A stretch of DNA of 64,000 nt, from positions 30,851 through 94,850 of the forward strand of contig NZBQ01000016.1 in assembly GCA_002688105.1 (NCBI GenBank). The letters are read 5' to 3'. This DNA comes from Dehalococcoidales bacterium (GTDB lineage Bacteria > Chloroflexota > Dehalococcoidia > Dehalococcoidales > GCA-2688105). Under the pieces are notes generated by a model, which was not told the DNA's origin, did no database searches, and saw only the letters and a program-made list of their open reading frames with translations. A program made the translations under genes and the position numbers. Position 1 is the first letter of the stretch. Every line of letters starts with the position of its first letter. Shown one piece after another: positions 1-64,000 of this stretch.

Positions 1-875
1 TTTTTCAGTTCCATCCTACCGCTCTACGCCTGCCCGGGGTAACCCCGTTCCTCATATCCGAAGCGGTCAGGGGTGAAGGCGGGATACTGCGCAATGTAAA
101 TGGCCACCGCTTCATGCCTGACTATACGCCAGAGGCTGACCTGGCACCACGAGACGTAGTAGCTCGCAGTATACTGTACGAGATGAAAAAAACAGGCTCA
201 GACCGGGTTTTCATTGACGCTACCCACCTACCACCCCACATTACTACTACCCGGTTTCCTCATATATACCGGTTCTGCCTTGACCATGGCCTGAATATTA
301 CCAAAGGCCTGATACCGGTGGCACCAGCCGCCCATTATATGATAGGTGGTATAAAGACCGATAACTGGGGGGAAACTAACATAGCTGGATTATTCGCCGT
401 TGGTGAAACCGCCAGCACCGGCGTCCACGGGGCAAATCGGCTCGCCTCAAACTCGTTGATTGAAGCGCTGGTATTTGGCAGAAGAATTATTGAAAAAACC
501 AGAGAGAGAGCCAAGGGAAAAGCGCCTGCTGCCAGCCTAGGCACCGAGGTTCACCACTCGCTGAGCCAAAGGCAGGTGCCTAAGGTAATACCGACACTTA
601 ACCTCTCAGCGCTGCAACAACTGCTCTGGGATAAGGTAGGCATTCTACGCGACCAGCAAAACCTGACCAAAGCAGCCGATACTCTGGCTGCCTGGCAAAA
701 ATCGCTAGTTCCACCTACCGACCGTCCCTCCTACGAGCTAAATAACCTGGTGCTGACCGGACGATTAGTAACTGAGGCCGCTCTCCTCCGGAAGGAAAGC
801 CACGGCGCCCACTTCCGCTCCGACTTCCCCCAAAGCTCACCTCAATGGCAACACCACATTATGTTTACCAGGTAG
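1..875 (+). CDS. nadB: L-aspartate oxidase, C-terminal part (5' end outside window)
   Basis: The frame is open from base 3. The translation FQFHPTAL..FLISEAVRGEGGIL..RFM, then HGANRLASNSL and ESHGAHFRSDFP, is typical of NadB. The ORF-track start at 114 is only the first internal Met. Confidence 0.85.
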   Translation, partial: FQFHPTALRLPGVTPFLISEAVRGEGGILRNVNGHRFMPDYTPEADLAPRDVVARSILYEMKKTGSDRVFIDATHLPPHITTTRFPHIYRFCLDHGLNITKGLIPVAPAAHYMIGGIKTDNWGETNIAGLFAVGETASTGVHGANRLASNSLIEALVFGRRIIEKTRERAKGKAPAASLGTEVHHSLSQRQVPKVIPTLNLSALQQLLWDKVGILRDQQNLTKAADTLAAWQKSLVPPTDRPSYELNNLVLTGRLVTEAALLRKESHGAHFRSDFPQSSPQWQHHIMFTR

Positions 876-925
876 AAACACAAGTCCCAGGTGGAAGTAA
901 AACGAGAATACAGGGGGTGAGGTAG

Positions 926-1810
926 ATGACTGAACCTAAACTTTCCCAAGAACAGATTAATAACATTATAGACCTTGCCTTAACTGAGGATGTAAGTCAC
1001 GATGATGTTACCAGTCAGGCACTAATACCACCCGAACTCGAAGGACAGGCCTCCATACTGGTTAAGGCAAAAGGGGTATTGGCTGGTGTTGAAGTAGCCA
1101 GGAAGGTATTTCTCCGGGTCGATCCGTCACTGAAGGTTAAGGTGCTCATCAAAGACGGAAGCAAGGTCCAGCCCGAGGATATAGTGGCCACTGTTTTCGG
1201 CAGTGTCGCCAGCATTCTCAAAGCCGAGCGGGTAGTGCTCAATTTCCTAAGCCGGCTCAGCGGCACTGCTTCCCAGACTGCCCGGTACGTAGCTAAAACG
1301 CATGGACTTGAGGTCAATATTACCGATACCCGCAAGACCACGCCGGGCTTAAGGTTACTGGAAAAGCAGGCGGTGCGCTCAGGTGGCGGACAAAACCACC
1401 GCTTTCACCTGGGCGACGGCATCCTGATTAAGGACAACCACCTGGTAGCGCTGTGCGCCCTGGGTATGAGCTTGAAGGAAATCGTTGCCAAAGCTAAAAA
1501 GAATGCCCGCCGGGGCTTAAAGGTCGAGGTAGAGGTCAACACTCCCGAGGAAGCTTTAGACGCCGCCGAGGCTGGAGCTGATATCATCATGCTGGATAAT
1601 ATGAGCCCCGATGAAATGCGCCGCGTGATGAGCCTACTTCCCGGTCAGGTGATGGTGGAAGCCTCGGGAGGTATTACCCTGGCTAATGTCCACACTGTTG
1701 CCGAAACCGGGACTAACTTCATCTCGGTGGGAGCTCTCACTCACTCCTCAACAGCCCTAGACATCAGCCTCGAGCTTGAGCCGAAGTCAATCAAACTCAA
1801 ACTAATCTAA
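926..1810 (+). CDS. nadC: Nicotinate-nucleotide pyrophosphorylase (quinolinate phosphoribosyltransferase)
   Basis: 294 aa with the TRKTTPGLR and IKDNH motifs. It follows nadB directly and has a GGGGGTGAGG RBS upstream. Confidence 0.9.
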   Translation: MTEPKLSQEQINNIIDLALTEDVSHDDVTSQALIPPELEGQASILVKAKGVLAGVEVARKVFLRVDPSLKVKVLIKDGSKVQPEDIVATVFGSVASILKAERVVLNFLSRLSGTASQTARYVAKTHGLEVNITDTRKTTPGLRLLEKQAVRSGGGQNHRFHLGDGILIKDNHLVALCALGMSLKEIVAKAKKNARRGLKVEVEVNTPEEALDAAEAGADIIMLDNMSPDEMRRVMSLLPGQVMVEASGGITLANVHTVAETGTNFISVGALTHSSTALDISLELEPKSIKLKLI

Positions 1811-1867
1811 ACTACCTCAGTTGGGGCAAACCTATAGGCTACAAGAACCTATGTTAGCGGGGAATGC

Positions 1868-2054
1868 CTAGCTTCCAAGGTTTACCTGCCTCCGGTGAGA
1901 GACCTTCCGGAAAACCAGAAAGGGAACGACAACCACCAGAACCAATATAGAAATCCACTGGGCCTGATTGAGAGACAGGAAAACCGTATTGCTGTCCAGC
2001 CCGCAGGGAGAAAAGAAAGAAGCGCCCAACAGAATAAAGAATAAGATATTGTAG
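1868..2054 (-). pseudogene. lgt: Remnant of the prolipoprotein diacylglyceryl transferase C-terminus, frameshifted with no N-terminal part
   Basis: The minus-strand translation gives YLILYSVGRFFLF in one frame and DSNTVFLSLNQAQWISILVLVVVVPFLVFRK-stop in another. This resembles the Lgt C-terminus (Y..LYG..RF..EF.R...S.GQ..S). There is no start codon, and only about 65 of about 260 aa are present. Confidence 0.35.
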
Positions 2055-2090
2055 CGGTTATTCCAATCTACCTAATGCACCGGACATCTG

Positions 2091-2792
2091 TCAAGCTGTA
2101 AAAAGGCCACCGATAAATCCGGTTTGCCACATTATAAAAAGGCCAAAGGCTATGCTGATAATGCCAGCTACCCCTTGAACCCACAGATTCAACCGGAGGG
2201 AAAGCCCAGCAGTAAGCCTAAAGGGAAGGCTAATAAGCCCGCTGAAAAGCAGCATGCCTAAGATAGAACCTGCACCGAAGAGCAGGAGAAAGAAGAGTCC
2301 TTGAGCTACCGAGGACATAGTGTTAAGAGCCAGCACCGTGAGCATCCCACTCCCCGCCAGACCGTGAACCATCCCTATGAGCAGGGGTCTTCTGATGTGC
2401 TGGTGACCATGGTCTGGAGTTTCATTATGGGAATGACTATGGAGGTGATACCTATCCCCATGCTGGTGCCAGTGGACATGGTCTCTACCCGCCACCAGCT
2501 GCCTTATAAGGGGTACCCCCAATATAACGAGGATTACCCCGACAACGAATTCCATGGACAGGGCCATCTTATCGGGAATAGCAAGTTTGAAAACCAGCAC
2601 CCCAAAGCCGACAGCGAAAAGGGTAAGGGTGTGACCTATGCCCCAGCTTAAACCTACTAGCGCGGCACGATGGAAATTTCGACTGCGGCTAACAATAGTC
2701 GTTACCGCCACAATATGATCAGCATCCAGAGCATGTTTAATTCCCAGCAAAAAGCCAAAAAACATGCTGGTCAATATGGTCGCTTCTGGCAT
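2091..2792 (-). CDS. NiCoT-family nickel/cobalt transporter (HoxN/NixA-like)
   Basis: A polytopic membrane protein carrying the NiCoT signature HALDADHI and a His-rich loop (HVHWHQHGDRYHLHSHSHNETPDHGHQH). Confidence 0.8.
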   Translation of the reverse strand: MPEATILTSMFFGFLLGIKHALDADHIVAVTTIVSRSRNFHRAALVGLSWGIGHTLTLFAVGFGVLVFKLAIPDKMALSMEFVVGVILVILGVPLIRQLVAGRDHVHWHQHGDRYHLHSHSHNETPDHGHQHIRRPLLIGMVHGLAGSGMLTVLALNTMSSVAQGLFFLLLFGAGSILGMLLFSGLISLPFRLTAGLSLRLNLWVQGVAGIISIAFGLFIMWQTGFIGGLFTA

Positions 2793-2867
2793 ATCTCTTC
2801 CTCTAACTTCTTGTTTGACTCTTTTACTGCTGCTATGCCACTCTGATTTTCAACAATTTAATGCAAC

Positions 2868-2881
2868 TGCAATTGATTGCA
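2868..2881. promoter_or_regulatory. Putative Fur-family operator (6-2-6 palindrome TGCAAT-TG-ATTGCA) upstream of the NiCoT gene
   Basis: A perfect inverted repeat lies in the CooT-NiCoT spacer. A related site, TGCACTTAATTGCA, lies upstream of the Fur-family gene. Confidence 0.3.
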
Positions 2882-2934
2882 CTTCCAAAAGGCAAAATTA
2901 AAAGCCGTCAGGCAATTATAAATTATGTAGCGAC

Positions 2935-3129
2935 TTAAGGCTCCAGATTTTTCAGGATGATGCTGTTGGTCACGAAATCAACCTGCTTGACAACTGCCTT
3001 TATCTCCTTTTGCTCTCCGAAAAGTGTTTTCAACAGCAGCTTATCCTTTTCAAATCCTATAGAAGCGACCTCCTCCATCAGAAGCTCTCTTTTGCCATCG
3101 GTATCAACATACGCCTTGGATAAACACAT
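2935..3129 (-). CDS. CooT-family small nickel-binding protein
   Basis: 64 aa beginning MCLSKAYV with Cys2. The overall pattern (LMEEV, LFGE.K.I, IILKN) matches the CooT/PF10133 family as I remember it. Confidence 0.6.
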   Translation of the reverse strand: MCLSKAYVDTDGKRELLMEEVASIGFEKDKLLLKTLFGEQKEIKAVVKQVDFVTNSIILKNLEP

Positions 3130-3133
3130 TTCC

Positions 3134-3343
3134 TCACTCCCCCAATTTCTTCAAGGCTCGAGACAAGGATTTGGTGGCTTTATCCATCTCCTGAGCTGCC
3201 TGTAACAGCTCGGCACCGACTTCGACCTCTCCCAATGCCTTTGCCTGGTCTACCCACTCTCTAAACTCCTGGCTATGCTTCTCGTTATGCTCAATCCAAT
3301 AGTTTAACAGTACCCTGAGTTTAGCTCTTACCTTATCACCCAT
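3134..3343 (-). CDS. Hypothetical small helical protein in the nickel module
   Basis: A 69-aa ORF spaced 4 nt from the CooT gene. It is predicted all-helical (LLNYWIEHNEKHSQEFREW). I do not recognise a family. Confidence 0.45.
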   Translation of the reverse strand: MGDKVRAKLRVLLNYWIEHNEKHSQEFREWVDQAKALGEVEVGAELLQAAQEMDKATKSLSRALKKLGE

Positions 3344-3369
3344 AACATTTACCTCGAAGTTGATACAAT

Positions 3370-3852
3370 TTATTCACTACAATTAGCACAGCGACCAAAA
3401 ATAGCCATGTGCTTCAAGTCAGCGCTGAAATTATACCGGTGAAGCAAAACATCCTCGAGACGAGCCAGGACTGATTCATCAAGGTTAATCACCACCCCAC
3501 ATTCAGTACAAACCAGGTGGTGATGGTGCCCCTTCTCCGCCGGATGATACCTAAGCCGACCATCCCCCAGGTCAGTCTCAGTTACCAGCCCCAGTCTCTT
3601 GAGCAATTCCAGAGTGCGATAGACGGTTGAGATGTTGACATAGGGATATTTAGCCGCTACCTGAGCATAGATTTCCTCAGCGCTAATATGGCCACCGCCA
3701 CCCTCAATAACCGATAGAATCATCATCCGCTGAGGCGTCAGCCGATATCCCTGCTCACTCAACCTACTGACTATCTTTCCGGACGGCTTCACATGACTAC
3801 CACCTAATTTAAACGCTGGATTCATTATACGACAACAAAAATCTTTTTGCAA
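3370..3852 (-). CDS. Fur-family metalloregulator (Nur/Zur/Fur-like)
   Basis: It has a winged-helix part (LTPQRMMILSVIE..ISTVYRTLELL), HHHHLVCTECG and a C-terminal CANC. The true start is probably the internal Met at 3825 (MNPAF..), because the operator-like site lies at 3864-3877. Confidence 0.85.
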   Translation of the reverse strand: MQKDFCCRIMNPAFKLGGSHVKPSGKIVSRLSEQGYRLTPQRMMILSVIEGGGGHISAEEIYAQVAAKYPYVNISTVYRTLELLKRLGLVTETDLGDGRLRYHPAEKGHHHHLVCTECGVVINLDESVLARLEDVLLHRYNFSADLKHMAIFGRCANCSE

Positions 3853-3863
3853 GCCTTTGTAGT

Positions 3864-3877
3864 TGCACTTAATTGCA
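3864..3877. promoter_or_regulatory. Putative autoregulatory operator of the Fur-family gene
   Basis: TGCACTTAATTGCA has the same 6-2-6 architecture and half-site as 2868-2881. Confidence 0.3.
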
Positions 3878-3896
3878 ATAAAAGGTTTTTTTAAAC

Positions 3897-4340
3897 TTAT
3901 TCCCGGCTATCCAGCATTATGGTTGCCGGACCATCGTTGTGGATTTCTACCTGCATATACTGCTGAAAGCGCCCGGTTGCCACCTTCAATCCGGTGGCAT
4001 GAGCCTGCTCCACAAACTGCTCAAACAGCTGCTCTGCCTGAGCCGGTGGTGCTGCCTCAACAAAACTGGGACGACGTCCCTTCCTGGTATCAGCCAGAAG
4101 GGTAAACTGGCTTACCAGCAATAACTCACCCTTAACCTCCAGAGCCGAAAGGTTAAACTTACCCTCTTTGTCGGCAAAAATGCGCAGATTGGCTGTCTTT
4201 TGTGCCAGAAACTGCGCGTCTTTTTCGGTATCCCCTTGGGCTACGCCGACAAAAACCACCAGTCCCGGCCCTATCCTGCCCACTACCTTACCGGCAACAC
4301 TAACCGAGGCGCCGGTGACTCGCTGTAGCAGCGCCTTCAC
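3897..4340 (-). CDS. dtd: D-aminoacyl-tRNA deacylase
   Basis: 147 aa with the SQFTL and NDGPAT motifs over a full-length Dtd pattern. Confidence 0.9.
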   Translation of the reverse strand: MKALLQRVTGASVSVAGKVVGRIGPGLVVFVGVAQGDTEKDAQFLAQKTANLRIFADKEGKFNLSALEVKGELLLVSQFTLLADTRKGRRPSFVEAAPPAQAEQLFEQFVEQAHATGLKVATGRFQQYMQVEIHNDGPATIMLDSRE

Positions 4341-4582
4341 CCCGGCTTCTCCTTCTTCGTTTTCTTGTCAGGTGGGCTTCCCCCGGCTTTCTTACTATCA
4401 CTAACACCACGACTATCAGTTATATAGAATCCGCTCCCTCTAAAGATAACGGGAGTAGAGTGAATGACACGGCGTGCTTTTCCCTGACATTTAGGGCACA
4501 TAGCTACCGGCTCTTCATTAAACCTCTGCTTCCTGTCGAAATAAAAATGACAATCACCACATTCGTACTCATAGGTAGGCAC
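4337..4582 (-). CDS. FmdB-family zinc-ribbon protein
   Basis: Begins MPTYEYEC.DC ... CPKC, which is the CxxC_CxxC_SSSS pattern. It overlaps the dtd start by 4 nt. Confidence 0.8.
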   Translation of the reverse strand: MPTYEYECGDCHFYFDRKQRFNEEPVAMCPKCQGKARRVIHSTPVIFRGSGFYITDSRGVSDSKKAGGSPPDKKTKKEKPG

Positions 4583-4832
4583 AACTTCACCTCATAAAAG
4601 CTTTCTCAACATTTTACAACAATATCTTTTATCCAGGCAAATTAAAAATTGCCTTTTAGGCTCACCGCATCCTAGACATATCAGTGAAAAAGGGGTAACA
4701 TTAAACAAATGATAAAAAGTTTAATGGGAAGTAGATAATATGCGTTTAGCAGTTATCACTTTAGGTACTGCCAGGAAAAAGAAGCACTGAGCCGGATACG
4801 CCAGTGCTTCGTAATTTTAAGGAGGTATAGTT

Positions 4833-5096
4833 ATGCAGTCCAGCCTAATTGGGAAAATCGAAAAGGCTAATCGCTATGCCCAAGAGACAGAGCGAATTAC
4901 CGTCACTGAGTTTTCAGTTAATTTCCGAGGAGAGCATGACAACTATACCACTGGATACCAAGACGGCAAGTGGCACTGCTCCTGCCACTTTTTCTCAAGC
5001 TGGAGGGTCTGCAGCCATACTATAGCCATGGAGAAAATCCTGGGTAATATGCTACCCAAGGAGGCTCTGACTATCCAATACAGCACTTCCCCATAA
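4833..5096 (+). CDS. SWIM zinc-finger domain protein
   Basis: CSCHFFSSWRVCSH matches CxCxnCxH. An AGGAGG RBS lies 6 nt upstream. Confidence 0.6.
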   Translation: MQSSLIGKIEKANRYAQETERITVTEFSVNFRGEHDNYTTGYQDGKWHCSCHFFSSWRVCSHTIAMEKILGNMLPKEALTIQYSTSP

Positions 5097-5098
5097 GC

Positions 5099-6463
5099 CT
5101 ACTTATCAACCTCACTCTTTAATCTTCCCTTAATAAGCGGCTCATTTACCGCTTCCATGGTCTCCCCGACCACAAACAGGGAGCCGGTAGCACAGATGAG
5201 ATCTCGAACCCCGGCTATGTTCAGCGCCATCGACAGAGCTTCAGGGACAGCCTCCGCTACCCAAGCTTCTATGCCATGTTTGCCAAATTCAGCTACAATC
5301 AGTGATGGCGCCATCGCCCGGGGATGGCAGGTACGAGTGGCAATCACCTCATCAAAAAGAGGCACTAATTCTGAGACCACACTGGCCACATCTTTATCCA
5401 ACGATGCCCCTATAACCAGAATAGCCCGCTCAAATTCAAAGTATTGCTCAAGAGACTGCCTCAACCTCCGAGCTGAATCGGGGTTATGGGCACCATCAAC
5501 CACCAGCAGGGGGTGATGGCTGAGAATCTGGAGTCGCCCCAGCCAGCCTACCTGTGCCAGACCTTTAGCGATACTGTCCCGGGAAATACCAAGTCCTTTT
5601 TCAACTAAAACCTCAAGGGCTGCCACCGCCGTAGCGGCATTGTCTAACTGGTGACGACCCAGAAACGGGATGGAAAGCTGGTAGCTATCCAATCTCCCTT
5701 TAACCCGAAATAGCTGCCGGTTAAAATCAGCGCTGAGACTCTGCCAGGTGACATCGCTACCCACCCTGACCAGCTCTGCCCCGTAAGCCAGACAGGTTTC
5801 GGATATTACCCGGGCTACATGGCTAGCCTGCGGTGAGGTCACCACTGCGCTGCCCGGCTTGATAATACCCGCCTTCTCCGCCGCAATCTCGGCCAGAGAG
5901 TTACCTAATACTTCGGTATGGTCAAAGCTAACCGAGGTGATGATACAGACCTCAGGCTGTATCACATTGGTGGCATCAAACTTTCCCCCCAGCCCTACCT
6001 CCAGTACTTGAAAATCTGCCTTCTTCAGCGCAAAGTAGGCATAGGCTAGCGTGGTTAATATCTCAAAGGTAGTCAGCCGCCCGTAGGTAGCTTTTCGGTT
6101 CACCGCCTCAATCTCAGGCTTGAGCCTTGCCACCAGAGCGGTAAATTCTTCCTCAGAGATTAATTCTCCGTCAATCCTGACCCGCTCCCTCCAGGTATGC
6201 AGATGAGGCGAGGTGTAAAGTCCGGTGGTATAACCCGAGACGGTTAGGGCCGAAGCCACCATAGCCGCCGTGCTCCCCTTGCCGTTGGTGCCGGCGATAT
6301 GGACTGACCTGGCTATCCGGTGGGGATTACCCAGCCGGGCCAGCAGTTCCTCCACCCGCCTGAGGTCATAATTAGCCGCATTATGCTCCAGCCGCGGCAC
6401 TACCTCATAGTCGGTATAGCTGGATATATAATCTACTGCCTGCTGATAAAGATTACCTGACAA
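5099..6463 (-). CDS. folC: Bifunctional folylpolyglutamate synthase / dihydrofolate synthase
   Basis: 454 aa with the Mur-ligase P-loop GTNGKGST and a FolC-type N-terminus. Confidence 0.9.
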   Translation of the reverse strand: MSGNLYQQAVDYISSYTDYEVVPRLEHNAANYDLRRVEELLARLGNPHRIARSVHIAGTNGKGSTAAMVASALTVSGYTTGLYTSPHLHTWRERVRIDGELISEEEFTALVARLKPEIEAVNRKATYGRLTTFEILTTLAYAYFALKKADFQVLEVGLGGKFDATNVIQPEVCIITSVSFDHTEVLGNSLAEIAAEKAGIIKPGSAVVTSPQASHVARVISETCLAYGAELVRVGSDVTWQSLSADFNRQLFRVKGRLDSYQLSIPFLGRHQLDNAATAVAALEVLVEKGLGISRDSIAKGLAQVGWLGRLQILSHHPLLVVDGAHNPDSARRLRQSLEQYFEFERAILVIGASLDKDVASVVSELVPLFDEVIATRTCHPRAMAPSLIVAEFGKHGIEAWVAEAVPEALSMALNIAGVRDLICATGSLFVVGETMEAVNEPLIKGRLKSEVDK

Positions 6464-6540
6464 TTTCGCCCTCCGATATCCAAAACCAATTATATCACCG
6501 CTTATTTGCCATCAACAATTAGAACCGGAGACAAGTGCAC

Positions 6541-6569
6541 TTGACGCTAACTCTAGCGACTGCTATTAT
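6541..6569 (+). promoter_or_regulatory. Sigma-70-type promoter for pyrF
   Basis: TTGACG, a 17-nt spacer, then TATTAT. It lies inside the over-extended ORF-track start of pyrF. Confidence 0.4.
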
Positions 6570-6594
6570 CAGCTTACCATCAGGGGGGCGTAAA

Positions 6595-7413
6595 GTGAAC
6601 TTTATCGAAAAGCTGACCGGCGCCACTAGGAAAAATAAGAGCCTGGTCTGTGTTGGGCTTGACACTGACCCGAACCGTATTCCGGGTAAGATAGGCATCT
6701 TTGAATTCAACCAGGCAATTGTTGAGGCTACCTCTGACCTGGTATGCGCCTACAAACTCAACTTCGCCTTCTACGAAGTCCAAGGCGACGAGGGGCTGGA
6801 TGCCCTGAAGCGCACCATTAAATTCATCCCGGATGATATACTGGTAATCGGCGATGCCAAGCGGGGCGACATCGGTAATACCTCTAAAGCTTACGCCCAG
6901 GCTATCTTCGATATTCTCAACTGTGATGCCACCACGGTAAATCCCTACCTCGGCTTCGACTCCATAGAGCCATTTATCCAATACCGTGATAAGGGGATTT
7001 TTATCCTGTGCCGGACATCAAATGCCGGGGCTATGGACTTCCAGTCTCTGCGCTGCGAGGTGGAGTCCGGCAACCGCCCGCTATTTGAGCTGGTAGCCCT
7101 AAAAGCCAAAGAGTGGAATATACACGGCAACATCGGGCTGGTGGTTGGGGCTACCTACCCTGAGGAATTAAAACTGATACGGCAGAGCCACCCCGATATG
7201 CCACTGCTGATACCGGGTATCGGTGCCCAGGGGGGAGACCTGGCCTTAACAGTTCGCTACGGGGTTGATAGTCAGGGGGAGAGGGCAATCATCAACTCGT
7301 CACGGCAAATTATATACGCCTATCCGGAAAAAGACTTCGCCCAGGCAGCGCGACGAGCCGCTACCGAACTGCGCGACCAGATTAACTATCTCCTGTCTAC
7401 CCCTGCCCCCTAA
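6595..7413 (+). CDS. pyrF: Orotidine 5'-phosphate decarboxylase (type 2)
   Basis: LVCVGLDTD, DAKRGDIGNT and IPGIGAQGG motifs. The start is placed at GTG 6595, after a G-rich RBS and downstream of the promoter. The ORF-track start is 6535. Confidence 0.85.
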   Translation: MNFIEKLTGATRKNKSLVCVGLDTDPNRIPGKIGIFEFNQAIVEATSDLVCAYKLNFAFYEVQGDEGLDALKRTIKFIPDDILVIGDAKRGDIGNTSKAYAQAIFDILNCDATTVNPYLGFDSIEPFIQYRDKGIFILCRTSNAGAMDFQSLRCEVESGNRPLFELVALKAKEWNIHGNIGLVVGATYPEELKLIRQSHPDMPLLIPGIGAQGGDLALTVRYGVDSQGERAIINSSRQIIYAYPEKDFAQAARRAATELRDQINYLLSTPAP

Positions 7414-7442
7414 CCCAATAACAGTCCCACAAGGCAAGCAGA

Positions 7443-7634
7443 ATGGTTATGGAGATAAAACTGGGTGATGTAGTTCGCCTCAAGAAGAAGCACCCCTGCG
7501 GTGGCGATGAGTGGGAGGTACTCAGGCTGGGGACGGATATCAGGATTAGATGCCTTAAGTGCCAGCACTATGTCCTCCTTAAGCGCAGTGTTTTTGATCG
7601 TAGAGTTAAAACTTTTGTTTCTCGAGGTAAGTAA
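7443..7634 (+). CDS. DUF951-family small protein
   Basis: 63 aa with LKKKHPCG....W.V.R.G.D.R..C..C. Confidence 0.65.
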   Translation: MVMEIKLGDVVRLKKKHPCGGDEWEVLRLGTDIRIRCLKCQHYVLLKRSVFDRRVKTFVSRGK

Positions 7635-8854
7635 TGACTCGTCGGATTATGCATATTGACCTGGATGCCTTCTTTGTCTCGGTAGAGCAGGTGCTAAACC
7701 CCAAGCTCCGGGGTAAACCGGTGGTAGTTGGCGGCAGACCTGACCGACGGGGTGTGGTCGCCGCCGCCTCATATGAAGCCAGAGCCTTCGGCTTACATTC
7801 CGGCATGCCACTGGCCACTGCCAGCCGCCTTTGCCCTCAAGCCATCTTTATCGAAGGCAGCTTTCCCAAGTACCGCCAAGCTTCACGAAAGTTTATGTCC
7901 ATCCTGGCTGACTTCTCACCCTTTCTGGAGCCAGTAAGCCTGGACGAGGCATATCTCGATGCCACCGGCTTCGAATCTATATACGGCTCCACTCAACAGA
8001 TGGCGGTAAAAATCAAGCAGCAGGTTAGCGACGAACTCGGGCTTTGTGCTTCAATTGGCATCGCCAGCAGCAAAATAGTCGCCAAGGTCGCCTCCGACTT
8101 ATCCAAGCCGGACGGACTGGTGGAGGTAGCCGCTGGAGATGAACGCTCCTTCCTGGCACCCTTACCTATAGCCAAACTACCCGGCGTCGGCAAAAAGACG
8201 GAGCAAATATTAAAGAGCTTGGGCATCCATGCTATAGGCAAACTATCTATTATGCCGTTGAGTGCTCTTAAAAGCCACCTTGGGGCGTCTGGTGAGCTTC
8301 TGTATCTCTACGCCAACGGCATTGATAATGGAGAGGTAGAGCCCACCACCGCCGCCAAGTCCATCAGCCGGGAAACCACCTTTGGGCAGGATACCAGGGA
8401 CCACTCCCAGCTGGAGGCAACCATGCGTTATCTCAGTGAAAGGGTGGGCAGTGAGTTACGCCAGCAAGGCAAGCCGGCCAGGTGCGTAACCTTAAAGCTC
8501 AGATACGCTGATTTCACCACCATAACCCGCCGTCACACCCTGGGGCAAGCCAGCAATACTGACCAGACTATCTTTGACACCGGGCTAAAGCTGCTAAAGA
8601 GAGTCCAAACCCAGACAAAGCAACCGATTCGCCTCATCGGCATCGGGGTATCCAGCCTGGTGGAACCGGGCCGACAACTGGATATGCTGGACTCATCAAC
8701 CGAGAGGGTAACCAGGCTAAACCGGGCTATTGACCGCATCCGCAATAAATACGGCTTTACCGCCATCCAGACCGGCCGGACGATGCGCCTAAAGGACATC
8801 TTCCCCACCGCCAAAGAAGGTTACACCCTCCACACGCCAAGCCTGTCGAGGTAG
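7634..8854 (+). CDS. dinB: DNA polymerase IV (Y-family)
   Basis: Begins MHIDLDAFFVSVEQ and contains SLDEAYLD. The ATG overlaps the previous stop (TAATG). Confidence 0.9.
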   Translation: MTRRIMHIDLDAFFVSVEQVLNPKLRGKPVVVGGRPDRRGVVAAASYEARAFGLHSGMPLATASRLCPQAIFIEGSFPKYRQASRKFMSILADFSPFLEPVSLDEAYLDATGFESIYGSTQQMAVKIKQQVSDELGLCASIGIASSKIVAKVASDLSKPDGLVEVAAGDERSFLAPLPIAKLPGVGKKTEQILKSLGIHAIGKLSIMPLSALKSHLGASGELLYLYANGIDNGEVEPTTAAKSISRETTFGQDTRDHSQLEATMRYLSERVGSELRQQGKPARCVTLKLRYADFTTITRRHTLGQASNTDQTIFDTGLKLLKRVQTQTKQPIRLIGIGVSSLVEPGRQLDMLDSSTERVTRLNRAIDRIRNKYGFTAIQTGRTMRLKDIFPTAKEGYTLHTPSLSR

Positions 8855-8997
8855 GATTACTCCACATCCAAAAGTCTTTTTCGCCGGTTATCTTCCGGAG
8901 GTCGGTTATGTTACCCAATATATACCACTTATCCGTCTCTGGGTCTAGCCCTTCTATATAGTGGTATAATATAATGAGTTACATTTAAGGGGATACT

Positions 8998-10212
8998 ATG
9001 CGGGAATGGTTTATTACTTACGGGGTATGGATATTAATTGCCGTGGTGGTGGGGTTCATCCTCTTCTACCTTCTCCGGCGCTGGGCGCCCCACATTGTAG
9101 AAAAAGTCGTGCCTAAGCAGTGGCAAGAGCAACTGAAAGGCAGCCAGAGGGTAGTCACCTGGGTCATTATAGGTATCGGCGGGGTGATACTAGCCCTGGC
9201 GGTAACTGCCGTTATTGTCTCCCGCTATGGGGTAGACGTCACACCAGCTCTGAAAACGGTAGGCGGCTGGCTCTTGGAGCACGGTGTTCCCATTCTCATC
9301 ATCATTTTGCTGTCATTTCTAACCCACCGGGTAGTTAAGGTAGCCATGCCCCGGCTAATAGAGAGGGCAATCACAATAAGAGGCAGGGGGCGCCGTGCCA
9401 AGGGAGAATTAGCCAAGAGGGCACATACACTAAGTGGTTTTCTTACTACCGCTATTGGTGCCGTCATCATAATAGTCGCTATATTCATGCTTCTTTCCGA
9501 GGTGGGTATAGACATTACCCCTCTCCTGGCTGGAGCTGGAGTTGCCGGTATCGCCTTAGGTTTTGGTGCCCAAAGCCTGATCAGAGACTTCCTCAGCGGG
9601 CTATTTATCATACTTGAGGACCAATACAGTAAAGGTGATGTGGTGCGGATTGCCGGTATCGCCGGTCTGGTGGAAGATGTCAGCCTGAGAAGAACCGTTC
9701 TCCGCGACCTTGATGGTATTGTTCACAGCATACCCAATGGCGAAGTTAAGACAGCGAGCAACTATACCAAAGAGTGGTCAAGGGTTAATCTGAACATCCC
9801 GGTAGCCTATGGTGAGGACCTTGACCGGGTGATAGAGGTCCTAAACCAGATAGGCAAAGAATTAGCCGCAGACGAAACCTTTGGTCCCATGATCATAAAA
9901 GCCCCCCAAGTGCTCAGGGTTGATAAGTTCGGAGATTCTGCCATTGAGATAAAGGTATTGGGCGATACCAAGCCGCTAAAACAGTGGGATGTAACGGGCG
10001 AACTGAGAAAGAGGGCTAAGAAAGCCTTTGATGAGGAAGGGATAGAGATTCCGTGGCCACACGTGAAGCTCTACTTTGGACAGAGCCAGCCTAATAAAGA
10101 CTTGACCTGTCCGGCTTGTTCTCATGTCAATCTTCACGGCAGTAAGTTTTGCGCCAACTGCGGTGCCAGCCTTAGCTCTCAAGCATACTCACCATCAGCA
10201 CCAGAATTATAA
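8998..10212 (+). CDS. MscS-family mechanosensitive channel with a C-terminal zinc ribbon
   Basis: TM helices plus an MscS beta-domain (GDVVRI.G..G.VEDVSLR.T.LRD.DG), with a tail CPACSHVNLHGSKFCANCG. Confidence 0.85.
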   Translation: MREWFITYGVWILIAVVVGFILFYLLRRWAPHIVEKVVPKQWQEQLKGSQRVVTWVIIGIGGVILALAVTAVIVSRYGVDVTPALKTVGGWLLEHGVPILIIILLSFLTHRVVKVAMPRLIERAITIRGRGRRAKGELAKRAHTLSGFLTTAIGAVIIIVAIFMLLSEVGIDITPLLAGAGVAGIALGFGAQSLIRDFLSGLFIILEDQYSKGDVVRIAGIAGLVEDVSLRRTVLRDLDGIVHSIPNGEVKTASNYTKEWSRVNLNIPVAYGEDLDRVIEVLNQIGKELAADETFGPMIIKAPQVLRVDKFGDSAIEIKVLGDTKPLKQWDVTGELRKRAKKAFDEEGIEIPWPHVKLYFGQSQPNKDLTCPACSHVNLHGSKFCANCGASLSSQAYSPSAPEL

Positions 10213-10309
10213 ACATATTCCAGGATTCAAGGCCTTAAAAATTATTGACAACACCTAGATTTAGGGATTAGTATTTAACGACCAACTATCATAAACAGGA
10301 GGCCAACAA

Positions 10310-10813
10310 ATATACGAGAAAATACTGGTTCCGCTGGACGGCTCAAAAGGAAGTGAAGCGATAATCCCTTACATCGTGGAGCTTGCCCCCAAGCTAAAAG
10401 CGGAGGTCCACCTCCTTCACCTATGGGAACCAGACTACTACACTATCACTGAGGAACGACTTGCCAGAATGAAATCGTCTAAAGAATCTGCTGAAGATTA
10501 CATCGGGCAGACGGCGGCTAAGCTGAAGCAGAAAGGGATAGTCGCTGAGTCTGACTTCAGGGCGTTGGACGGCGGCACCGAGGCCGATGAGATTCTCAAA
10601 GTTGCCGACGAAATCAGTGCCGATATCGTGGCTATGTCAACCCACGGCCACAGCGGTATCAAGCGCTGGGCTATGGGCAACGTCGCCGAGAAAGTTGTAC
10701 ATACGGGAAACGCGCCAGTTCTGCTGGTGAGGACACCAAAAGCTGAAAGAGAAAGGGGATATGGTGCCACTAAGGACCTGAACGAGCACATCCCCTTGCA
10801 ACATCTACATTAG
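10310..10813 (+). CDS. Universal stress protein (UspA family), apparent ATA start
   Basis: The canonical USP N-terminus YEKILVPLDGS is encoded upstream of the first canonical start (GTG 10376). AGGAGG (10297-10302) lies 7 nt before ATA 10310. A G.HG.SG motif occurs later (STHGHSGIKRW). Confidence 0.65.
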   Translation: MYEKILVPLDGSKGSEAIIPYIVELAPKLKAEVHLLHLWEPDYYTITEERLARMKSSKESAEDYIGQTAAKLKQKGIVAESDFRALDGGTEADEILKVADEISADIVAMSTHGHSGIKRWAMGNVAEKVVHTGNAPVLLVRTPKAERERGYGATKDLNEHIPLQHLH

Positions 10814-10870
10814 ACATAAAAACAGAGAGCACAGGTAGCGAGTCCGACTCTTGTCCTCTGCTCCAGGTGA

Positions 10871-10946
10871 GGCGACGTGGCCAAGTGGTTAAGGCGGCGG
10901 TCTGCAAAACCGCTATTCACCGGTTCGAATCCGGTCGTCGCCTCCA
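10871..10946 (+). tRNA. tRNA-Cys (GCA), CCA encoded
   Basis: Hand-folded cloverleaf. The acceptor is GGCGACG/CGTCGCC, the anticodon arm is GCGGT-CTGCAAA-ACCGC, and the T arm is ACCGG-TTCGAAT-CCGGT. Confidence 0.9.
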
Positions 10947-11030
10947 TTTTTTATTTTATTACAGGACACCTAGCCTCTTCTATTATCTTGAACACATAAC
11001 CCAAAAGCAGCAAAATACCGAGTGTTAATC

Positions 11031-11115
<85 letters not shown>

Positions 11116-11117
11116 GC

Positions 11118-11819
11118 TAATGTTAAGCAACTGGTAAGCAATTTCCTCAAGTCTCGACGAGAAGGGCTGTCACCTCGCACAATAGAGTTCTATAATGGTT
11201 ATCTCAGAAATGCTAACCATGTCATAGGACTCCAAGTTAACGGGCAGCATAAAGCCCAATTCCTTGATAGCCTTGTTTGCTTCTCTTAGAACTAATTGTC
11301 AATACTAACAAATCAGAGTAACGGAATTACATAACAGTCCACAGTATACTGTGAAGCTGCTTTGATGATTTTATTAAGATAATGGATATTGACATAGCCC
11401 AGAGTTACGTAAAGGTAATTGGTAAAGGACGAAAGGAAAGAATAGTTCCATTTTCCGGGATTACCAGAAGAGAATTGATTAAGTACATTAACCGCTATCG
11501 ACGGGACTTATGCGATACGGATTCGAGTTATTTATTTCCAGTAAAATATGATGGACATATTTCGGCCAACTGTATACAACAAATGATAAGGAGATTGGCT
11601 AAAAAAGTTGGATTGAAGAATGTAAAATGCCATCCTCACATATTCAGACATACTTTTGCGACCATGTTTCTGGCAAAGGGTGGCTCGCCTGTAATATTGA
11701 AGGAAATAATGGGGCATGAAAGCTTTCAAACCACTCAAAAGTATGTACATCCACAACAACAGGATTTACGGAGACAGCATATTAAGTACTCCCCAGTTGC
11801 GGACCTATTTGAAGAGTAA
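11118..11819 (+). pseudogene. Tyrosine recombinase (phage-type integrase) in two fragments, abutting tRNA-Leu
   Basis: Fragment 1 (to 11289) is a SAM-like N-domain (FLKSRREGLSPRTIEFY) with no start codon of its own. After a 92-bp gap, fragment 2 (11382-11819) carries GKGRKERIVPF, HIFRHTFAT and the catalytic-Tyr region TTQKYVH. The box I Arg region is missing. Confidence 0.75.
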
Positions 11820-11940
11820 ACTACGGTTGCACATTCTGGCTTGTTGTATAGTGGGAGGCAAGTTTCAACTTAAAGAGTGGTACAATTACTGGGGGCAGGG
11901 CAATGCTACTACCACAAGTCTGAAGCATAGGAGGAAAGAA

Positions 11941-13266
11941 ATGTCTGATTTTGATCCGCAGGTAATGAACAAAGCAGCGGAGTTGTTGCAAAACCTCATC
12001 CGGTTTGACACCACTAATCCGCCGGGTAACGAAGTACAATGTGTCAGCTATATAAATAGTCTGTTGACCGATGCTGGATTTGAAACCACCATCCTGGCTA
12101 GAGACTCGAATCGACCCAACCTGATTGCCCGTCTGAAGGGACGAGGCACGGCGGCGCCGTTGCTGCTCTACGGGCACGTGGACGTGGTCAGCACAGCCAA
12201 TCAGAGCTGGACACATCCACCATTTGAGGGAAAGATGATAGACGGCTACATCTGGGGACGAGGTGCATTAGACATGAAAGGTGGCGTAGCCATGATGCTG
12301 GCCGCTTTTCTTCGTGCCAAAGCCGAGGGCCTAACCCCAGCCGGTGATATTGTGCTGGCAATTTTGAGTGACGAGGAAACTGGTGGTGACTATGGAGCTA
12401 ACTACCTCGTAGAAAACCATGCCGAGCAGTTTGAGGGTATCCGTTATGCCATTGGGGAATTTGGCGGCTTTCCTATGTACATCGGGCAACAGAAGTTCTA
12501 TGCTATCCAAGTTGCTGACAAATGCTACTGCTGGATGAAGGTCATTCTGCGTGGGCCGGGTGGGCACGCCTCCACCCCTGTACGCAGTGGTGTTATGGCC
12601 AGACTCGCCAAGTTGCTGCAAAGCCTAGACCAGCACCGTCTGCCAGTACACGTTACCCCTGTGGCACGTCAAATGCTTGAATCAATTGCCGCAGCTATAC
12701 CTTCTCCCATGAATTCTGCCTTTCTACAACTTCTCGACCCAGCCCTGACGGACACTGTTCTGGATCAACTCGGCCTGCAGGGATTAATGTTCGATGCCAT
12801 GCTGCACAACACAGTAAATGCCACTGTTGTGCAGGGTGGGGAGAAAATCAACGTGATCCCCGGTGAAATTATCCTGAAACTGGATGGTCGCCTACTCCCA
12901 GGCTATACCTTTGATGACATGGTGGCTGAACTGCGCCCTATCATCGGGGACGACATCGAGCTGGAGATTATCCGGTACGATCCTACGATACTGGAGCCCG
13001 ACATGGGGTTATTAGACACCTTGGCAAGCATTCTACGCAAGGCCGACCCAGATGCAATTCCTGTACCTCTACTGTTGACTGCGACTACGGATGCGAAACA
13101 CTTCTCGAGGCTTGGCATTCAGACATACGGTTTCATACCCATGAACCTACCTGAGGAGTTTATCCTATTTAATCTCATCCACGCCGCTGATGAGCGAATT
13201 CCGGTAGAAGCAGTAAATTTTGGCGCTAATGCGATCTATGAAGCCTTACAGCTTTGTGGAGAATGA
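11941..13266 (+). CDS. M20-family metallopeptidase (ArgE/DapE/CPG2-like)
   Basis: LIRFDTTNPPGNE, LLLYGHVDVV, GRGALDMKGG and SDEETGG motifs. The start is ATG 11941, 6 nt after AGGAGG. The ORF-track start 11716 overlaps the integrase fragment. Confidence 0.8.
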   Translation: MSDFDPQVMNKAAELLQNLIRFDTTNPPGNEVQCVSYINSLLTDAGFETTILARDSNRPNLIARLKGRGTAAPLLLYGHVDVVSTANQSWTHPPFEGKMIDGYIWGRGALDMKGGVAMMLAAFLRAKAEGLTPAGDIVLAILSDEETGGDYGANYLVENHAEQFEGIRYAIGEFGGFPMYIGQQKFYAIQVADKCYCWMKVILRGPGGHASTPVRSGVMARLAKLLQSLDQHRLPVHVTPVARQMLESIAAAIPSPMNSAFLQLLDPALTDTVLDQLGLQGLMFDAMLHNTVNATVVQGGEKINVIPGEIILKLDGRLLPGYTFDDMVAELRPIIGDDIELEIIRYDPTILEPDMGLLDTLASILRKADPDAIPVPLLLTATTDAKHFSRLGIQTYGFIPMNLPEEFILFNLIHAADERIPVEAVNFGANAIYEALQLCGE

Positions 13267-13281
13267 TACTCTGTCTTAGCC

Positions 13282-13422
13282 TTAGCTCTTTCCAATCCTG
13301 AACATTTTAGTTCCACATGCGGGGCACACACCCTGAGTTGCGGGCCTACCATTCTTCATAGTTATGCTTCGAGCATCTTTCATTTCCCTTTTGGCCTTAC
13401 ATTTCACACAATACGCTTGCAT
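13282..13422 (-). CDS. DUF5679-like small zinc-ribbon protein (46 aa), below the ORF-track size cut-off
   Basis: MQAYCVKCKAKREMKDARSITMKNGRPATQGVCPACGTKMFRIGKS has two CxxC pairs, with a GGAGG RBS upstream. Confidence 0.65.
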   Translation of the reverse strand: MQAYCVKCKAKREMKDARSITMKNGRPATQGVCPACGTKMFRIGKS

Positions 13423-13592
13423 TTAATCTACCTCCTTTTTAGAGGAGAATAGACTATTCACAGGTAGGATGTCAATATTCTCCCCAAATTGCACCTTTGG
13501 ACGTTGTCACTCTAGTTCTTCACCAACACCACTTCCTTCTCAATGGTTGTAACTACATTCCGCACGCATAGGGTAATCCAATGTTCCTTAAG

Positions 13593-13754
13593 GTATTGAC
13601 AACTTCGTAACGATGTATGCATAGTGGATACGATTTTTAAAGCCAGAATCGACCAAAAATATTAAAGGGGGAGTATTGACAACTACAGTAACGATGTGTA
13701 CATAATGGACACGATTTTTAAAGCCAGAATCGACCAAAAATATTAAAGGGGGAG
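13593..13754 (+). repeat. Tandem duplication (80 + 82 bp) of promoter, leader and RBS upstream of the catabolic cluster
   Basis: Each copy begins GTATTGACAACT (-35 TTGACA) and ends with an identical 48 nt, CGATTTTTAAAGCCAGAATCGACCAAAAATATTAAAGGGGGAG. Only copy 2 is followed by the ATG at 13764. Confidence 0.85.
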
Positions 13755-13763
13755 TAGAGAAAA

Positions 13764-14639
13764 ATGGGAAAAATCAGCTATGTTTCGACGCCAAAACTCA
13801 ACGATTACAAGAAGCAGTTCGCGGAGCATCTCATCATGGAGCGTAAAAACGGAATCCTTCAGGTGCGCATGCACACCAACGGTGGACCCTTCAAATGGTG
13901 CTTTCAGGCGCACCAAGCGCTGGAGGAGGCTTGGTCTGTGATCGGACACGACCGTGAAAACGAGCTGCTGATCCTGACCTCCACCGATCCGTACTGGGTA
14001 GGAAAATTTGACTGCGAGGCGTTTGGGGAAACTGAGGCTAATTATACTCCGGATACACATTACGATGCACTATACCGTGGGTGCACTAAGTTAGTGGAAA
14101 ATTTCATTTTCGACATCGATATTCCCACCATCGCCGCGATCAACGGGCCTGGCCTTCACTGGGAGTTTGCATTGTTAAGCAATGTCACCCTCTGCACGCC
14201 AGACTTCGTGTTACGAGATGACCATTTCAAGGGTGGAGTTGTGCCGGGTGACGGCATGAGTCTGTGTTTACAGGGCCTGCTCGGCATCAAGCGTGCCGCC
14301 TCCATGATGTACACGTTGAAAAGCATCGATGCTAAAACCTGCCTGGACTGGGGGGTTGTAAACGAGGTCATTCCGAGGGATAAGCTCTTGGGTCGTGCCT
14401 GGGATATCGCCGAAGAAATCATGAAGCAACCTCGAGTGGTCCGTCGCCTGACGAGCCAGCTCTTGAGGCGTCCCTGGAAACGTCTCCTTGTGGATGACTT
14501 TCAGGTCCACGTTGGTCACGAGATGTATGGCTACGCCCTGTTAGATACGAGGCATCCCAACATTTTTCCGGCGATTGAAGAAACCTTCCGGGCAGAGGCA
14601 GAGGCAGGGCAAGACTCGCAGGATCAGGAAAGCCCATGA
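13764..14639 (+). CDS. Crotonase-fold protein (enoyl-CoA hydratase/isomerase family)
   Basis: 291 aa with the family layout (LILTSTDPYW.GKFD, AAINGPG..., ...GDGMS...G...A..M.). Confidence 0.7.
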   Translation: MGKISYVSTPKLNDYKKQFAEHLIMERKNGILQVRMHTNGGPFKWCFQAHQALEEAWSVIGHDRENELLILTSTDPYWVGKFDCEAFGETEANYTPDTHYDALYRGCTKLVENFIFDIDIPTIAAINGPGLHWEFALLSNVTLCTPDFVLRDDHFKGGVVPGDGMSLCLQGLLGIKRAASMMYTLKSIDAKTCLDWGVVNEVIPRDKLLGRAWDIAEEIMKQPRVVRRLTSQLLRRPWKRLLVDDFQVHVGHEMYGYALLDTRHPNIFPAIEETFRAEAEAGQDSQDQESP

Positions 14640-14715
14640 GATTGTTAGTAGTGATGACCTCCGGGGTACGAAATAGTTGTGGTGAATAGATCGTTAACAT
14701 AACATAAGGAGAGGA

Positions 14716-15576
14716 ATGAAACCTTTTGAATATTTAGCACCGAGAAGTATTTCTGAGGCATGTGCTATGCTCTCAGAACATACGGAGGAGGCAAAGTTAC
14801 TTGCTGGAGGGCAAAGTTTATTGTTTTTGCTTGAGCAGAGGCTGATTACTCTTCGACACGTTATAGATATTAAGAAACTCACCCAATTAGATTATATTAA
14901 ACGTGGACAAAATAGTTTGAAGATAGGTGCATTAACCACTCAACGTACTTTAGAACTCTCCCCATTAGTCCAAGAGAAATTTCCTATACTACGTCAGATG
15001 GAAAGAGTGGCGGCACCAATACAAGTTAGAAATTGGGGAACTATAGGAGGTAGTCTTTGTCATGCTGAACCCTCCGGAGATCTAGGCGTTGCCTTAATCG
15101 CTCTAGGAGCAAAAGTCCGGGCAGTAAGTGATAGAGGTGAGCGGGAAGAACTCTTAGAGAATTTTTTTGTTGATTATCTTGAAACTATACTTAAGCCTGA
15201 TGAGATATTAACTGAAGTTGAAGTGCCTACCTTGTTACCTCATACAGGAAGCACTTATATTAAGGAGAGTAGGATGTTTGGGGGGTTCGCTATCGTCTCT
15301 GTTGCGGTAATAGTAACCTTGAATAGAGATACGATAAGTGACGCCCGAATTGTACTAGGAGGAGTAGGCCCTACATATGTAAGGACAAGACAGGCAGAGG
15401 AATATTTGAAGGGGAAGAGGACAAAAGGAAAGTTTGAAGAAGTAGGTACGCTAGCAGCCAACGAGGTACACCCAAGTTCAGATATGGAGGGTTCCGCAGA
15501 GTATAAGTGCCATATTGCAAGGATCATTGTAAACGAGGCTGTAGTTCGATCTATTAAGCAAGCAACGTTTATGTGA
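14716..15576 (+). CDS. Molybdenum hydroxylase FAD-binding (medium, CoxM/CutM-like) subunit
   Basis: LLAGGQSL and GTIGGSLCHAEP motifs in 286 aa. There is no Cys-rich insertion of the HcrB type. Confidence 0.85.
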   Translation: MKPFEYLAPRSISEACAMLSEHTEEAKLLAGGQSLLFLLEQRLITLRHVIDIKKLTQLDYIKRGQNSLKIGALTTQRTLELSPLVQEKFPILRQMERVAAPIQVRNWGTIGGSLCHAEPSGDLGVALIALGAKVRAVSDRGEREELLENFFVDYLETILKPDEILTEVEVPTLLPHTGSTYIKESRMFGGFAIVSVAVIVTLNRDTISDARIVLGGVGPTYVRTRQAEEYLKGKRTKGKFEEVGTLAANEVHPSSDMEGSAEYKCHIARIIVNEAVVRSIKQATFM

Positions 15577-15600
15577 AAAAACAAAGGCAGGTCATTAAAA

Positions 15601-16065
15601 GTGAAACAAGAGTTTGAATTCATATTAAATGGGGAAATCTGCGATGCTTATATTGAACCATGGCACTCCTTGTTAGATCTATTACGAGAGCAGTTCGCTC
15701 TAACTGGGGCAAAATCAGCGTGTCAATCAATGACGTGTGGTGCGTGCACTGTTCTTGTTGATGGTAAAGCTGTGAGGAGTTGCTCGATACTTGCACCTCA
15801 GGTGGAAGGAAGACATGTTGTTACTATAGAAGGGTTAGGTGGGGAAGACGGATTAGATCCTCTCCAGCAGGCTTTTATAGACCACTTTGCAGTACAATGT
15901 GGCTTCTGTACGCCAGGCATGATATTGACCGCTAAAGCCTTACTAGATGAAAACCCTAATCCCACAGAGGAAGAGGTGAGAATGCACCTAACCGGGAATT
16001 TATGCCGCTGTACCGGATACGTAAAAATAGTAGAGGCGATTCTGGCGGCTAGAAAAAAGGACTGA
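15601..16065 (+). CDS. Molybdenum hydroxylase [2Fe-2S] (small, CoxS-like) subunit
   Basis: Two cluster motifs are present: CQSMTCGACTV...C and QCGFCTPGM...CRCTGY. GTG start. Confidence 0.9.
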   Translation: MKQEFEFILNGEICDAYIEPWHSLLDLLREQFALTGAKSACQSMTCGACTVLVDGKAVRSCSILAPQVEGRHVVTIEGLGGEDGLDPLQQAFIDHFAVQCGFCTPGMILTAKALLDENPNPTEEEVRMHLTGNLCRCTGYVKIVEAILAARKKD

Positions 16066-16067
16066 CA

Positions 16068-17441
16068 GTGAAAACAATTATTGAACCCTTCCGAATTAAA
16101 TCCGTTGAGCCCATTACAATAAGTAACAGAGCTGCACGGGAATATTATCTGAAAGCTGCGCATCATAATCTGTTTCTCATACATTCAAGGGATGTAATTA
16201 TAGATCTCCTCACTGATTCCGGTACTGGAGCGATGAGCAGCGAACAATGGGCAGGTATTATGCGGGGAGATGAGAGTTACGCCGGCAGTATCAGTTTTCA
16301 GAGATTTGAACGGGTAGTCCAGAATATCTGGGGGTTTGAATACATTATACCAACTCATCAGGGACGTGCTGCTGAGCGGATATTATTTTCGGTGATATGC
16401 AAACCGGGTGATATTGTACCTAATAACACTCATTTTGATACTACCCGGGCAAATGTAGAATTTCAGGGTGCTGAAGCGCTGGATATTCCTATCCCTGAGA
16501 GCAAAGTTCCTGATATGTATCATCCATTCAAAGGTAATATTGACACTGATCAACTGAAAAAAGTGATCAAAAAGAATGGCATTAAAAAAATCCCTTTGAT
16601 AATGCTGACGATTACAAACAATGCCAGAGGTGGACAGCCCGTATCCATGGAGAATATTCGAGAGACATCTGAAATAGCAAAAGAATTCGGAATTCCGCTA
16701 TATCTGGATGCATGCCGATTTGCAGAAAATGCCTGGTTTATAAAACAGCGTGAAAATAGCTACCATGATAAATCCATCAAATCAATCGTATCAGAAATGT
16801 TTTCCTATGCCGATGGATGCACCATGAGTGCAAAAAAAGATGGTATCGCCAATATTGGCGGGGTATTATGTTCTAATGACAAGGAATTAGCCAAAAAAGA
16901 AAAGGATTTGCTAATTCTTACTGAAGGCTTTCCAACATATGGAGGACTTGCAGGCAGAGACCTAGAAGCAATTGCAATCGGTCTGGGAGAAGCAATGGAT
17001 GAAGATTACCTTCAGTACAGGATTTCATCAACCCAGTATCTGGGGGAACATTTACTGAAAGCAGGGGTACCCATTTTGCAACCCCCCGGCGGGCATGCTA
17101 TTTATATTGATGCTAAAACAATGCTGCCCGATATTAAACCTGAAGAATTCCCCGGTCAATCACTGATTTGTGCATTATACAAAGAAGCAGGAATCCGCGC
17201 AACGGAAGTAGGTAGTGTGATGTTTGGTAAGAAAGATAAACAAACCGGCAAAGAAATCCAAGCAGATATGGAACTGGTTCGGTTGGCAATACCACGGCGT
17301 ACTTATACTCAAAGTCATATTGATTATGTCATTGAAGCAATTTTGCAAGTAAACGAAAGAAAGGAAAATTTACGGGGATTGAAAATGACATACCAAGCAG
17401 AGTATCTCAGGCATTTTTCAGCACAGTTCAAACCGTTGTGA
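16068..17441 (+). CDS. tnaA: Tryptophanase-type beta-eliminating lyase (tryptophan indole-lyase)
   Basis: EPFRIKSVEP, DLLTDSGTGAMS and the PLP-Lys motif MSAKKDG. HFDTT (Asp) and LRHFSAQF (His) occupy the positions that distinguish tryptophanase from tyrosine phenol-lyase. The GTG start lies 2 nt after the small-subunit stop. Confidence 0.75.
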   Translation: MKTIIEPFRIKSVEPITISNRAAREYYLKAAHHNLFLIHSRDVIIDLLTDSGTGAMSSEQWAGIMRGDESYAGSISFQRFERVVQNIWGFEYIIPTHQGRAAERILFSVICKPGDIVPNNTHFDTTRANVEFQGAEALDIPIPESKVPDMYHPFKGNIDTDQLKKVIKKNGIKKIPLIMLTITNNARGGQPVSMENIRETSEIAKEFGIPLYLDACRFAENAWFIKQRENSYHDKSIKSIVSEMFSYADGCTMSAKKDGIANIGGVLCSNDKELAKKEKDLLILTEGFPTYGGLAGRDLEAIAIGLGEAMDEDYLQYRISSTQYLGEHLLKAGVPILQPPGGHAIYIDAKTMLPDIKPEEFPGQSLICALYKEAGIRATEVGSVMFGKKDKQTGKEIQADMELVRLAIPRRTYTQSHIDYVIEAILQVNERKENLRGLKMTYQAEYLRHFSAQFKPL

Positions 17442-17610
17442 TTATTTAAAACGGAAAACGTAATGCTTGAAATGTAAAGGTAGTCGTTAACTATTTTTCA
17501 TATCTTCTCCTATTTATGTTGTAAATATTCACGTTTTATCCAAGAGGTCCAGATGGGACTCTCAAGGAAATCTGGTTATTATTTCCAGGAATTTTGAAAG
17601 GGAACGGAAA

Positions 17611-19962
17611 ATGACTGAGTATAAAGTTATTGGCAAGAGTGTACCCAGGATAGATGCCCTAGAGAAGGTCACTGGTAGGGCCAAGTATACCTCAGACATT
17701 AAAGTGCCGGGTATGCTTTACGCAAAGATAAAAGGAAGTCCCTACCCTCACGCTAGGATTATTAATATTGACACTTCTAAAGCTGAGAAATTACGTGGAG
17801 TAAAAGGAGTAGTGACAGGGAAGGATGCACCACAGAAGCTTATTGGTTCACCCCTTGCTGACATGCCATTATTGGCTAATTATGGCATCGTTCGCTATGT
17901 AGGAGAACCTGTATCTGCAGTAGCTGCAGATACTATTGAGATTGCTGAGGAAGCACTTGATCTAATAGAGGTTGATTATGAAGAGTTGCCAGCGGTATTC
18001 GATGTGGAAGAGGCATTTAGGGAAAACGCACCAGTTATAGTACACCCAAAACTAAGTGATTATGAGCGTCTAGACAAAGACTTCCCAGAGATGGCGTGTC
18101 CTATTCAATTCGAGCCCAATAGGCCTAATGTCTTCACTCATTACAAGGTTCGCCAGGGCGAAGATGTGGAGGTGGGATTCCGCGAGGCTGATCTAGTTGT
18201 GGAGAATAGGTTTGTTACAGCTAGAGTACAGCACGTTCCACTTGAGACCCTGCAATGCATTGCACAGTACGACCTTAATGGAAGCATAACGATAATGAGC
18301 ACATTACAAGGCATATACCTGGGTAAAGCAGTATTTACTAATTATTTTGATATCTCTCCCTCTAAGGTAAGGGTGATTTCCCCATATGTAGGAGGAGCTT
18401 TTGGGTGTAGGACAGGTACATCGATGCAGTGTATCGCCATACTACTAGCACGAAAAAGCTTAAGACCGGTTAAATTGGCTTTTACTCGAGACGATGATAT
18501 GACTCTCGGTTTTCATAACCCTAACTTCGTTATTTATATTAAGGATGGGGTAAGTAAAGACGGTTATTTAACAGCTAGGCATATTAAGATATTGTATGAT
18601 GGCGGGGCATATGTTGCTGAACACTCATTATCTTTTGTTGCCCAATGTTCTGAGAAAGCATTGGCAACATACCGGATTCCTGCTTTTAAATTAGACACTT
18701 ACGGAGTGTACACTAATAAGACCCCAACCATTGCTATGAGGTCCGTTGGTGGTGTACAAGTAGCTTGGGCCCTAGAGCGACAAATGGACATAATAGCAGA
18801 AAGGTTAAATATTGACCCTACAAAGCTAAGAAGGAAGAACCTGCTAAAGGAGGGAGCAATAAACCTAATTGGAGAACCTGTTAGTAGTTTTGGCGCTAAA
18901 AAATGTCTGGATCAAGTGGCAAAATGGATGGAGAAAGCTGAGAAGCCTGAGCCTGAGGCAAACAATGTGTGGAAAATAGGGAACGGGATCTCACTTGGAT
19001 CACACTTCAGCATATGTGCCCCTATCTCAACTGCAACTGTGAAGCTTTACAGCGATGGGGTTATTGAAGTGGCCTATGCAGAAGATGAGCTTGGGCAAGG
19101 TTCTATGACTGTGCTGGCTCAGATCGCTGCCGAGGAGTTTGGAGTCTCCCTAGATAAAGTTAAGGTTGTGCGTGGGGATACAGCCAGTGCTCCTGTAGGT
19201 TTGGCTTCTGTCGCCAGTAGAACTACATATTTCGCAGGAAATGCCTTAGTACGAGCATGCCAAGAGGCTAAACGGAAGATATTTGCGCTGGCAGCGCCTA
19301 TGTTAGAGATGACCGCAGAAGAACTGGAAATGAGCGAAGGAAAGGTCTATGTCAAGGGAGTGCCTGATAAGGCAATTCTTATCAGTGACCTTTTTGGTCC
19401 TACTGGGGTAGCGCATGGATTGGAGACAATGGCAGGCAGAGGGGAACACAGAGATCCATTCATTGAAGCAGACCCCGAGACAGGTCAATCAAAGAAACTA
19501 TATACTTGGCATATTTATGGAGCTTATGGTGCACAGGTAGCAGTTAATGTGCAAACAGGCAAGGTTAAGGTCTTGAAGGCGGTTGGCGCTTATGACATGG
19601 GACGGGCGATAAATCCTAAGCTGTGTGAAGGGCAGATGGAAGGTGGTTTAGGTATAGGTCTAGGTATTGCTTTAAATGAGGCACTGGAATTTGATAAAGG
19701 AGCACTACTCAACCCTAATCTTATTGATTATAAGATGGCTACTGCTATGGAATTACCCAGTGTTGAGAACACCAAATCTATAATAGCAGCAGTTCCCTGT
19801 GATAGTGGACCCTATGGAGCCAAGGGGCTTGGTGAAATGACATCTGTAACCCCTGTGGCAGCAATAACAAATGCTGTCTGTAATGCTTTGGGGATAGCGA
19901 TAAACGAGATTCCAATCACGCGGGAGAGAGTGGTAAGGGCTCTTAAAGAGGCAAGAAAATAG
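17611..19962 (+). CDS. Molybdenum hydroxylase large (molybdopterin-binding, CoxL/XdhB-like) subunit
   Basis: 783 aa with the N-terminal a/b-hammerhead pattern (GKSVPRIDALEKVTGRAKYT.D), GGAFGCR, and AKGLGEM carrying the conserved catalytic-Glu context. It lacks the CODH VAYRCSFR-type loop. Confidence 0.85.
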   Translation: MTEYKVIGKSVPRIDALEKVTGRAKYTSDIKVPGMLYAKIKGSPYPHARIINIDTSKAEKLRGVKGVVTGKDAPQKLIGSPLADMPLLANYGIVRYVGEPVSAVAADTIEIAEEALDLIEVDYEELPAVFDVEEAFRENAPVIVHPKLSDYERLDKDFPEMACPIQFEPNRPNVFTHYKVRQGEDVEVGFREADLVVENRFVTARVQHVPLETLQCIAQYDLNGSITIMSTLQGIYLGKAVFTNYFDISPSKVRVISPYVGGAFGCRTGTSMQCIAILLARKSLRPVKLAFTRDDDMTLGFHNPNFVIYIKDGVSKDGYLTARHIKILYDGGAYVAEHSLSFVAQCSEKALATYRIPAFKLDTYGVYTNKTPTIAMRSVGGVQVAWALERQMDIIAERLNIDPTKLRRKNLLKEGAINLIGEPVSSFGAKKCLDQVAKWMEKAEKPEPEANNVWKIGNGISLGSHFSICAPISTATVKLYSDGVIEVAYAEDELGQGSMTVLAQIAAEEFGVSLDKVKVVRGDTASAPVGLASVASRTTYFAGNALVRACQEAKRKIFALAAPMLEMTAEELEMSEGKVYVKGVPDKAILISDLFGPTGVAHGLETMAGRGEHRDPFIEADPETGQSKKLYTWHIYGAYGAQVAVNVQTGKVKVLKAVGAYDMGRAINPKLCEGQMEGGLGIGLGIALNEALEFDKGALLNPNLIDYKMATAMELPSVENTKSIIAAVPCDSGPYGAKGLGEMTSVTPVAAITNAVCNALGIAINEIPITRERVVRALKEARK

Positions 19963-20138
19963 AGTGGGCTCGATTAGGAACTATCTGTGATAGAACGAGA
20001 TGGTAAATAGAAGTCCCATAATTACTAGAGTGCTGTAACGCTTAATCGATGATTTAATTATGAAGGAGGGAGTTGCCTATGAAGGAAGGATAATTCTAGA
20101 TTTATTAGGTACTAATAGAAAATAGGAGGTTACGATAA

Positions 20139-21335
20139 ATGAAAAAAAGAATGTTAATGCTACTGATTGCAGTGGTAGTGGTAACGAGCTTGGTTATTGC
20201 TGGTTGTGCGGCCCCAGCACCAGTGGAGAAATCACCAATAAAGATTGGTTTTGTTACCGACTACACCGGTTTCTTGGCTATTTATGGCCCGAAATGGGTA
20301 GCAGGCTTCGACCTTGCGTTCAAAGAGATCGGATGGGAAATCGCCGGTAGGAAGATAGAGGTAATATATGAAGACGGGGCAACCGACGAGACTATTGGCC
20401 TTGAGAAGGCAAAGAAGCTAGTGGAAGGTGACGAGGTAGACATCCTATATGGACCGGTTCACTCGTCAACGGTTAATGCTATTGCCCCCTATGCTACGAA
20501 CATGAAGATACCCTATGTGTTGTGCTTGGATAATGAGGTCGTACTTGAGAAATATGAGTATGTTTTTAACCCATTAGGGACCCTGCAGCAGCACTCTTCT
20601 CACTCAGGCACATATGCCTATGAACAGGGCTGGAGGACAGCTTCAATAATAACTCTCGATATGTTGGAGGGACATCTTTTCATGGAAGGCTTCAAAACTA
20701 TGTTTGAAGGGGCTGGCGGGACAATAGTTCAGGAGCAATATACAGACATGGCCACTGTAGATTTTGGCCCCTACCTAGCGAATCTAAAGGATGTCGATGT
20801 AGTAGCGGCGTGGTATCCAGGACCAGCAGGGCCGACGTTCGTTAAGCAGTATAACGAATATGGGTTTCTCGGGAGAGTACCGCTGTTAAGTGTAGTTCCC
20901 AGCGGTTGGATTGTGCCGGTAGAATTTCTCGAGGAACTTGGTGACTTAAGTGTAGGCTTACAGAGTGCAATCATCTACAGCAACGAAATTGACACACCCG
21001 CTAACAAGGCATTCATAGAGTCATCTCTTAAGTACTATGATAAGATGCCTTACTGGGAGGAGGCTGTGGCTTACGCAAGTGCTTCAGTAATTATTGAAGC
21101 ACTAAAAGCAACCGGAGGGGATACTGATCCTGAGAAAATACGCGAAGCTATCGAAACGATGGAGATCGAAACTCCCTTTGGCTCCTTACGCTTCGTTGAT
21201 AGGCCAGCGAGGTTCGCGGCTTATCCGGGGTACATCGTAGAAGTGGATAGAGTTAATGGCGAATGGATCCACCGTATAGTCGCTGAATATGATACTCATC
21301 CGCTAGACGGGATTGCTGAATACCCACCGAAATAG
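20139..21335 (+). CDS. ABC transporter substrate-binding lipoprotein (Leu/Ile/Val-binding protein family)
   Basis: Signal peptide plus lipobox LVIAGC, with type-I periplasmic binding fold sequence features. Confidence 0.85.
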   Translation: MKKRMLMLLIAVVVVTSLVIAGCAAPAPVEKSPIKIGFVTDYTGFLAIYGPKWVAGFDLAFKEIGWEIAGRKIEVIYEDGATDETIGLEKAKKLVEGDEVDILYGPVHSSTVNAIAPYATNMKIPYVLCLDNEVVLEKYEYVFNPLGTLQQHSSHSGTYAYEQGWRTASIITLDMLEGHLFMEGFKTMFEGAGGTIVQEQYTDMATVDFGPYLANLKDVDVVAAWYPGPAGPTFVKQYNEYGFLGRVPLLSVVPSGWIVPVEFLEELGDLSVGLQSAIIYSNEIDTPANKAFIESSLKYYDKMPYWEEAVAYASASVIIEALKATGGDTDPEKIREAIETMEIETPFGSLRFVDRPARFAAYPGYIVEVDRVNGEWIHRIVAEYDTHPLDGIAEYPPK

Positions 21336-21373
21336 TGGTTGAAGATGGTCGCCACTATCCAGAGGATATGCTA

Positions 21374-21433
21374 AAGCTAGGCAGATATAAGACACTGAAA
21401 ACACATCTGCCTAGCTTTATATGTGGTTTTTTG
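21374..21433 (+). terminator. Intra-operon hairpin / partial terminator after the binding-protein gene
   Basis: A 13-bp perfect stem, AAGCTAGGCAGAT...ATCTGCCTAGCTT, followed by TATATGTGGTTTTTTG. Confidence 0.5.
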
Positions 21434-21458
21434 ATTGCTCATCTTGGGAGTCAGTGAT

Positions 21459-22316
21459 ATGGAAGTTTTGTTGATAAATATTCTGAACGGACTTTCGTTC
21501 GGATTCATAATCTTCCTTTTGGGCAGTGGTTTATCATTAGTAATGGGCGTGTTAGGAGTTTTAAACCTAGCTCATGGTGCAATGGCTATGGTGGGCGCTT
21601 ATGTGGGAATATGGATAGCCCGGGCAACAGGCAATTTCTTATTAGGTGTTCTAGGAGGGGTGGTTGTTACCGGGCTTTTGAGCTTTGCGATAGAAAGATG
21701 GTTTTTACGCCGCCGTCATGGACTCATCCTTGATCAAGCATTGCTAACTGTGGGATTTCTCTATATTGCACAAGATGTGCTTCGCTGGATATGGGGACCA
21801 CATCCTCACGCGATCGATGCTCCTTGGATTTTTTCCGGCTCTATATTCATCGGGAAGCTGGGGTTCCCTACTTATCGTCTTGCACTTATGCTTATTGGGC
21901 TAATGGTGGCGATAGCTCTATATCTATTTGTGGAGAAGACCCGGACAGGTGCTATAATTCGAGCTGGGATGGATGACAAAGAAATGATAGTAGCATTGGG
22001 TGTAGACTACCAGCGAACTGCAACCTTGGTCTTCGTTCTTGGAGCAGGCTTAGCCGCCTTTGCTGGTTTCATGGGAGCGCCGGTGTTTGGAGCATACTTG
22101 ACTCTTGGGGTTGATGCCTTGCTTTTAGCAATATTTGTGGTCATTGTTGGTGGAATGGGGTCCGTGCAGGGGGCTTTTCTTGGGGCGATGGTAATCGGCC
22201 TCTTTGATGCTTTTAGTAAAGCCTATGTTCCTGATTTTTCCTGGCATATCCTTTATATTCTTCTAATTGTCATTCTGGTCTTAAGACCAGAAGGGCTTTT
22301 AGGAAAGAGGGTTTAG
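21459..22316 (+). CDS. Branched-chain-amino-acid-type ABC permease (LivH-like)
   Basis: The MEVLLINILNGLSFG start follows a GGGAG RBS (ORF track offers TTG 21435). It is a polytopic membrane protein. Confidence 0.85.
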   Translation: MEVLLINILNGLSFGFIIFLLGSGLSLVMGVLGVLNLAHGAMAMVGAYVGIWIARATGNFLLGVLGGVVVTGLLSFAIERWFLRRRHGLILDQALLTVGFLYIAQDVLRWIWGPHPHAIDAPWIFSGSIFIGKLGFPTYRLALMLIGLMVAIALYLFVEKTRTGAIIRAGMDDKEMIVALGVDYQRTATLVFVLGAGLAAFAGFMGAPVFGAYLTLGVDALLLAIFVVIVGGMGSVQGAFLGAMVIGLFDAFSKAYVPDFSWHILYILLIVILVLRPEGLLGKRV

Positions 22317-22317
22317 A

Positions 22318-23292
22318 GTGGCAAGGCTAGTTGTCGTGAGAAAACCTTGGTTTGTGAAGTTAGCGCCTTACATTATCAGTGCTATTGTCCTTGTCATAGT
22401 ACCGGCGTTTCTTCCTACGTATGTTCAAGGTATATTCACTAAGTTCGTAATTTTTGCGATATTTGCTATGAGTTTAGACCTTCTTTTTGGGTATGCCGGA
22501 CTTTACTCTTTAGGGCACGCGGCCTTTTTCGGTGTAGGAAGCTACACGACCGGCATCTTAATACTTCGTTTTGAAATAGACAGCTTCTGGGTCATTATTG
22601 CTATTGTTGTCCTGCTAAATCTTGTTATTGGTGCTGTCTTTGGAGCTATTGCACTTCGAGCATCTGGGGTATATTTCCTTCTTCTTACTGTCGCCTTGGG
22701 ACAGTTAATTTTTGTTACTGTGTGGAAATGGTATTCAATGACGGGAGGCAATAGCGGTTTGCCGGGTATACCTCGTCCAGAACTTGGCTTTCCTTGGGCT
22801 GCTTGGGACCCGGCCGGTTATTACTATTTCGTTTTGGGTTTCTTTGTCATTTGTTTTTTCTTACTACATCGAATCGTAAATTCTAGTTTTGGGCATACTT
22901 TGAAAGGCATTCAGGCAAATGCATTTCGGATGCGACACTTGGGTTATAACGTCTGGGGCTATCAGTATATCTCCTTTATCATTGCGGCAATATTCTCGGG
23001 AATAGCTGGTATGCTATTTGCATATTATATGGGTATTGCTGTTCCATCACATGCCGGTTTGACTAGCTCTATCCTTGTATTCCTCATGGTGGTTATTGGC
23101 GGTGCCGGTACACTTTTTGGCCCCGTTATAGGAGCTGGAGTGATAGTGCTTCTAGAGTTTTTTGTAAGCTTGTTAACCCCAGAGCATTGGCCTTTGGTCC
23201 TGGGGAGCATTTTTATCGCAACCATCATGTATTTTCGTGGGGGTTTAGGTGTCCACTTGCTAAAGTTCTGGCAAAGGATAAGGTATGACTAA
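22318..23292 (+). CDS. Branched-chain-amino-acid-type ABC permease (LivM-like)
   Basis: GTG start 1 nt after the LivH-like stop. GYAGLYSLGHAAFFGVG motif. Confidence 0.85.
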   Translation: MARLVVVRKPWFVKLAPYIISAIVLVIVPAFLPTYVQGIFTKFVIFAIFAMSLDLLFGYAGLYSLGHAAFFGVGSYTTGILILRFEIDSFWVIIAIVVLLNLVIGAVFGAIALRASGVYFLLLTVALGQLIFVTVWKWYSMTGGNSGLPGIPRPELGFPWAAWDPAGYYYFVLGFFVICFFLLHRIVNSSFGHTLKGIQANAFRMRHLGYNVWGYQYISFIIAAIFSGIAGMLFAYYMGIAVPSHAGLTSSILVFLMVVIGGAGTLFGPVIGAGVIVLLEFFVSLLTPEHWPLVLGSIFIATIMYFRGGLGVHLLKFWQRIRYD

Positions 23293-24040
23293 GGAAACGT
23301 TGAAAGTTGAAAACTTGTCAAAATCTTTCGGAGGTGCCCACGTACTGGAGGGCATTTTCTTCAGCGTAAAAGCTGGAGAATGTGTAGCGATAATCGGACC
23401 CAATGGAGCAGGGAAAACCACTTTGCTGAGTTTAGTTAGTGGTGAACTCCGACCCACAAGTGGTACAATATATCTTTTTGGTCAGATGGCTACTAATCAG
23501 AGCGTACAGCGTCGCGTTCGCCTTGGGTTAGGACGCTGTTTCCAAATAAATAGCCTCTTTCATGGCCTTACGGTGCTTGACAATCTTTTGCTAGCTCTCA
23601 AAAGCTCTCAGTCTCACTATTTCCAAGTGTTTCGGCCGATGACCACTTATACCAATTTACTTGTTGAAGCTAAGCAATTACTAAAATTCATTGGCTTACA
23701 GGAGAAAAAAAACGTGCTTATCAGCGACTTGTCTTACGGCGAGCAACGGCGACTAGAAGTTGCGCTCAGTCTAGCCACAAGGCCTAAATTACTATTATTG
23801 GATGAGCCGAGTGCTGGATTATCCAGCAATGAAGAAATTACCAGCCTTATCAACATACTTAGCGGCCTTACGAAAGACATCTCAATAGTTTTCTCTGCTC
23901 ATGATATGGACCTAGTTTTCCGTCTGGCTCATCGGGTCATTGTTCTTTACTATGGACAAATAATAGCCCAAGGAACACCTGAGGAAATTCAAGTCAATCC
24001 AAAAGTTCAAGAGATTTATTTAGGCGTTCAGGAGGAGTAG
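23285..24040 (+). CDS. ABC transporter ATP-binding protein (LivG-like)
   Basis: Walker A GPNGAGKTT, signature LSYGEQRR, Walker B LLLLDEP. It overlaps the preceding gene by 8 nt. Confidence 0.9.
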   Translation: MTKETLKVENLSKSFGGAHVLEGIFFSVKAGECVAIIGPNGAGKTTLLSLVSGELRPTSGTIYLFGQMATNQSVQRRVRLGLGRCFQINSLFHGLTVLDNLLLALKSSQSHYFQVFRPMTTYTNLLVEAKQLLKFIGLQEKKNVLISDLSYGEQRRLEVALSLATRPKLLLLDEPSAGLSSNEEITSLINILSGLTKDISIVFSAHDMDLVFRLAHRVIVLYYGQIIAQGTPEEIQVNPKVQEIYLGVQEE

Positions 24041-24067
24041 TTCAGTTTTTCAATAGGTGACCTTAAC

Positions 24068-24778
24068 ATGAAGATGTTAGAGATTAATGACGTTCATACA
24101 CATTATGGAGATGCTCATGTCCTGCACGGGATTTCGCTAGATGTTGAGGAGGGTTACACCACTACCATCTTGGGCCGCAACGGAATGGGAAAAACAACGA
24201 CCATTCGCTCAATCATTGGACTTACACCCCCACGCCGTGGCTCAGTTCGTTTCAAAGGGAGGGAAATCACCAACCTTCAGCCACATCAGATTGCTCGATT
24301 GGGTATCGGGTTAGTCGCCCAGGGGCGTCACATTTTTCCTTCACTGAGTGTGAAGGAAAACCTGTCTGTAGCAGCGCGAAGTAGAGGCAAAACTGGAGAT
24401 TGGTCTTTGGGAAGGGTTTATTCCCTGTTTCCGATTTTGAAAGAACGCGCCAATCTTAAAGGTAATCTCCTTAGTGGTGGGGAACAACAAATGTTAAACA
24501 TTGGTCGGGCCCTGATGACTAATCCACAGTTGCTTCTAATGGATGAGCCGTCAGAGGGCTTGGCGCCTTTGATCATTAAAGAAATTGAGCATGTTATCAC
24601 CGAGCTTAAAAGAGAAGGCCTCTCCATCTTACTGGCAGAGCAGAATCTGCGCTTGGGTTTAAGTATGGCTGATTATGTCTACATACTAGATAGAGGTAGA
24701 ATTGTATACGAATCTGTACCTGAAGAGCTAGAAAACAACGAGGAAATCAAGGCTAAGTATCTTGGAGTGACAAGTTAG
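24068..24778 (+). CDS. ABC transporter ATP-binding protein (LivF-like)
   Basis: Walker A GRNGMGKTT, signature LSGGEQQM, Walker B LLLMDEP. Confidence 0.9.
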   Translation: MKMLEINDVHTHYGDAHVLHGISLDVEEGYTTTILGRNGMGKTTTIRSIIGLTPPRRGSVRFKGREITNLQPHQIARLGIGLVAQGRHIFPSLSVKENLSVAARSRGKTGDWSLGRVYSLFPILKERANLKGNLLSGGEQQMLNIGRALMTNPQLLLMDEPSEGLAPLIIKEIEHVITELKREGLSILLAEQNLRLGLSMADYVYILDRGRIVYESVPEELENNEEIKAKYLGVTS

Positions 24779-24827
24779 TAGTTTGCAATACTTTTATAAA
24801 TATTGAAGTAGGGAGAGCTAATCAAAA

Positions 24828-25286
24828 ATGCTAATCGAGGGAAAGTTTACTTTAAATGCACCTATTCAAAAAGTATGGGATTTTCTACTTGAGCCGGGGA
24901 CATTGGCTTCCTGTATTCCAGGGGCAGAAGAAGTCAACGCTGTTGATGACAAGACATACGAAAGTATAGTGAAGCAGAAAGTTGGGCCTATTACAGTGAA
25001 GTTTAAATTTACCACGACTTTAACGGAAATGGAACCACCAAGATATTTGAAGGCAGTTGGCAAAGGAGCCGATATCGGTAAAGCCGGGACATTTGCTCAA
25101 GAAACTTTTGTTTACCTGACCGAAATTTCCGAAGAAGAAGTGGAGGTTTCATATAAGTCCAATGTCAGCTTAGTTGGACGATTGGCCGTTTTTGGAGACC
25201 GGGTAATGCGAAGCAAATCAAAGTCGGTGGGAGAGGAGTTTACCAGAAATTTACAGGAGAAACTGAAAAGTGACCTGGCTAAATAA
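24828..25286 (+). CDS. CoxG-like SRPBCC protein (Mo-hydroxylase accessory subunit G family)
   Basis: 152 aa, MLIEGKFTLNAPIQKVWDFLLEPGTLASCIPGAE, the typical CoxG N-terminus. Confidence 0.75.
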   Translation: MLIEGKFTLNAPIQKVWDFLLEPGTLASCIPGAEEVNAVDDKTYESIVKQKVGPITVKFKFTTTLTEMEPPRYLKAVGKGADIGKAGTFAQETFVYLTEISEEEVEVSYKSNVSLVGRLAVFGDRVMRSKSKSVGEEFTRNLQEKLKSDLAK

Positions 25287-25354
25287 CGCAAGATTAATAT
25301 AATTCTGTTACAATGCTAGTAAAACTAGGTTCTGCTCTATTCCAGTATCTGTTT

Positions 25355-25837
25355 TCATAAAGAAGCGATATCCTCTTCGGCAAGGAGTTTCACTCCTTTT
25401 GCATGGAGTACCATACACGCCTTAAGCGGATCATCTACACGGAGGATAATAACTGCAAACCCTTCTTTCTTCTCAACCATAGCGTACATATATTCTACAT
25501 TCAAATGCTCTTGTGCGATTATCTCAAGCACGTCAGCCAGTCCACCCGGCTTATCGGCCACCTCAACAGCTAGGACATCTGTTTCGATAAAGTGATATTG
25601 TGCCTCGTTCAAAGCCTTCCCACATGCATCAGGATCTGCCGCAATAAGTCGTACTGTTTCAAAATCGCGAGTTCCCGCTAGAGACAACGCATGAAGGTTA
25701 ATGTCTCTATTTGCAAGGTGTCTTGCGATTTCAGCGAGACTACCGGGCCTGTTATCTAAAAAAACAGCTACCTGGCGTACCATAAATGATTTCTCGACCA
25801 TCTTTAGTACTACTCCTTCCAGTTCTTGACGGCACAT
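25355..25837 (-). CDS. Tandem ACT-domain protein
   Basis: Two ACT-like repeats (VAVFLDNRPGSLAEI.., LAVEVADKPGGLADV..). The likely start is the internal Met near 25801. Confidence 0.7.
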   Translation of the reverse strand: MCRQELEGVVLKMVEKSFMVRQVAVFLDNRPGSLAEIARHLANRDINLHALSLAGTRDFETVRLIAADPDACGKALNEAQYHFIETDVLAVEVADKPGGLADVLEIIAQEHLNVEYMYAMVEKKEGFAVIILRVDDPLKACMVLHAKGVKLLAEEDIASL

Positions 25838-25881
25838 TGAAAAGTACCATTAGACTATATCTCTTGGCGTGCAATACCCAG

Positions 25882-26829
25882 CTAGTTTCCCTTTTCAATG
25901 CTACACATGACTTTAGCCAAGGCAATCGAGTGTAACTTTTCATCTGCTTTTGCAGTCCGTGAATCAATTAATATTAGGACTTTTGCTCCTACTGCTACAT
26001 GGATCAACATTCGATTCCCATAATACTGGAGACATTTGCAAAATATATTACCAGCTTCAAGGTTTGGCATAATAATAATGTCCGCGCTCCCGGCTACAGG
26101 TGACTCAATCCCCTTAAGCCTTGTAGAGTTCATATCAATGGCGTTATCAAGGGCAAATGGTCCATCAATAACACAGTTTTCTACTGCACCGTCCTGACAC
26201 ATTTTAACTAGGGCAACGGCATCAATAGTAGACTGAAAATCAGGATGGACCTTTTCCGATCCTGAAAGGAGTGCAACCTTTGGCTTCCTTATTCCCAAAC
26301 CGTGTGCAACCGCTACTGCATTTTGGATGATTTCGAGTTTCTGCCTTATCCCCGGTGAAATATTGATACCTCCATCACTTACCAGCACAAGTTGGTGCCC
26401 ATGTCTCTTCTTATCCTCATACACCGCTACATCACTCAGCAAGCCTCTTCTAAGATCACTAGGTGAGCTGAGAACTACCTGGAGGAACTTTGAGGTAACA
26501 ACACCTCCCTTCATCAATATGTCTGCGCGTCCTGACTTCGCAACGTCTGTAGCTGCAGCGACTGCCCTTTGTGGATCCTTTTCGTGAATAATCTCAAAGT
26601 CTTTTGGATTGACCTCGAGTCCGTGAAGCATGGTAGTAATCCAATAACGGTCCCCCGCAAGAATAGGTACTGCGACGCCTAGTTCTTTTGCCTTGACTAC
26701 CGCTTTTAGTGTCTCTTGTTCGTCTGCAACCACAACAGAAACATATTTAAGGTCACCCTTTTGAGCCGTATTCAGCAACTCTTTGAAGTTTTTTATCATT
26801 TCTAGAAGCCTCCCTGGAGATACTAACAC
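25882..26829 (-). CDS. Phosphate acyltransferase (phosphate butyryl/acetyltransferase family)
   Basis: Pta/Ptb-fold pattern (ADEQETLKAV..A.ELG, VSDGGIN, PNLEAGNI). The likely start is MIKNF at 26799. Confidence 0.75.
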   Translation of the reverse strand: MLVSPGRLLEMIKNFKELLNTAQKGDLKYVSVVVADEQETLKAVVKAKELGVAVPILAGDRYWITTMLHGLEVNPKDFEIIHEKDPQRAVAAATDVAKSGRADILMKGGVVTSKFLQVVLSSPSDLRRGLLSDVAVYEDKKRHGHQLVLVSDGGINISPGIRQKLEIIQNAVAVAHGLGIRKPKVALLSGSEKVHPDFQSTIDAVALVKMCQDGAVENCVIDGPFALDNAIDMNSTRLKGIESPVAGSADIIIMPNLEAGNIFCKCLQYYGNRMLIHVAVGAKVLILIDSRTAKADEKLHSIALAKVMCSIEKGN

Positions 26830-27023
26830 ATTCAGTGATCAGCGAATCCTATCCTGCCTGCTCATAAGCCATGGTGACATTCTACCACACTAATAGGCTA
26901 TGACCTGACCCCAGTAATCAGTCCATCTTTAAAGTTAGTCCCATCGACACAATTGCTTATATTGTGACATCAGTAGTGATCAATTGAATTTGTAAGAGTT
27001 TAGCAGGTCTTACGTATAAATTA

Positions 27024-27053
27024 TTGACAACCGGGTCTTAAGTGTGGTAATAT
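27024..27053 (+). promoter_or_regulatory. Strong sigma-70-type promoter inside the relic
   Basis: TTGACA, an 18-nt spacer, then the extended -10 TGgTAATAT. Confidence 0.5.
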
Positions 27054-27202
27054 ACATAAAAGCCCTGAAAAGGGCTTTCGGTGTTTCTAGATAGGTTGTC
27101 AACCTGATTTTTCAAGCAATGTCAACCTGATTGTTTAAAAACTGAATAGATTTTGGGCCGGTCCCAGCTTCAAAAATTGGCCGGAATTTAAAAATGTGAC
27201 AA

Positions 27203-27249
27203 CCTGACTTTTAATCAGGGTGTCACAGGTTCGAGACCTGTACGGCCTA
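27203..27249 (+). other. 3' portion of a tRNA-Lys(UUU) (anticodon arm to discriminator); candidate att-site relic
   Basis: CCTGA-CTTTTAA-TCAGG, GTGTC, ACAGG-TTCGAGA-CCTGT, ACGGCCT-A. It is close to bacterial tRNA-Lys(UUU) from the anticodon stem onward. The upstream sequence has no D arm and only a 5-bp acceptor partner. Confidence 0.6.
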
Positions 27250-27264
27250 CACTCTCAGAAGACC

Positions 27265-27283
27265 ATCCCCGCCGGGGATTTTT
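27265..27283 (+). terminator. Small hairpin plus T-run after the tRNA-Lys-like segment
   Basis: ATCCCC-GCC-GGGGAT followed by TTTT. Confidence 0.4.
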
Positions 27284-27287
27284 CAAT

Positions 27288-27332
27288 AAAATCAGGGTGT
27301 CAAGACACTAGGTCAACCGACACCCTGATTTT
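27288..27332. repeat. Perfect 14-bp inverted repeat (AAAATCAGGGTGTC / GACACCCTGATTTT) with a 17-nt loop
   Basis: Read directly from the sequence. The arms carry the AATCAGGGTGTC motif that also occurs in the tRNA-Lys-like segment. It could act as a bidirectional terminator. Confidence 0.6.
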
Positions 27333-27524
27333 ATTGTTTCGAGAAGTAAAAGTCAAAAGTACCTATACAGATTATTTTTGCTAAGAGGTTGTGTTCGTAG
27401 GACGGGGAGATTGAGTAGAGTCGAACTATACCTGAAACAAGGATGCTATGCTTTGTTTAGTCCGGTTCCAGTCTAACATTATAACTGGACTCCTTTTTGG
27501 GGGGCAGGTCATTTCCATCTAATA

Positions 27525-29318
27525 TTAGACAACTATGCTTAATAGCTCGTATCTATCCCCATCTAAAAGCACCAAGCCCTTGGTGCTAATCTTAAGTAAA
27601 GGCATGGTGCACATGGTCACGAACTCCAGGTTCGTCTGTGGTGCAATTAAAGTGCAACCCATTTCTCGCCACGCTTTCATTAGATTGTCCTGAGCCTTGA
27701 CCATCTCATCGAAAGGCAAGTCGGCCACCAGGCCATTCAACGGTGTTGGCAATGTTGCCACAAGCTTCCCCTGCCGAACAGCAGTAAAACCTCCATCCAT
27801 CTTAACTGTCTCGTTTGCCGCTACAGCCATATCTTCATCTGAAGCTCCGACGAGCACGATGTTCTCATTGAACACGTTTGCCGTCATCCCAATACACCCT
27901 TCACGAATATTGAAACCTTTGATAAAAGCCACACCGATCTCACCGGTTCCAAAGATTCTATCTATCATAGCAATCTTGTTAATCCCTTGGCTGGGGTCTG
28001 CCTGAATCTCACCGTTGACAACAGGTAGCGTCTCATGTGCCTCCAGTGCTTCCATTGTTCCATCTCGTGTGGTTATCACTCGTGCATTAACAGTTGGCCC
28101 AGCACCTGCTGGTGCCGGTACGCGGAAGTCCTCGGCTTTCAGAACACGGCTAATATTCATTGTTCCGTAGAGCCATTTTGGATACTCTGGTTGTTTTAAC
28201 TGTCTGGTAAGCTTACCATCCTCCACCCATACTTCTCCATTTGCAATAACCTTTGAGATTTGGAAATCAACCAGGTGTTCGACGAGCAGGATGTCGGCAT
28301 ACCTACCGGGCGCAATGATTCCCATGTCATGGTTAACTCGGAAGAACTCTGCCGGCTGTATCGTTGTCATCTGGATAGCCTTTATCGGATCCAATCCGTT
28401 CTTGATAGCTGTGCGTACTGAGTCGGCCAGATTACCACCTATGAGAGCGTCCGGGGTGAGTACATCGGTACATAGCACGCAGGTGCGCGAGGCGTGACCA
28501 CGCTGTGTGACCATTGGAAGAAGTTGCCGGGCATCATTGCACGCGCTGCCCTCTCGAACCACGATTTGCAGTCCAAGTTGAGTCTGGCGAATCGCCTCTT
28601 CAAGTAACACAACCTCGTGATTATTCAACGGGCCAGAAGCTATCCACCCATTCAAACCGCGTTCATCGTGCATCCAAGCGCCGTGGCCAGTGGGAACCTT
28701 ACCCTGGCGCAGACATTCCTCAAGTAACCGTAGGAGTCCTCGATCGCGACGCTCCCGCTGTAGTATCAGGTCGTAGCCAACCTCTTCAAGCCCTTTGGTT
28801 TCAGGCCAATTGAGAGCCTCAAACAAGTCTTCAATGGTTGGCACATTAGGTGATGGTGGGAAACCTAAGCAACGATTCTGGGAGTAACAGAGGGTGGGTA
28901 CAAGGAAGATCGGCTTTACCGGAGTCAGCAGCACTTCATCTAGAAAAAACCGAACAGCCTTGATGCCATTCACGATGGCATGTCCATAGAAACCATCTGC
29001 AAAAGCTGTAGTTCCATGCAAGAGCCTACAGGCAGCGAAGACCGTCGAATTGGTGTAGGTATGCCACTGGTGTGTGTGAGGGTCGACAAGACCCGGCACC
29101 AGAAACTGCCCCCCTGCATCTATAACCTTGGTTTTTGGACCAACCGTATACTCAATGTCTCCTAGTGCGGCGATACGAGAATCTTTGATAGCTATACCGT
29201 CAGTCTGGATGCCCCCTGTATGCACGTTAACTATCTGACCGTTAATAATCACTGTGTCTGCAGATTCATACCCCATAGCTACGTCTATGAGGGATTCACG
29301 CTCAAGCTTTACTGCCAT
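27525..29318 (-). CDS. Adenine-deaminase-family amidohydrolase (divergent)
   Basis: 597 aa with an Ade-like layout (GGQFLVPGLVDPHTH...LLHGTT) and an Ade-type C-terminal domain. The motif after HxH is QWH rather than the IES I recall in Ade. Confidence 0.55.
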   Translation of the reverse strand: MAVKLERESLIDVAMGYESADTVIINGQIVNVHTGGIQTDGIAIKDSRIAALGDIEYTVGPKTKVIDAGGQFLVPGLVDPHTHQWHTYTNSTVFAACRLLHGTTAFADGFYGHAIVNGIKAVRFFLDEVLLTPVKPIFLVPTLCYSQNRCLGFPPSPNVPTIEDLFEALNWPETKGLEEVGYDLILQRERRDRGLLRLLEECLRQGKVPTGHGAWMHDERGLNGWIASGPLNNHEVVLLEEAIRQTQLGLQIVVREGSACNDARQLLPMVTQRGHASRTCVLCTDVLTPDALIGGNLADSVRTAIKNGLDPIKAIQMTTIQPAEFFRVNHDMGIIAPGRYADILLVEHLVDFQISKVIANGEVWVEDGKLTRQLKQPEYPKWLYGTMNISRVLKAEDFRVPAPAGAGPTVNARVITTRDGTMEALEAHETLPVVNGEIQADPSQGINKIAMIDRIFGTGEIGVAFIKGFNIREGCIGMTANVFNENIVLVGASDEDMAVAANETVKMDGGFTAVRQGKLVATLPTPLNGLVADLPFDEMVKAQDNLMKAWREMGCTLIAPQTNLEFVTMCTMPLLKISTKGLVLLDGDRYELLSIVV

Positions 29319-29770
29319 TTCTCACCTCCATTTCGTTTAGTTTTTGTAATTTCTACTATAGTAGGTGCCATATTACACCATAGTGTGCATCGTCAGCAAT
29401 ATTGGCACAACTCAGCAATCGGCAGTATAAGTAGTTGGGCGGTCTTTGTCAAGGGGTCCAAGTTTATTGAACATTCAGCCAGAATGTGTAGCATGAAAAA
29501 GGTTCAGACATCGTCAATTAATGAAGATAAAAAGGTGCGCTAAATTCCACGCCTGAAGGCTAGTCGTGAAACTCTGAGATAAAAAAGGAAATATTCTTAC
29601 TTTGCATAAGTTATCTCCTCAACTATTTGACTTTCTTCCTTTAAGCATTTCGCTTGGTTAGATAGTCCCTCATCTTTTGCCCCACCGGGGATGACTCAGC
29701 CAACTTTAGCAGTTTATTTAAGTCCTCGTCTTGGTCAAGACTTACCACCGATACCTCCCCAAGCATTATC

Positions 29771-30718
29771 TCACCACTCCTTCCTCTTTATCACCTCACG
29801 AACCGCCTGCTCAATGTCCTTAGCCGTGAGGCCGTATCTCTGTAGAAGTTCAGCGGGCTTGCCTGATTGGGCATAGGTATCTTTAATCGCTACCATCTCC
29901 ATCGGCACCGGACGGTGTCTGGCTACCACTCGGGCAATGATACTCCCCAGTCCGCCATGCTCCAGGTGCTCCTCAGCGGTAACAATAGCCCCGGTCTCAG
30001 TGGCTGCCTTAATAACGGACACCTCGTCAACAGGTTTGAGGGTAGGCATATTCAATACGCGGCAGTCTATACCTTCCCTCGCCAGGTTATTAGCGGCTTC
30101 AACGGCAGCGGTTACCATAGTACCAATAGCCATAATAGTTGCCCTTTTCCCCGACCTCATGGTTACCGCCTTACCCAGATTAAAGCGGTAATCCTCATTA
30201 TAGACCAGCGGTAATTTAGGACGGGGTAGCCTGATGTAGAATGGCCCCCGGGTGGCAGCCGCCACTCTTACTGCCTGAGCGGTCTCAATGGCATCAGCCG
30301 GAACGATAACAGTAAAACCAGGTAGTGAACCAACCAGGGACAGGTCTTCAATGGACTGATGTGAGGCACCATCCTCGCCAACACTGATACCACAGTGAGT
30401 AGCCACCAGCTTAACATTAAACCCCGGCTGAGCGATAGACATACGAATCTGGTCAAAACAGCGACCGAGCACGAAGACGGCAAAGGTGCTGGCAAAGGGT
30501 ATTTTGCCTGAAGCGGCTAGCCCGGCAGCAATGCCCACCATATTCTGCTCAGCGATACCACAGTCAAAGAAGCGATTGGGAAACTCTCTGGCGAAGAAAC
30601 AGGTCATCGTTGACCGTGACAGGTCGGCATCCAGCACCACAATATCCGAATTCTCCTTACCCAGTTCAACCAGGGTTTTGCCATAGGTTTCCCTCAGGGA
30701 AACTTCCTGCCCGGGCAT
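29771..30718 (-). CDS. Transketolase, C-terminal (pyrimidine-binding) subunit
   Basis: FFDCGIAEQNMVGIAAGLA and SHQSIEDL motifs, 315 aa. Confidence 0.9.
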   Translation of the reverse strand: MPGQEVSLRETYGKTLVELGKENSDIVVLDADLSRSTMTCFFAREFPNRFFDCGIAEQNMVGIAAGLAASGKIPFASTFAVFVLGRCFDQIRMSIAQPGFNVKLVATHCGISVGEDGASHQSIEDLSLVGSLPGFTVIVPADAIETAQAVRVAAATRGPFYIRLPRPKLPLVYNEDYRFNLGKAVTMRSGKRATIMAIGTMVTAAVEAANNLAREGIDCRVLNMPTLKPVDEVSVIKAATETGAIVTAEEHLEHGGLGSIIARVVARHRPVPMEMVAIKDTYAQSGKPAELLQRYGLTAKDIEQAVREVIKRKEW

Positions 30719-30720
30719 GG

Positions 30721-31659
30721 CTACTCCAGCTCCTTCAGGGCTATTTCTACTTCCTCAGCATTGGGAGCCTTACCGTGAAAATCGGGATTATTCTCCATAA
30801 AGCTGACCCCTTTGCCCTTGATAGTATGGGCGATGATGGCCACCGGTTGCCCCTTAACCAGTTTTGCCCGGTCAAAGGCTTGAGTAAGCTGGGCAAGGTC
30901 GTGACCATCAACCTCAATAACCCGCCAGCCAAAAGCCTGCCATTTCTTAGCAAAGGGTTCAAGATTCATTACCTCACGGTTCCAGCCATCAATCTGCTGT
31001 CCGTTGTTATCAACAATTACCACCAAGTTATCCAGCTTAAAGTGAGCGGCGGCCATAGCCCCCTCCCACACCTGCCCCTCATCACACTCACCATCACCCA
31101 GTAGCACATATACCCTATACTTTCGCGAGTCGAGCCGACCGGCCAGGGCAGCGCCGATAGCAAAAGATAATCCCTGCCCCAGAGTACCGGCGGTCATCTC
31201 CACTCCCGGGGTAAGCAAACAGTCAGTGTGACCCTGAAGACGAGTATTGAATCGTCTTAATGAGGTTAGCTCATCTACCGGGAAATACCCACACTCAGCC
31301 AGAGTGGCATAAAGCAGGGGAGCAGCGTGCCCCTTACTGAGAATGAACCTGTCCCGGTCTGACCAACAGGAATCTGACGGTTTATGCTTAAGTACCCAGA
31401 AATAAAGGGCGGTAACAATCTCCACGGCTGATAAGGAGCCGCCGGGGTGACCACTACCTGCCCTGCCTGTCATCGAAATAATATGGCGGCGTAGCCTCTT
31501 AGCTATAGCCTCCATTTCCTTCACTGACAATTTTCTAGTTTCGGCTACTGGTGACGAAAAAGCCTCGGCGCTCACATTATCTGCCGAGGCTTTTGGTAAT
31601 GAATTTCCCATTTCAGATAGCAACATCAATACTCCTGTATCTAGTTGATTATACAACAA
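30721..31659 (-). CDS. Transketolase, N-terminal (TPP-binding) subunit
   Basis: GSGHPGGSLS and GDGECDEGQVWEA motifs. The true start is probably an internal Met, because the N-terminal ~40 aa look like read-through. Confidence 0.9.
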   Translation of the reverse strand: MLYNQLDTGVLMLLSEMGNSLPKASADNVSAEAFSSPVAETRKLSVKEMEAIAKRLRRHIISMTGRAGSGHPGGSLSAVEIVTALYFWVLKHKPSDSCWSDRDRFILSKGHAAPLLYATLAECGYFPVDELTSLRRFNTRLQGHTDCLLTPGVEMTAGTLGQGLSFAIGAALAGRLDSRKYRVYVLLGDGECDEGQVWEGAMAAAHFKLDNLVVIVDNNGQQIDGWNREVMNLEPFAKKWQAFGWRVIEVDGHDLAQLTQAFDRAKLVKGQPVAIIAHTIKGKGVSFMENNPDFHGKAPNAEEVEIALKELE

Positions 31660-31761
31660 CTGAGATAATCAAGTCTATAAATAGTCTATCCGCCATACCG
31701 AATTGATTTTCCCATCCATCTCTGCTTAAATATGTAGTGTCTAGTAAGGAGAAGAAGACAA

Positions 31762-32427
31762 ATGACAGACCTAACATTACAAGTTACCAAAAGAGATATA
31801 TTGGGTAAGAAGGTAAGGTTTTTACGCCGTCAGGACATCACCCCCGCCCACCTCTTCGGACACGGTCTTGAGTCACTATCACTACAATGTGACACTGATG
31901 AACTTCAGCGTATTATCGCCCAGGCGGGAACGACCAGGCTCATCAACCTCAAGATTGACGCCGACAAGCAACCAAGGAGCGTATTCATCCGGGAAATTCA
32001 AAGGGAAATCGTAAAAGGACAATTGCTCCATGTCGACTTCTACCAAGTACGAAAGACGGAAAAGATAAAGGCGGATATTCCCATTGTCCTGGTTGGTGAA
32101 GCCCCCGCCATGAGTTTAAAGGGACGTATACTAACCCATACTCTCAACAGTCTGAGCATCGAGTGTCTGCCGGATAAGCTGCCGCCTCAGATAGAGGTTG
32201 ACCTGAGTCCTCTGGAAGAGCTAGAGCAGGCAATACATGTCAGGGACATCACCCTTAGCCCGGATATTACCGTCTTTACCGACCCTGACCAGGTAGTGGC
32301 TAAGGTTAGTGAAGCCCGGGTTATAGAGGAGGTAGTAGCTGAGGTTGAGGTGGAAGCCGAAGAGGAAGTTGAGGCAACAGCCAAGGAGGAAGCTGCTGAA
32401 GAGCCAGAACAGCAGCCACAGCCGTGA
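31762..32427 (+). CDS. rplY: Ribosomal protein L25 / general stress protein Ctc with an acidic tail
   Basis: The R..GK...R..R..G..PA..YG pattern, followed by a Glu/Ala-rich C-terminus. Confidence 0.85.
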   Translation: MTDLTLQVTKRDILGKKVRFLRRQDITPAHLFGHGLESLSLQCDTDELQRIIAQAGTTRLINLKIDADKQPRSVFIREIQREIVKGQLLHVDFYQVRKTEKIKADIPIVLVGEAPAMSLKGRILTHTLNSLSIECLPDKLPPQIEVDLSPLEELEQAIHVRDITLSPDITVFTDPDQVVAKVSEARVIEEVVAEVEVEAEEEVEATAKEEAAEEPEQQPQP

Positions 32428-32444
32428 TAAAAGGCTGATGTGCA

Positions 32445-33299
32445 ATGATTATTGATTTTCACACCCATGTGTTTCCACCACAGATAAAGAAAAACCGCAG
32501 TAAGTATGTTGGTGATGACCCCTGCTTCGCTATCATCTACTCCGACCCCAAAGCCAAACTGGCTACTGCCGACGAACTCATTACCAGCATGGATGAAGAT
32601 GGCGTTGATATCTCGGTCCTTGTTAATCATGGGTGGACCACACACGAGCTATGTGTTGAAACCAATGACTATATCTTAGAGTCAATAGCCCGCTACCCCA
32701 ACCGTCTGATAGGCTTTTGCAGTGTCCAGCCAAACTCCTATGAAGCCGCCATAGCTGAGATAGAGCGCTGCGCCAAAGGCGGGGCAAGAGGAGTTGGTGA
32801 GATGAGGCCGGATATGCAATTATTCGACCTCCGGGATGAGGTGATAATGAAGCCCCTGGCTGAGGTAATAGCCAAGCACAAGCTACTTCTACTCACCCAC
32901 GCTTCGGAGCCAGTAGGTCATGAATATAGGGGCAAGGGAAGTATTACTCCAGATATGCTTTACCCCCTCATTACCAGCTTCCCTGATTTAACCATAGTCT
33001 GTGCCCATTGGGGGGGTGGTTTACCCTTCTATGCGCTAATGCCTGAGGTAAAACAGGCAATGACCAATGTCTTTTTTGATACCGCAGCCTCACCTCTGCT
33101 ATATAGCCCTGAGGTATATAATCAGGTTATCCAGCTCGTCGGTGCTGACAAGATTCTCTTCGGCAGTGACTATCCCTTGCTGACACCGGGACGACTGCTC
33201 AAAGAGATCGGTTCTCTGAATTTGGCTGAGGCAACCAAGAGCCTGATTCTATCTGATAACGCCCGGAGGCTGCTGGGTATTAAAGGTGAGCCGGGTTGA
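32445..33299 (+). CDS. Amidohydrolase-2 family metal-dependent hydrolase
   Basis: MIIDFHTHVFPP start and a TIM-barrel hydrolase pattern (HWGGG, GSDYP). Confidence 0.7.
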   Translation: MIIDFHTHVFPPQIKKNRSKYVGDDPCFAIIYSDPKAKLATADELITSMDEDGVDISVLVNHGWTTHELCVETNDYILESIARYPNRLIGFCSVQPNSYEAAIAEIERCAKGGARGVGEMRPDMQLFDLRDEVIMKPLAEVIAKHKLLLLTHASEPVGHEYRGKGSITPDMLYPLITSFPDLTIVCAHWGGGLPFYALMPEVKQAMTNVFFDTAASPLLYSPEVYNQVIQLVGADKILFGSDYPLLTPGRLLKEIGSLNLAEATKSLILSDNARRLLGIKGEPG

Positions 33300-33302
33300 G
33301 CT

Positions 33303-33905
33303 ATGGAGCAAGCTCGCTCTTTTATTGCCATTGAACTACCAGATGAGTTAAAAACAGGGCTTTCCCGGTTACAAGCTCAGCTGAAAACGGTCAATATGCC
33401 TTGGGTGAAGTGGGTTAATCCGGATAGTATTCACCTGACACTAAAGTTCCTGGGCAATGTAGCCATAGATAGGACCGATGAAATAACCGGGGCAATAGAG
33501 ACGGCTACCCGGGGAATATCCCCCTTCGTCCTACAGGTCAAGACCCCGGGTGTTTTCCCCAACTTGAGGCGGGTCCAAGTAGTCTGGGTGGGGATAGGCG
33601 GAGAGGTAGATAAGCTAAACCGGCTTCAGCAACAAATTGAGTCTAATCTAGCTCAGTTGGGTTTTGCCCCTGAGTCACGCTCATTTACACCCCACCTGAC
33701 CCTGGCTCGACTGAGCGACCGGGCATCACCAGACGAACGACAGAGATTTGGACAGCTTATTGCCGACACCAGATTTGAAGAAGCTTATACCGTTAAAGTG
33801 GGCGCTATCAACTTAATGAAAAGTCAGCTAACCAGAGAAGGCGCCATTCACCGTCGAATTAGCTCAGTAGAACTAAAGAAGCCCTTGTCAACAGCCACCA
33901 GTTAG
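33303..33905 (+). CDS. thpR: RNA 2',3'-cyclic phosphodiesterase (2'-5' RNA ligase family)
   Basis: Two HxT motifs: IHLTLKFLG and PHLTLARL. Confidence 0.85.
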   Translation: MEQARSFIAIELPDELKTGLSRLQAQLKTVNMPWVKWVNPDSIHLTLKFLGNVAIDRTDEITGAIETATRGISPFVLQVKTPGVFPNLRRVQVVWVGIGGEVDKLNRLQQQIESNLAQLGFAPESRSFTPHLTLARLSDRASPDERQRFGQLIADTRFEEAYTVKVGAINLMKSQLTREGAIHRRISSVELKKPLSTATS

Positions 33906-34162
33906 TGTATACTACAAATGATTCAAATTCGGTTGGGAGGTGGAACTCCGTGGAACAATGCTGTTTTCCCAAATGCCTGAAGTGCAACACTGGCGACTTA
34001 GTGCCCCTATCTGATTTTGGCAGTCAAGGGGCAGATATTCTTTACAAAGCGTGGGTTTGCACCAATCCTGATTGCGGTTTTAACCTGAAAATCAGGAATG
34101 GTGATGTCTATCTTAACGAACCCATTTTGAGCGGGACGTCCCCAGGTGGCCGCTCCCGCTAA
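33905..34162 (+). CDS. Hypothetical zinc-ribbon protein
   Basis: CLKC....CTNPDC. A more likely start is GTG 33949, after a GGGAGG RBS. Confidence 0.4.
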   Translation: MYTTNDSNSVGRWNSVEQCCFPKCLKCNTGDLVPLSDFGSQGADILYKAWVCTNPDCGFNLKIRNGDVYLNEPILSGTSPGGRSR

Positions 34163-34189
34163 ATAGCGGTTTACCCTGAAGCTTCTAGA

Positions 34190-34459
34190 TTGCAGGGGAT
34201 GAATGTGCTTCCTCAAGTAGCCAAACTCAATGGGATAGCACTTGACCTTTTGTTTCCCCGGCGGTGTGTAGGCTGCGGAAAGGAGGAGAATTTTATCTGC
34301 TCCTCCTGCCGTCGCTCGCTATCTCGGATTATGCCCCCGCTCTGTCCCCACTGCGGCAAACCCCGGCCCGGCGGCATACTGTGCCCTGGCTGTGTTAGCT
34401 GGCAGGCGGAGATAGGCGACATTCGCTCCCCATTTCGATTTGACGGAGTTTCGTTATAG
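34190..34459 (+). pseudogene. comF: ComF-family protein, N-terminal zinc-finger part only (phosphoribosyltransferase domain missing)
   Basis: LDLLFPRRCVGCG...CSSC...LCPHCG...CPGC...RSPFRFDG is the ComFC N-terminus. The reading frame stops 22 nt before an IS end. Confidence 0.65.
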
Positions 34460-34481
34460 CGAATAGGTAAAGCCCCCACGA

Positions 34482-34680
34482 TGACGTCAGATGTCAATAG
34501 TGGACACGAAACCTTTCATGCTGCCAGTAAACCTGCATAGTATCTCTGCTCATAGGCCACAGGTGATAGGAAACCAAGTCTTGGCTGCAAGCGCTGCCGA
34601 TTATAGAATATCTCAATATACTCTGTGATGTCTCGTATCGCCTACTGCCTGGTTCTATACCGGCGGTGGTAAGCTGTCAA
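34482..34680 (-). mobile_element. IS3-family remnant: terminal inverted repeat plus the last ~50 codons of the transposase
   Basis: The minus-strand translation is ..TRQ*AIRDITEYIEIFYNRQRLQPRLGFLSPVAYEQ.., an rve-type C-terminus with an internal stop. The terminus TGACGTCAGATGTCAATAGTGGACACG resembles the IS3 IR (TGA-N11-AATAGTGGACAC). Confidence 0.65.
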
Positions 34681-34824
34681 AAAGGCAACTGCTTATCCAG
34701 CATAAATAGAGCTATTATAAAAGCAAAAGAGTATTCCATAGAGAATATAAGGGTAATAAGGATAATTTGGATACTAAAATGCTCCTTAACTGCTGACATT
34801 GGCGGTAAATAATTATTGATTGAG

Positions 34825-34853
34825 TTGCGAGATAGGCTAACCTGCGCTATTAT
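34825..34853 (+). promoter_or_regulatory. groESL promoter
   Basis: TTGCGA, a 17-nt spacer, then TATTAT, lying 8 nt upstream of CIRCE. Confidence 0.55.
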
Positions 34854-34860
34854 GTAGTAG

Positions 34861-34887
34861 TTAGCACTCTCAGGGGGAGAGTGCTAA
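34861..34887 (+). promoter_or_regulatory. CIRCE operator (HrcA binding site)
   Basis: TTAGCACTC-N9-GAGTGCTAA is a perfect match to the consensus. Confidence 0.92.
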
Positions 34888-34929
34888 TACATTGAACCTG
34901 CGTCAATTGAACTGGAAAGGAGGACTGAT

Positions 34930-35226
34930 ATGGCGCTTAAGATTCAACCCCTGGCAGACCGCTTAGTAGTCAAGCCCATTGAAAGGGAGGAGGTAACCAA
35001 GGGAGGCATTGTTCTGCCCGATACCGTCAAGGAGAAACCCCAGGAGGGCAAGGTCCTGGCGGCTGGTCCGGGCAGGCTGTCTGAAGACGGGAAACGGATA
35101 GCTATGGATGTTAAAGTGGGTGATATAGTGATTTACGCTAAGTATGGAGGCTCCGAAATTAAGATTGATGATGAGGAGCTGATAATTCTGCGTGAGAGCG
35201 ACATTTTGGCAAAGAAAACTAAATAA
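34930..35226 (+). CDS. groES: Co-chaperonin GroES
   Basis: 98 aa, [30 protein letters not shown]. Confidence 0.95.
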
Positions 35227-35239
35227 CAAGTCAGGTTAG

Positions 35240-36901
<1,662 letters not shown>

Positions 36902-36924
36902 CCTCTCACACTGGTATGGTGGCT

Positions 36925-36960
36925 AAAATAGCCGTGGTCCTCGGGCCACGGCTATTTTTT
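36925..36960 (+). terminator. Rho-independent terminator of groESL
   Basis: AAAATAGCCGTGG...CCACGGCTATTTTTT. Confidence 0.8.
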
Positions 36961-36989
36961 ATAGGTGCCTTGCTTTTGGTGGGGTGTTT

Positions 36990-37062
36990 AAGAGGGGCTT
37001 TGCCCCTCTTATAAAAAACAATCCCCCCTCTCCTTCGAAGGAGAGGGGGTCAGGGGGTGAGG
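36990..37062. repeat. Composite hairpin (REP-like) element, copy A (inverted relative to B and C)
   Basis: Module 1 is AAGAGGGGC-TTT-GCCCCTCTT. Module 2 is CCCCCCTCTCC-TTCGAA-GGAGAGGGGG, followed by GGGGGTGAGG. Confidence 0.75.
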
Positions 37063-37075
37063 TAGATAAACTATC

Positions 37076-38368
37076 TCACAGCTTCAGCAGCTCTTCCAGA
37101 GACTCAGAACTGACAACCGGACCAACCACTGCCAGGCGGAGCTGGCTGCCTACCATGAGTTCCCGGGCTAACTGCTTGAGTTCCTCAGCGGTGATAGCCT
37201 CAATAATGGATATTACCTGGTCAACACTAAGAATTCGTTCCGAGAGAACCTCCTGTCCCCCCACCCACCCGGCAACATTGCGGCTATCTTCCATTCGCAG
37301 TAGCAGACGTCCCTTTGACAGTTCCTTTGCCTTGGACAGCTCAGTCTCAGGGACTTGTTCCTTTAGTTTAGCAAGCTGCTCCAGGATAGCCTTAATGGCT
37401 GTTTTCAGGTTCTTCGGTTCCACCCCGGCATAGACAGTAACCGAGCCAGAGTCAAGGAAGTGCTCGGCATAGCTCTGAATACTGTAGGCAAGCCCCAGCT
37501 TATCACGAATTTCAGCAAACAGGCGGCTGCTCATCCCTCCCCCCAGGATGATATTAAGCAGGTCAACGGTGAAGCGCCGGGGGTGGAGCAGTGATAAGCC
37601 GGGCAGCGCCAGGCAGAGGTGGGCTTGTTCTATGTCCCGGGTCTCAACCTGCAGTCGCTGAGCCAGTTCCGGCTTATAAGCCAAACATCCGGGACGCTCC
37701 GGCTGGCTAGTCCAGTCACCCAGAGCCTGACTGACGGCGGCTAATACCTCATCATGCTGGATATTACCGGCAACGGCAACCACCGAATTACCGGGTAGAT
37801 ATTGACTTTGAAGGTAGCCAAGCATCCGGTCTCCGGTGATGGCAGACACTGATTCCTTGCTGCCAGCTACGTCCCGTCCCAGGGGATGATTAGGCCATAG
37901 CAGGTCATCAATGAGTATATTAACCCACTGCGATGGGGAATCCTTGCCCATTTTAATCTCTTCAATGATAACCCGTCGTTCTTTTTCTATCTCTGGCGGG
38001 TCAAACCGGGAATGGAGCAGCATATCTGTCAGCACATCCAGGGCTAGTGGGAAATGGGACTGAGCAACCTTACACCAGTAGACGGTTAATTCTTTGTCGG
38101 TGCCACCATTGAGAATTCCACCCACGCCTTCTATTGCTTCCGAAATCTCCCTAGCAGTTGGTCGTTGCTGAGTGCCTTTGAAGCACAGATGCTCAATAAA
38201 ATGGGAAATACCTGCCTCGGACTCAGTCTCGTATCGGGAGCCAACCCCAACAAAGATACCAATACATACCGAGTGGGTGTGAGGCATATTAGCCGTGACA
38301 AGGCGCAACCCGTTATCCAGGGTAGTCTTTTGATACAATACTTTCCCTCCAGCTTGATGGTAAGTCAT
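37076..38368 (-). CDS. M16-family zinc peptidase (insulinase/pitrilysin-like)
   Basis: The inverted zinc motif HFIEHLCFKGT (HxxEH), 430 aa. Confidence 0.85.
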   Translation of the reverse strand: MTYHQAGGKVLYQKTTLDNGLRLVTANMPHTHSVCIGIFVGVGSRYETESEAGISHFIEHLCFKGTQQRPTAREISEAIEGVGGILNGGTDKELTVYWCKVAQSHFPLALDVLTDMLLHSRFDPPEIEKERRVIIEEIKMGKDSPSQWVNILIDDLLWPNHPLGRDVAGSKESVSAITGDRMLGYLQSQYLPGNSVVAVAGNIQHDEVLAAVSQALGDWTSQPERPGCLAYKPELAQRLQVETRDIEQAHLCLALPGLSLLHPRRFTVDLLNIILGGGMSSRLFAEIRDKLGLAYSIQSYAEHFLDSGSVTVYAGVEPKNLKTAIKAILEQLAKLKEQVPETELSKAKELSKGRLLLRMEDSRNVAGWVGGQEVLSERILSVDQVISIIEAITAEELKQLARELMVGSQLRLAVVGPVVSSESLEELLKL

Positions 38369-38425
38369 TATTCTAACCCTATTCCTAAACAGGTGTCAAT
38401 TTATGACTTTGAGATTGTTTACCAA

Positions 38426-38499
38426 CCCCTCACCCTTTATCTCTCTCCCCTTATGCAGGGGAGAGAGAGGAGAATTTCTTAAAGGGGCTTCGCCCCTTT
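38426..38499. repeat. Composite hairpin (REP-like) element, copy B
   Basis: CCCCTCACCC.., then CTCTCTCCCC-TTATGCA-GGGGAGAGAG, then AAAGGGGC-TTC-GCCCCTTT. Confidence 0.7.
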
Positions 38500-38594
38500 A
38501 AATCCCCTGGGCAAACAGCCTCAGTTAACCTTGCAGCATAAAGAATAGACAGTATCGGTTGATTTATTCTGGAGAGTATGCTAACCTTTGGCTG

Positions 38595-38872
38595 GAAAAG
38601 CAATGACGGAGAAGAGTAAGAGGATAACGAGCACCTAGCGAGTCTGGTAAGGTGAAAGCAGATGTGCTTGCCCCCTGAAAATCCCTCCCGAGCTACCAAC
38701 CGAACCGTAGTTTATAAATGAGACGACTTAGTAGGCTTGGTCGGGTGCGCCAGCCGTTATCACTGGCAATGGCATGATGATATGCCTTAAACGAGTGCTC
38801 CCACCTGAGGTGGGGGAAATAGGGTGGTACCACGGGTTTGATAAATCTCGTCCCTAAAGGGCGGGATTTTTT
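38595..38872 (+). promoter_or_regulatory. T-box riboswitch leader (Ile) controlling ileS, including its terminator (38845-38872)
   Basis: Stem I elements are present (AATGA..AGAGTA K-turn region, AGCGAGTC, GGTGAAAG distal loop). The T-box sequence is AAATAGGGTGGTACCACGG. The terminator stem ATCTCG(T)CCC-TAAA-GGGCGGGAT is followed by TTTTT. The candidate specifier is ATC at 38681-38683. Confidence 0.85.
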
Positions 38873-38894
38873 AATATAGAAAGGTTTTTTTATC

Positions 38895-41800
38895 ATGTTT
38901 CGTCCGGTGGATAGCAAGGTGAATTTCCCCCAGGTTGAGGAGAACATACTCAGCCTGTGGAGAAATAACCGTACCTTTGAGCGGAGTGTAGCTAATCGCC
39001 AGGGGGCTTCTCGCTTCGTACTCTATGAGGGACCACCTACCGCTAACGGCAGTCCGGGTATCCATCATGTACTGGCTAGAGTATTCAAGGATGCTATACC
39101 CCGTTATAAGGCAATGAAGGGCGATTATACTCCACGCATTGCCGGCTGGGATACGCATGGACTGCCTATCGAACTGGAGGTAGAGAAGCAACTGGGACTT
39201 TCCAGCAAGACAGACATTGAAAAGTTTGGTATTGATAAATTTAACGCTCGCTGCCGGGAGAGTGTCTTTGGCTACCTGAAAGAGTGGGAGGCGATGACCG
39301 AGCGCATCGGCTTCTGGGTTGACTTAAAACACCCCTATATCACTATGAATAATAGCTACATTGAGACCGTCTGGTGGGCAATGAAGCAGATGTGGGACAA
39401 AGGACTGGTTTATCAGGGCTACAAGGTTACCCCCCACTGCTCCCGTTGCGGCACCTCCTTGAGCTCCCACGAGGTCGCCCTGGGCTATGAGAACAATGTT
39501 GAAGACCCTTCGGTCTATATCAAGTTTAAGATTGTGGAAGACCAGCGATGTGCCCTTCCCATAGATAAGCCTACCTATCTGCTGACCTGGACGACTACTC
39601 CCTGGACGCTGCCAGGGAATACGGCTTTAGCAGTGGCGGCTGATGCTGAATATGCCGTGGCCGAAGGGGATAGCGAGTATCTCATTCTGGCTGATGTCCT
39701 GCTTGGGGTGGTGGGGATTGACGGCTACAAGGTGGTGGGGAAGGTGATGGGGAGAGACCTCGTAGATACAAAATATGAGCCACTATTTAATCCGCATAAG
39801 TACGGGGTGGAAGTCAGGTGCCCTATAGTGGTTAAAGATGCGAGTGGACAATTACACTGGGAACCCCCAGGTATGGGGCCACCGAGAGTCGAGCATGTAA
39901 GTGATCCCTTGAAGTACCCAGTCATTGCGGCTGATTTTGTATCTATGGAGGAAGGAACAGGGATTGTGCATGTTGCCCCTGCCTTTGGTGAGGTTGACTT
40001 TAATGCTCAATTTGATAATCCCTTGTGCTTTGTCCAACCTGTAGATTTACAGGGCATCATTACCGGCACCTATCCTTTCTCGGGTAAGTTTGTTAAAGAG
40101 GCTGACCCTCTTATTCTGGATGACCTGAAGTCAAGGGGGCTGCTCTTCCGCAGTGAAAAAATCAGGCATACCTATCCCTTCTGCTGGCGCTGTGAAGCAC
40201 CCCTGCTCTACTATGCCAAGCAGACCTGGTATATCAGGACGACCGCCGTCAAGGAAACCCTTATCGCCGGGAACGATGAGATAAACTGGTATCCCGAGCA
40301 CATCAAATACGGACGCTTCGGTGACTGGCTGGAGAATAATGTTGACTGGGCATTTTCCCGAGAGCGCTACTGGGGAACGCCGCTGCCGATATGGTGCTGT
40401 GAATCCTGTGGCGAACTCGATTGTATCAGCAGTGTGGAGGAGTTAAAAAATAAGACCGGGTTCTCCGGGTTAAAAGAGCCTCTGGACTTACACCGTCCCT
40501 TTGTTGACGAAGTAACCTATAACTGCCCCAAGTGTAAAGCTGAGATGAGGCGAGTGCCCGAGGTAATTGACTGCTGGTTTGATTCGGGCGCTATGCCCGT
40601 AGCCCAGTGGCATTACCCGTTTGAGAATGATACCTTGCTTGAGGACGGGCGATTCCCGGCTGATTATATCTGTGAAGCCGTTGACCAGACCCGAGGCTGG
40701 TTCTACAGCCTGCACGCCATATCTACCCTGCTGTTTAATCGTCTCTGCTTCAGGAATGTTATTTGCCTGGGGCACATTCTTGATGCCAAAGGGGAGAAAA
40801 TGAGCAAGGCCAAGGGGAACGTGGTTGAGCCATGGGCAGTGATTAATAAGTACGGGGCTGATGCCCTGCGCTGGTACTGCCTGACCGCCTCGCCACCGGG
40901 TAATGTGCGCCGTTTTTCAGAAAAACTGGTGGCTGAGATAACCCGCCGCTTTTTACTGACGCTGTGGAATACCTATTCCTTTTTTGTTATCTACGCCAAT
41001 ATAGACCAGTTCACTCCCGGTGCCGAAGGAACTCCGTCTGAGCCGTCGGAACTTGATAAGTGGGTCATCTCCGAGCTTAACCAGCTTATCGTTGATGTCG
41101 ATACGGCTCTGGGCGGCTATAACCCGACGGAGGCAGGGAGAAAGATAGAGAACTTTATCAATGACCTTTCCAACTGGTATGTGCGGCGGAGCCGCCGGCG
41201 GTTCTGGAAGAGCGAGAATGATGCCGATAAACTGTCGGCATATAACACCCTCTATGAGTGTCTGGTTACGCTATCCAAGCTGCTGGCGCCGTTTACTCCG
41301 TTCCTGGCTGAGGAGCTATATCAAAACCTGGTTGTCTCAGCCTTTCCCGAGGCTCCAGACAGCGTGCACATGACTGATTTTCCCGTGGCAGATAAGGCTA
41401 GAATTGATAAGCAGTTGGCAACTGAGACCCGGCTGGTAATTAAAATATCAAGTCTGGGGCGAGCCGCCCGAAGTCAGGCCGGCATCAAGGTGCGCCAGCC
41501 TTTAGCCAAGGTCATGGTCAAAGTGCCAACTCGAGAGCAGAGAAGCCTAGTCAAACTGGAACCTCAAATTCTGGAAGAACTTAATGTAAAAAAACTTGAA
41601 CTAGTTGGCAGTGCGGCTGAACTCGATAAATCAGGTTATGAAGTTAGCTCGGAGGGAAGCCTGGAAGTGGCCATCCCCACCGAAATTTCTCCCGAACTGG
41701 CGGCCGAAGGAACAGCGCGAGAGATAGTGCACAGAATCCAGACCATGCGCCGCTCGGCTGGTTTTGATATTGCCGACTATATCGTTACTTATTACCAGGG

Positions 41801-41963
41801 TGAGCCCTCTATGAAGCAGGTAATGGAGGATTTTGCTGACTACATTAAGCAGGAAACACTATCCCATAAGCTTATTGCAGGGGTTCCCGAAAAGGGTTTA
41901 TTTAGGGAAAGCTATAAGCTGGGCGGCTATGATATATTACTGGGGGTAGCCAAACTAAACTGA
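38895..41963 (+). CDS. ileS: Isoleucine--tRNA ligase (long, type-2-like form)
   Basis: 1022 aa with the HIGH-type motif (PGIHHVLARV), KMSKS (GEKMSKAKGN) and zinc-binding CxxC pairs. Confidence 0.95.
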   Translation: MFRPVDSKVNFPQVEENILSLWRNNRTFERSVANRQGASRFVLYEGPPTANGSPGIHHVLARVFKDAIPRYKAMKGDYTPRIAGWDTHGLPIELEVEKQLGLSSKTDIEKFGIDKFNARCRESVFGYLKEWEAMTERIGFWVDLKHPYITMNNSYIETVWWAMKQMWDKGLVYQGYKVTPHCSRCGTSLSSHEVALGYENNVEDPSVYIKFKIVEDQRCALPIDKPTYLLTWTTTPWTLPGNTALAVAADAEYAVAEGDSEYLILADVLLGVVGIDGYKVVGKVMGRDLVDTKYEPLFNPHKYGVEVRCPIVVKDASGQLHWEPPGMGPPRVEHVSDPLKYPVIAADFVSMEEGTGIVHVAPAFGEVDFNAQFDNPLCFVQPVDLQGIITGTYPFSGKFVKEADPLILDDLKSRGLLFRSEKIRHTYPFCWRCEAPLLYYAKQTWYIRTTAVKETLIAGNDEINWYPEHIKYGRFGDWLENNVDWAFSRERYWGTPLPIWCCESCGELDCISSVEELKNKTGFSGLKEPLDLHRPFVDEVTYNCPKCKAEMRRVPEVIDCWFDSGAMPVAQWHYPFENDTLLEDGRFPADYICEAVDQTRGWFYSLHAISTLLFNRLCFRNVICLGHILDAKGEKMSKAKGNVVEPWAVINKYGADALRWYCLTASPPGNVRRFSEKLVAEITRRFLLTLWNTYSFFVIYANIDQFTPGAEGTPSEPSELDKWVISELNQLIVDVDTALGGYNPTEAGRKIENFINDLSNWYVRRSRRRFWKSENDADKLSAYNTLYECLVTLSKLLAPFTPFLAEELYQNLVVSAFPEAPDSVHMTDFPVADKARIDKQLATETRLVIKISSLGRAARSQAGIKVRQPLAKVMVKVPTREQRSLVKLEPQILEELNVKKLELVGSAAELDKSGYEVSSEGSLEVAIPTEISPELAAEGTAREIVHRIQTMRRSAGFDIADYIVTYYQGEPSMKQVMEDFADYIKQETLSHKLIAGVPEKGLFRESYKLGGYDILLGVAKLN

Positions 41964-41964
41964 C

Positions 41965-43098
41965 TTAGAATGGCGGCGGGCTTTCGGCAAGGGTAACATA
42001 AGTAATGCTTTGAGTATCACCCCGCCAGAAGGTTATTTTTACCTCCTGCCCAATCTGGAAGGCATGGACTGCCTGCCTTAATTCCTCAACGTTGGTCATT
42101 TCCTCATCTTCAAGAGCGATAATAACGTCCCCGGGTTCTAAGCCGGCTTCAACCGCCGGACTATCTGGGGTTACTCCTCTAACCAGAACCCCCTTATCTA
42201 CACCCAGGCGGAAATAAGCCGCTACCGACTCATCTACAGTGAACAGTCCTTCTACCCCCAGCCAGGGACGAACCACGTAACCAGTTCTAACCAGTTCCTC
42301 AATAATCGGCGCCACCGTATGGATACTCATGGCATAGCCCATGCCCTCCACACCAACCTCAGCAATCTTAACGCTGGTGATACCAACTACCTCTCCCGCC
42401 ATATTCACCAACGGTCCACCGCTATTCCCCGGATTAATGGCCGCATCGGTTTGCATAAGGTCATATAGGGTTTGCCCGGCGGATACCGGTATAGAAATCC
42501 CCAGACCGCTAATAATCCCGGTGGTAGCACCTATCCCCATACCTAACGAATTACCGATAACTACCACCCACTCACCGACTCTCAATTGGGAGGAATCACC
42601 TATATTGGCTTCAGGCAGATTACTGGCATTAATCTTAACTACCGCCAGGTCAGTGAGATGGTCGGTGCGTACTGCCTCAGCGGGAAAAGTCCGGCCGTCA
42701 TCCAGGGTCACATCGATGTTCTCCGCTCCCTGCACCACATGGTTGTTGGTCACGATAAGCCCGTCTTCATCTACAATCCACCCTGAACCAGCGCCCTCCT
42801 GGGTAAAGGAGCCGGTGAAAACATTGTAGCCGGGAACCTTAGTGTTAATAGCCACTACTGAAGGCTTAACCGTAGCTACCATCTCAGCAATATCGGGTAA
42901 TACTGCGGCATTACCATTTATAGCTGGCAGAGAAAAGTCAGGGTCAATGGGGGTAATGGTGGGAGGAGCCGGTGGACTTGGCGCTGGACTTGGTGACGGT
43001 AAAATCTCTATCTCAGGTAATACACAGCTAGTGCCTAGAAACAGAGATACAAGTATGATAAAACAGGCTAATAGATATTTTACATTTACCCTTTTCAT
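41965..43098 (-). CDS. HtrA/DegP-family serine protease with a PDZ domain, lipoprotein-type signal
   Basis: Catalytic GNSGGPL, TNNHVV (His), a lipobox-like LGTSC, and a C-terminal PDZ domain. Confidence 0.85.
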   Translation of the reverse strand: MKRVNVKYLLACFIILVSLFLGTSCVLPEIEILPSPSPAPSPPAPPTITPIDPDFSLPAINGNAAVLPDIAEMVATVKPSVVAINTKVPGYNVFTGSFTQEGAGSGWIVDEDGLIVTNNHVVQGAENIDVTLDDGRTFPAEAVRTDHLTDLAVVKINASNLPEANIGDSSQLRVGEWVVVIGNSLGMGIGATTGIISGLGISIPVSAGQTLYDLMQTDAAINPGNSGGPLVNMAGEVVGITSVKIAEVGVEGMGYAMSIHTVAPIIEELVRTGYVVRPWLGVEGLFTVDESVAAYFRLGVDKGVLVRGVTPDSPAVEAGLEPGDVIIALEDEEMTNVEELRQAVHAFQIGQEVKITFWRGDTQSITYVTLAESPPPF

Positions 43099-43209
43099 TA
43101 TTTTTTATTCTAACACCCTGGCCAAATTATCTCAAGAATAAGCAATCTCAAAGACAAAGGACCGGGTTTTACCCCAGCCCCTCATCTCACTATATTCCAG
43201 GCTATATAA

Positions 43210-43525
43210 CTATGCCCCGGGTACCTCGGGCAGTGAAGTCAGCGCTTCTTTTACCTTCTCCGCGGGGTACTCATAATCCTGGAGTTTACCGGAGAGATAC
43301 TCATCATAGGCAGCCAGGTCGAAATGTCCGTGTCCACTATGAGCCAGTAGTATGGTTTTTGGCTCGCCAGTCTCCTTACACCTAAGAGCCTCATCAATAG
43401 TCGCTTTGATAGCGTGGTTTGTCTCCGGGGCACTGAGAATACCCTCAGTGCGGACAAAGGTTACCCCGGCTTTGAAGGTAGCCAGTTGGTGCTCGGCTCT
43501 GGCTTCAACCAGACCTTGACCTGCC
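43210..43525 (-). pseudogene. C-terminal ~105 codons of a TrpB2-type (tryptophan synthase beta-like) gene; 5' three-quarters missing
   Basis: The minus-strand frame reads GLVEARAEHQLATFKAGVTFVRTEGILSAPETNHAIKATIDEAL..ILLAHSGHGHFDLAAYDEYL..stop. It contains no Met and ends exactly at the IS-type terminal repeat. Confidence 0.6.
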
Positions 43526-43564
43526 CCCCAAAAAGGAGTCCAGTTATAATGTTAGTCCAATCCT
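43518..43564 (+). repeat. IS-type terminal repeat, copy 3 (solo)
   Basis: TGACCTGCCCCCCAAAAAGGAGTCCAGTTATAATGTTAGTCCAATCC. About 40 nt are identical to the reverse complement of 27472-27511, and about 74% match 26901-26946. Confidence 0.55.
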
Positions 43565-43721
43565 AACCTCCACTCCCATCCTCAACACCAACCCCCAAAT
43601 CCAAAAACAGCCCCTCAAATTTCCAAAGCATAAGTAAGCTTGCTGTTACATTTAAATTGCATGTATACAATATTTCAGTTATCAAATCTATGGCAAAAGT
43701 GTTATAATTTAGCCAAATTAG

Positions 43722-44969
43722 ATGGCTAAAAGAAGGGTAGTCGTAACTGGATTGGGGGCAGTAACCCCCCTGGGAACAGGGGTGGAGAAAAGCTGGCAAT
43801 CTCTGTGCCAGGGGAAATCTGGTATTGGCATGATAACCAGATTTGATACTAGCGATTTTAAGACCAAAATTGCCGGCGAGGTGAATGACCTTAACCCGTT
43901 AGATTTTATTAACCGGAAACTGGTAAGAAGGTTTGACCGCTTTACTCATTTTGCACTGGCGGCAGCCCACATGGCAGTGGAGGATTCCGGACTGACCATC
44001 AACCCGAGTGATGCTGACCGGGTGGGGGTGGTAATAGCCACTGCTGCCTGTGGAATAGAAAGTTTGATAAAAAATCATGAGTTATTACTTTTCGGAGAGC
44101 GCCACCGGATTTCCCCCTTCTTTATTCCCAGCTTTCCGGGTAATATGCCAGCGGGACAGGTCGCCATCCAGTGTGGGGCTAAGGGACCGAACCTCTGCCC
44201 GGTAACTGCCTGTGCCGCCGGGACGCATGCCATTGGTGAGGCCGCCAGGATTATTCAGCGAGGTGATGCTGAGGTGATAATTACTGGTGGGACTGACTCG
44301 GCGGTTAGCCCACTTATCTTCGCCGGGCTGGATGCCGGAGGCTTCACCTCCCCCAAGAGTAATGAGCCGGAGAAGGCCAGCCGTCCCTTCGATAAAGACC
44401 GCGATGGCTTCGTCTCCAGTGAGGGCAGCGGCATTATCATTCTGGAAGAGCTGGAGTTTGCCCTGAATAGAGAAGCCAAAATTTATGCCGAGGTGCTGGG
44501 CTACGGTCGTAACTGTGACGCCTATCATATAGTAGCCCCGGACCCTGAGGGTGAAGGTGCTGCCAAGTGTATGCAACTAGCGCTCACGGATGCCGCTATT
44601 ACGGCGGATAAGATTGATTATATTAATGCTCACGGCACATCAACGGTGCTGAATGACTTAACTGAAACCAAGGCAATAAAGAAGGTTTTTCAGGGGCTGA
44701 GCCATAAGATACCGATAAGCGCTAATAAATCAATGATAGGTCATCTATGGGGTGCGGCCGGGACCGTAGAGGCAATATTTAGCATCCTGACTATTACCCA
44801 TGGCATCATCCCGCCAACCATCAACTATGAGACCCCAGACCCCGAGTGTGACCTTGATTATGTGCCTAATGTAGCCAGGAAAGCTAAGGTAAGGGCTGCC
44901 TTGTCCAATTCCTTTGGTATCGGCAGTACAAACGGCTGCATAATCTTTGGGCATTTCCCTCCACAGTAA
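43722..44969 (+). CDS. fabF: 3-oxoacyl-ACP synthase II
   Basis: Cys-His-His triad contexts (ACAAGTHAIG, NAHGTST, GHLWGAAG), 415 aa. Confidence 0.9.
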   Translation: MAKRRVVVTGLGAVTPLGTGVEKSWQSLCQGKSGIGMITRFDTSDFKTKIAGEVNDLNPLDFINRKLVRRFDRFTHFALAAAHMAVEDSGLTINPSDADRVGVVIATAACGIESLIKNHELLLFGERHRISPFFIPSFPGNMPAGQVAIQCGAKGPNLCPVTACAAGTHAIGEAARIIQRGDAEVIITGGTDSAVSPLIFAGLDAGGFTSPKSNEPEKASRPFDKDRDGFVSSEGSGIIILEELEFALNREAKIYAEVLGYGRNCDAYHIVAPDPEGEGAAKCMQLALTDAAITADKIDYINAHGTSTVLNDLTETKAIKKVFQGLSHKIPISANKSMIGHLWGAAGTVEAIFSILTITHGIIPPTINYETPDPECDLDYVPNVARKAKVRAALSNSFGIGSTNGCIIFGHFPPQ

Positions 44970-45066
44970 AGCCGCTGTTTCTTGTAATCCCACTTGCAAT
45001 GTAGAGAAATGTAGGCTATGATTCTACATAGAGAAACTAGGTATTGCCATAAGAGAGGTAATTTAG

Positions 45067-45402
45067 ATGCCCCAAGGGCGTGAGTTAATGAAAGGCAATG
45101 TCGATTCCTTACTCCTCTGCCTGATGGGTCAGCAGCCGATGTATGGTTACCAAATCATTAAGGAACTTGAGAAAAGGAGTCAAGGTTACTTCAAGTTTAA
45201 GGAGGGCACTCTTTATCCGGCACTCCATCGCCTAGAAAGAGCTGGCTTAATCCAGGGTAAGTGGCAGCTGCTGTCCAGTGGACAGCAGCGAAAGTATTAC
45301 CATATTACTGATAAAGGCCTGGCTACCTTGGTAGAGAAAAGAGGCCAATGGCTGGATTTCTTATTTGCTATGAACCTGATTATTCAGCCGTCACGTGGTT
45401 GA
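45067..45402 (+). CDS. PadR-family transcriptional regulator
   Basis: YGYQIIKELE...GTLYPALHRLERAGLI. Confidence 0.9.
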   Translation: MPQGRELMKGNVDSLLLCLMGQQPMYGYQIIKELEKRSQGYFKFKEGTLYPALHRLERAGLIQGKWQLLSSGQQRKYYHITDKGLATLVEKRGQWLDFLFAMNLIIQPSRG

Positions 45403-45416
45403 TATGAAGTAAGGAG

Positions 45417-46361
45417 ATGACCACTACCTTAAGTCATTACTTAGATGATGTTAGAGATAACCTGAGACTTGACCTCTCAACGGAGAGGGAAGTCATAAGT
45501 GAGCTTGAGATGCACATTGAGGATAGACTACAGGAGATGAGGCAAGCCGGGCTATCAGAGGAAGAAGCCGCTAATAGGTGCCTGAAACTCCTGGGCTCAG
45601 CCAAGTCGGTGGCTCATCAGATATATGAAGCTCACAGTCAGGGTAGCTGGAGACAAGCACTATTAGCCTCAATGCCACACCTGCTTTTTGCCCTATTGTT
45701 TGCTCTGAATTGGTGGCAGGGTATTAGCTGGCTATCAATCATGCTGGTCCTAGTCCTCAGTATGGCAGTCTACGGCTGGTGGCATGGTAAACCAACCTGG
45801 CTCTTTCCGTGGCTGGGTTATTCCTTGCTGCCGGTAGCGGCGGCTGGCATTCTTCTACTCTATCTACCTAAAGGATGGTCGTGGTTAGCGATAGTCCTCT
45901 ATATCCCGCTGGCTTTACGGTTAGTATATTCCATTATAGTTCATACCATAAAGAGAGACTGGTTATATAGCTCTCTAATGCTGCTCCCGATACCTATCAT
46001 CATCGGCTGGTTTTTAGCTGCGGATTTGGGAGGGAGATTTCCTGAGTTTAGCCTGCAACGCCTGCAATATTTTGCTCCCTGGATTGGGCTAAGCTTTTTA
46101 GCTTTAGCGACAGCGGTGACTACCTTCATCCGTTTGAGACAGCGTCGCTTAAAGATAGCCATATTAGTGGCATCAGGACTGCTAACCCTGACCATGGTGG
46201 CCTACTATACAGATGGCAGACTTGGGCTGACTGCCCTTTCAGTACTAATCCTAATGATGCTGGGGCTTTTCTTAAGCCCGGCGCTGGTAGAAAGAAAGCT
46301 AAGAAAAAGAAGGGTGATAACGAGAGAGGTCAGTGACGCAAAAGGTAGCCGTTATTACTGA
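45417..46361 (+). CDS. PadR-associated integral membrane protein
   Basis: An N-terminal soluble helix (HYLDDVRDNL..EREVISELEMHIEDRL) typical of genes downstream of padR, followed by about 6 TM helices. Confidence 0.55.
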   Translation: MTTTLSHYLDDVRDNLRLDLSTEREVISELEMHIEDRLQEMRQAGLSEEEAANRCLKLLGSAKSVAHQIYEAHSQGSWRQALLASMPHLLFALLFALNWWQGISWLSIMLVLVLSMAVYGWWHGKPTWLFPWLGYSLLPVAAAGILLLYLPKGWSWLAIVLYIPLALRLVYSIIVHTIKRDWLYSSLMLLPIPIIIGWFLAADLGGRFPEFSLQRLQYFAPWIGLSFLALATAVTTFIRLRQRRLKIAILVASGLLTLTMVAYYTDGRLGLTALSVLILMMLGLFLSPALVERKLRKRRVITREVSDAKGSRYY

Positions 46362-46952
46362 TAGCATATCCTGCCTGACACCAGACATGGTGAAGCAATG
46401 CCAGATGCAGATATTACCCATTAATCTCTATTTCGGAGACAAGGTCTATAGAGATGGGATAGACATAACCCCAACTGAAGCCTATGAGCTATTCCAAAAG
46501 AACCCAAAATATTTCGCTACCTCGGCACCTTCACCTATGGAATGCCTGGAAGCCTACCGCAGAGCAAGCAAGCCCAAAATATCCTCTGCATCACCGTCTC
46601 CTCCAAACTGAGCATGGTGTATGAAAGCAGCCTGCTAGCCAAGGAGGAAGCTAAAACTGAGCTTCCGGGGATAACTATTGAGGTGTTGAACTCCCACACC
46701 GCTACCGCCGCCGAGGGGAAGAGTCTGGCTAAGGTGAGTAAAGCTGCCGGGGAAATAAGAGACAAAGGGGGGCAAAGCTCGGTACACGTTGCCGTGATGC
46801 ACGCCTATGTCCAGGAGGAAGCCGAAAGGCTAAAGAAGCGGGTCTCATCAGAATTCAATTGCGCCGAACTATGGATTTCTGAGTTTAGCCCGGTAATGGG
46901 CTATGCCTGCGACACCGGAACCCTAGGGCTGGCTTTTTACGGCGATGAGTAG
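46333..46952 (+). pseudogene. DegV-family gene, frameshifted and internally deleted
   Basis: Two overlapping ORFs (46333-46611 and 46542-46952) together align to the intact paralog downstream. The frame changes near 46563-46580, and about 80 codons from the middle are absent. Confidence 0.75.
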
Positions 46953-46969
46953 AGAAGGGCTGGATTTCC

Positions 46970-47833
46970 ATGGTTAAGAAAGTAGCCATTGTGACAGATA
47001 CCACTGCCTGCATTCCCCAAGAGCAGGCGGAGAAGTATAGTATTGAAGTGGTGCCGGTAAATTTTATTTTTGGAGATAAGGTCTATCGGGATGGGATAGA
47101 CATGAGCCCCACCGAGTTTTACACACGCCTCAGGAAGGTGAAGAAGCTTCCTACTACTTCAGGCTCTTTACCCGACCCCTTCCTTGAAGCTTACCATAAA
47201 GCCAGCCAGAGAGCGGCTAGTATTCTCTGTATCACCCCACCGGCCAAACTCAGCGGAATGTCCAATTCAGCCCGGCTGGCGAAGGAGACGGCAAAAGAGG
47301 CTCTCCCCGATGTAGCTATAGAGGTGCTTGATTGTGGGACGGCCGCCGCCGCCCAGGGACTTGTGGTTCTGGCAGCAGCCAGAGCGGCGGCTCAGGGGAA
47401 AAATTTAACCGGGGTAATTGAAACGGCCAAGGGTGTGATGCAACGGGTAAATCTATTTGCCACACTGGATACCCTTTACTATCTGGTCAAAGGGGGCCGT
47501 GTACATAAAGCCGCTGCCCTAACCAGCTCGCTGCTCAGGATTAAGCCTATTTTCACCATTACTGGCGGTGACGCTCAACCTGTCACCAATGCCAGAACTA
47601 TGCGGGGTGCCATACATCGCATATTAAAGATAATGAAAGAGAAAGTAGTTAAGGGGCAGCCGCTTCATGTGGCGGTGATGCACGCTGACGCTCTGGATAA
47701 AGCCGCCGACCTCAGCAACCGTATTCCCTCCCAGTTCGACTGTGAAGAAATATTTATCACTGAATTTACCCCGGTGATGGGGGTTCACACCGGGCCGGGA
47801 CTAATCGGGGTCGCTTTTTATAGCGGGGATTAA
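46970..47833 (+). CDS. DegV-family fatty-acid-binding protein
   Basis: 287 aa, VAIVTDTTACIP...YRDGIDM, full-length DegV pattern. Confidence 0.9.
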   Translation: MVKKVAIVTDTTACIPQEQAEKYSIEVVPVNFIFGDKVYRDGIDMSPTEFYTRLRKVKKLPTTSGSLPDPFLEAYHKASQRAASILCITPPAKLSGMSNSARLAKETAKEALPDVAIEVLDCGTAAAAQGLVVLAAARAAAQGKNLTGVIETAKGVMQRVNLFATLDTLYYLVKGGRVHKAAALTSSLLRIKPIFTITGGDAQPVTNARTMRGAIHRILKIMKEKVVKGQPLHVAVMHADALDKAADLSNRIPSQFDCEEIFITEFTPVMGVHTGPGLIGVAFYSGD

Positions 47834-47876
47834 GAAATACCTAGCAAAATGAAGGGAAACATCTTATAATCAGGGT

Positions 47877-48464
47877 ATGGAACATACCCAGCTTGCTTCC
47901 GAGGTACAGCGGCTGACTGAGAGCCTGGAGCAGCTTCCTGAGCCAGTGGTCAAGCCGGCGTTTATCGTAGTCAGCGGCCTGCCCGGCACCGGGAAATCCT
48001 ACTTCTGCAGCCAATTAGCCCAGCGACTGCCATTGGTAATTCTGGAAAGTGACGCCCTGCGCAAGGTCCTTTTCCCATCGCCAAACTATAGCCCGCCGGA
48101 AAGCGCGCACCTTTTCCAAACTATTCACCGGCTCATTGAACGGTTACTCAAAAGAGGAATCCCCCTTATTTTAGATGCTACCAACCTGTCAGAGCGGGAG
48201 CGTGAACATCTTTATCGTATCGCTGACCGTCTAGATGCCAAGTTAATTCTGGTGCGAGTTGAAGCACCACCTGAGGTAGTACAAGAGCGGCTTAAAGCCA
48301 GGCAAGAAGAAGTAAATCTGGTGAATAAATCGGACGCCGACTGGGCAGTATACCAGAAGATGAAATCATCGGTTCAGAAAATACGGCACAACCATTACGC
48401 GGTGGATACTTCCCGAGATATCACCCCCGTCCTGGACAAAATTGTGAGAGAGGTGAGACGTTAA
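47877..48464 (+). CDS. P-loop kinase-like ATPase (AAA_33 / zeta-toxin-like fold)
   Basis: Walker A GLPGTGKS, 195 aa. Substrate unknown. Confidence 0.6.
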   Translation: MEHTQLASEVQRLTESLEQLPEPVVKPAFIVVSGLPGTGKSYFCSQLAQRLPLVILESDALRKVLFPSPNYSPPESAHLFQTIHRLIERLLKRGIPLILDATNLSEREREHLYRIADRLDAKLILVRVEAPPEVVQERLKARQEEVNLVNKSDADWAVYQKMKSSVQKIRHNHYAVDTSRDITPVLDKIVREVRR

Positions 48465-48488
48465 AGAACGATTATCATTCTCTATCAT

Positions 48489-48564
48489 CCTCACCCCCTT
48501 AATCCCCCTCTCCTTCAAAGGAGAGGGGGAGGTGAGAGGTTTTGAAGGGGCGAAGCCCCTTCAA
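48489..48564. repeat. Composite hairpin (REP-like) element, copy C
   Basis: CCTCACCCCC..CCCCCTCTCC-TTCAAA-GGAGAGGGGG..AGGTGAGAGG, then TTGAAGGGGC-GAA-GCCCCTTCAA. Confidence 0.75.
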
Positions 48565-48619
48565 TCTACCCTAATAAACGACCTCCCATCTGGTAGATGG
48601 AGGCGAAAGGAGACATAGG

Positions 48620-50134
48620 ATGGAGATTAAGACCGTAGTCAGTGATATTGATAAAATTAAAGCTGGTGCTATCATCGTCAACTTCTTTGAGGAGATGAAA
48701 CACCTTGATGGCGATATAGCTACTGTAGACAAGGCTCTGGATGGGGCTATTTCTCAACTTATCAGCCAGGGTGAGATTAAGGGTAAACTCAACGAGATTA
48801 CTATTATTCACAGCCAGGGTAAGCTCCCAGCTGACCGGGTGGCAGTGGCTGGCCTGGGTAAACAGCCAGAGCTAACTCAGGATAAAGTTCGTGGAGCCGT
48901 AGCTGAGACCTGCCGACAGCTACGACAGAAAGGCGTAGACAGTGTCGCTACCGCTGCTCAGGGGGCAGGGATAGCCGGTATAAGTCTGGAGACGGCGGTT
49001 CAAGCCGTAACTGAGGGTGTCCTGCTTGGCACCTACACCTTTCGCCGACATATAACCAAGGTAGCCGAGCATGGTGAGATGAAGCAGTTCTTGATAGTAA
49101 CCAGCCACAAGACAGAGCTATCCAGCCTGGAGAAAGGATGCTACAAAGGCAGGATATTAGCTGAGGCAACCAACCTGGCTCGTGATATGGTCAATGAACC
49201 CGCCAACTATATGACACCCGGTCATATGGCGGATACGGCAACAAAACTGGCTGAAACCCACGGACTTGAAATTAGTGTTCTGGAGCGGGAACAGATGCAG
49301 GAGTTAGGCATGGGAGCACTGTTAGGAGTGACTCAGGGAAGCCGGCAACCGCCTAAATTTATCATTCTCCGTTACCAAGGCAGTCATTCTGCCGAAATTG
49401 ATATGGCCTTGGTAGGCAAGGGGATAACCTTCGATGCCGGGGGTATTTCCATAAAGCCTTCAGAGAAAATGGAGGAAATGAAAGGAGATATGGCAGGAGG
49501 GGCGGCAGTTATAGCGGCTATGGGCGCCCTTGCTCAACTCAAGCCGAAAATTAATGCCATGGCGGCTATTCCCTGTGCCGAAAATCTGCCCGATAGCAAG
49601 GCTATAAAGCCGGGTGACATCCTGGCCGCCATCAATGGTAAGACCATCGAGATTATCTCCACCGATGCTGAGGGACGCCTCATCTTAGCCGATGCTTTAG
49701 GCTATGCCAATAAGCTTGGCGCCAAACTTATGGTTGATGTGGCTACCCTCACCGGAGCCTGTAGGGCAGCTTTAGGTACAGTCTGTAGCGGTGTATTTGG
49801 GAATAATCAGGGACTGGTGGATAAGACAATTGCGGCTGGGGCTGAAGCCGGGGAGCTTATCTGGCAGATGCCGATGTTTGAACAATATAAGGAGCAAAAT
49901 AAGAGTGATGTAGCCGATATTAAGAATGTCGGCGGTCGATACGGAGGGGCGATTACGGCGGCTCAGTTCCTAGCCGAATTCGTTGGTGATACCCCCTGGG
50001 TTCATCTGGACATTGCCGGCACCAGCCTGAGCGACAAGGAGCAAAACTATCTGGTTAAAGGAGCTACCGGGGTGCCGGTTCGCACCCTGGTAAACCTTGC
50101 CCTGTCTCTTGCCCAAGAGGAAAAAGGGAGGTGA
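48620..50134 (+). CDS. pepA: Leucyl aminopeptidase (M17)
   Basis: GKGITFDAGG, MKGDMAGGAA and STDAEGRL motifs. Confidence 0.9.
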   Translation: MEIKTVVSDIDKIKAGAIIVNFFEEMKHLDGDIATVDKALDGAISQLISQGEIKGKLNEITIIHSQGKLPADRVAVAGLGKQPELTQDKVRGAVAETCRQLRQKGVDSVATAAQGAGIAGISLETAVQAVTEGVLLGTYTFRRHITKVAEHGEMKQFLIVTSHKTELSSLEKGCYKGRILAEATNLARDMVNEPANYMTPGHMADTATKLAETHGLEISVLEREQMQELGMGALLGVTQGSRQPPKFIILRYQGSHSAEIDMALVGKGITFDAGGISIKPSEKMEEMKGDMAGGAAVIAAMGALAQLKPKINAMAAIPCAENLPDSKAIKPGDILAAINGKTIEIISTDAEGRLILADALGYANKLGAKLMVDVATLTGACRAALGTVCSGVFGNNQGLVDKTIAAGAEAGELIWQMPMFEQYKEQNKSDVADIKNVGGRYGGAITAAQFLAEFVGDTPWVHLDIAGTSLSDKEQNYLVKGATGVPVRTLVNLALSLAQEEKGR

Positions 50135-50137
50135 GAC

Positions 50138-50683
50138 ATGAAGATTTTAGTTCCACTGGCAGAGGGATTTGAAGAGATCGAATTCTCTACCATCGTTGAT
50201 ATTCTGAGGCGAGCCGGGATGGAGGTTACCGTCGCCGGATTAACAGAAGGTGCCATTAGTGGAGCCCATAGTGTCAGGGTAACGCCTGATACCCTGATAG
50301 ATGAGATGAGTGCCGATGATTTTGATGTCATTGTCCTTCCCGGTGGCAACCCGGGCTATACCAACCTGGGGAATAGTGAAAAGGTGTTAAAACTGGTAAG
50401 AGACATGCATAATAGGAATAAGTATGTCACCGCCATATGTGCCGCTCCATCGGTGCTGGCTAAGGCAGGCGTAATTCAGGGTAAAAGGGCTACTATATTT
50501 CCCGGGATGGAAGATACCCTGACCGGAGCGCAACACAGTAAGGATAGAGTTGTTATTGACGGCAGGATTATCACCAGCCAGGGACCGGGGACAGCGATGG
50601 AGTTCGCCATTAAACTGGCCGAGGTCTTGGCGGGCAAGAATAGGGCTGAGGAAGTAGCCCAGGGAGTCCTGACCAAACTCTAG
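50138..50683 (+). CDS. DJ-1/PfpI-family protein
   Basis: 181 aa with the nucleophile elbow AICAAP. Confidence 0.85.
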   Translation: MKILVPLAEGFEEIEFSTIVDILRRAGMEVTVAGLTEGAISGAHSVRVTPDTLIDEMSADDFDVIVLPGGNPGYTNLGNSEKVLKLVRDMHNRNKYVTAICAAPSVLAKAGVIQGKRATIFPGMEDTLTGAQHSKDRVVIDGRIITSQGPGTAMEFAIKLAEVLAGKNRAEEVAQGVLTKL

Positions 50684-50809
50684 CTCTAAAATCAGCACTG
50701 TGGCAGCAAACAATCACTACCCTTTACTTTATGAGACAAAAGGTGATATAATAGGTACAATTTTTATACGGTAATACCGAATTAACCGAAAGACATCAGA
50801 GAGGTTAAT

Positions 50810-52381
50810 GTGAAAATACTTTTAGTTAACCCGCAGTTTCCGGACACCTTCTGGAGTTTCCGACACGCCCTAAAATTCATCTCTAAAAAGGCGAGCTTCC
50901 CTCCCCTGGGTCTATTGACTGTAGCCGCCATGCTTCCCGAGGAGTGGGAGAAAAAACTGGTAGATATGAATGCCACCACCCTGACCGATACAGACATTAA
51001 ATGGGCTGATTATGTGTTAATCGGGGCTATGGTGGTACAGCAAAAATCAGCCCTTGAGGTTATTGACCGCTGCAGTAAACTCGATGCCAAGATTGTGGCT
51101 GGCGGTCCCTATTTTACCGTCGCCCACTCAGTAAACACCGAGTTTGAAAATGTAGACCATCTGGTACTTGATGAGGCTGAAACCACACTCCCGCCCTTCT
51201 TGGAAGACTTAGAGAAGGGGTGCGCCAAACCTATCTATACGTCTACGGAACGACCAGATATAGCCAAAACCCCTATCCCGCTATGGTCACTTATCGACCG
51301 GACAAAATACTCGTCACTAAATATTCAGTATTCCCGAGGCTGCCCCTTCAACTGTGAATTCTGTGATATTATTATCCTGAATGGGCATATGCCGCGAACC
51401 AAGACTAAAGAACAGATGCTAGCCGAACTGGAGGCGATATACGAGCAGGGTTGGCGGGGTGGCATGTTCATTGTTGATGATAATTTTATTGGCAATAAGA
51501 GGAAGTTAAAGGCAGAAATCTTACCAGCTATAATTCAATGGATGAAGGAGAGAAAATACCCGTTTATATTTCTTACCGAAGTATCCTTAAACCTTGCCGA
51601 TGATGAAGAGTTAATGCATTTGATGATCGAGGCGGGGTTTGACACGGTATTTATTGGCATTGAAAGTCCCCATGAAGAAAGCCTGACGGAGTGTAACAAG
51701 ATTCCAAATAAGACCCGTGATTTAGCAGCTTCGGTTAAGAAAATCCAAAACCACGGCTTTCATGTGCTGGGAGGATTCATTGTCGGTTTTGATAGTGACC
51801 CGCTTTCCATCTTTAAAAGCCAAATCAATTTCATTCAAAAGAGCGGAATCGTCACGGCAATGGTCGGATTACTAATCGCCCCCCCTAAAACTAGGCTCTA
51901 CAAGCGTCTGGAAAAGGAGAACCGCATATTGCCGGGTGGCTCCGGCGACAATACCGACTTTTCCATAAACTTCATTCCTAAAATGAACTACGAAGTCCTC
52001 GTTAATGGCTATAAGCACATACTGGATACCATCTATTCACCCAAGCAGTATTGCGAACGAATTGGGACTTTTCTAAAGGAATATAAACCTCACCGGAAAA
52101 GACGAGCCACACTCCAGTTTTGCTATGTTCTGGCATTTTTTAAATCTTTATGGATTTTGGGCGTCAAGGAAAAGGGAAGATGGTATTACTGGAAACTACT
52201 AACTTTGACCTTGTTGAAGCATCCTAAGGCTTTTCCTTTATCAGTAACGTTTGCCATCCAGGCATTCCATTTCCGCAAGGTATTTGAGAAATTCAGTAAT
52301 ATATCAGTCAAGGACATGCCGGGGATAACCAAGAAAATTAACGAGACGGAAGAACTAACCGCTGGAAGTGATGCTGGCTAA
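50810..52381 (+). CDS. B12-binding-domain radical SAM protein
   Basis: An N-terminal B12-like domain, then SRGCPFNCEFCD (CxxxCxxC). GTG start. Confidence 0.8.
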   Translation: MKILLVNPQFPDTFWSFRHALKFISKKASFPPLGLLTVAAMLPEEWEKKLVDMNATTLTDTDIKWADYVLIGAMVVQQKSALEVIDRCSKLDAKIVAGGPYFTVAHSVNTEFENVDHLVLDEAETTLPPFLEDLEKGCAKPIYTSTERPDIAKTPIPLWSLIDRTKYSSLNIQYSRGCPFNCEFCDIIILNGHMPRTKTKEQMLAELEAIYEQGWRGGMFIVDDNFIGNKRKLKAEILPAIIQWMKERKYPFIFLTEVSLNLADDEELMHLMIEAGFDTVFIGIESPHEESLTECNKIPNKTRDLAASVKKIQNHGFHVLGGFIVGFDSDPLSIFKSQINFIQKSGIVTAMVGLLIAPPKTRLYKRLEKENRILPGGSGDNTDFSINFIPKMNYEVLVNGYKHILDTIYSPKQYCERIGTFLKEYKPHRKRRATLQFCYVLAFFKSLWILGVKEKGRWYYWKLLTLTLLKHPKAFPLSVTFAIQAFHFRKVFEKFSNISVKDMPGITKKINETEELTAGSDAG

Positions 52382-52572
52382 GAAACATCAGGGTTTTCCG
52401 ATATTCTCTTCGTCTATATTAACCGGTCCTGTCACAATCGGCTCTATCACTACTTCTCCAGTTCGGTATTCTGTAAAGGGCACAAAACAACATCTTGCCC
52501 GCTATCAAGATAATGCGGGAGTTATGGCCGAGGGCTAAATAGTCAAATAGCCAGCTTAACCGGGCTATTACT

Positions 52573-52794
52573 TCATTCCAGCAGTTGCCTCAATTTTATG
52601 GCGCATGCCGACAAAATAAAGCAAACAACACCTGCGGCGAAAATACCGGCTATTACTACCATCTCCATTGGCGGCAGGCCAATCCAGACGATGGTGCCGA
52701 TATAGCCAAGAACCGCGAACACCACCCCTATCCAGCCTAAGATGAAAAGAATACAGACAGTAATTGATGATAAGGCTTTAAATACCTCTGGCAT
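52573..52794 (-). CDS. Hypothetical small membrane protein (2 TM)
   Basis: 73 aa with two hydrophobic spans and a GGAGG-like RBS. I do not recognise a family. Confidence 0.4.
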   Translation of the reverse strand: MPEVFKALSSITVCILFILGWIGVVFAVLGYIGTIVWIGLPPMEMVVIAGIFAAGVVCFILSACAIKLRQLLE

Positions 52795-52877
52795 TTCACT
52801 AACCTCCTTTCCAGCTTTACTTCACAATGTCTATTTTAGCACTACTTGTCAATACCCTTTAGCTGGTTAAAATTAGC

Positions 52878-53351
52878 TCAGAATTTATCCTTTAGTTTTC
52901 CGTAGGTTTCAGCCAGGGCTTCAGGAATTACCCTTACTTCAGCCAGCACCGGCATAAAGTTGGTGTCACCCTGCCAGCGGGGTACCACGTGGCTATGAAC
53001 ATGTTCATCTATGCCGGCTCCGGCTACCTTCCCCATGTTTATGCCGATATTAAAACCGCCGGGGTTAAAAGCCTGTTTCAGAACATTGACACTCTGCCTA
53101 ACTATAGCAAAGTGTTCGTGGAGCTCTTCATCAGTCAGGTCCCCCAGACTAGCTACGTGCCGGTAGGGAGCTATCATCAAATGCCCCGGGTTATAGGGAT
53201 AGGCATTCAGAATGACGAAGTTCTTGTCTCCCCGATACACGATGTAATTCGTAGCATCGCTGTTTTGTCCGGGTTTCTCACATAAGATGCACCCCTCCGA
53301 CTTTTCACTCCGGATGTACTCCATACGCCACGGCGCCCAAATTTGCTCCAT
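52878..53351 (-). CDS. HIT-family nucleotide hydrolase/transferase
   Basis: Histidine triad HVHSHVVPR and N-terminal WAPWRMEYI. Confidence 0.85.
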   Translation of the reverse strand: MEQIWAPWRMEYIRSEKSEGCILCEKPGQNSDATNYIVYRGDKNFVILNAYPYNPGHLMIAPYRHVASLGDLTDEELHEHFAIVRQSVNVLKQAFNPGGFNIGINMGKVAGAGIDEHVHSHVVPRWQGDTNFMPVLAEVRVIPEALAETYGKLKDKF

Positions 53352-53437
53352 ACCATTCTCCTTGCCAGTCGTTCAGTGCTATTTTAGTCGGCTATTCACT
53401 AGTCGTCAAAGGGCTGTCAGGTATAATTGTAAAAAAT

Positions 53438-54247
53438 ATGGCTATGCTCTATAGTAACATAGTTATGCATACTCAAAGTCAGTCAGATGATACCATAACC
53501 TTTCTGGGGACGGGCGGCGCCAGATTTATGATTACCACCCAGATTTTAGCCTCGGGGGGCTTATGGCTGAACCTGAGTGGCACGGAGATACTTATTGACC
53601 CCGGGCCAGGCTGTATAGTCCAAGCCACCAAAAGGAAGCTAAGAGCCGATAAGCTCAGTGCTATTATTCTGTCGCACCGTCACCTTGACCATGCGGCAGA
53701 TGTCAACATTATGGTTGAGGCGATGACCCGGGGTGGATTCAAGCAGCACGGCTGGCTTTTGGCTCCGGCTGATGCCCTGAACACCGAACCGGTTATCTTC
53801 TCATACCTGAGAAGCTACCTGGAAGGCGTTGAGATACTGGAGGAAGGTAAGTCCTACTCCATAGGCAATGTCACCTTTACCACCCCAATTCGGCACATAC
53901 ACCCGGTAGAAACCTACGGCATGCGGTTTACCACCGCCGAGCATACCTTCTCCTATATTGCCGACACCCGCTATTTTGAGGGCCTGCGCCACAGCTATGA
54001 CAGTGAACTGCTGATTATCAATGTAGTCTTTGTAGAGCCTCGCCCTCCGGTTGACCACCTATCATTGCCTGATGCCGAGAGCATTATTACTGAAATAAAG
54101 CCCAAGGTCGCCATCCTGACCCATTTTGGTATGACTATATGGCAGGCAAAACCAGGGGAGATAGCCCGGAGGCTGTCCCAGGAAACCGGGGTCAGGGTGC
54201 TCGCCGCCCGGGATGGCATGAGGTTTGAGATGTCACAACTGGACTAG
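53438..54247 (+). CDS. MBL-fold metallo-hydrolase
   Basis: LSHRHLDH (HxHxDH). The last 4 codons and the stop lie inside the solo IS-type repeat. Confidence 0.75.
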   Translation: MAMLYSNIVMHTQSQSDDTITFLGTGGARFMITTQILASGGLWLNLSGTEILIDPGPGCIVQATKRKLRADKLSAIILSHRHLDHAADVNIMVEAMTRGGFKQHGWLLAPADALNTEPVIFSYLRSYLEGVEILEEGKSYSIGNVTFTTPIRHIHPVETYGMRFTTAEHTFSYIADTRYFEGLRHSYDSELLIINVVFVEPRPPVDHLSLPDAESIITEIKPKVAILTHFGMTIWQAKPGEIARRLSQETGVRVLAARDGMRFEMSQLD

Positions 54248-54265
54248 TTTTTGGGGGGCAGGTCA
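54237..54265 (-). repeat. IS-type terminal repeat, copy 4 (29-nt solo remnant)
   Basis: The reverse complement TGACCTGCCCCCCAAAAACTAGTCCAGTT matches the first 29 nt of the 43518 copy at 27 positions. Confidence 0.5.
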
Positions 54266-54508
54266 GGGCAGATAGGTACATATGTCGAGAGCAATGCCCA
54301 ATATGCCCCTTGGCACATTCACGATTTTTTGGATAGTGCTGCCCCTTGGTTAATTGCTCACGCTAAAATATTAGGAGGGAGAGTAGTTACTTTTGAAACA
54401 TCAGCACCCAACTCTAAAAAAGTGAAAATTCCAGATATAGCTGAAAAATTTGGTGTCAATTGTATATCTCTGTGGGGCATGCTAAACGAATTGAAGGCTC
54501 ATTTCTAA
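54251..54508 (+). pseudogene. DUF4411 (PIN-like) protein, C-terminal half only
   Basis: DSAAPWLIAHAKILGGRVVTFE...KVKIPDIAEKFGVNCISLWGMLNELKAHF matches the DUF4411 C-terminus. The apparent TTG start is inside the IS-type repeat. Confidence 0.55.
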
Positions 54509-54632
54509 AACACTTATCATCAATAGGAAGTCATCGTCAATTTAACTTACCAACCACCGAGCAAAACTCCCCAAACTAAATGTTGGTTTATTCCTCCAGC
54601 TTAAGCTATAATGGGCACTCTGGGGGAATGAA

Positions 54633-56492
54633 TTGACCCATCTCAATGACGATATACTGCATCAGGTTACCAAGCCCGCCCGTTATACCGGTGGCGAGTG
54701 GGACAGCGTAGTCAAAGACTGGGACAAAACCAATATCAGGATTGCCCTGGCTTACCCCGATTTATACGAAATAGGCATGTCCAACCTGGCCTTGCCTATC
54801 CTCTATGACCTGCTCAACCGCCAACCAGATGTTCTTGCCGAAAGGGTCTATGCCCCCTGGGTAGATATGGGAGCCGTAATGCAGACCAAGGGCATCCCCC
54901 TGTTTAGCCTTGAGTCCAGGCGCCCCCTAAAAGATTTTGATATTATTGGTTTCTCATTAGGCTATGAACTTACCTACACCAATGTACTGAATATGCTTCA
55001 CTTAGCCCAGATACCAGTCCTCGCCTCAGAGAGAGAAGATTGCCATCCCATAGTGATTGCCGGGGGCACCTGTGTTCTCAACCCGGAGCCTATGGCTGAC
55101 TTTATTGACTTCTCTGTCATCGGGGATGGTGAAGAGGTTTTGCTTGAACTACTTGATAGCTTCCGGGACTGGAAACGGCAGGGCAAGGGAGCCCCAAGAA
55201 AAGAGCTCTTCTGCCAGGTAGCTACTATCCCCGGCGTTTATGTGCCCGGCCTGTATCAAGTGGAATATAAGGCTGATGGTCTGTTCCAAAGCATTACCCC
55301 CACGGTAGCTCAGGCTAAATCCACCATTAAGCGGCGCATAGTAGACAAGCTCCCACCCCCGGTCACCAAACCGGTAGTCCCTTACACTGAGGTAATCCAT
55401 GACCGCGGGGCGATAGAGATTCAGCGTGGCTGCAGTCGTGGCTGCCGCTTTTGCCAAGCAGGAATCATATACCGTCCGGTGCGCGAGCGCCCCCAGGAAG
55501 AAGTGATACCGACAGTTGGGGAGCTTATTACCAACTGCGGCTATGACGAGGTCTCTTTAGTCTCACTAAGCACCAGCGACTACTCCCACATTGATGAGCT
55601 GGTAGCTAACCTCCTATCCCACCGCTATCGTCACCATAACCTCGCCCTGTCGCTACCCAGTATCCGTGTTGACAGCTCCTCCGTAAGGCTGGTGGACTCT
55701 CTCCCTTCCCGTAGAAAGACGGGACTCACCTTCGCCCCGGAGGCAGGCAGCGAAAGGCTACGGCAAATCATCAATAAGAGCATCCCTGAAGAGGAATTAC
55801 TGAAAACAGCGGCTACCGCCTTTGATAGAGGCTGGACAAACCTTAAGCTATATTTTATGCTCGGTTTGCCGGCAGAAACCACTGACGATATAGAGGGCAT
55901 TATCCAGTTAATAAACAAGGTCAACGCTCTAGGCAAAAAAACCAAAGGGAAAAGGCCCCAGATAAGGGTCAGCCTGACCACCTTTATCCCCAAACCACAT
56001 ACGCCTTTTCAGTGGGTAGCCCAGGAGGGGGAACCGGAGCTAAACTCCAAGCAAGAGCTTCTTAAACAGGGATTACACCGCAAAGGAATTAGGCTATCCT
56101 GGACAGACCCTAAAGTCAGCCAGCTGGAGGCGATACTCTCACGAGGGGATAGGCGACTAGGTAAGGTTATCTATCGTGCCTGGCAACTAGGCTCAACCTT
56201 TGATGCCTGGAGCGAACACTTTAACTATGAAAATTGGCTTCAGGCCTTTACGGAGGCTGGACTTGAGCCTGACTTCTACCATCAGCGGGAGCGCCCCATA
56301 GATGAACCCCTACCCTGGGCCCATATTGATGTGGGGGTAACCACAGCCTTCCTCAAGCGAGAATATAAGAAAGCTCTGGCCGGCAGAGAAACCCATGACT
56401 GCTGCTTTGAAGCCTGTAATGTCTGTGGACTAGAACGCTGGCAGCCACAGTGTCGGCAAAAGCACCAGGAACTCATTCAAAGCAAGCGATAG
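54633..56492 (+). CDS. Radical SAM protein, TIGR03960-like (B12-binding-like N-domain)
   Basis: [13 protein letters not shown]-terminus and [14 protein letters not shown] (CxxxCxxC). TTG start. Confidence 0.8.
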
Positions 56493-58911
56493 CCACTACC
56501 CCATCACCCTCAGCAAGTCTCATCAGCCTCACCCCCTGAGTGCTCCTGCCCTGAATGCTAATCCCCTTTGTGGGGTCTTTTTCCTTCACCGGGGTGCGGG
56601 TAATGATGCCATCAGCCGATACAATCATTAGCTGCTGAGTTTTAGAAACCACCTTGGCAGCCACCACCCCGTCCGTTTTTTCAATAAGCTTAAAGGTCCT
56701 TACTCCACTGCCAGCACGATGCTGTCGTGGATAGTCGCTAACCGGGGTGAGCTTACCAAAGCCCCCTGAAGTAACTACTAAAATGAAGGCATCCGGGGAG
56801 CTAATATCCATACTGACTACCTGATCATCAGACGCCAGGCGGATACCACACACCCCGCCACTGGTTCTGGAACTAGCCCTTAACTCAGACACGATGAATC
56901 TGATTGACTGCCCTCTCTGGGTCACCAATATGACATCATCCTGGTCGACGGCTAAACCGGCTGCCACCAACTCATCGCCCTCCTCCAAGTCCATGGCAAT
57001 AAGACCGCTACTTCGCACTACGGCAAACTTATCCACCGCCGTCTTTTTTATCTCCCCGCGGCAAGTAGCCATCATTAAGTAGGCGCCAGGCCCAAAATCA
57101 GCCACGGCCACCATAGCCGTGACCCTCTCATCCTCAGCCACCGGGAAAAGATTAATCAGCGCCGTCCCTTTAGCCAGCCGGGAGCTATCGGGTGGGATTT
57201 CATAACACTTAAGGCGGAACACCTTACCCCGGCTGGTGAAGAACAGCAGGTTATCATGGGTATCAGTTACCACCAGGAGTCTGGCGGCGTCTCTCTCCCT
57301 GGTGGTCATGCCAATAATACCCCTGCCCCCTCGGTGCTGCAGCTTGTAAGCCTGTGAGAGAACCCGTTTAACAAAACCTCTATTGGTGACAGTCACCACT
57401 ACCCTTTGATGGGGGATAAGGTCTTCCTCATGAAATTCCATCATCTCTTGCTCACTTATCTCGGTTCGCCGTGGGTCGCCATATTTTGACTTCAGTTTCT
57501 CCACTTCTTCCTTTACCAGTAATAGAATCCTCCGGCGACTTGCCAGCAGGCCTTCCAAATAGGCTATGGTTTTGACTACCTCGGCATACTCATCATATAT
57601 CTTACGCCGCTCTAAATTAGCCAGCCGGCGTAACTGCATATCAAGAATGGCCTGCGCTTGGGCCTGGGATAGACCAAAGCCAGTCATGAGGTTCCGGCGA
57701 GCCGCCTCAGCCGTTTCCGATTTTCGGATAGTAGCAATCGCCTTATCTATATTATCCAGAGCAATTTTAAAACCTTCCAGAATATGAGCCCTCGCCTTAG
57801 CCGCTTTCAGCTCAAACCGGGAACGCCGAGTAACCACCTCACGGCGAAAATCTATATAATACTGAAGTGCCTCTTTAAGGCTAATTACCCTGGGCTGACC
57901 ATCAACCAGAGCCAACATGTTAATGAAGAAAGCCGACTGCATTGAGGTATATTTATACAGGTTATTGAGCACCTGCCTCGGCTGAGCTTCGCTCCTTAGC
58001 TCAATGACAACGCGCATACCCTGACGGTCAGACTCATCACGCAGCTCACTGATACCACCAATCTTCTTCTCCCTGACCAGTTCGGCTATCTTCTCCACCA
58101 GAGCCGCCTTGTTCGTCTGATAAGGAAGCTCAGTAATCATAATTCGATGGGGACCATCTCCCGAAGCGTCTCCCAGATGAGCCTTGGCTCTAACTACTAC
58201 CCGGCCGTGTCCGGTAGCATAGGCGCTCTTAATCCCCTCCCGTCCCAGGATAATGCCGGCGGTGGGAAAATCAGGGCCTTTAACAAACTGGATAAGCTCG
58301 TCAACGGTGGCTTTAGGATTATCAATAAGATAAGAGATAGCTTCGCAGACCTCGCCCAGGTTGTGAGGGGGAATATTGGTTGCCATTCCCACTGCAATTC
58401 CAGCACTACCATTAAGCAATAGATTGGGGAACCGAGTGGGCAGAACCACCGGCTCCTGAAGGCTATCATCAAAGTTAGGCATAAAGCTGACCGTATCCTT
58501 ATCAATGTCAAGCAACATCTGTTCAGCAATGGACGCCAGACGAGCCTCGGTATAGCGCATCGCTGCCGGAGGGTCATTATCTACACTGCCAAAGTTGCCC
58601 TGCCCATCAATCAAAACATACCGCATAGAGAAATCCTGTGCCATGCGCACCATTGCATCGTAAACAGAGGTGTCGCCATGAGGGTGATACTTACCTAACA
58701 CCTCACCAACAATACGAGCACTCTTCTTATGAGCGCTGGCATGAGTTATCCCCATACCATTCATGGCATAAAGAATACGCCGATGCACCGGCTTTAACCC
58801 ATCCCGCACATCGGGCAAAGCCCGAGAAACGATAACGCTCATCGCATAGTCAAGATAAGAGCTCCTCATCTCATCTTCTACGTTTACCGGCTTCACTTTA
58901 CCTAAAACCAT
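56473..58911 (-). CDS. gyrA: DNA gyrase subunit A
   Basis: 812 aa with the active-site [10 protein letters not shown], a QRDR-like region ([11 protein letters not shown]), and a C-terminal beta-pinwheel. Confidence 0.97.
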
Positions 58912-58926
58912 ATCCAGCTAAACCTC

Positions 58927-59739
58927 CTATTCCTCATTATCCTGCTTATAATCGTCGCTAGGTTCCCTAGGCAATAATTCTACCCCATCTTCACTTATAA
59001 TAGTATAGCCAACCTCTTCCATCACTCCCTCCGCTTCTTCCCTCTCTCGCCTAAATATTCTATCACTAACTTGCGGACGAGCCCCCTCTAAACCCCTTGA
59101 AGGAAATGAGAGGCGTCCCGCCTGACCGGGGTCCTGATACTCCTCCTTAATAATAATAACCATCATATCATCGGTCGAGCGGATGATAGCCGCAATATAC
59201 TCATTGCCCCCCCACATTAATCTAACCAGTCGCTGCCCATGCTTGGGTTCGACCTGCCCCAGATACTCTCCACAGCCGTTCTTAGCGATTAAATTAGACC
59301 CATCTATCTCCAAATATACCTTATCGCCAGCCACCATTCTAACCAGCACCTCTGGGGGAGCCAAGCGGTAAAGGTTAACTATCCCAGCCTTACCCGTTTC
59401 CTCGATAAAATGCTGAGGTTCTACCTTCTGGGATTTACCCTCTGAACCAACCTCCGCTCCCTCTAAACGGGATAAACGCTGAAGATTCTTCTGGGCAATG
59501 ACGCTATAAGGGTCGAGTTCTATAGCCCGGTGGTAGGCTTCCTTGGACCGGGAATACTCTCCCAGCTCCATATAGGCTCTACCCAAACGATTATAGGCAT
59601 CGACATCGTTAGGAAAGCTCTCTACTAAACTCTTATTAGCCGCTACCGCCTCCTGCCACCGACCCTGCATAGCTAAGGCTATAGCCTCTTTACTGCGCTG
59701 TCTTATTAATCTTGCCTGTTCCTCTTCCTGGTATACCAT
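58927..59739 (-). CDS. TPR-repeat protein with an uncharacterised C-terminal domain
   Basis: Two to three TPR units (AYNRLGRAYMELGEY..A...Y..AIELDP), 270 aa. Confidence 0.55.
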   Translation of the reverse strand: MVYQEEEQARLIRQRSKEAIALAMQGRWQEAVAANKSLVESFPNDVDAYNRLGRAYMELGEYSRSKEAYHRAIELDPYSVIAQKNLQRLSRLEGAEVGSEGKSQKVEPQHFIEETGKAGIVNLYRLAPPEVLVRMVAGDKVYLEIDGSNLIAKNGCGEYLGQVEPKHGQRLVRLMWGGNEYIAAIIRSTDDMMVIIIKEEYQDPGQAGRLSFPSRGLEGARPQVSDRIFRREREEAEGVMEEVGYTIISEDGVELLPREPSDDYKQDNEE

Positions 59740-59762
59740 CCTCTATACCATCCACAATTAAT

Positions 59763-60983
59763 CTATTCAGGTATTTCCAGTTCCAACGCCCGGTGCAAGG
59801 CACGAACCGCCTTCTTAACCTCGGTGTCACTGATGATGCAGGTTATCCTTATCTCTGAGGTAGTAATAAGCTGGATATTTATGTCCAGCTCACTGAGTGC
59901 CCCAAACATCCTGGCCGCATAGCCGGGGGTATTCTGCATGCCGGTGCCAATAATACTAATCTTGCCTAATCTGGAATCGCTGACGCATTCTCTGGCACCA
60001 ATTGACTTGGCGATGGGTTCCACTACCTCCATTGCCTTGGTCAAGTCGCTTTTAGCCACGGTAAAGGTCAGGTCAGTAATATTATCAATACTGGCGTTCT
60101 GAACAATGGTATCTACACTGACACCGGCTCTAGCTAACGGTTGGAAAATTGCCGCCGAAATGCCCGGCCGGTCAGGAACGCCAACCATGGTAACCTTAGC
60201 CACATCAAGGTCATGAGCTATACCCCTCACCTTATTTCGCACTTCCATAGACGCCCCTCCATGAATTAATGTTCCCGGACTTTGAGTAAAGCTGGAGGCT
60301 ACTAGGATAGGAATATTAAATAGTGCTCCCAGCTCAACCGCCCGATTGTGCATCACCCCAGCCCCATAGCTAGCCATCTCCAGCATTTCATCGTAGCCAA
60401 TCTCGGCGAGCTTCTGGGCTTCAGGTACCAGGCGCGGGTCGGCAGTATAGACACCCTCAACATCCGTATATATCTGGCATATCTCAGCCCCCAGGCTAGC
60501 CGACAGAGCCACCGCCGTAGTATCGGAACCACCCCGCCCCAGGGTGGTTATATCCATCTCATCGGTAATACCCTGGAAGCCAGCCACAATACCAATATTC
60601 CCCTTCTCCAGCTCCCTGACCACCCGCTTGGATTCAACCGCTAGAATTCGAGCCTGACTATAAGTGGCATCAGTCCGTATACCCGCCTGAGCACCGCTCA
60701 GGCTAATCGCCTCATACCCCATATTCTTGAGCGCCATGGCCAGCAAAGCCATAGACATTTGCTCACCGGTGGAGAGCAGGGCATCGAACTCCCGCAAGTC
60801 AGGACGGTCGGTAATCTCCAAAGCCTTCCCAATTAAATAATTGGTGGTATCCCCCATCGCCGAGACCACCACCACCACCTGCTTACCCTCATCTCTGGTG
60901 GCAGCTATGCGCTGAGCTACATTCTTAATCTTCCCCGCATCCGCCACCGATGAGCCGCCATATTTTTGCACGATTAAAGCCAC
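59763..60983 (-). CDS. Aspartate kinase (monofunctional, ACT-domain C-terminus)
   Basis: [22 protein letters not shown], and tandem ACT domains. Confidence 0.9.
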
Positions 60984-60990
60984 TTACTTC

Positions 60991-62178
60991 CTAACCCCTT
61001 ATCAGTTGGCTCATAATATTATAACCCGGGTCAATAAACAAGCCCGTTTTGGCTGCCTCGGACTCGGTAAATCTCCTGGCTCCGTTAGCGGTAAATCCGG
61101 CTCCCCACAGCATAAAAGGCACCGGCTCATCATTATGAGTATAAAGCTGAATCGGGGTGGGGTGGTCGGGCATAACCAGTACCCGAAAGGAATCACCTCG
61201 CCAGGAGTGGAGCTGGCTGATAATCTCCCGGTCTACCCTCTGGATAGCCTCTACCTTAGCATCAATTAAGCCAGCATGACCGGCTTCATCGGCCGCCTCA
61301 ATATGGATGACCACCAAATCATGTTCTTGAAGTGCCGCCAAGGCCCCGGCTGCCTGTGCGGTGAAATCATTATCCAGTCCGTCGGTTACTCCCGGTATAT
61401 CCAGTACTGTCATCCCCATCATTTGAGCCAAGCCCCGAAGAACATCCACCGCAGATGTCATCGCCGCGCTGAGCCCATAAACCTGCTTGAAAGCTGGCAG
61501 GTCAGGCACCGGGCCGCTGCTCCAGAAAAGCCATATCATATTTGCTGGCTTATCGCCACGAGCCCTCCGCTTTATGTTCACCGGGTGGTCCCGAAGCACA
61601 GCCGCTGAACGTAATATCAGGTCTCGTAACAGCTCGCTTCCCGGGCCGGTGGGCAGAAACTCATCAATCGACTCGCCATGGATATCGGTCGTTTGAGTGC
61701 AAGTGGCCAGCAGTGTATCCTCCCGCCCCCTGATTTTACAGATATGTCGGTAGCTGACGCCGGGATAAAAGTGGATGTCATCATTACCCAGTTTTTCATT
61801 TAAAACTGCAATAAGCTGGTGGGTCTCCTCAGTACTGATATGTCCGGCACTGTAGTCCATTAACTTTCCATCTACAACCGTCACTAAACTGCAACGGAAA
61901 GCGGCCTCTCCTTCATCAATAGTAACCCCCATACTCCTGGCTTCTATCGCCGCCCGACCCCGGTGGTGGACCTCCGGGTCGTAACCAAGCACTGCCAGAC
62001 AGGCGTTGCCGCTAGATGGTTCCATCCCCGGTGGCACGGTACGGGCAATCCCGAGAGTGCCTTCTTCAGCCATAGCCTCCAGGTTTGGAGTATGGGCAAG
62101 CTCCAGGCAGGTCTGACCGTCCCGCTCAGGCAGCGGCAAACCGGCAGCACCGTCAATGATCAGAACACAATACTTCAT
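60991..62178 (-). CDS. Cofactor-independent phosphoglycerate mutase homolog (archaeal ApgM type; proposed homoserine kinase family)
   Basis: MKYCVLIIDGAAGLP...TPNLEAMA, and DEAGHAG metal-site context. Confidence 0.8.
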   Translation of the reverse strand: MKYCVLIIDGAAGLPLPERDGQTCLELAHTPNLEAMAEEGTLGIARTVPPGMEPSSGNACLAVLGYDPEVHHRGRAAIEARSMGVTIDEGEAAFRCSLVTVVDGKLMDYSAGHISTEETHQLIAVLNEKLGNDDIHFYPGVSYRHICKIRGREDTLLATCTQTTDIHGESIDEFLPTGPGSELLRDLILRSAAVLRDHPVNIKRRARGDKPANMIWLFWSSGPVPDLPAFKQVYGLSAAMTSAVDVLRGLAQMMGMTVLDIPGVTDGLDNDFTAQAAGALAALQEHDLVVIHIEAADEAGHAGLIDAKVEAIQRVDREIISQLHSWRGDSFRVLVMPDHPTPIQLYTHNDEPVPFMLWGAGFTANGARRFTESEAAKTGLFIDPGYNIMSQLIRG

Positions 62179-62229
62179 TTAGTCATCCGTCCTTGCTTAA
62201 GAAGTAAAATCCACCTATAATATCGTTAT

Positions 62230-62307
62230 CGGGGCGTAGCGCAGTTTGGTTAGCGCGCCGCGTTCGGGACGCGGAGGTCGGCGGTTCAAATCCGCCCGCC
62301 CCGACCA
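62230..62307 (+). tRNA. tRNA-Pro (CGG), CCA encoded
   Basis: The acceptor is CGGGGCG/CGCCCCG, the anticodon arm is CCGCG-TTCGGGA-CGCGG, and the T arm is GGCGG-TTCAAAT-CCGCC. Confidence 0.9.
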
Positions 62308-62313
62308 ATGGCT

Positions 62314-63135
62314 TCAGCCCCCTACCTCCTTCTTGGCCTCTTCCCACAGGGTATTTTGCTCGTCAAAAGAAAGCTTTCCCAGGTTAATGCCACGCTGGCG
62401 GCAGACCCCCTCCATATGAGTGAAGCGACAGTAAAACCGCTGGTTTGCCTGCCTCAGCGCCGCCTCCAAATCAATCCCCAGCCGGCGAGCAATGTTAGCC
62501 AGGGTAAATAACAAATCGCCAAATTCCTGGGCTCTCCGCTCCTGGCTATCGGCTTGCTTAAACTCTTTAACCTCCTCAGCCAGCTTATCAATAACGCCGT
62601 CAATATCTTCCCAATCAAAGCCAATCTGTGCCACCCGACGCTGAATCTCCTGACTGTAGCTTAAGGCGGGCATATGCTCAGGCACACTGGCCAGCATAGA
62701 GATATCAGTCCCCCTCTCTTTCTCCTTAAGCGTCTCCCAGTTAAACAGCACCTCATCAACATCCTTCACCTCCACGGAGCCAAAGACATGGGGGTGGCGA
62801 CGAATCAGCTTGTTATTGATGCTACTTATCACATCGCCCACCTCAAATTCACCAGCTTCAGCGGCAATCTGGCTATGGAGAGCCACCTGCATCAGCAGGT
62901 CGCCCAGCTCTTCACAAAGCTTCTCTGAATCCCCTTCATCAAGGGAGTGTAATGCCTCATAACACTCTTCCAGCAGGTTTTCCCGTAGCGAGGCATGGGT
63001 CTGTTTCCTGTCCCAGGGACAGCCACCAGGGGCTCTGAGCCTGGCGACAATGTCAACCAAGGTAGCAAACTGATTTAGATTCTGAGGCAAAGACAAAACA
63101 ACCTCCTTAACCGTCCCTAAAAGATTATTATACAA
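62314..63135 (-). CDS. mazG: Nucleoside triphosphate pyrophosphohydrolase MazG
   Basis: CPWDRKQTH and two EExxE-type MazG repeats (EELGDLL, QEFGDLLF). Confidence 0.88.
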   Translation of the reverse strand: MYNNLLGTVKEVVLSLPQNLNQFATLVDIVARLRAPGGCPWDRKQTHASLRENLLEECYEALHSLDEGDSEKLCEELGDLLMQVALHSQIAAEAGEFEVGDVISSINNKLIRRHPHVFGSVEVKDVDEVLFNWETLKEKERGTDISMLASVPEHMPALSYSQEIQRRVAQIGFDWEDIDGVIDKLAEEVKEFKQADSQERRAQEFGDLLFTLANIARRLGIDLEAALRQANQRFYCRFTHMEGVCRQRGINLGKLSFDEQNTLWEEAKKEVGG

Positions 63136-63164
63136 GAATGAGAAAATATAACAAAAGCCAGCTT

Positions 63165-64000
63165 TTAAGTCAAGGGCAATATCGAGCCGATAAACTGCCT
63201 CTGCCCTCTTAAAAACTCGGCAGATGGCATAGCCCGCTTCCCCTCCAGTTGAACCTTTAATACCCCCAAAATCCCGTCCCCCGCCCCAATGCCAAAGGCG
63301 ACCTCTGTCCCCTCCATGCCCACTACCTGCCCTGCCTCACGGGCTTTTCCCCGGGGAAGTGGCTCAGCCTCAATAATTTTAAGCTGCTTCCCGCGCCATC
63401 GGGTAAAACACCCCGGCCAGGGGTAGTAAGCACGCACCCGCCGCCATATGTCCACCGCCGACATCTGCCAGTCAATCTCACCCTCTCCCTTAGAGATAGT
63501 AGCCGAATAGGTAGCTTCAGCTTCATTCTGAGGCTGGGGAGTAATCTCACCCCTTGACCAACGAGGTAAGACATCAAGAAGCATCTGCGCCCCTAACAAG
63601 GACAACTTCCGGGTAAGCGAGCCGGTAGTATCCTGACGGGAAATTGGAATCTGCGCCCTGGATAATACCGGTCCGGTATCCAGACCCTTATCCATCGACA
63701 TGACACTTACCCCAGTAAACTCATCGCCAGCCAGAATAGCGGCTGCCACCGGCGAGGCACCACGAAACCTGGGCAGCAGAGACGGATGAATATTAATACA
63801 CCCGTAGCTGGGGATATCTAAAATTGACTGCGGCAGAATTTGACCAAAGGCAGCCACCGCAATAACATCGGGATGAAAGCCAGCCAGCTGTTCCGCTACT
63901 GCCGCCCCCTTCAAACTAACCGGCTGCACCACGGGCAGCTTCCAAGCCAGTGTTGCCTTTTTTACCGGTGAGGCAGCCAGGGAACGTCCCCTGCCTACCG
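63165..64000 (-). CDS. fmt: Methionyl-tRNA formyltransferase (5' end outside window)
   Basis: The frame stays open to base 64000 (..VGRGRSLAASPVKKATLAWKLPVVQP..). It contains INIHPSLLPRFRGASP. Confidence 0.9.
   Translation of the reverse strand, partial: VGRGRSLAASPVKKATLAWKLPVVQPVSLKGAAVAEQLAGFHPDVIAVAAFGQILPQSILDIPSYGCINIHPSLLPRFRGASPVAAAILAGDEFTGVSVMSMDKGLDTGPVLSRAQIPISRQDTTGSLTRKLSLLGAQMLLDVLPRWSRGEITPQPQNEAEATYSATISKGEGEIDWQMSAVDIWRRVRAYYPWPGCFTRWRGKQLKIIEAEPLPRGKAREAGQVVGMEGTEVAFGIGAGDGILGVLKVQLEGKRAMPSAEFLRGQRQFIGSILPLT

Follow-up and report, generated by a model that had tools for sequence, protein, structure and literature searches.

A displaced 3' fragment of tRNA-Lys(UUU) as the probable scar of a genomic island in a marine Dehalococcoidales bacterium

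The attachment site of phage lambda, attP, combines arm-type integrase sites with sites for bending proteins, and its arm sites differ from its core sites. Genomic islands can leave a mark of another kind. A tRNA gene is split by the integration and made whole again by the island, and a displaced fragment of tDNA is left to mark the far end, which is the principle behind the Islander database (PMC4383910). Anticodon-centred attP sites, designated class 'A', are found in 2083 of the 3919 islands in that study (PMC4383910). For Dehalococcoides, the sections of McMurdie et al. 2009 consulted here describe islands at tRNA-Lys in strain 195, with the repeated tRNA fragments mapped, and high-plasticity regions near the replication origin in which the islands are low in GC and tRNA/ssrA fragments are repeated (PMC2764846). 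A further feature of element ends is illustrated by Pcirc of ICEclc, an outward-facing promoter at the end of the element; once the element has excised, Pcirc stands ahead of the integrase gene and in the same orientation (PMC5812530).

Here we analyze one intergenic region within a 64,000-nt stretch of DNA from a Dehalococcoidales bacterium, referred to below as the window. The original prediction had recognized a promoter, a hairpin with a GAAA loop, a segment resembling tRNA-Lys, and a terminator hairpin with a T-run, and each of these elements is present where it was placed. The features that we discuss are collected in Table 1. The combination of promoter, tRNA-shaped segment, and terminator is an island junction assembled from three unrelated sources, and the displaced tRNA fragment within it is a well-known kind of integration scar. 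We consider it very probable that the tRNA-like segment is such a DNA scar at an island edge rather than a novel gene for a tRNA-like RNA. The intergenic region itself is 99.9–100% identical in all of its copies; these therefore provide no comparative signal. Identical versions of the flanking proteins are found on TARA Oceans and other marine metagenome contigs.

Table 1. Positions, strands, and details of the features at the locus, numbered along the window
Feature	Position	Strand	Details
Putative island cargo	14716–26799	.	Low-GC3 metabolic gene block
Phosphate acyltransferase gene	25882–26799	−	Left neighbor of the intergenic gap
Intergenic gap			725 nt, between the phosphate acyltransferase and adenine deaminase genes
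Promoter-like site, sigma-70-type	27024–27053	+	Predicted; consensus match 10/12; faces outward at the island end
Parts of the promoter-like site	27024–27029; 27045–27046; 27048–27053	+	−35 TTGACA; TG; −10 TAATAT; spacer 18 nt
First hairpin	27059–27078	.	8 bp, GAAA loop; AAAGCCCT-GAAA-AGGGCTTT; directly after the promoter
Direct repeats of TGTCAACCTGATT, two copies	27097–27109; 27120–27132 (element 27097–27138)	+	T/A-rich run after each
A-tract-rich conserved arm part	27139–27194	+	CTGAATAGATTT..GGCCG.TCCAGC..AAAT; includes GGCCG at 27179–27183
Inverted repeat, putative recombination core	27195–27227 (arms 27195–27207 and 27215–27227)	.	13-bp TGTGACAACCTGA / TCAGGGTGTCACA around the 7-nt loop CTTTTAA (27208–27214)
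Displaced 3' tRNA-Lys(UUU) fragment	27202–27250	+	tRNA positions 26–73 plus the following C
Anticodon stem and loop	27203–27207/27215–27219; loop 27208–27214		CCTGA/TCAGG; loop CTTTTAA
Variable loop and T arm	T stem 27225–27229/27237–27241		Variable loop GTGTC; T stem ACAGG/CCTGT; T loop TTCGAGA
Acceptor 3' strand and discriminator	27242–27248; 27249		ACGGCCT; A
Native tRNA-Lys trailer with intrinsic terminator	27251–27283	+	Hairpin 27265–27279, then T5
Second hairpin	27284–27339	.	Perfect 18-bp arms CAATAAAATCAGGGTGTC / GACACCCTGATTTTATTG (27284–27336); 17-nt loop AAGACACTAGGTCAACC
Promoter-like site facing the fragment from the right	27328–27356	−	Predicted; TTGACT, 17 nt, TAAAAT
Adenine deaminase gene	27525–29318	−	Right neighbor of the intergenic gap

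A tRNA-Lys(UUU) fragment and its copies in Dehalococcoidia

The segment at 27202–27250 is identical, base for base, to the tRNA-Lys(UUU) of Dehalococcoidia at all 48 tRNA positions and at the C that follows, and thus retains the anticodon arm, the variable loop, the T arm, the acceptor 3' strand, and the discriminator. The identity begins at the base before the anticodon stem. Over the 25 positions upstream of it, only 7/25 match the real tRNA, which is the level expected by chance. In BLAST searches it shows 88.6% identity with the tRNA-Lys genes annotated in Enterococcus phages. A phage or virus origin was considered and set aside: the stretch 27000–27360 matched only generic tRNA-Lys genes in phage records, the arm motif matched virus data once, by chance and within coding sequence on an IMG/VR contig, and nothing in the same virus search matched the trailer hairpin.

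Public genomes, one per species, were scanned for the core formed by the variable loop and T arm of tRNA-Lys. The scan returned more than 119 stretches, nearly all from Dehalococcoidia, comprising 56 intact tRNA-Lys(UUU) genes with the sequence GGGCCGTTAGCTCAGTTGGTAGAGCACCTGACTTTTAATCAGGGTGTCACAGGTTCGAGACCTGTACGGCCTA and 64 fragments that retain only the 3' part. The left boundaries of these 64 fragments cluster 10–16 nt to the left of the search pattern, which corresponds to the anticodon loop or stem, and the left flanks of 63 of them fall into ∼40 unrelated families, with several copies present within some genomes. Two loci (L021 and L030; other loci are given L numbers where they have to be told apart) show the full arrangement, each on one contig, with an intact tRNA-Lys followed by a tyrosine integrase (PF00589), an island of ∼5 kb, and a fragment. 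The integrase of L030 also matches an Arm-DNA-binding domain (PF14657, E = 1e-4) at 22.2 bits, just under the cut-off of 22.3. Behind the fragment, L072 and L121 carry remnants of an integrase in antisense orientation. Many different islands use the same tRNA-Lys site. The reading of the segment as an att-site scar, one of two offered in the original prediction, is supported, in that the segment has exactly the 3' sequence of the genuine tRNA-Lys of the lineage and the same fragment closes integrase-bearing islands beside intact tRNA-Lys genes in relatives. That prediction had also named a finding that would speak against a functional RNA, namely homologous loci in which the fragment only repeats, in decaying form, an intact tRNA-Lys close by; relatives do display the fragment as such a direct repeat, but no partner tRNA lies near the fragment in the window.

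We propose that a genomic island once entered a tRNA-Lys(UUU) gene by way of a tyrosine-recombinase crossover, the position of which would have been in the anticodon loop. The tRNA 3' copy carried by the island itself would have repaired the gene at one end, while the original 3' part, together with the terminator of the gene, would have been pushed to the far end of the island, making 27202–27283 an attR-type junction. The adjoining 27024–27201 would then represent the conserved terminal arm of the island, made up of the predicted outward promoter, the first hairpin, the pair of TGTCAACCTGATT repeats and their A-tracts, and the left half-site of the core; the low-GC3 block at 14.7–26.8 kb would be the cargo of the island. 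The island would by now be a fossil, its integrase and its repaired tRNA-Lys partner no longer adjacent. If the promoter fires, a by-product would be a chimeric RNA of ∼225 nt that stops at the terminator of the tRNA gene; judged from the sequence, a chimeric read-out transcript of this kind is plausible.

The island end and the trailer

The left flank of the fragment, from the −35 hexamer onward (∼27024–27201), is common to L100, L101, L121, L072, L079, and the metagenome contig L128, and an island end of roughly 180 nt, consisting of the promoter, the first hairpin, and the TGTCAACCTGATT repeats, is common to seven other loci. With eight members, this arm family is the largest of those observed. 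The conservation begins at the −35 hexamer; further upstream, both the sequences and the neighboring genes differ, the latter encoding a TRAP transporter and IclR, PFOR, or a carboxyl transferase. L069 and L075 share part of the arm only, as the inner arm is kept and the promoter and hairpin are missing.

Taken by itself, the match to a promoter is at chance level, with 2 sites found in a 1-kb stretch and 1.8 expected; the support for it comes from its conservation in related loci. The −35 and −10 hexamers and the TG of the extended −10 are kept in L100, L101, L121, L072, L079, and L128, giving seven loci with the window, and the spacer of 17–18 nt is unrelated among the seven. The hairpin that follows is kept in all seven family members and occurs in two versions, AAAGCCC...GGGCTTT and TGGCTC...GGGCCA, with two pairs changed on both sides. 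It is terminator-like on either strand. The retention of the hexamers, the TG, and the hairpin around an unrelated spacer favors the view that this end of the island carries a genuine promoter. The scar had been pictured as passive and as sitting behind a promoter by accident; the scar stands, but the accident does not, since the promoter is part of a conserved island end. The distance given for the tRNA-like part, about 190 nt downstream, also needs correction, as it begins ∼140–150 nt after the presumed transcription start.

The TGTCAACCTGATT repeats are similar to the left half-site of the core, and every member of the arm family retains one or two copies without any change. Counted as TGTCAACCTGATT or AATCAGGGTGTCA, the arm sequence occurs six times within 27097–27330, a repetition that had escaped the original prediction, and 9 times in the whole window, where 1.6 occurrences are expected and 0/100 shuffles reach 9. 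The repeats are probably arm-type sites that bind integrase or accessory proteins. The second repeat contains a tiny ORF, ATG-TCA-ACC-TGA, which was rejected as coding because it has only 3 codons and is missing in the members with a single repeat. The anticodon stem that had been described is indeed present, but it forms part of a longer 13-bp inverted repeat that is 12/13 complementary, the left half of which is derived from the island and the right half from the tRNA. Left halves derived from islands are more symmetric than that of the tRNA itself, with a mean of 2.8 versus 2.0 of the 8 outer positions, and the left half in the window, at 7/8, is the most symmetric of all. The inverted repeat around CTTTTAA is a probable tyrosine-recombinase core made up of two half-sites and a 7-bp overlap.

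The conservation of the arm raises the question of whether the island end encodes a regulatory transcript, in which case the promoter would read across att and report or control the integration state. Such a transcript would stop at the tRNA terminator in the integrated state and would run across the junction in a circle or tandem array; in L072 and L121, it would run antisense into the 3' end of the integrase. This proposal is compatible with the scar and would give a function to the promoter, not to the tRNA shape. The preserved −35 and extended −10 elements in seven loci with an unrelated spacer, the two versions of the hairpin, the onset of arm conservation at the −35, and the antisense integrase remnants after the fragment in two loci are all in its favor, and Pcirc is an earlier example of an island whose end carries an outward promoter (PMC5812530). 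Nevertheless, outward promoters are not a general property of these islands, as among 63 arms the promoters with 10/12 matches point toward the fragment in 5 cases and in the opposite direction in 11, and two loci share the inner arm without promoter or hairpin. The family members are moreover related by descent, which makes their conservation weak proof, and the transcript would be antisense to the integrase, unlike that of Pcirc. On balance, we regard a regulatory transcript as possible but doubtful.

To the right of the fragment, the flank 27251–27339 is 85–97% identical to the trailers of six intact tRNA-Lys genes in other loci, and the same trailer also stands behind fragments whose left arms are of many kinds. 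The terminator therefore belongs to the tRNA gene itself. The second hairpin, which begins directly after this terminator and had likewise been overlooked, carries a copy of 13 nt of the tRNA (approximately positions 38–50) in its 5' arm. Including the loop, it is 90–100% identical in ∼28 loci from different species, and the Mur-ligase-like proteins of those species are only 47–58% identical (∼55%) to that of the window. The conservation of the trailer block stops sharply after ...CCTGATTTTAT. In nearly all of the trailer loci displayed, a TCAA ∼25 nt past the hairpin and the adjacent ATTTTA are kept and the sequence between them varies, as judged by eye. On the minus strand this corresponds to a retained promoter-like TTGAnn, 17 nt, TAAAAT. 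No convincing match to an IHF-type consensus was seen by eye in the semi-conserved TCAA motif past the trailer. Isolated or rearranged copies occur in L026, L084, and L108. In ten loci, the genes to the right of the trailer are heterogeneous, variable, and partly defense-like, with no integrase among them; the trailer may be purely native DNA or may be carried by islands as well.

A 53-nt trailer hairpin that copies part of the tRNA (AATCAGGGTGTCA), together with convergent transcripts across att, could mean that the att region is more than a scar, though we think this unlikely. Were it the case, the islands would carry and spread the hairpin as a replacement terminator and secondary recombinase site, homogenizing the region downstream of tRNA-Lys across the class, and the outward and facing promoters would produce convergent transcripts across the att core that sense or control the integration state.

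The tRNA shape and the missing partner

The second reading in the original prediction was an expressed tRNA-like small RNA, for example a decoy for tRNA-binding proteins or for the T-box or RNase P machinery. Such an RNA, ∼225 nt from promoter to terminator, would mimic tRNA-Lys with its T arm and acceptor-like end and could also act as a ligand of these factors. The segment does lie between a promoter-like site and a terminator, the region folds better than shuffled sequences (z = −3.3), and the Rfam tRNA model RF00005 aligns to 27178–27249 with 31.6 bits, a marginal pass over its gathering score of 29. The score is explained by the 48 nt of genuine tRNA 3' sequence, and the fold energy by the hairpins and tRNA arms. 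In the cmscan alignment the acceptor pairs 1–72 and 7–66 are broken, as are all four D-stem pairs, in agreement with the earlier statement that there is no D arm, and GGCCG/CGGCC is the sole pairing with the acceptor 3' strand, as had also been stated. A functional tRNA gene would have a complete cloverleaf, a 7-bp acceptor stem, and a D arm, and none of these is found at 27178–27250. ARAGORN, which had been suggested as a check, calls no tRNA there. It calls a tRNA-Lys(ttt) for every intact copy checked in other loci and none of the fragments in twelve loci; in further loci, a single fragment locus, L035, is called, apparently through a chance pseudo-cloverleaf.

Comparison within the arm family leads to a similar picture. 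The window, L100, and L072 keep a GGCYG able to pair with the acceptor strand, whereas GGCCG is absent in L101, L121, L079, and L069, four of the eight family members. RNAalifold instead joins the acceptor strand to a conserved GCCG at 27157–27160 (GCCG/CGGC), a pairing in which no position has changed on both sides. The covariation that had been sought occurs in two places, the 5' hairpin and the L128 T arm, the latter inherited from a tRNA, and none is observed for the acceptor-like pairing. The tRNA part is identical to tRNA-Lys because it is a piece of the real tRNA, it recurs behind ∼40 unrelated flanks, and the terminator belongs to the tRNA gene. The only T-box in the window (38594–38858) is ∼11 kb away. 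With the acceptor pairing not conserved, the D arm absent, and covariation scant, a tRNA-decoy function is unlikely, and we give an expressed tRNA-like small RNA very little credence.

Returning to the island, the gene composition of the window changes at the fragment. Genes in 14716–26799 have a GC3 of 0.32–0.47, as opposed to 0.48–0.64 on both sides of the block; right of the fragment the values are 0.49–0.57, and a step from ∼0.52 to ∼0.39 falls exactly at the fragment, which places the island to its left. By Pfam, the block encodes molybdopterin dehydrogenase subunits, a beta-eliminating lyase, a Liv-type ABC transporter, CoxG, an ACT protein, and a phosphate acyltransferase.

Several observations weigh against the island explanation. 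No intact tRNA-Lys, 5' half, or second 3' fragment is found in the window or in ∼10 kb past either edge (∼83 kb in all), and those extensions hold only a tRNA-Ser and housekeeping genes. No integrase adjoins the fragment, since no match was found in the block from 14.7 to 27.2 kb, and the only integrase remnant is truncated and lies at 11382–11819 beside a tRNA-Leu. Next to the fragment, the sole tblastn match to the integrases is the fragment itself, because these integrases end in codons from the antisense tRNA strand. There is no att repeat at the left edge of the low-GC3 block, which makes a classical delimitation impossible, and the genes in the block are ordinary metabolic genes. Neither tRNA-Leu nor tRNA-Cys serves as a paired island repeat, as no 12-mer of either recurs in the window. 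In eight other loci a Mur-ligase-like gene lies upstream of the intact tRNA-Lys; the corresponding place in the window (1780–3400) holds no tRNA remnant. An inversion model for the ancestral position obtained no support. With no adjoining integrase and no tRNA-Lys within ∼83 kb, the island has decayed or undergone rearrangement, and it has no definable left end.

Assembly breaks offer another view of the region. Three assemblies break, at 27187, 27202 (where L005 ends), and 27294, and the contig L135 shows no difference from the window as far as 27339, where it passes into unrelated sequence (TTCAGCCAGTTTTCAAG...). This pattern fits a 138-nt block (27202–27339) that is longer than the assembler k-mer and present in at least 2 copies in the population. 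It is an indirect hint of a second copy of the block, for which an intact tRNA-Lys with the same trailer would be the obvious candidate.

Finally, decay in place of a tRNA-Lys gene whose 5' third mutated past recognition, with no mobile element involved, would account for the absence of an integrase or partner tRNA nearby and for the alignment of the full 72 nt by Rfam, but it is hardly credible given the abrupt boundary between 48 identical positions and 25 at chance level, the homology of the upstream sequence to the arms of other fragments and not to the tRNA 5' part, and the coincidence of the boundary with the GC3 step.

Comparison with described systems

The main value of the displaced-fragment explanation is a corrected annotation, in which an apparent small RNA gene that passes the Rfam threshold is an island junction. 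It also identifies ∼12 kb of genes for transport and catabolism as probable horizontal acquisitions. If the outward promoter or the trailer hairpin proves functional, this would be a modest addition to how integrative elements manage their target tRNA gene.

Compared with lambda attP, the locus has direct repeats and A-tracts within ∼110 nt of inverted half-sites around a 7-bp overlap, although the repeats here resemble the core half-site itself. A resemblance to Pcirc would lie in the constitutive-looking predicted promoter at the element end that points outward across att in the integrated state. The difference is that the integrase across the junction in L072 and L121 is antisense to the arm promoter; in these two loci circularization would not place the remnants under sense drive, and the arm family's own integrase was not found.

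With respect to islands of the Islander type, the regenerated tRNA-Lys and the integrase are absent from at least 83 kb here, such that the defining pair cannot be shown, and the cargo in the window consists of ordinary metabolic genes. The remaining properties are the same, in that the fragment reproduces the 3' part of its cognate tRNA exactly, the boundary lies in the anticodon loop or stem, the composition is foreign on the island side and native downstream, and relatives have the order tRNA, tyrosine integrase, island, fragment.

The islands of Dehalococcoides are a further comparison. The sections of the 2009 report consulted do not mention for them a shared 180-nt arm family or a conserved trailer hairpin, and by comparison with the islands described there, the lineage of the window is marine and uncultured and its block has no reductive dehalogenase genes (PMC2764846). 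The two have in common the bacterial class and the tRNA-Lys target, and here dnaA lies ∼37 kb away, in line with the origin-proximal location described in those sections (PMC2764846). A marine lineage thus joins the Dehalococcoidia with a heavily used tRNA-Lys(UUU) integration site, as evidenced by the ∼40 arm families among 63 fragments.

Island integrases and variant tRNA-Lys fragments

The tyrosine integrases of two tRNA-Lys islands (L021:235-1557 and L030:1526-2800, both on the minus strand) lie antisense to the tRNA gene and run into it, and the reverse complement of the 3' part of tRNA-Lys codes for their C-terminal ~20 residues. This overlap places the attP core within the int 3' end. 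It also explains why tblastn with these integrases matches every tRNA-Lys copy, including 27198-27254, which spans the displaced 3' part of tRNA-Lys(UUU) at the island edge (the fragment, 27202-27250).

Three metagenome contigs (L126, L127 and L128) carry fragments with the same acceptor strand and trailer, and with compensatory T-stem variants, GTGGG/CCCAC and CAGGG/CCCTG. L126 and L128 have CTTCTAA as their anticodon loop, a sequence that would give the anticodon UCU. The window's left arm, the conserved island end, is present in full in L128, where a perfect 10-bp palindrome encloses the loop. In L127, an open reading frame located ~60 nt to the left of the fragment ends in an HTH-like sequence (...KEYGVSHEAVRRTIKRLPDF and stop, as translated here), and its stop is the TAA within the anticodon loop. 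L127 represents a different island family, and its terminal gene overlaps the att core, the probable recombination core around the anticodon loop.

The trailer hairpin and the island junction

The second hairpin of the trailer is 90-100% identical across ~28 loci from different Dehalococcoidia species, and conservation ends sharply, directly after CCTGATTTTAT. The sequence of tRNA-Lys positions ~38-50 recurs in its 5' arm. A minus-strand promoter-like site faces the fragment (see table); its TTGA and TAAAAT elements are conserved in nearly all trailer loci, with a variable spacer. Together with the arm promoter, the outward promoter-like site of the left arm, it forms a pair of convergent promoter-like sites flanking the att core.

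Additional copies of the trailer hairpin occur remote from tRNA-Lys. The one at L108:4129-4260 is inverted and adjoins what looks like a 3' fragment of another tRNA; that in the last 260 nt of L084, on the reverse strand, is missing its own left arm. The copy at L026:616-652 abuts an anticodon-loop-like CTTCTAA without intervening sequence, a fusion that looks as though a deletion had removed the DNA between the two AATCAGGGTGTCA repeats.

L135:1-258, which belongs to a different assembly from the same population, comprises arm, fragment and trailer, followed by unrelated DNA after window position 27339. L003, L005 and L006, contigs that come from the side of the adenine deaminase gene, end at 27187, 27202 and 27294. 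The switch in L135 and these contig ends suggest either that the 138-nt block (27202-27339) is present a second time or that strains are polymorphic at the island junction.

Coordinates of features at and around the island junction (window positions unless a locus is named)
Feature	Position	Strand	Details
Mur-ligase/FolC-like gene	5099-6463	-	
tRNA-Cys	10871-10946		near truncated integrase
tRNA-Leu	11031-11115		near truncated integrase
Truncated tyrosine integrase	11382-11819	+	PF00589, E = 2e-24; catalytic domain only
Trailer hairpin	27284-27339		perfect 18-bp arms, 17-nt loop AAGACACTAGGTCAACC
Promoter-like site	27328-27356	-	TTGACT, 17 nt, TAAAAT; facing fragment
T-box leader	38594-38858	+	Rfam 105.8 bits
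dnaA	L141:6378-7745		~0.4 kb past window position 64000

Other features and genomic position

The truncated integrase, directly after tRNA-Leu and with a low GC3 (0.37), is a remnant of another island; no 3' repeat of tRNA-Leu or tRNA-Cys was found in the window. A tandem duplication at 13590-13760 (a ~84-nt unit, ggtattgacaac...aaagggggagt, twice) contains a promoter-like TTGACA and lies immediately upstream of an enoyl-CoA hydratase gene (13764-14639). The T-box leader precedes a gene for 1022 aa (38895-41963), and no connection between this leader and the tRNA-Lys fragment was found.

At eight other Dehalococcoidia loci (L011, L015, L031, L052, L085, L092, L095 and L122), the intact tRNA-Lys is preceded, at a distance of 1.3-3.8 kb and on the same strand, by a Mur-ligase/FolC-like gene. 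This synteny is broken in the window's genome, and no tRNA-like sequence was found downstream of its Mur-ligase/FolC-like gene. Since dnaA, with gyrB and hisS beyond it, lies just past the window's right end, the island junction and the likely origin of replication are ~37 kb apart, a position reminiscent of the high-plasticity regions that flank the origin in Dehalococcoides.
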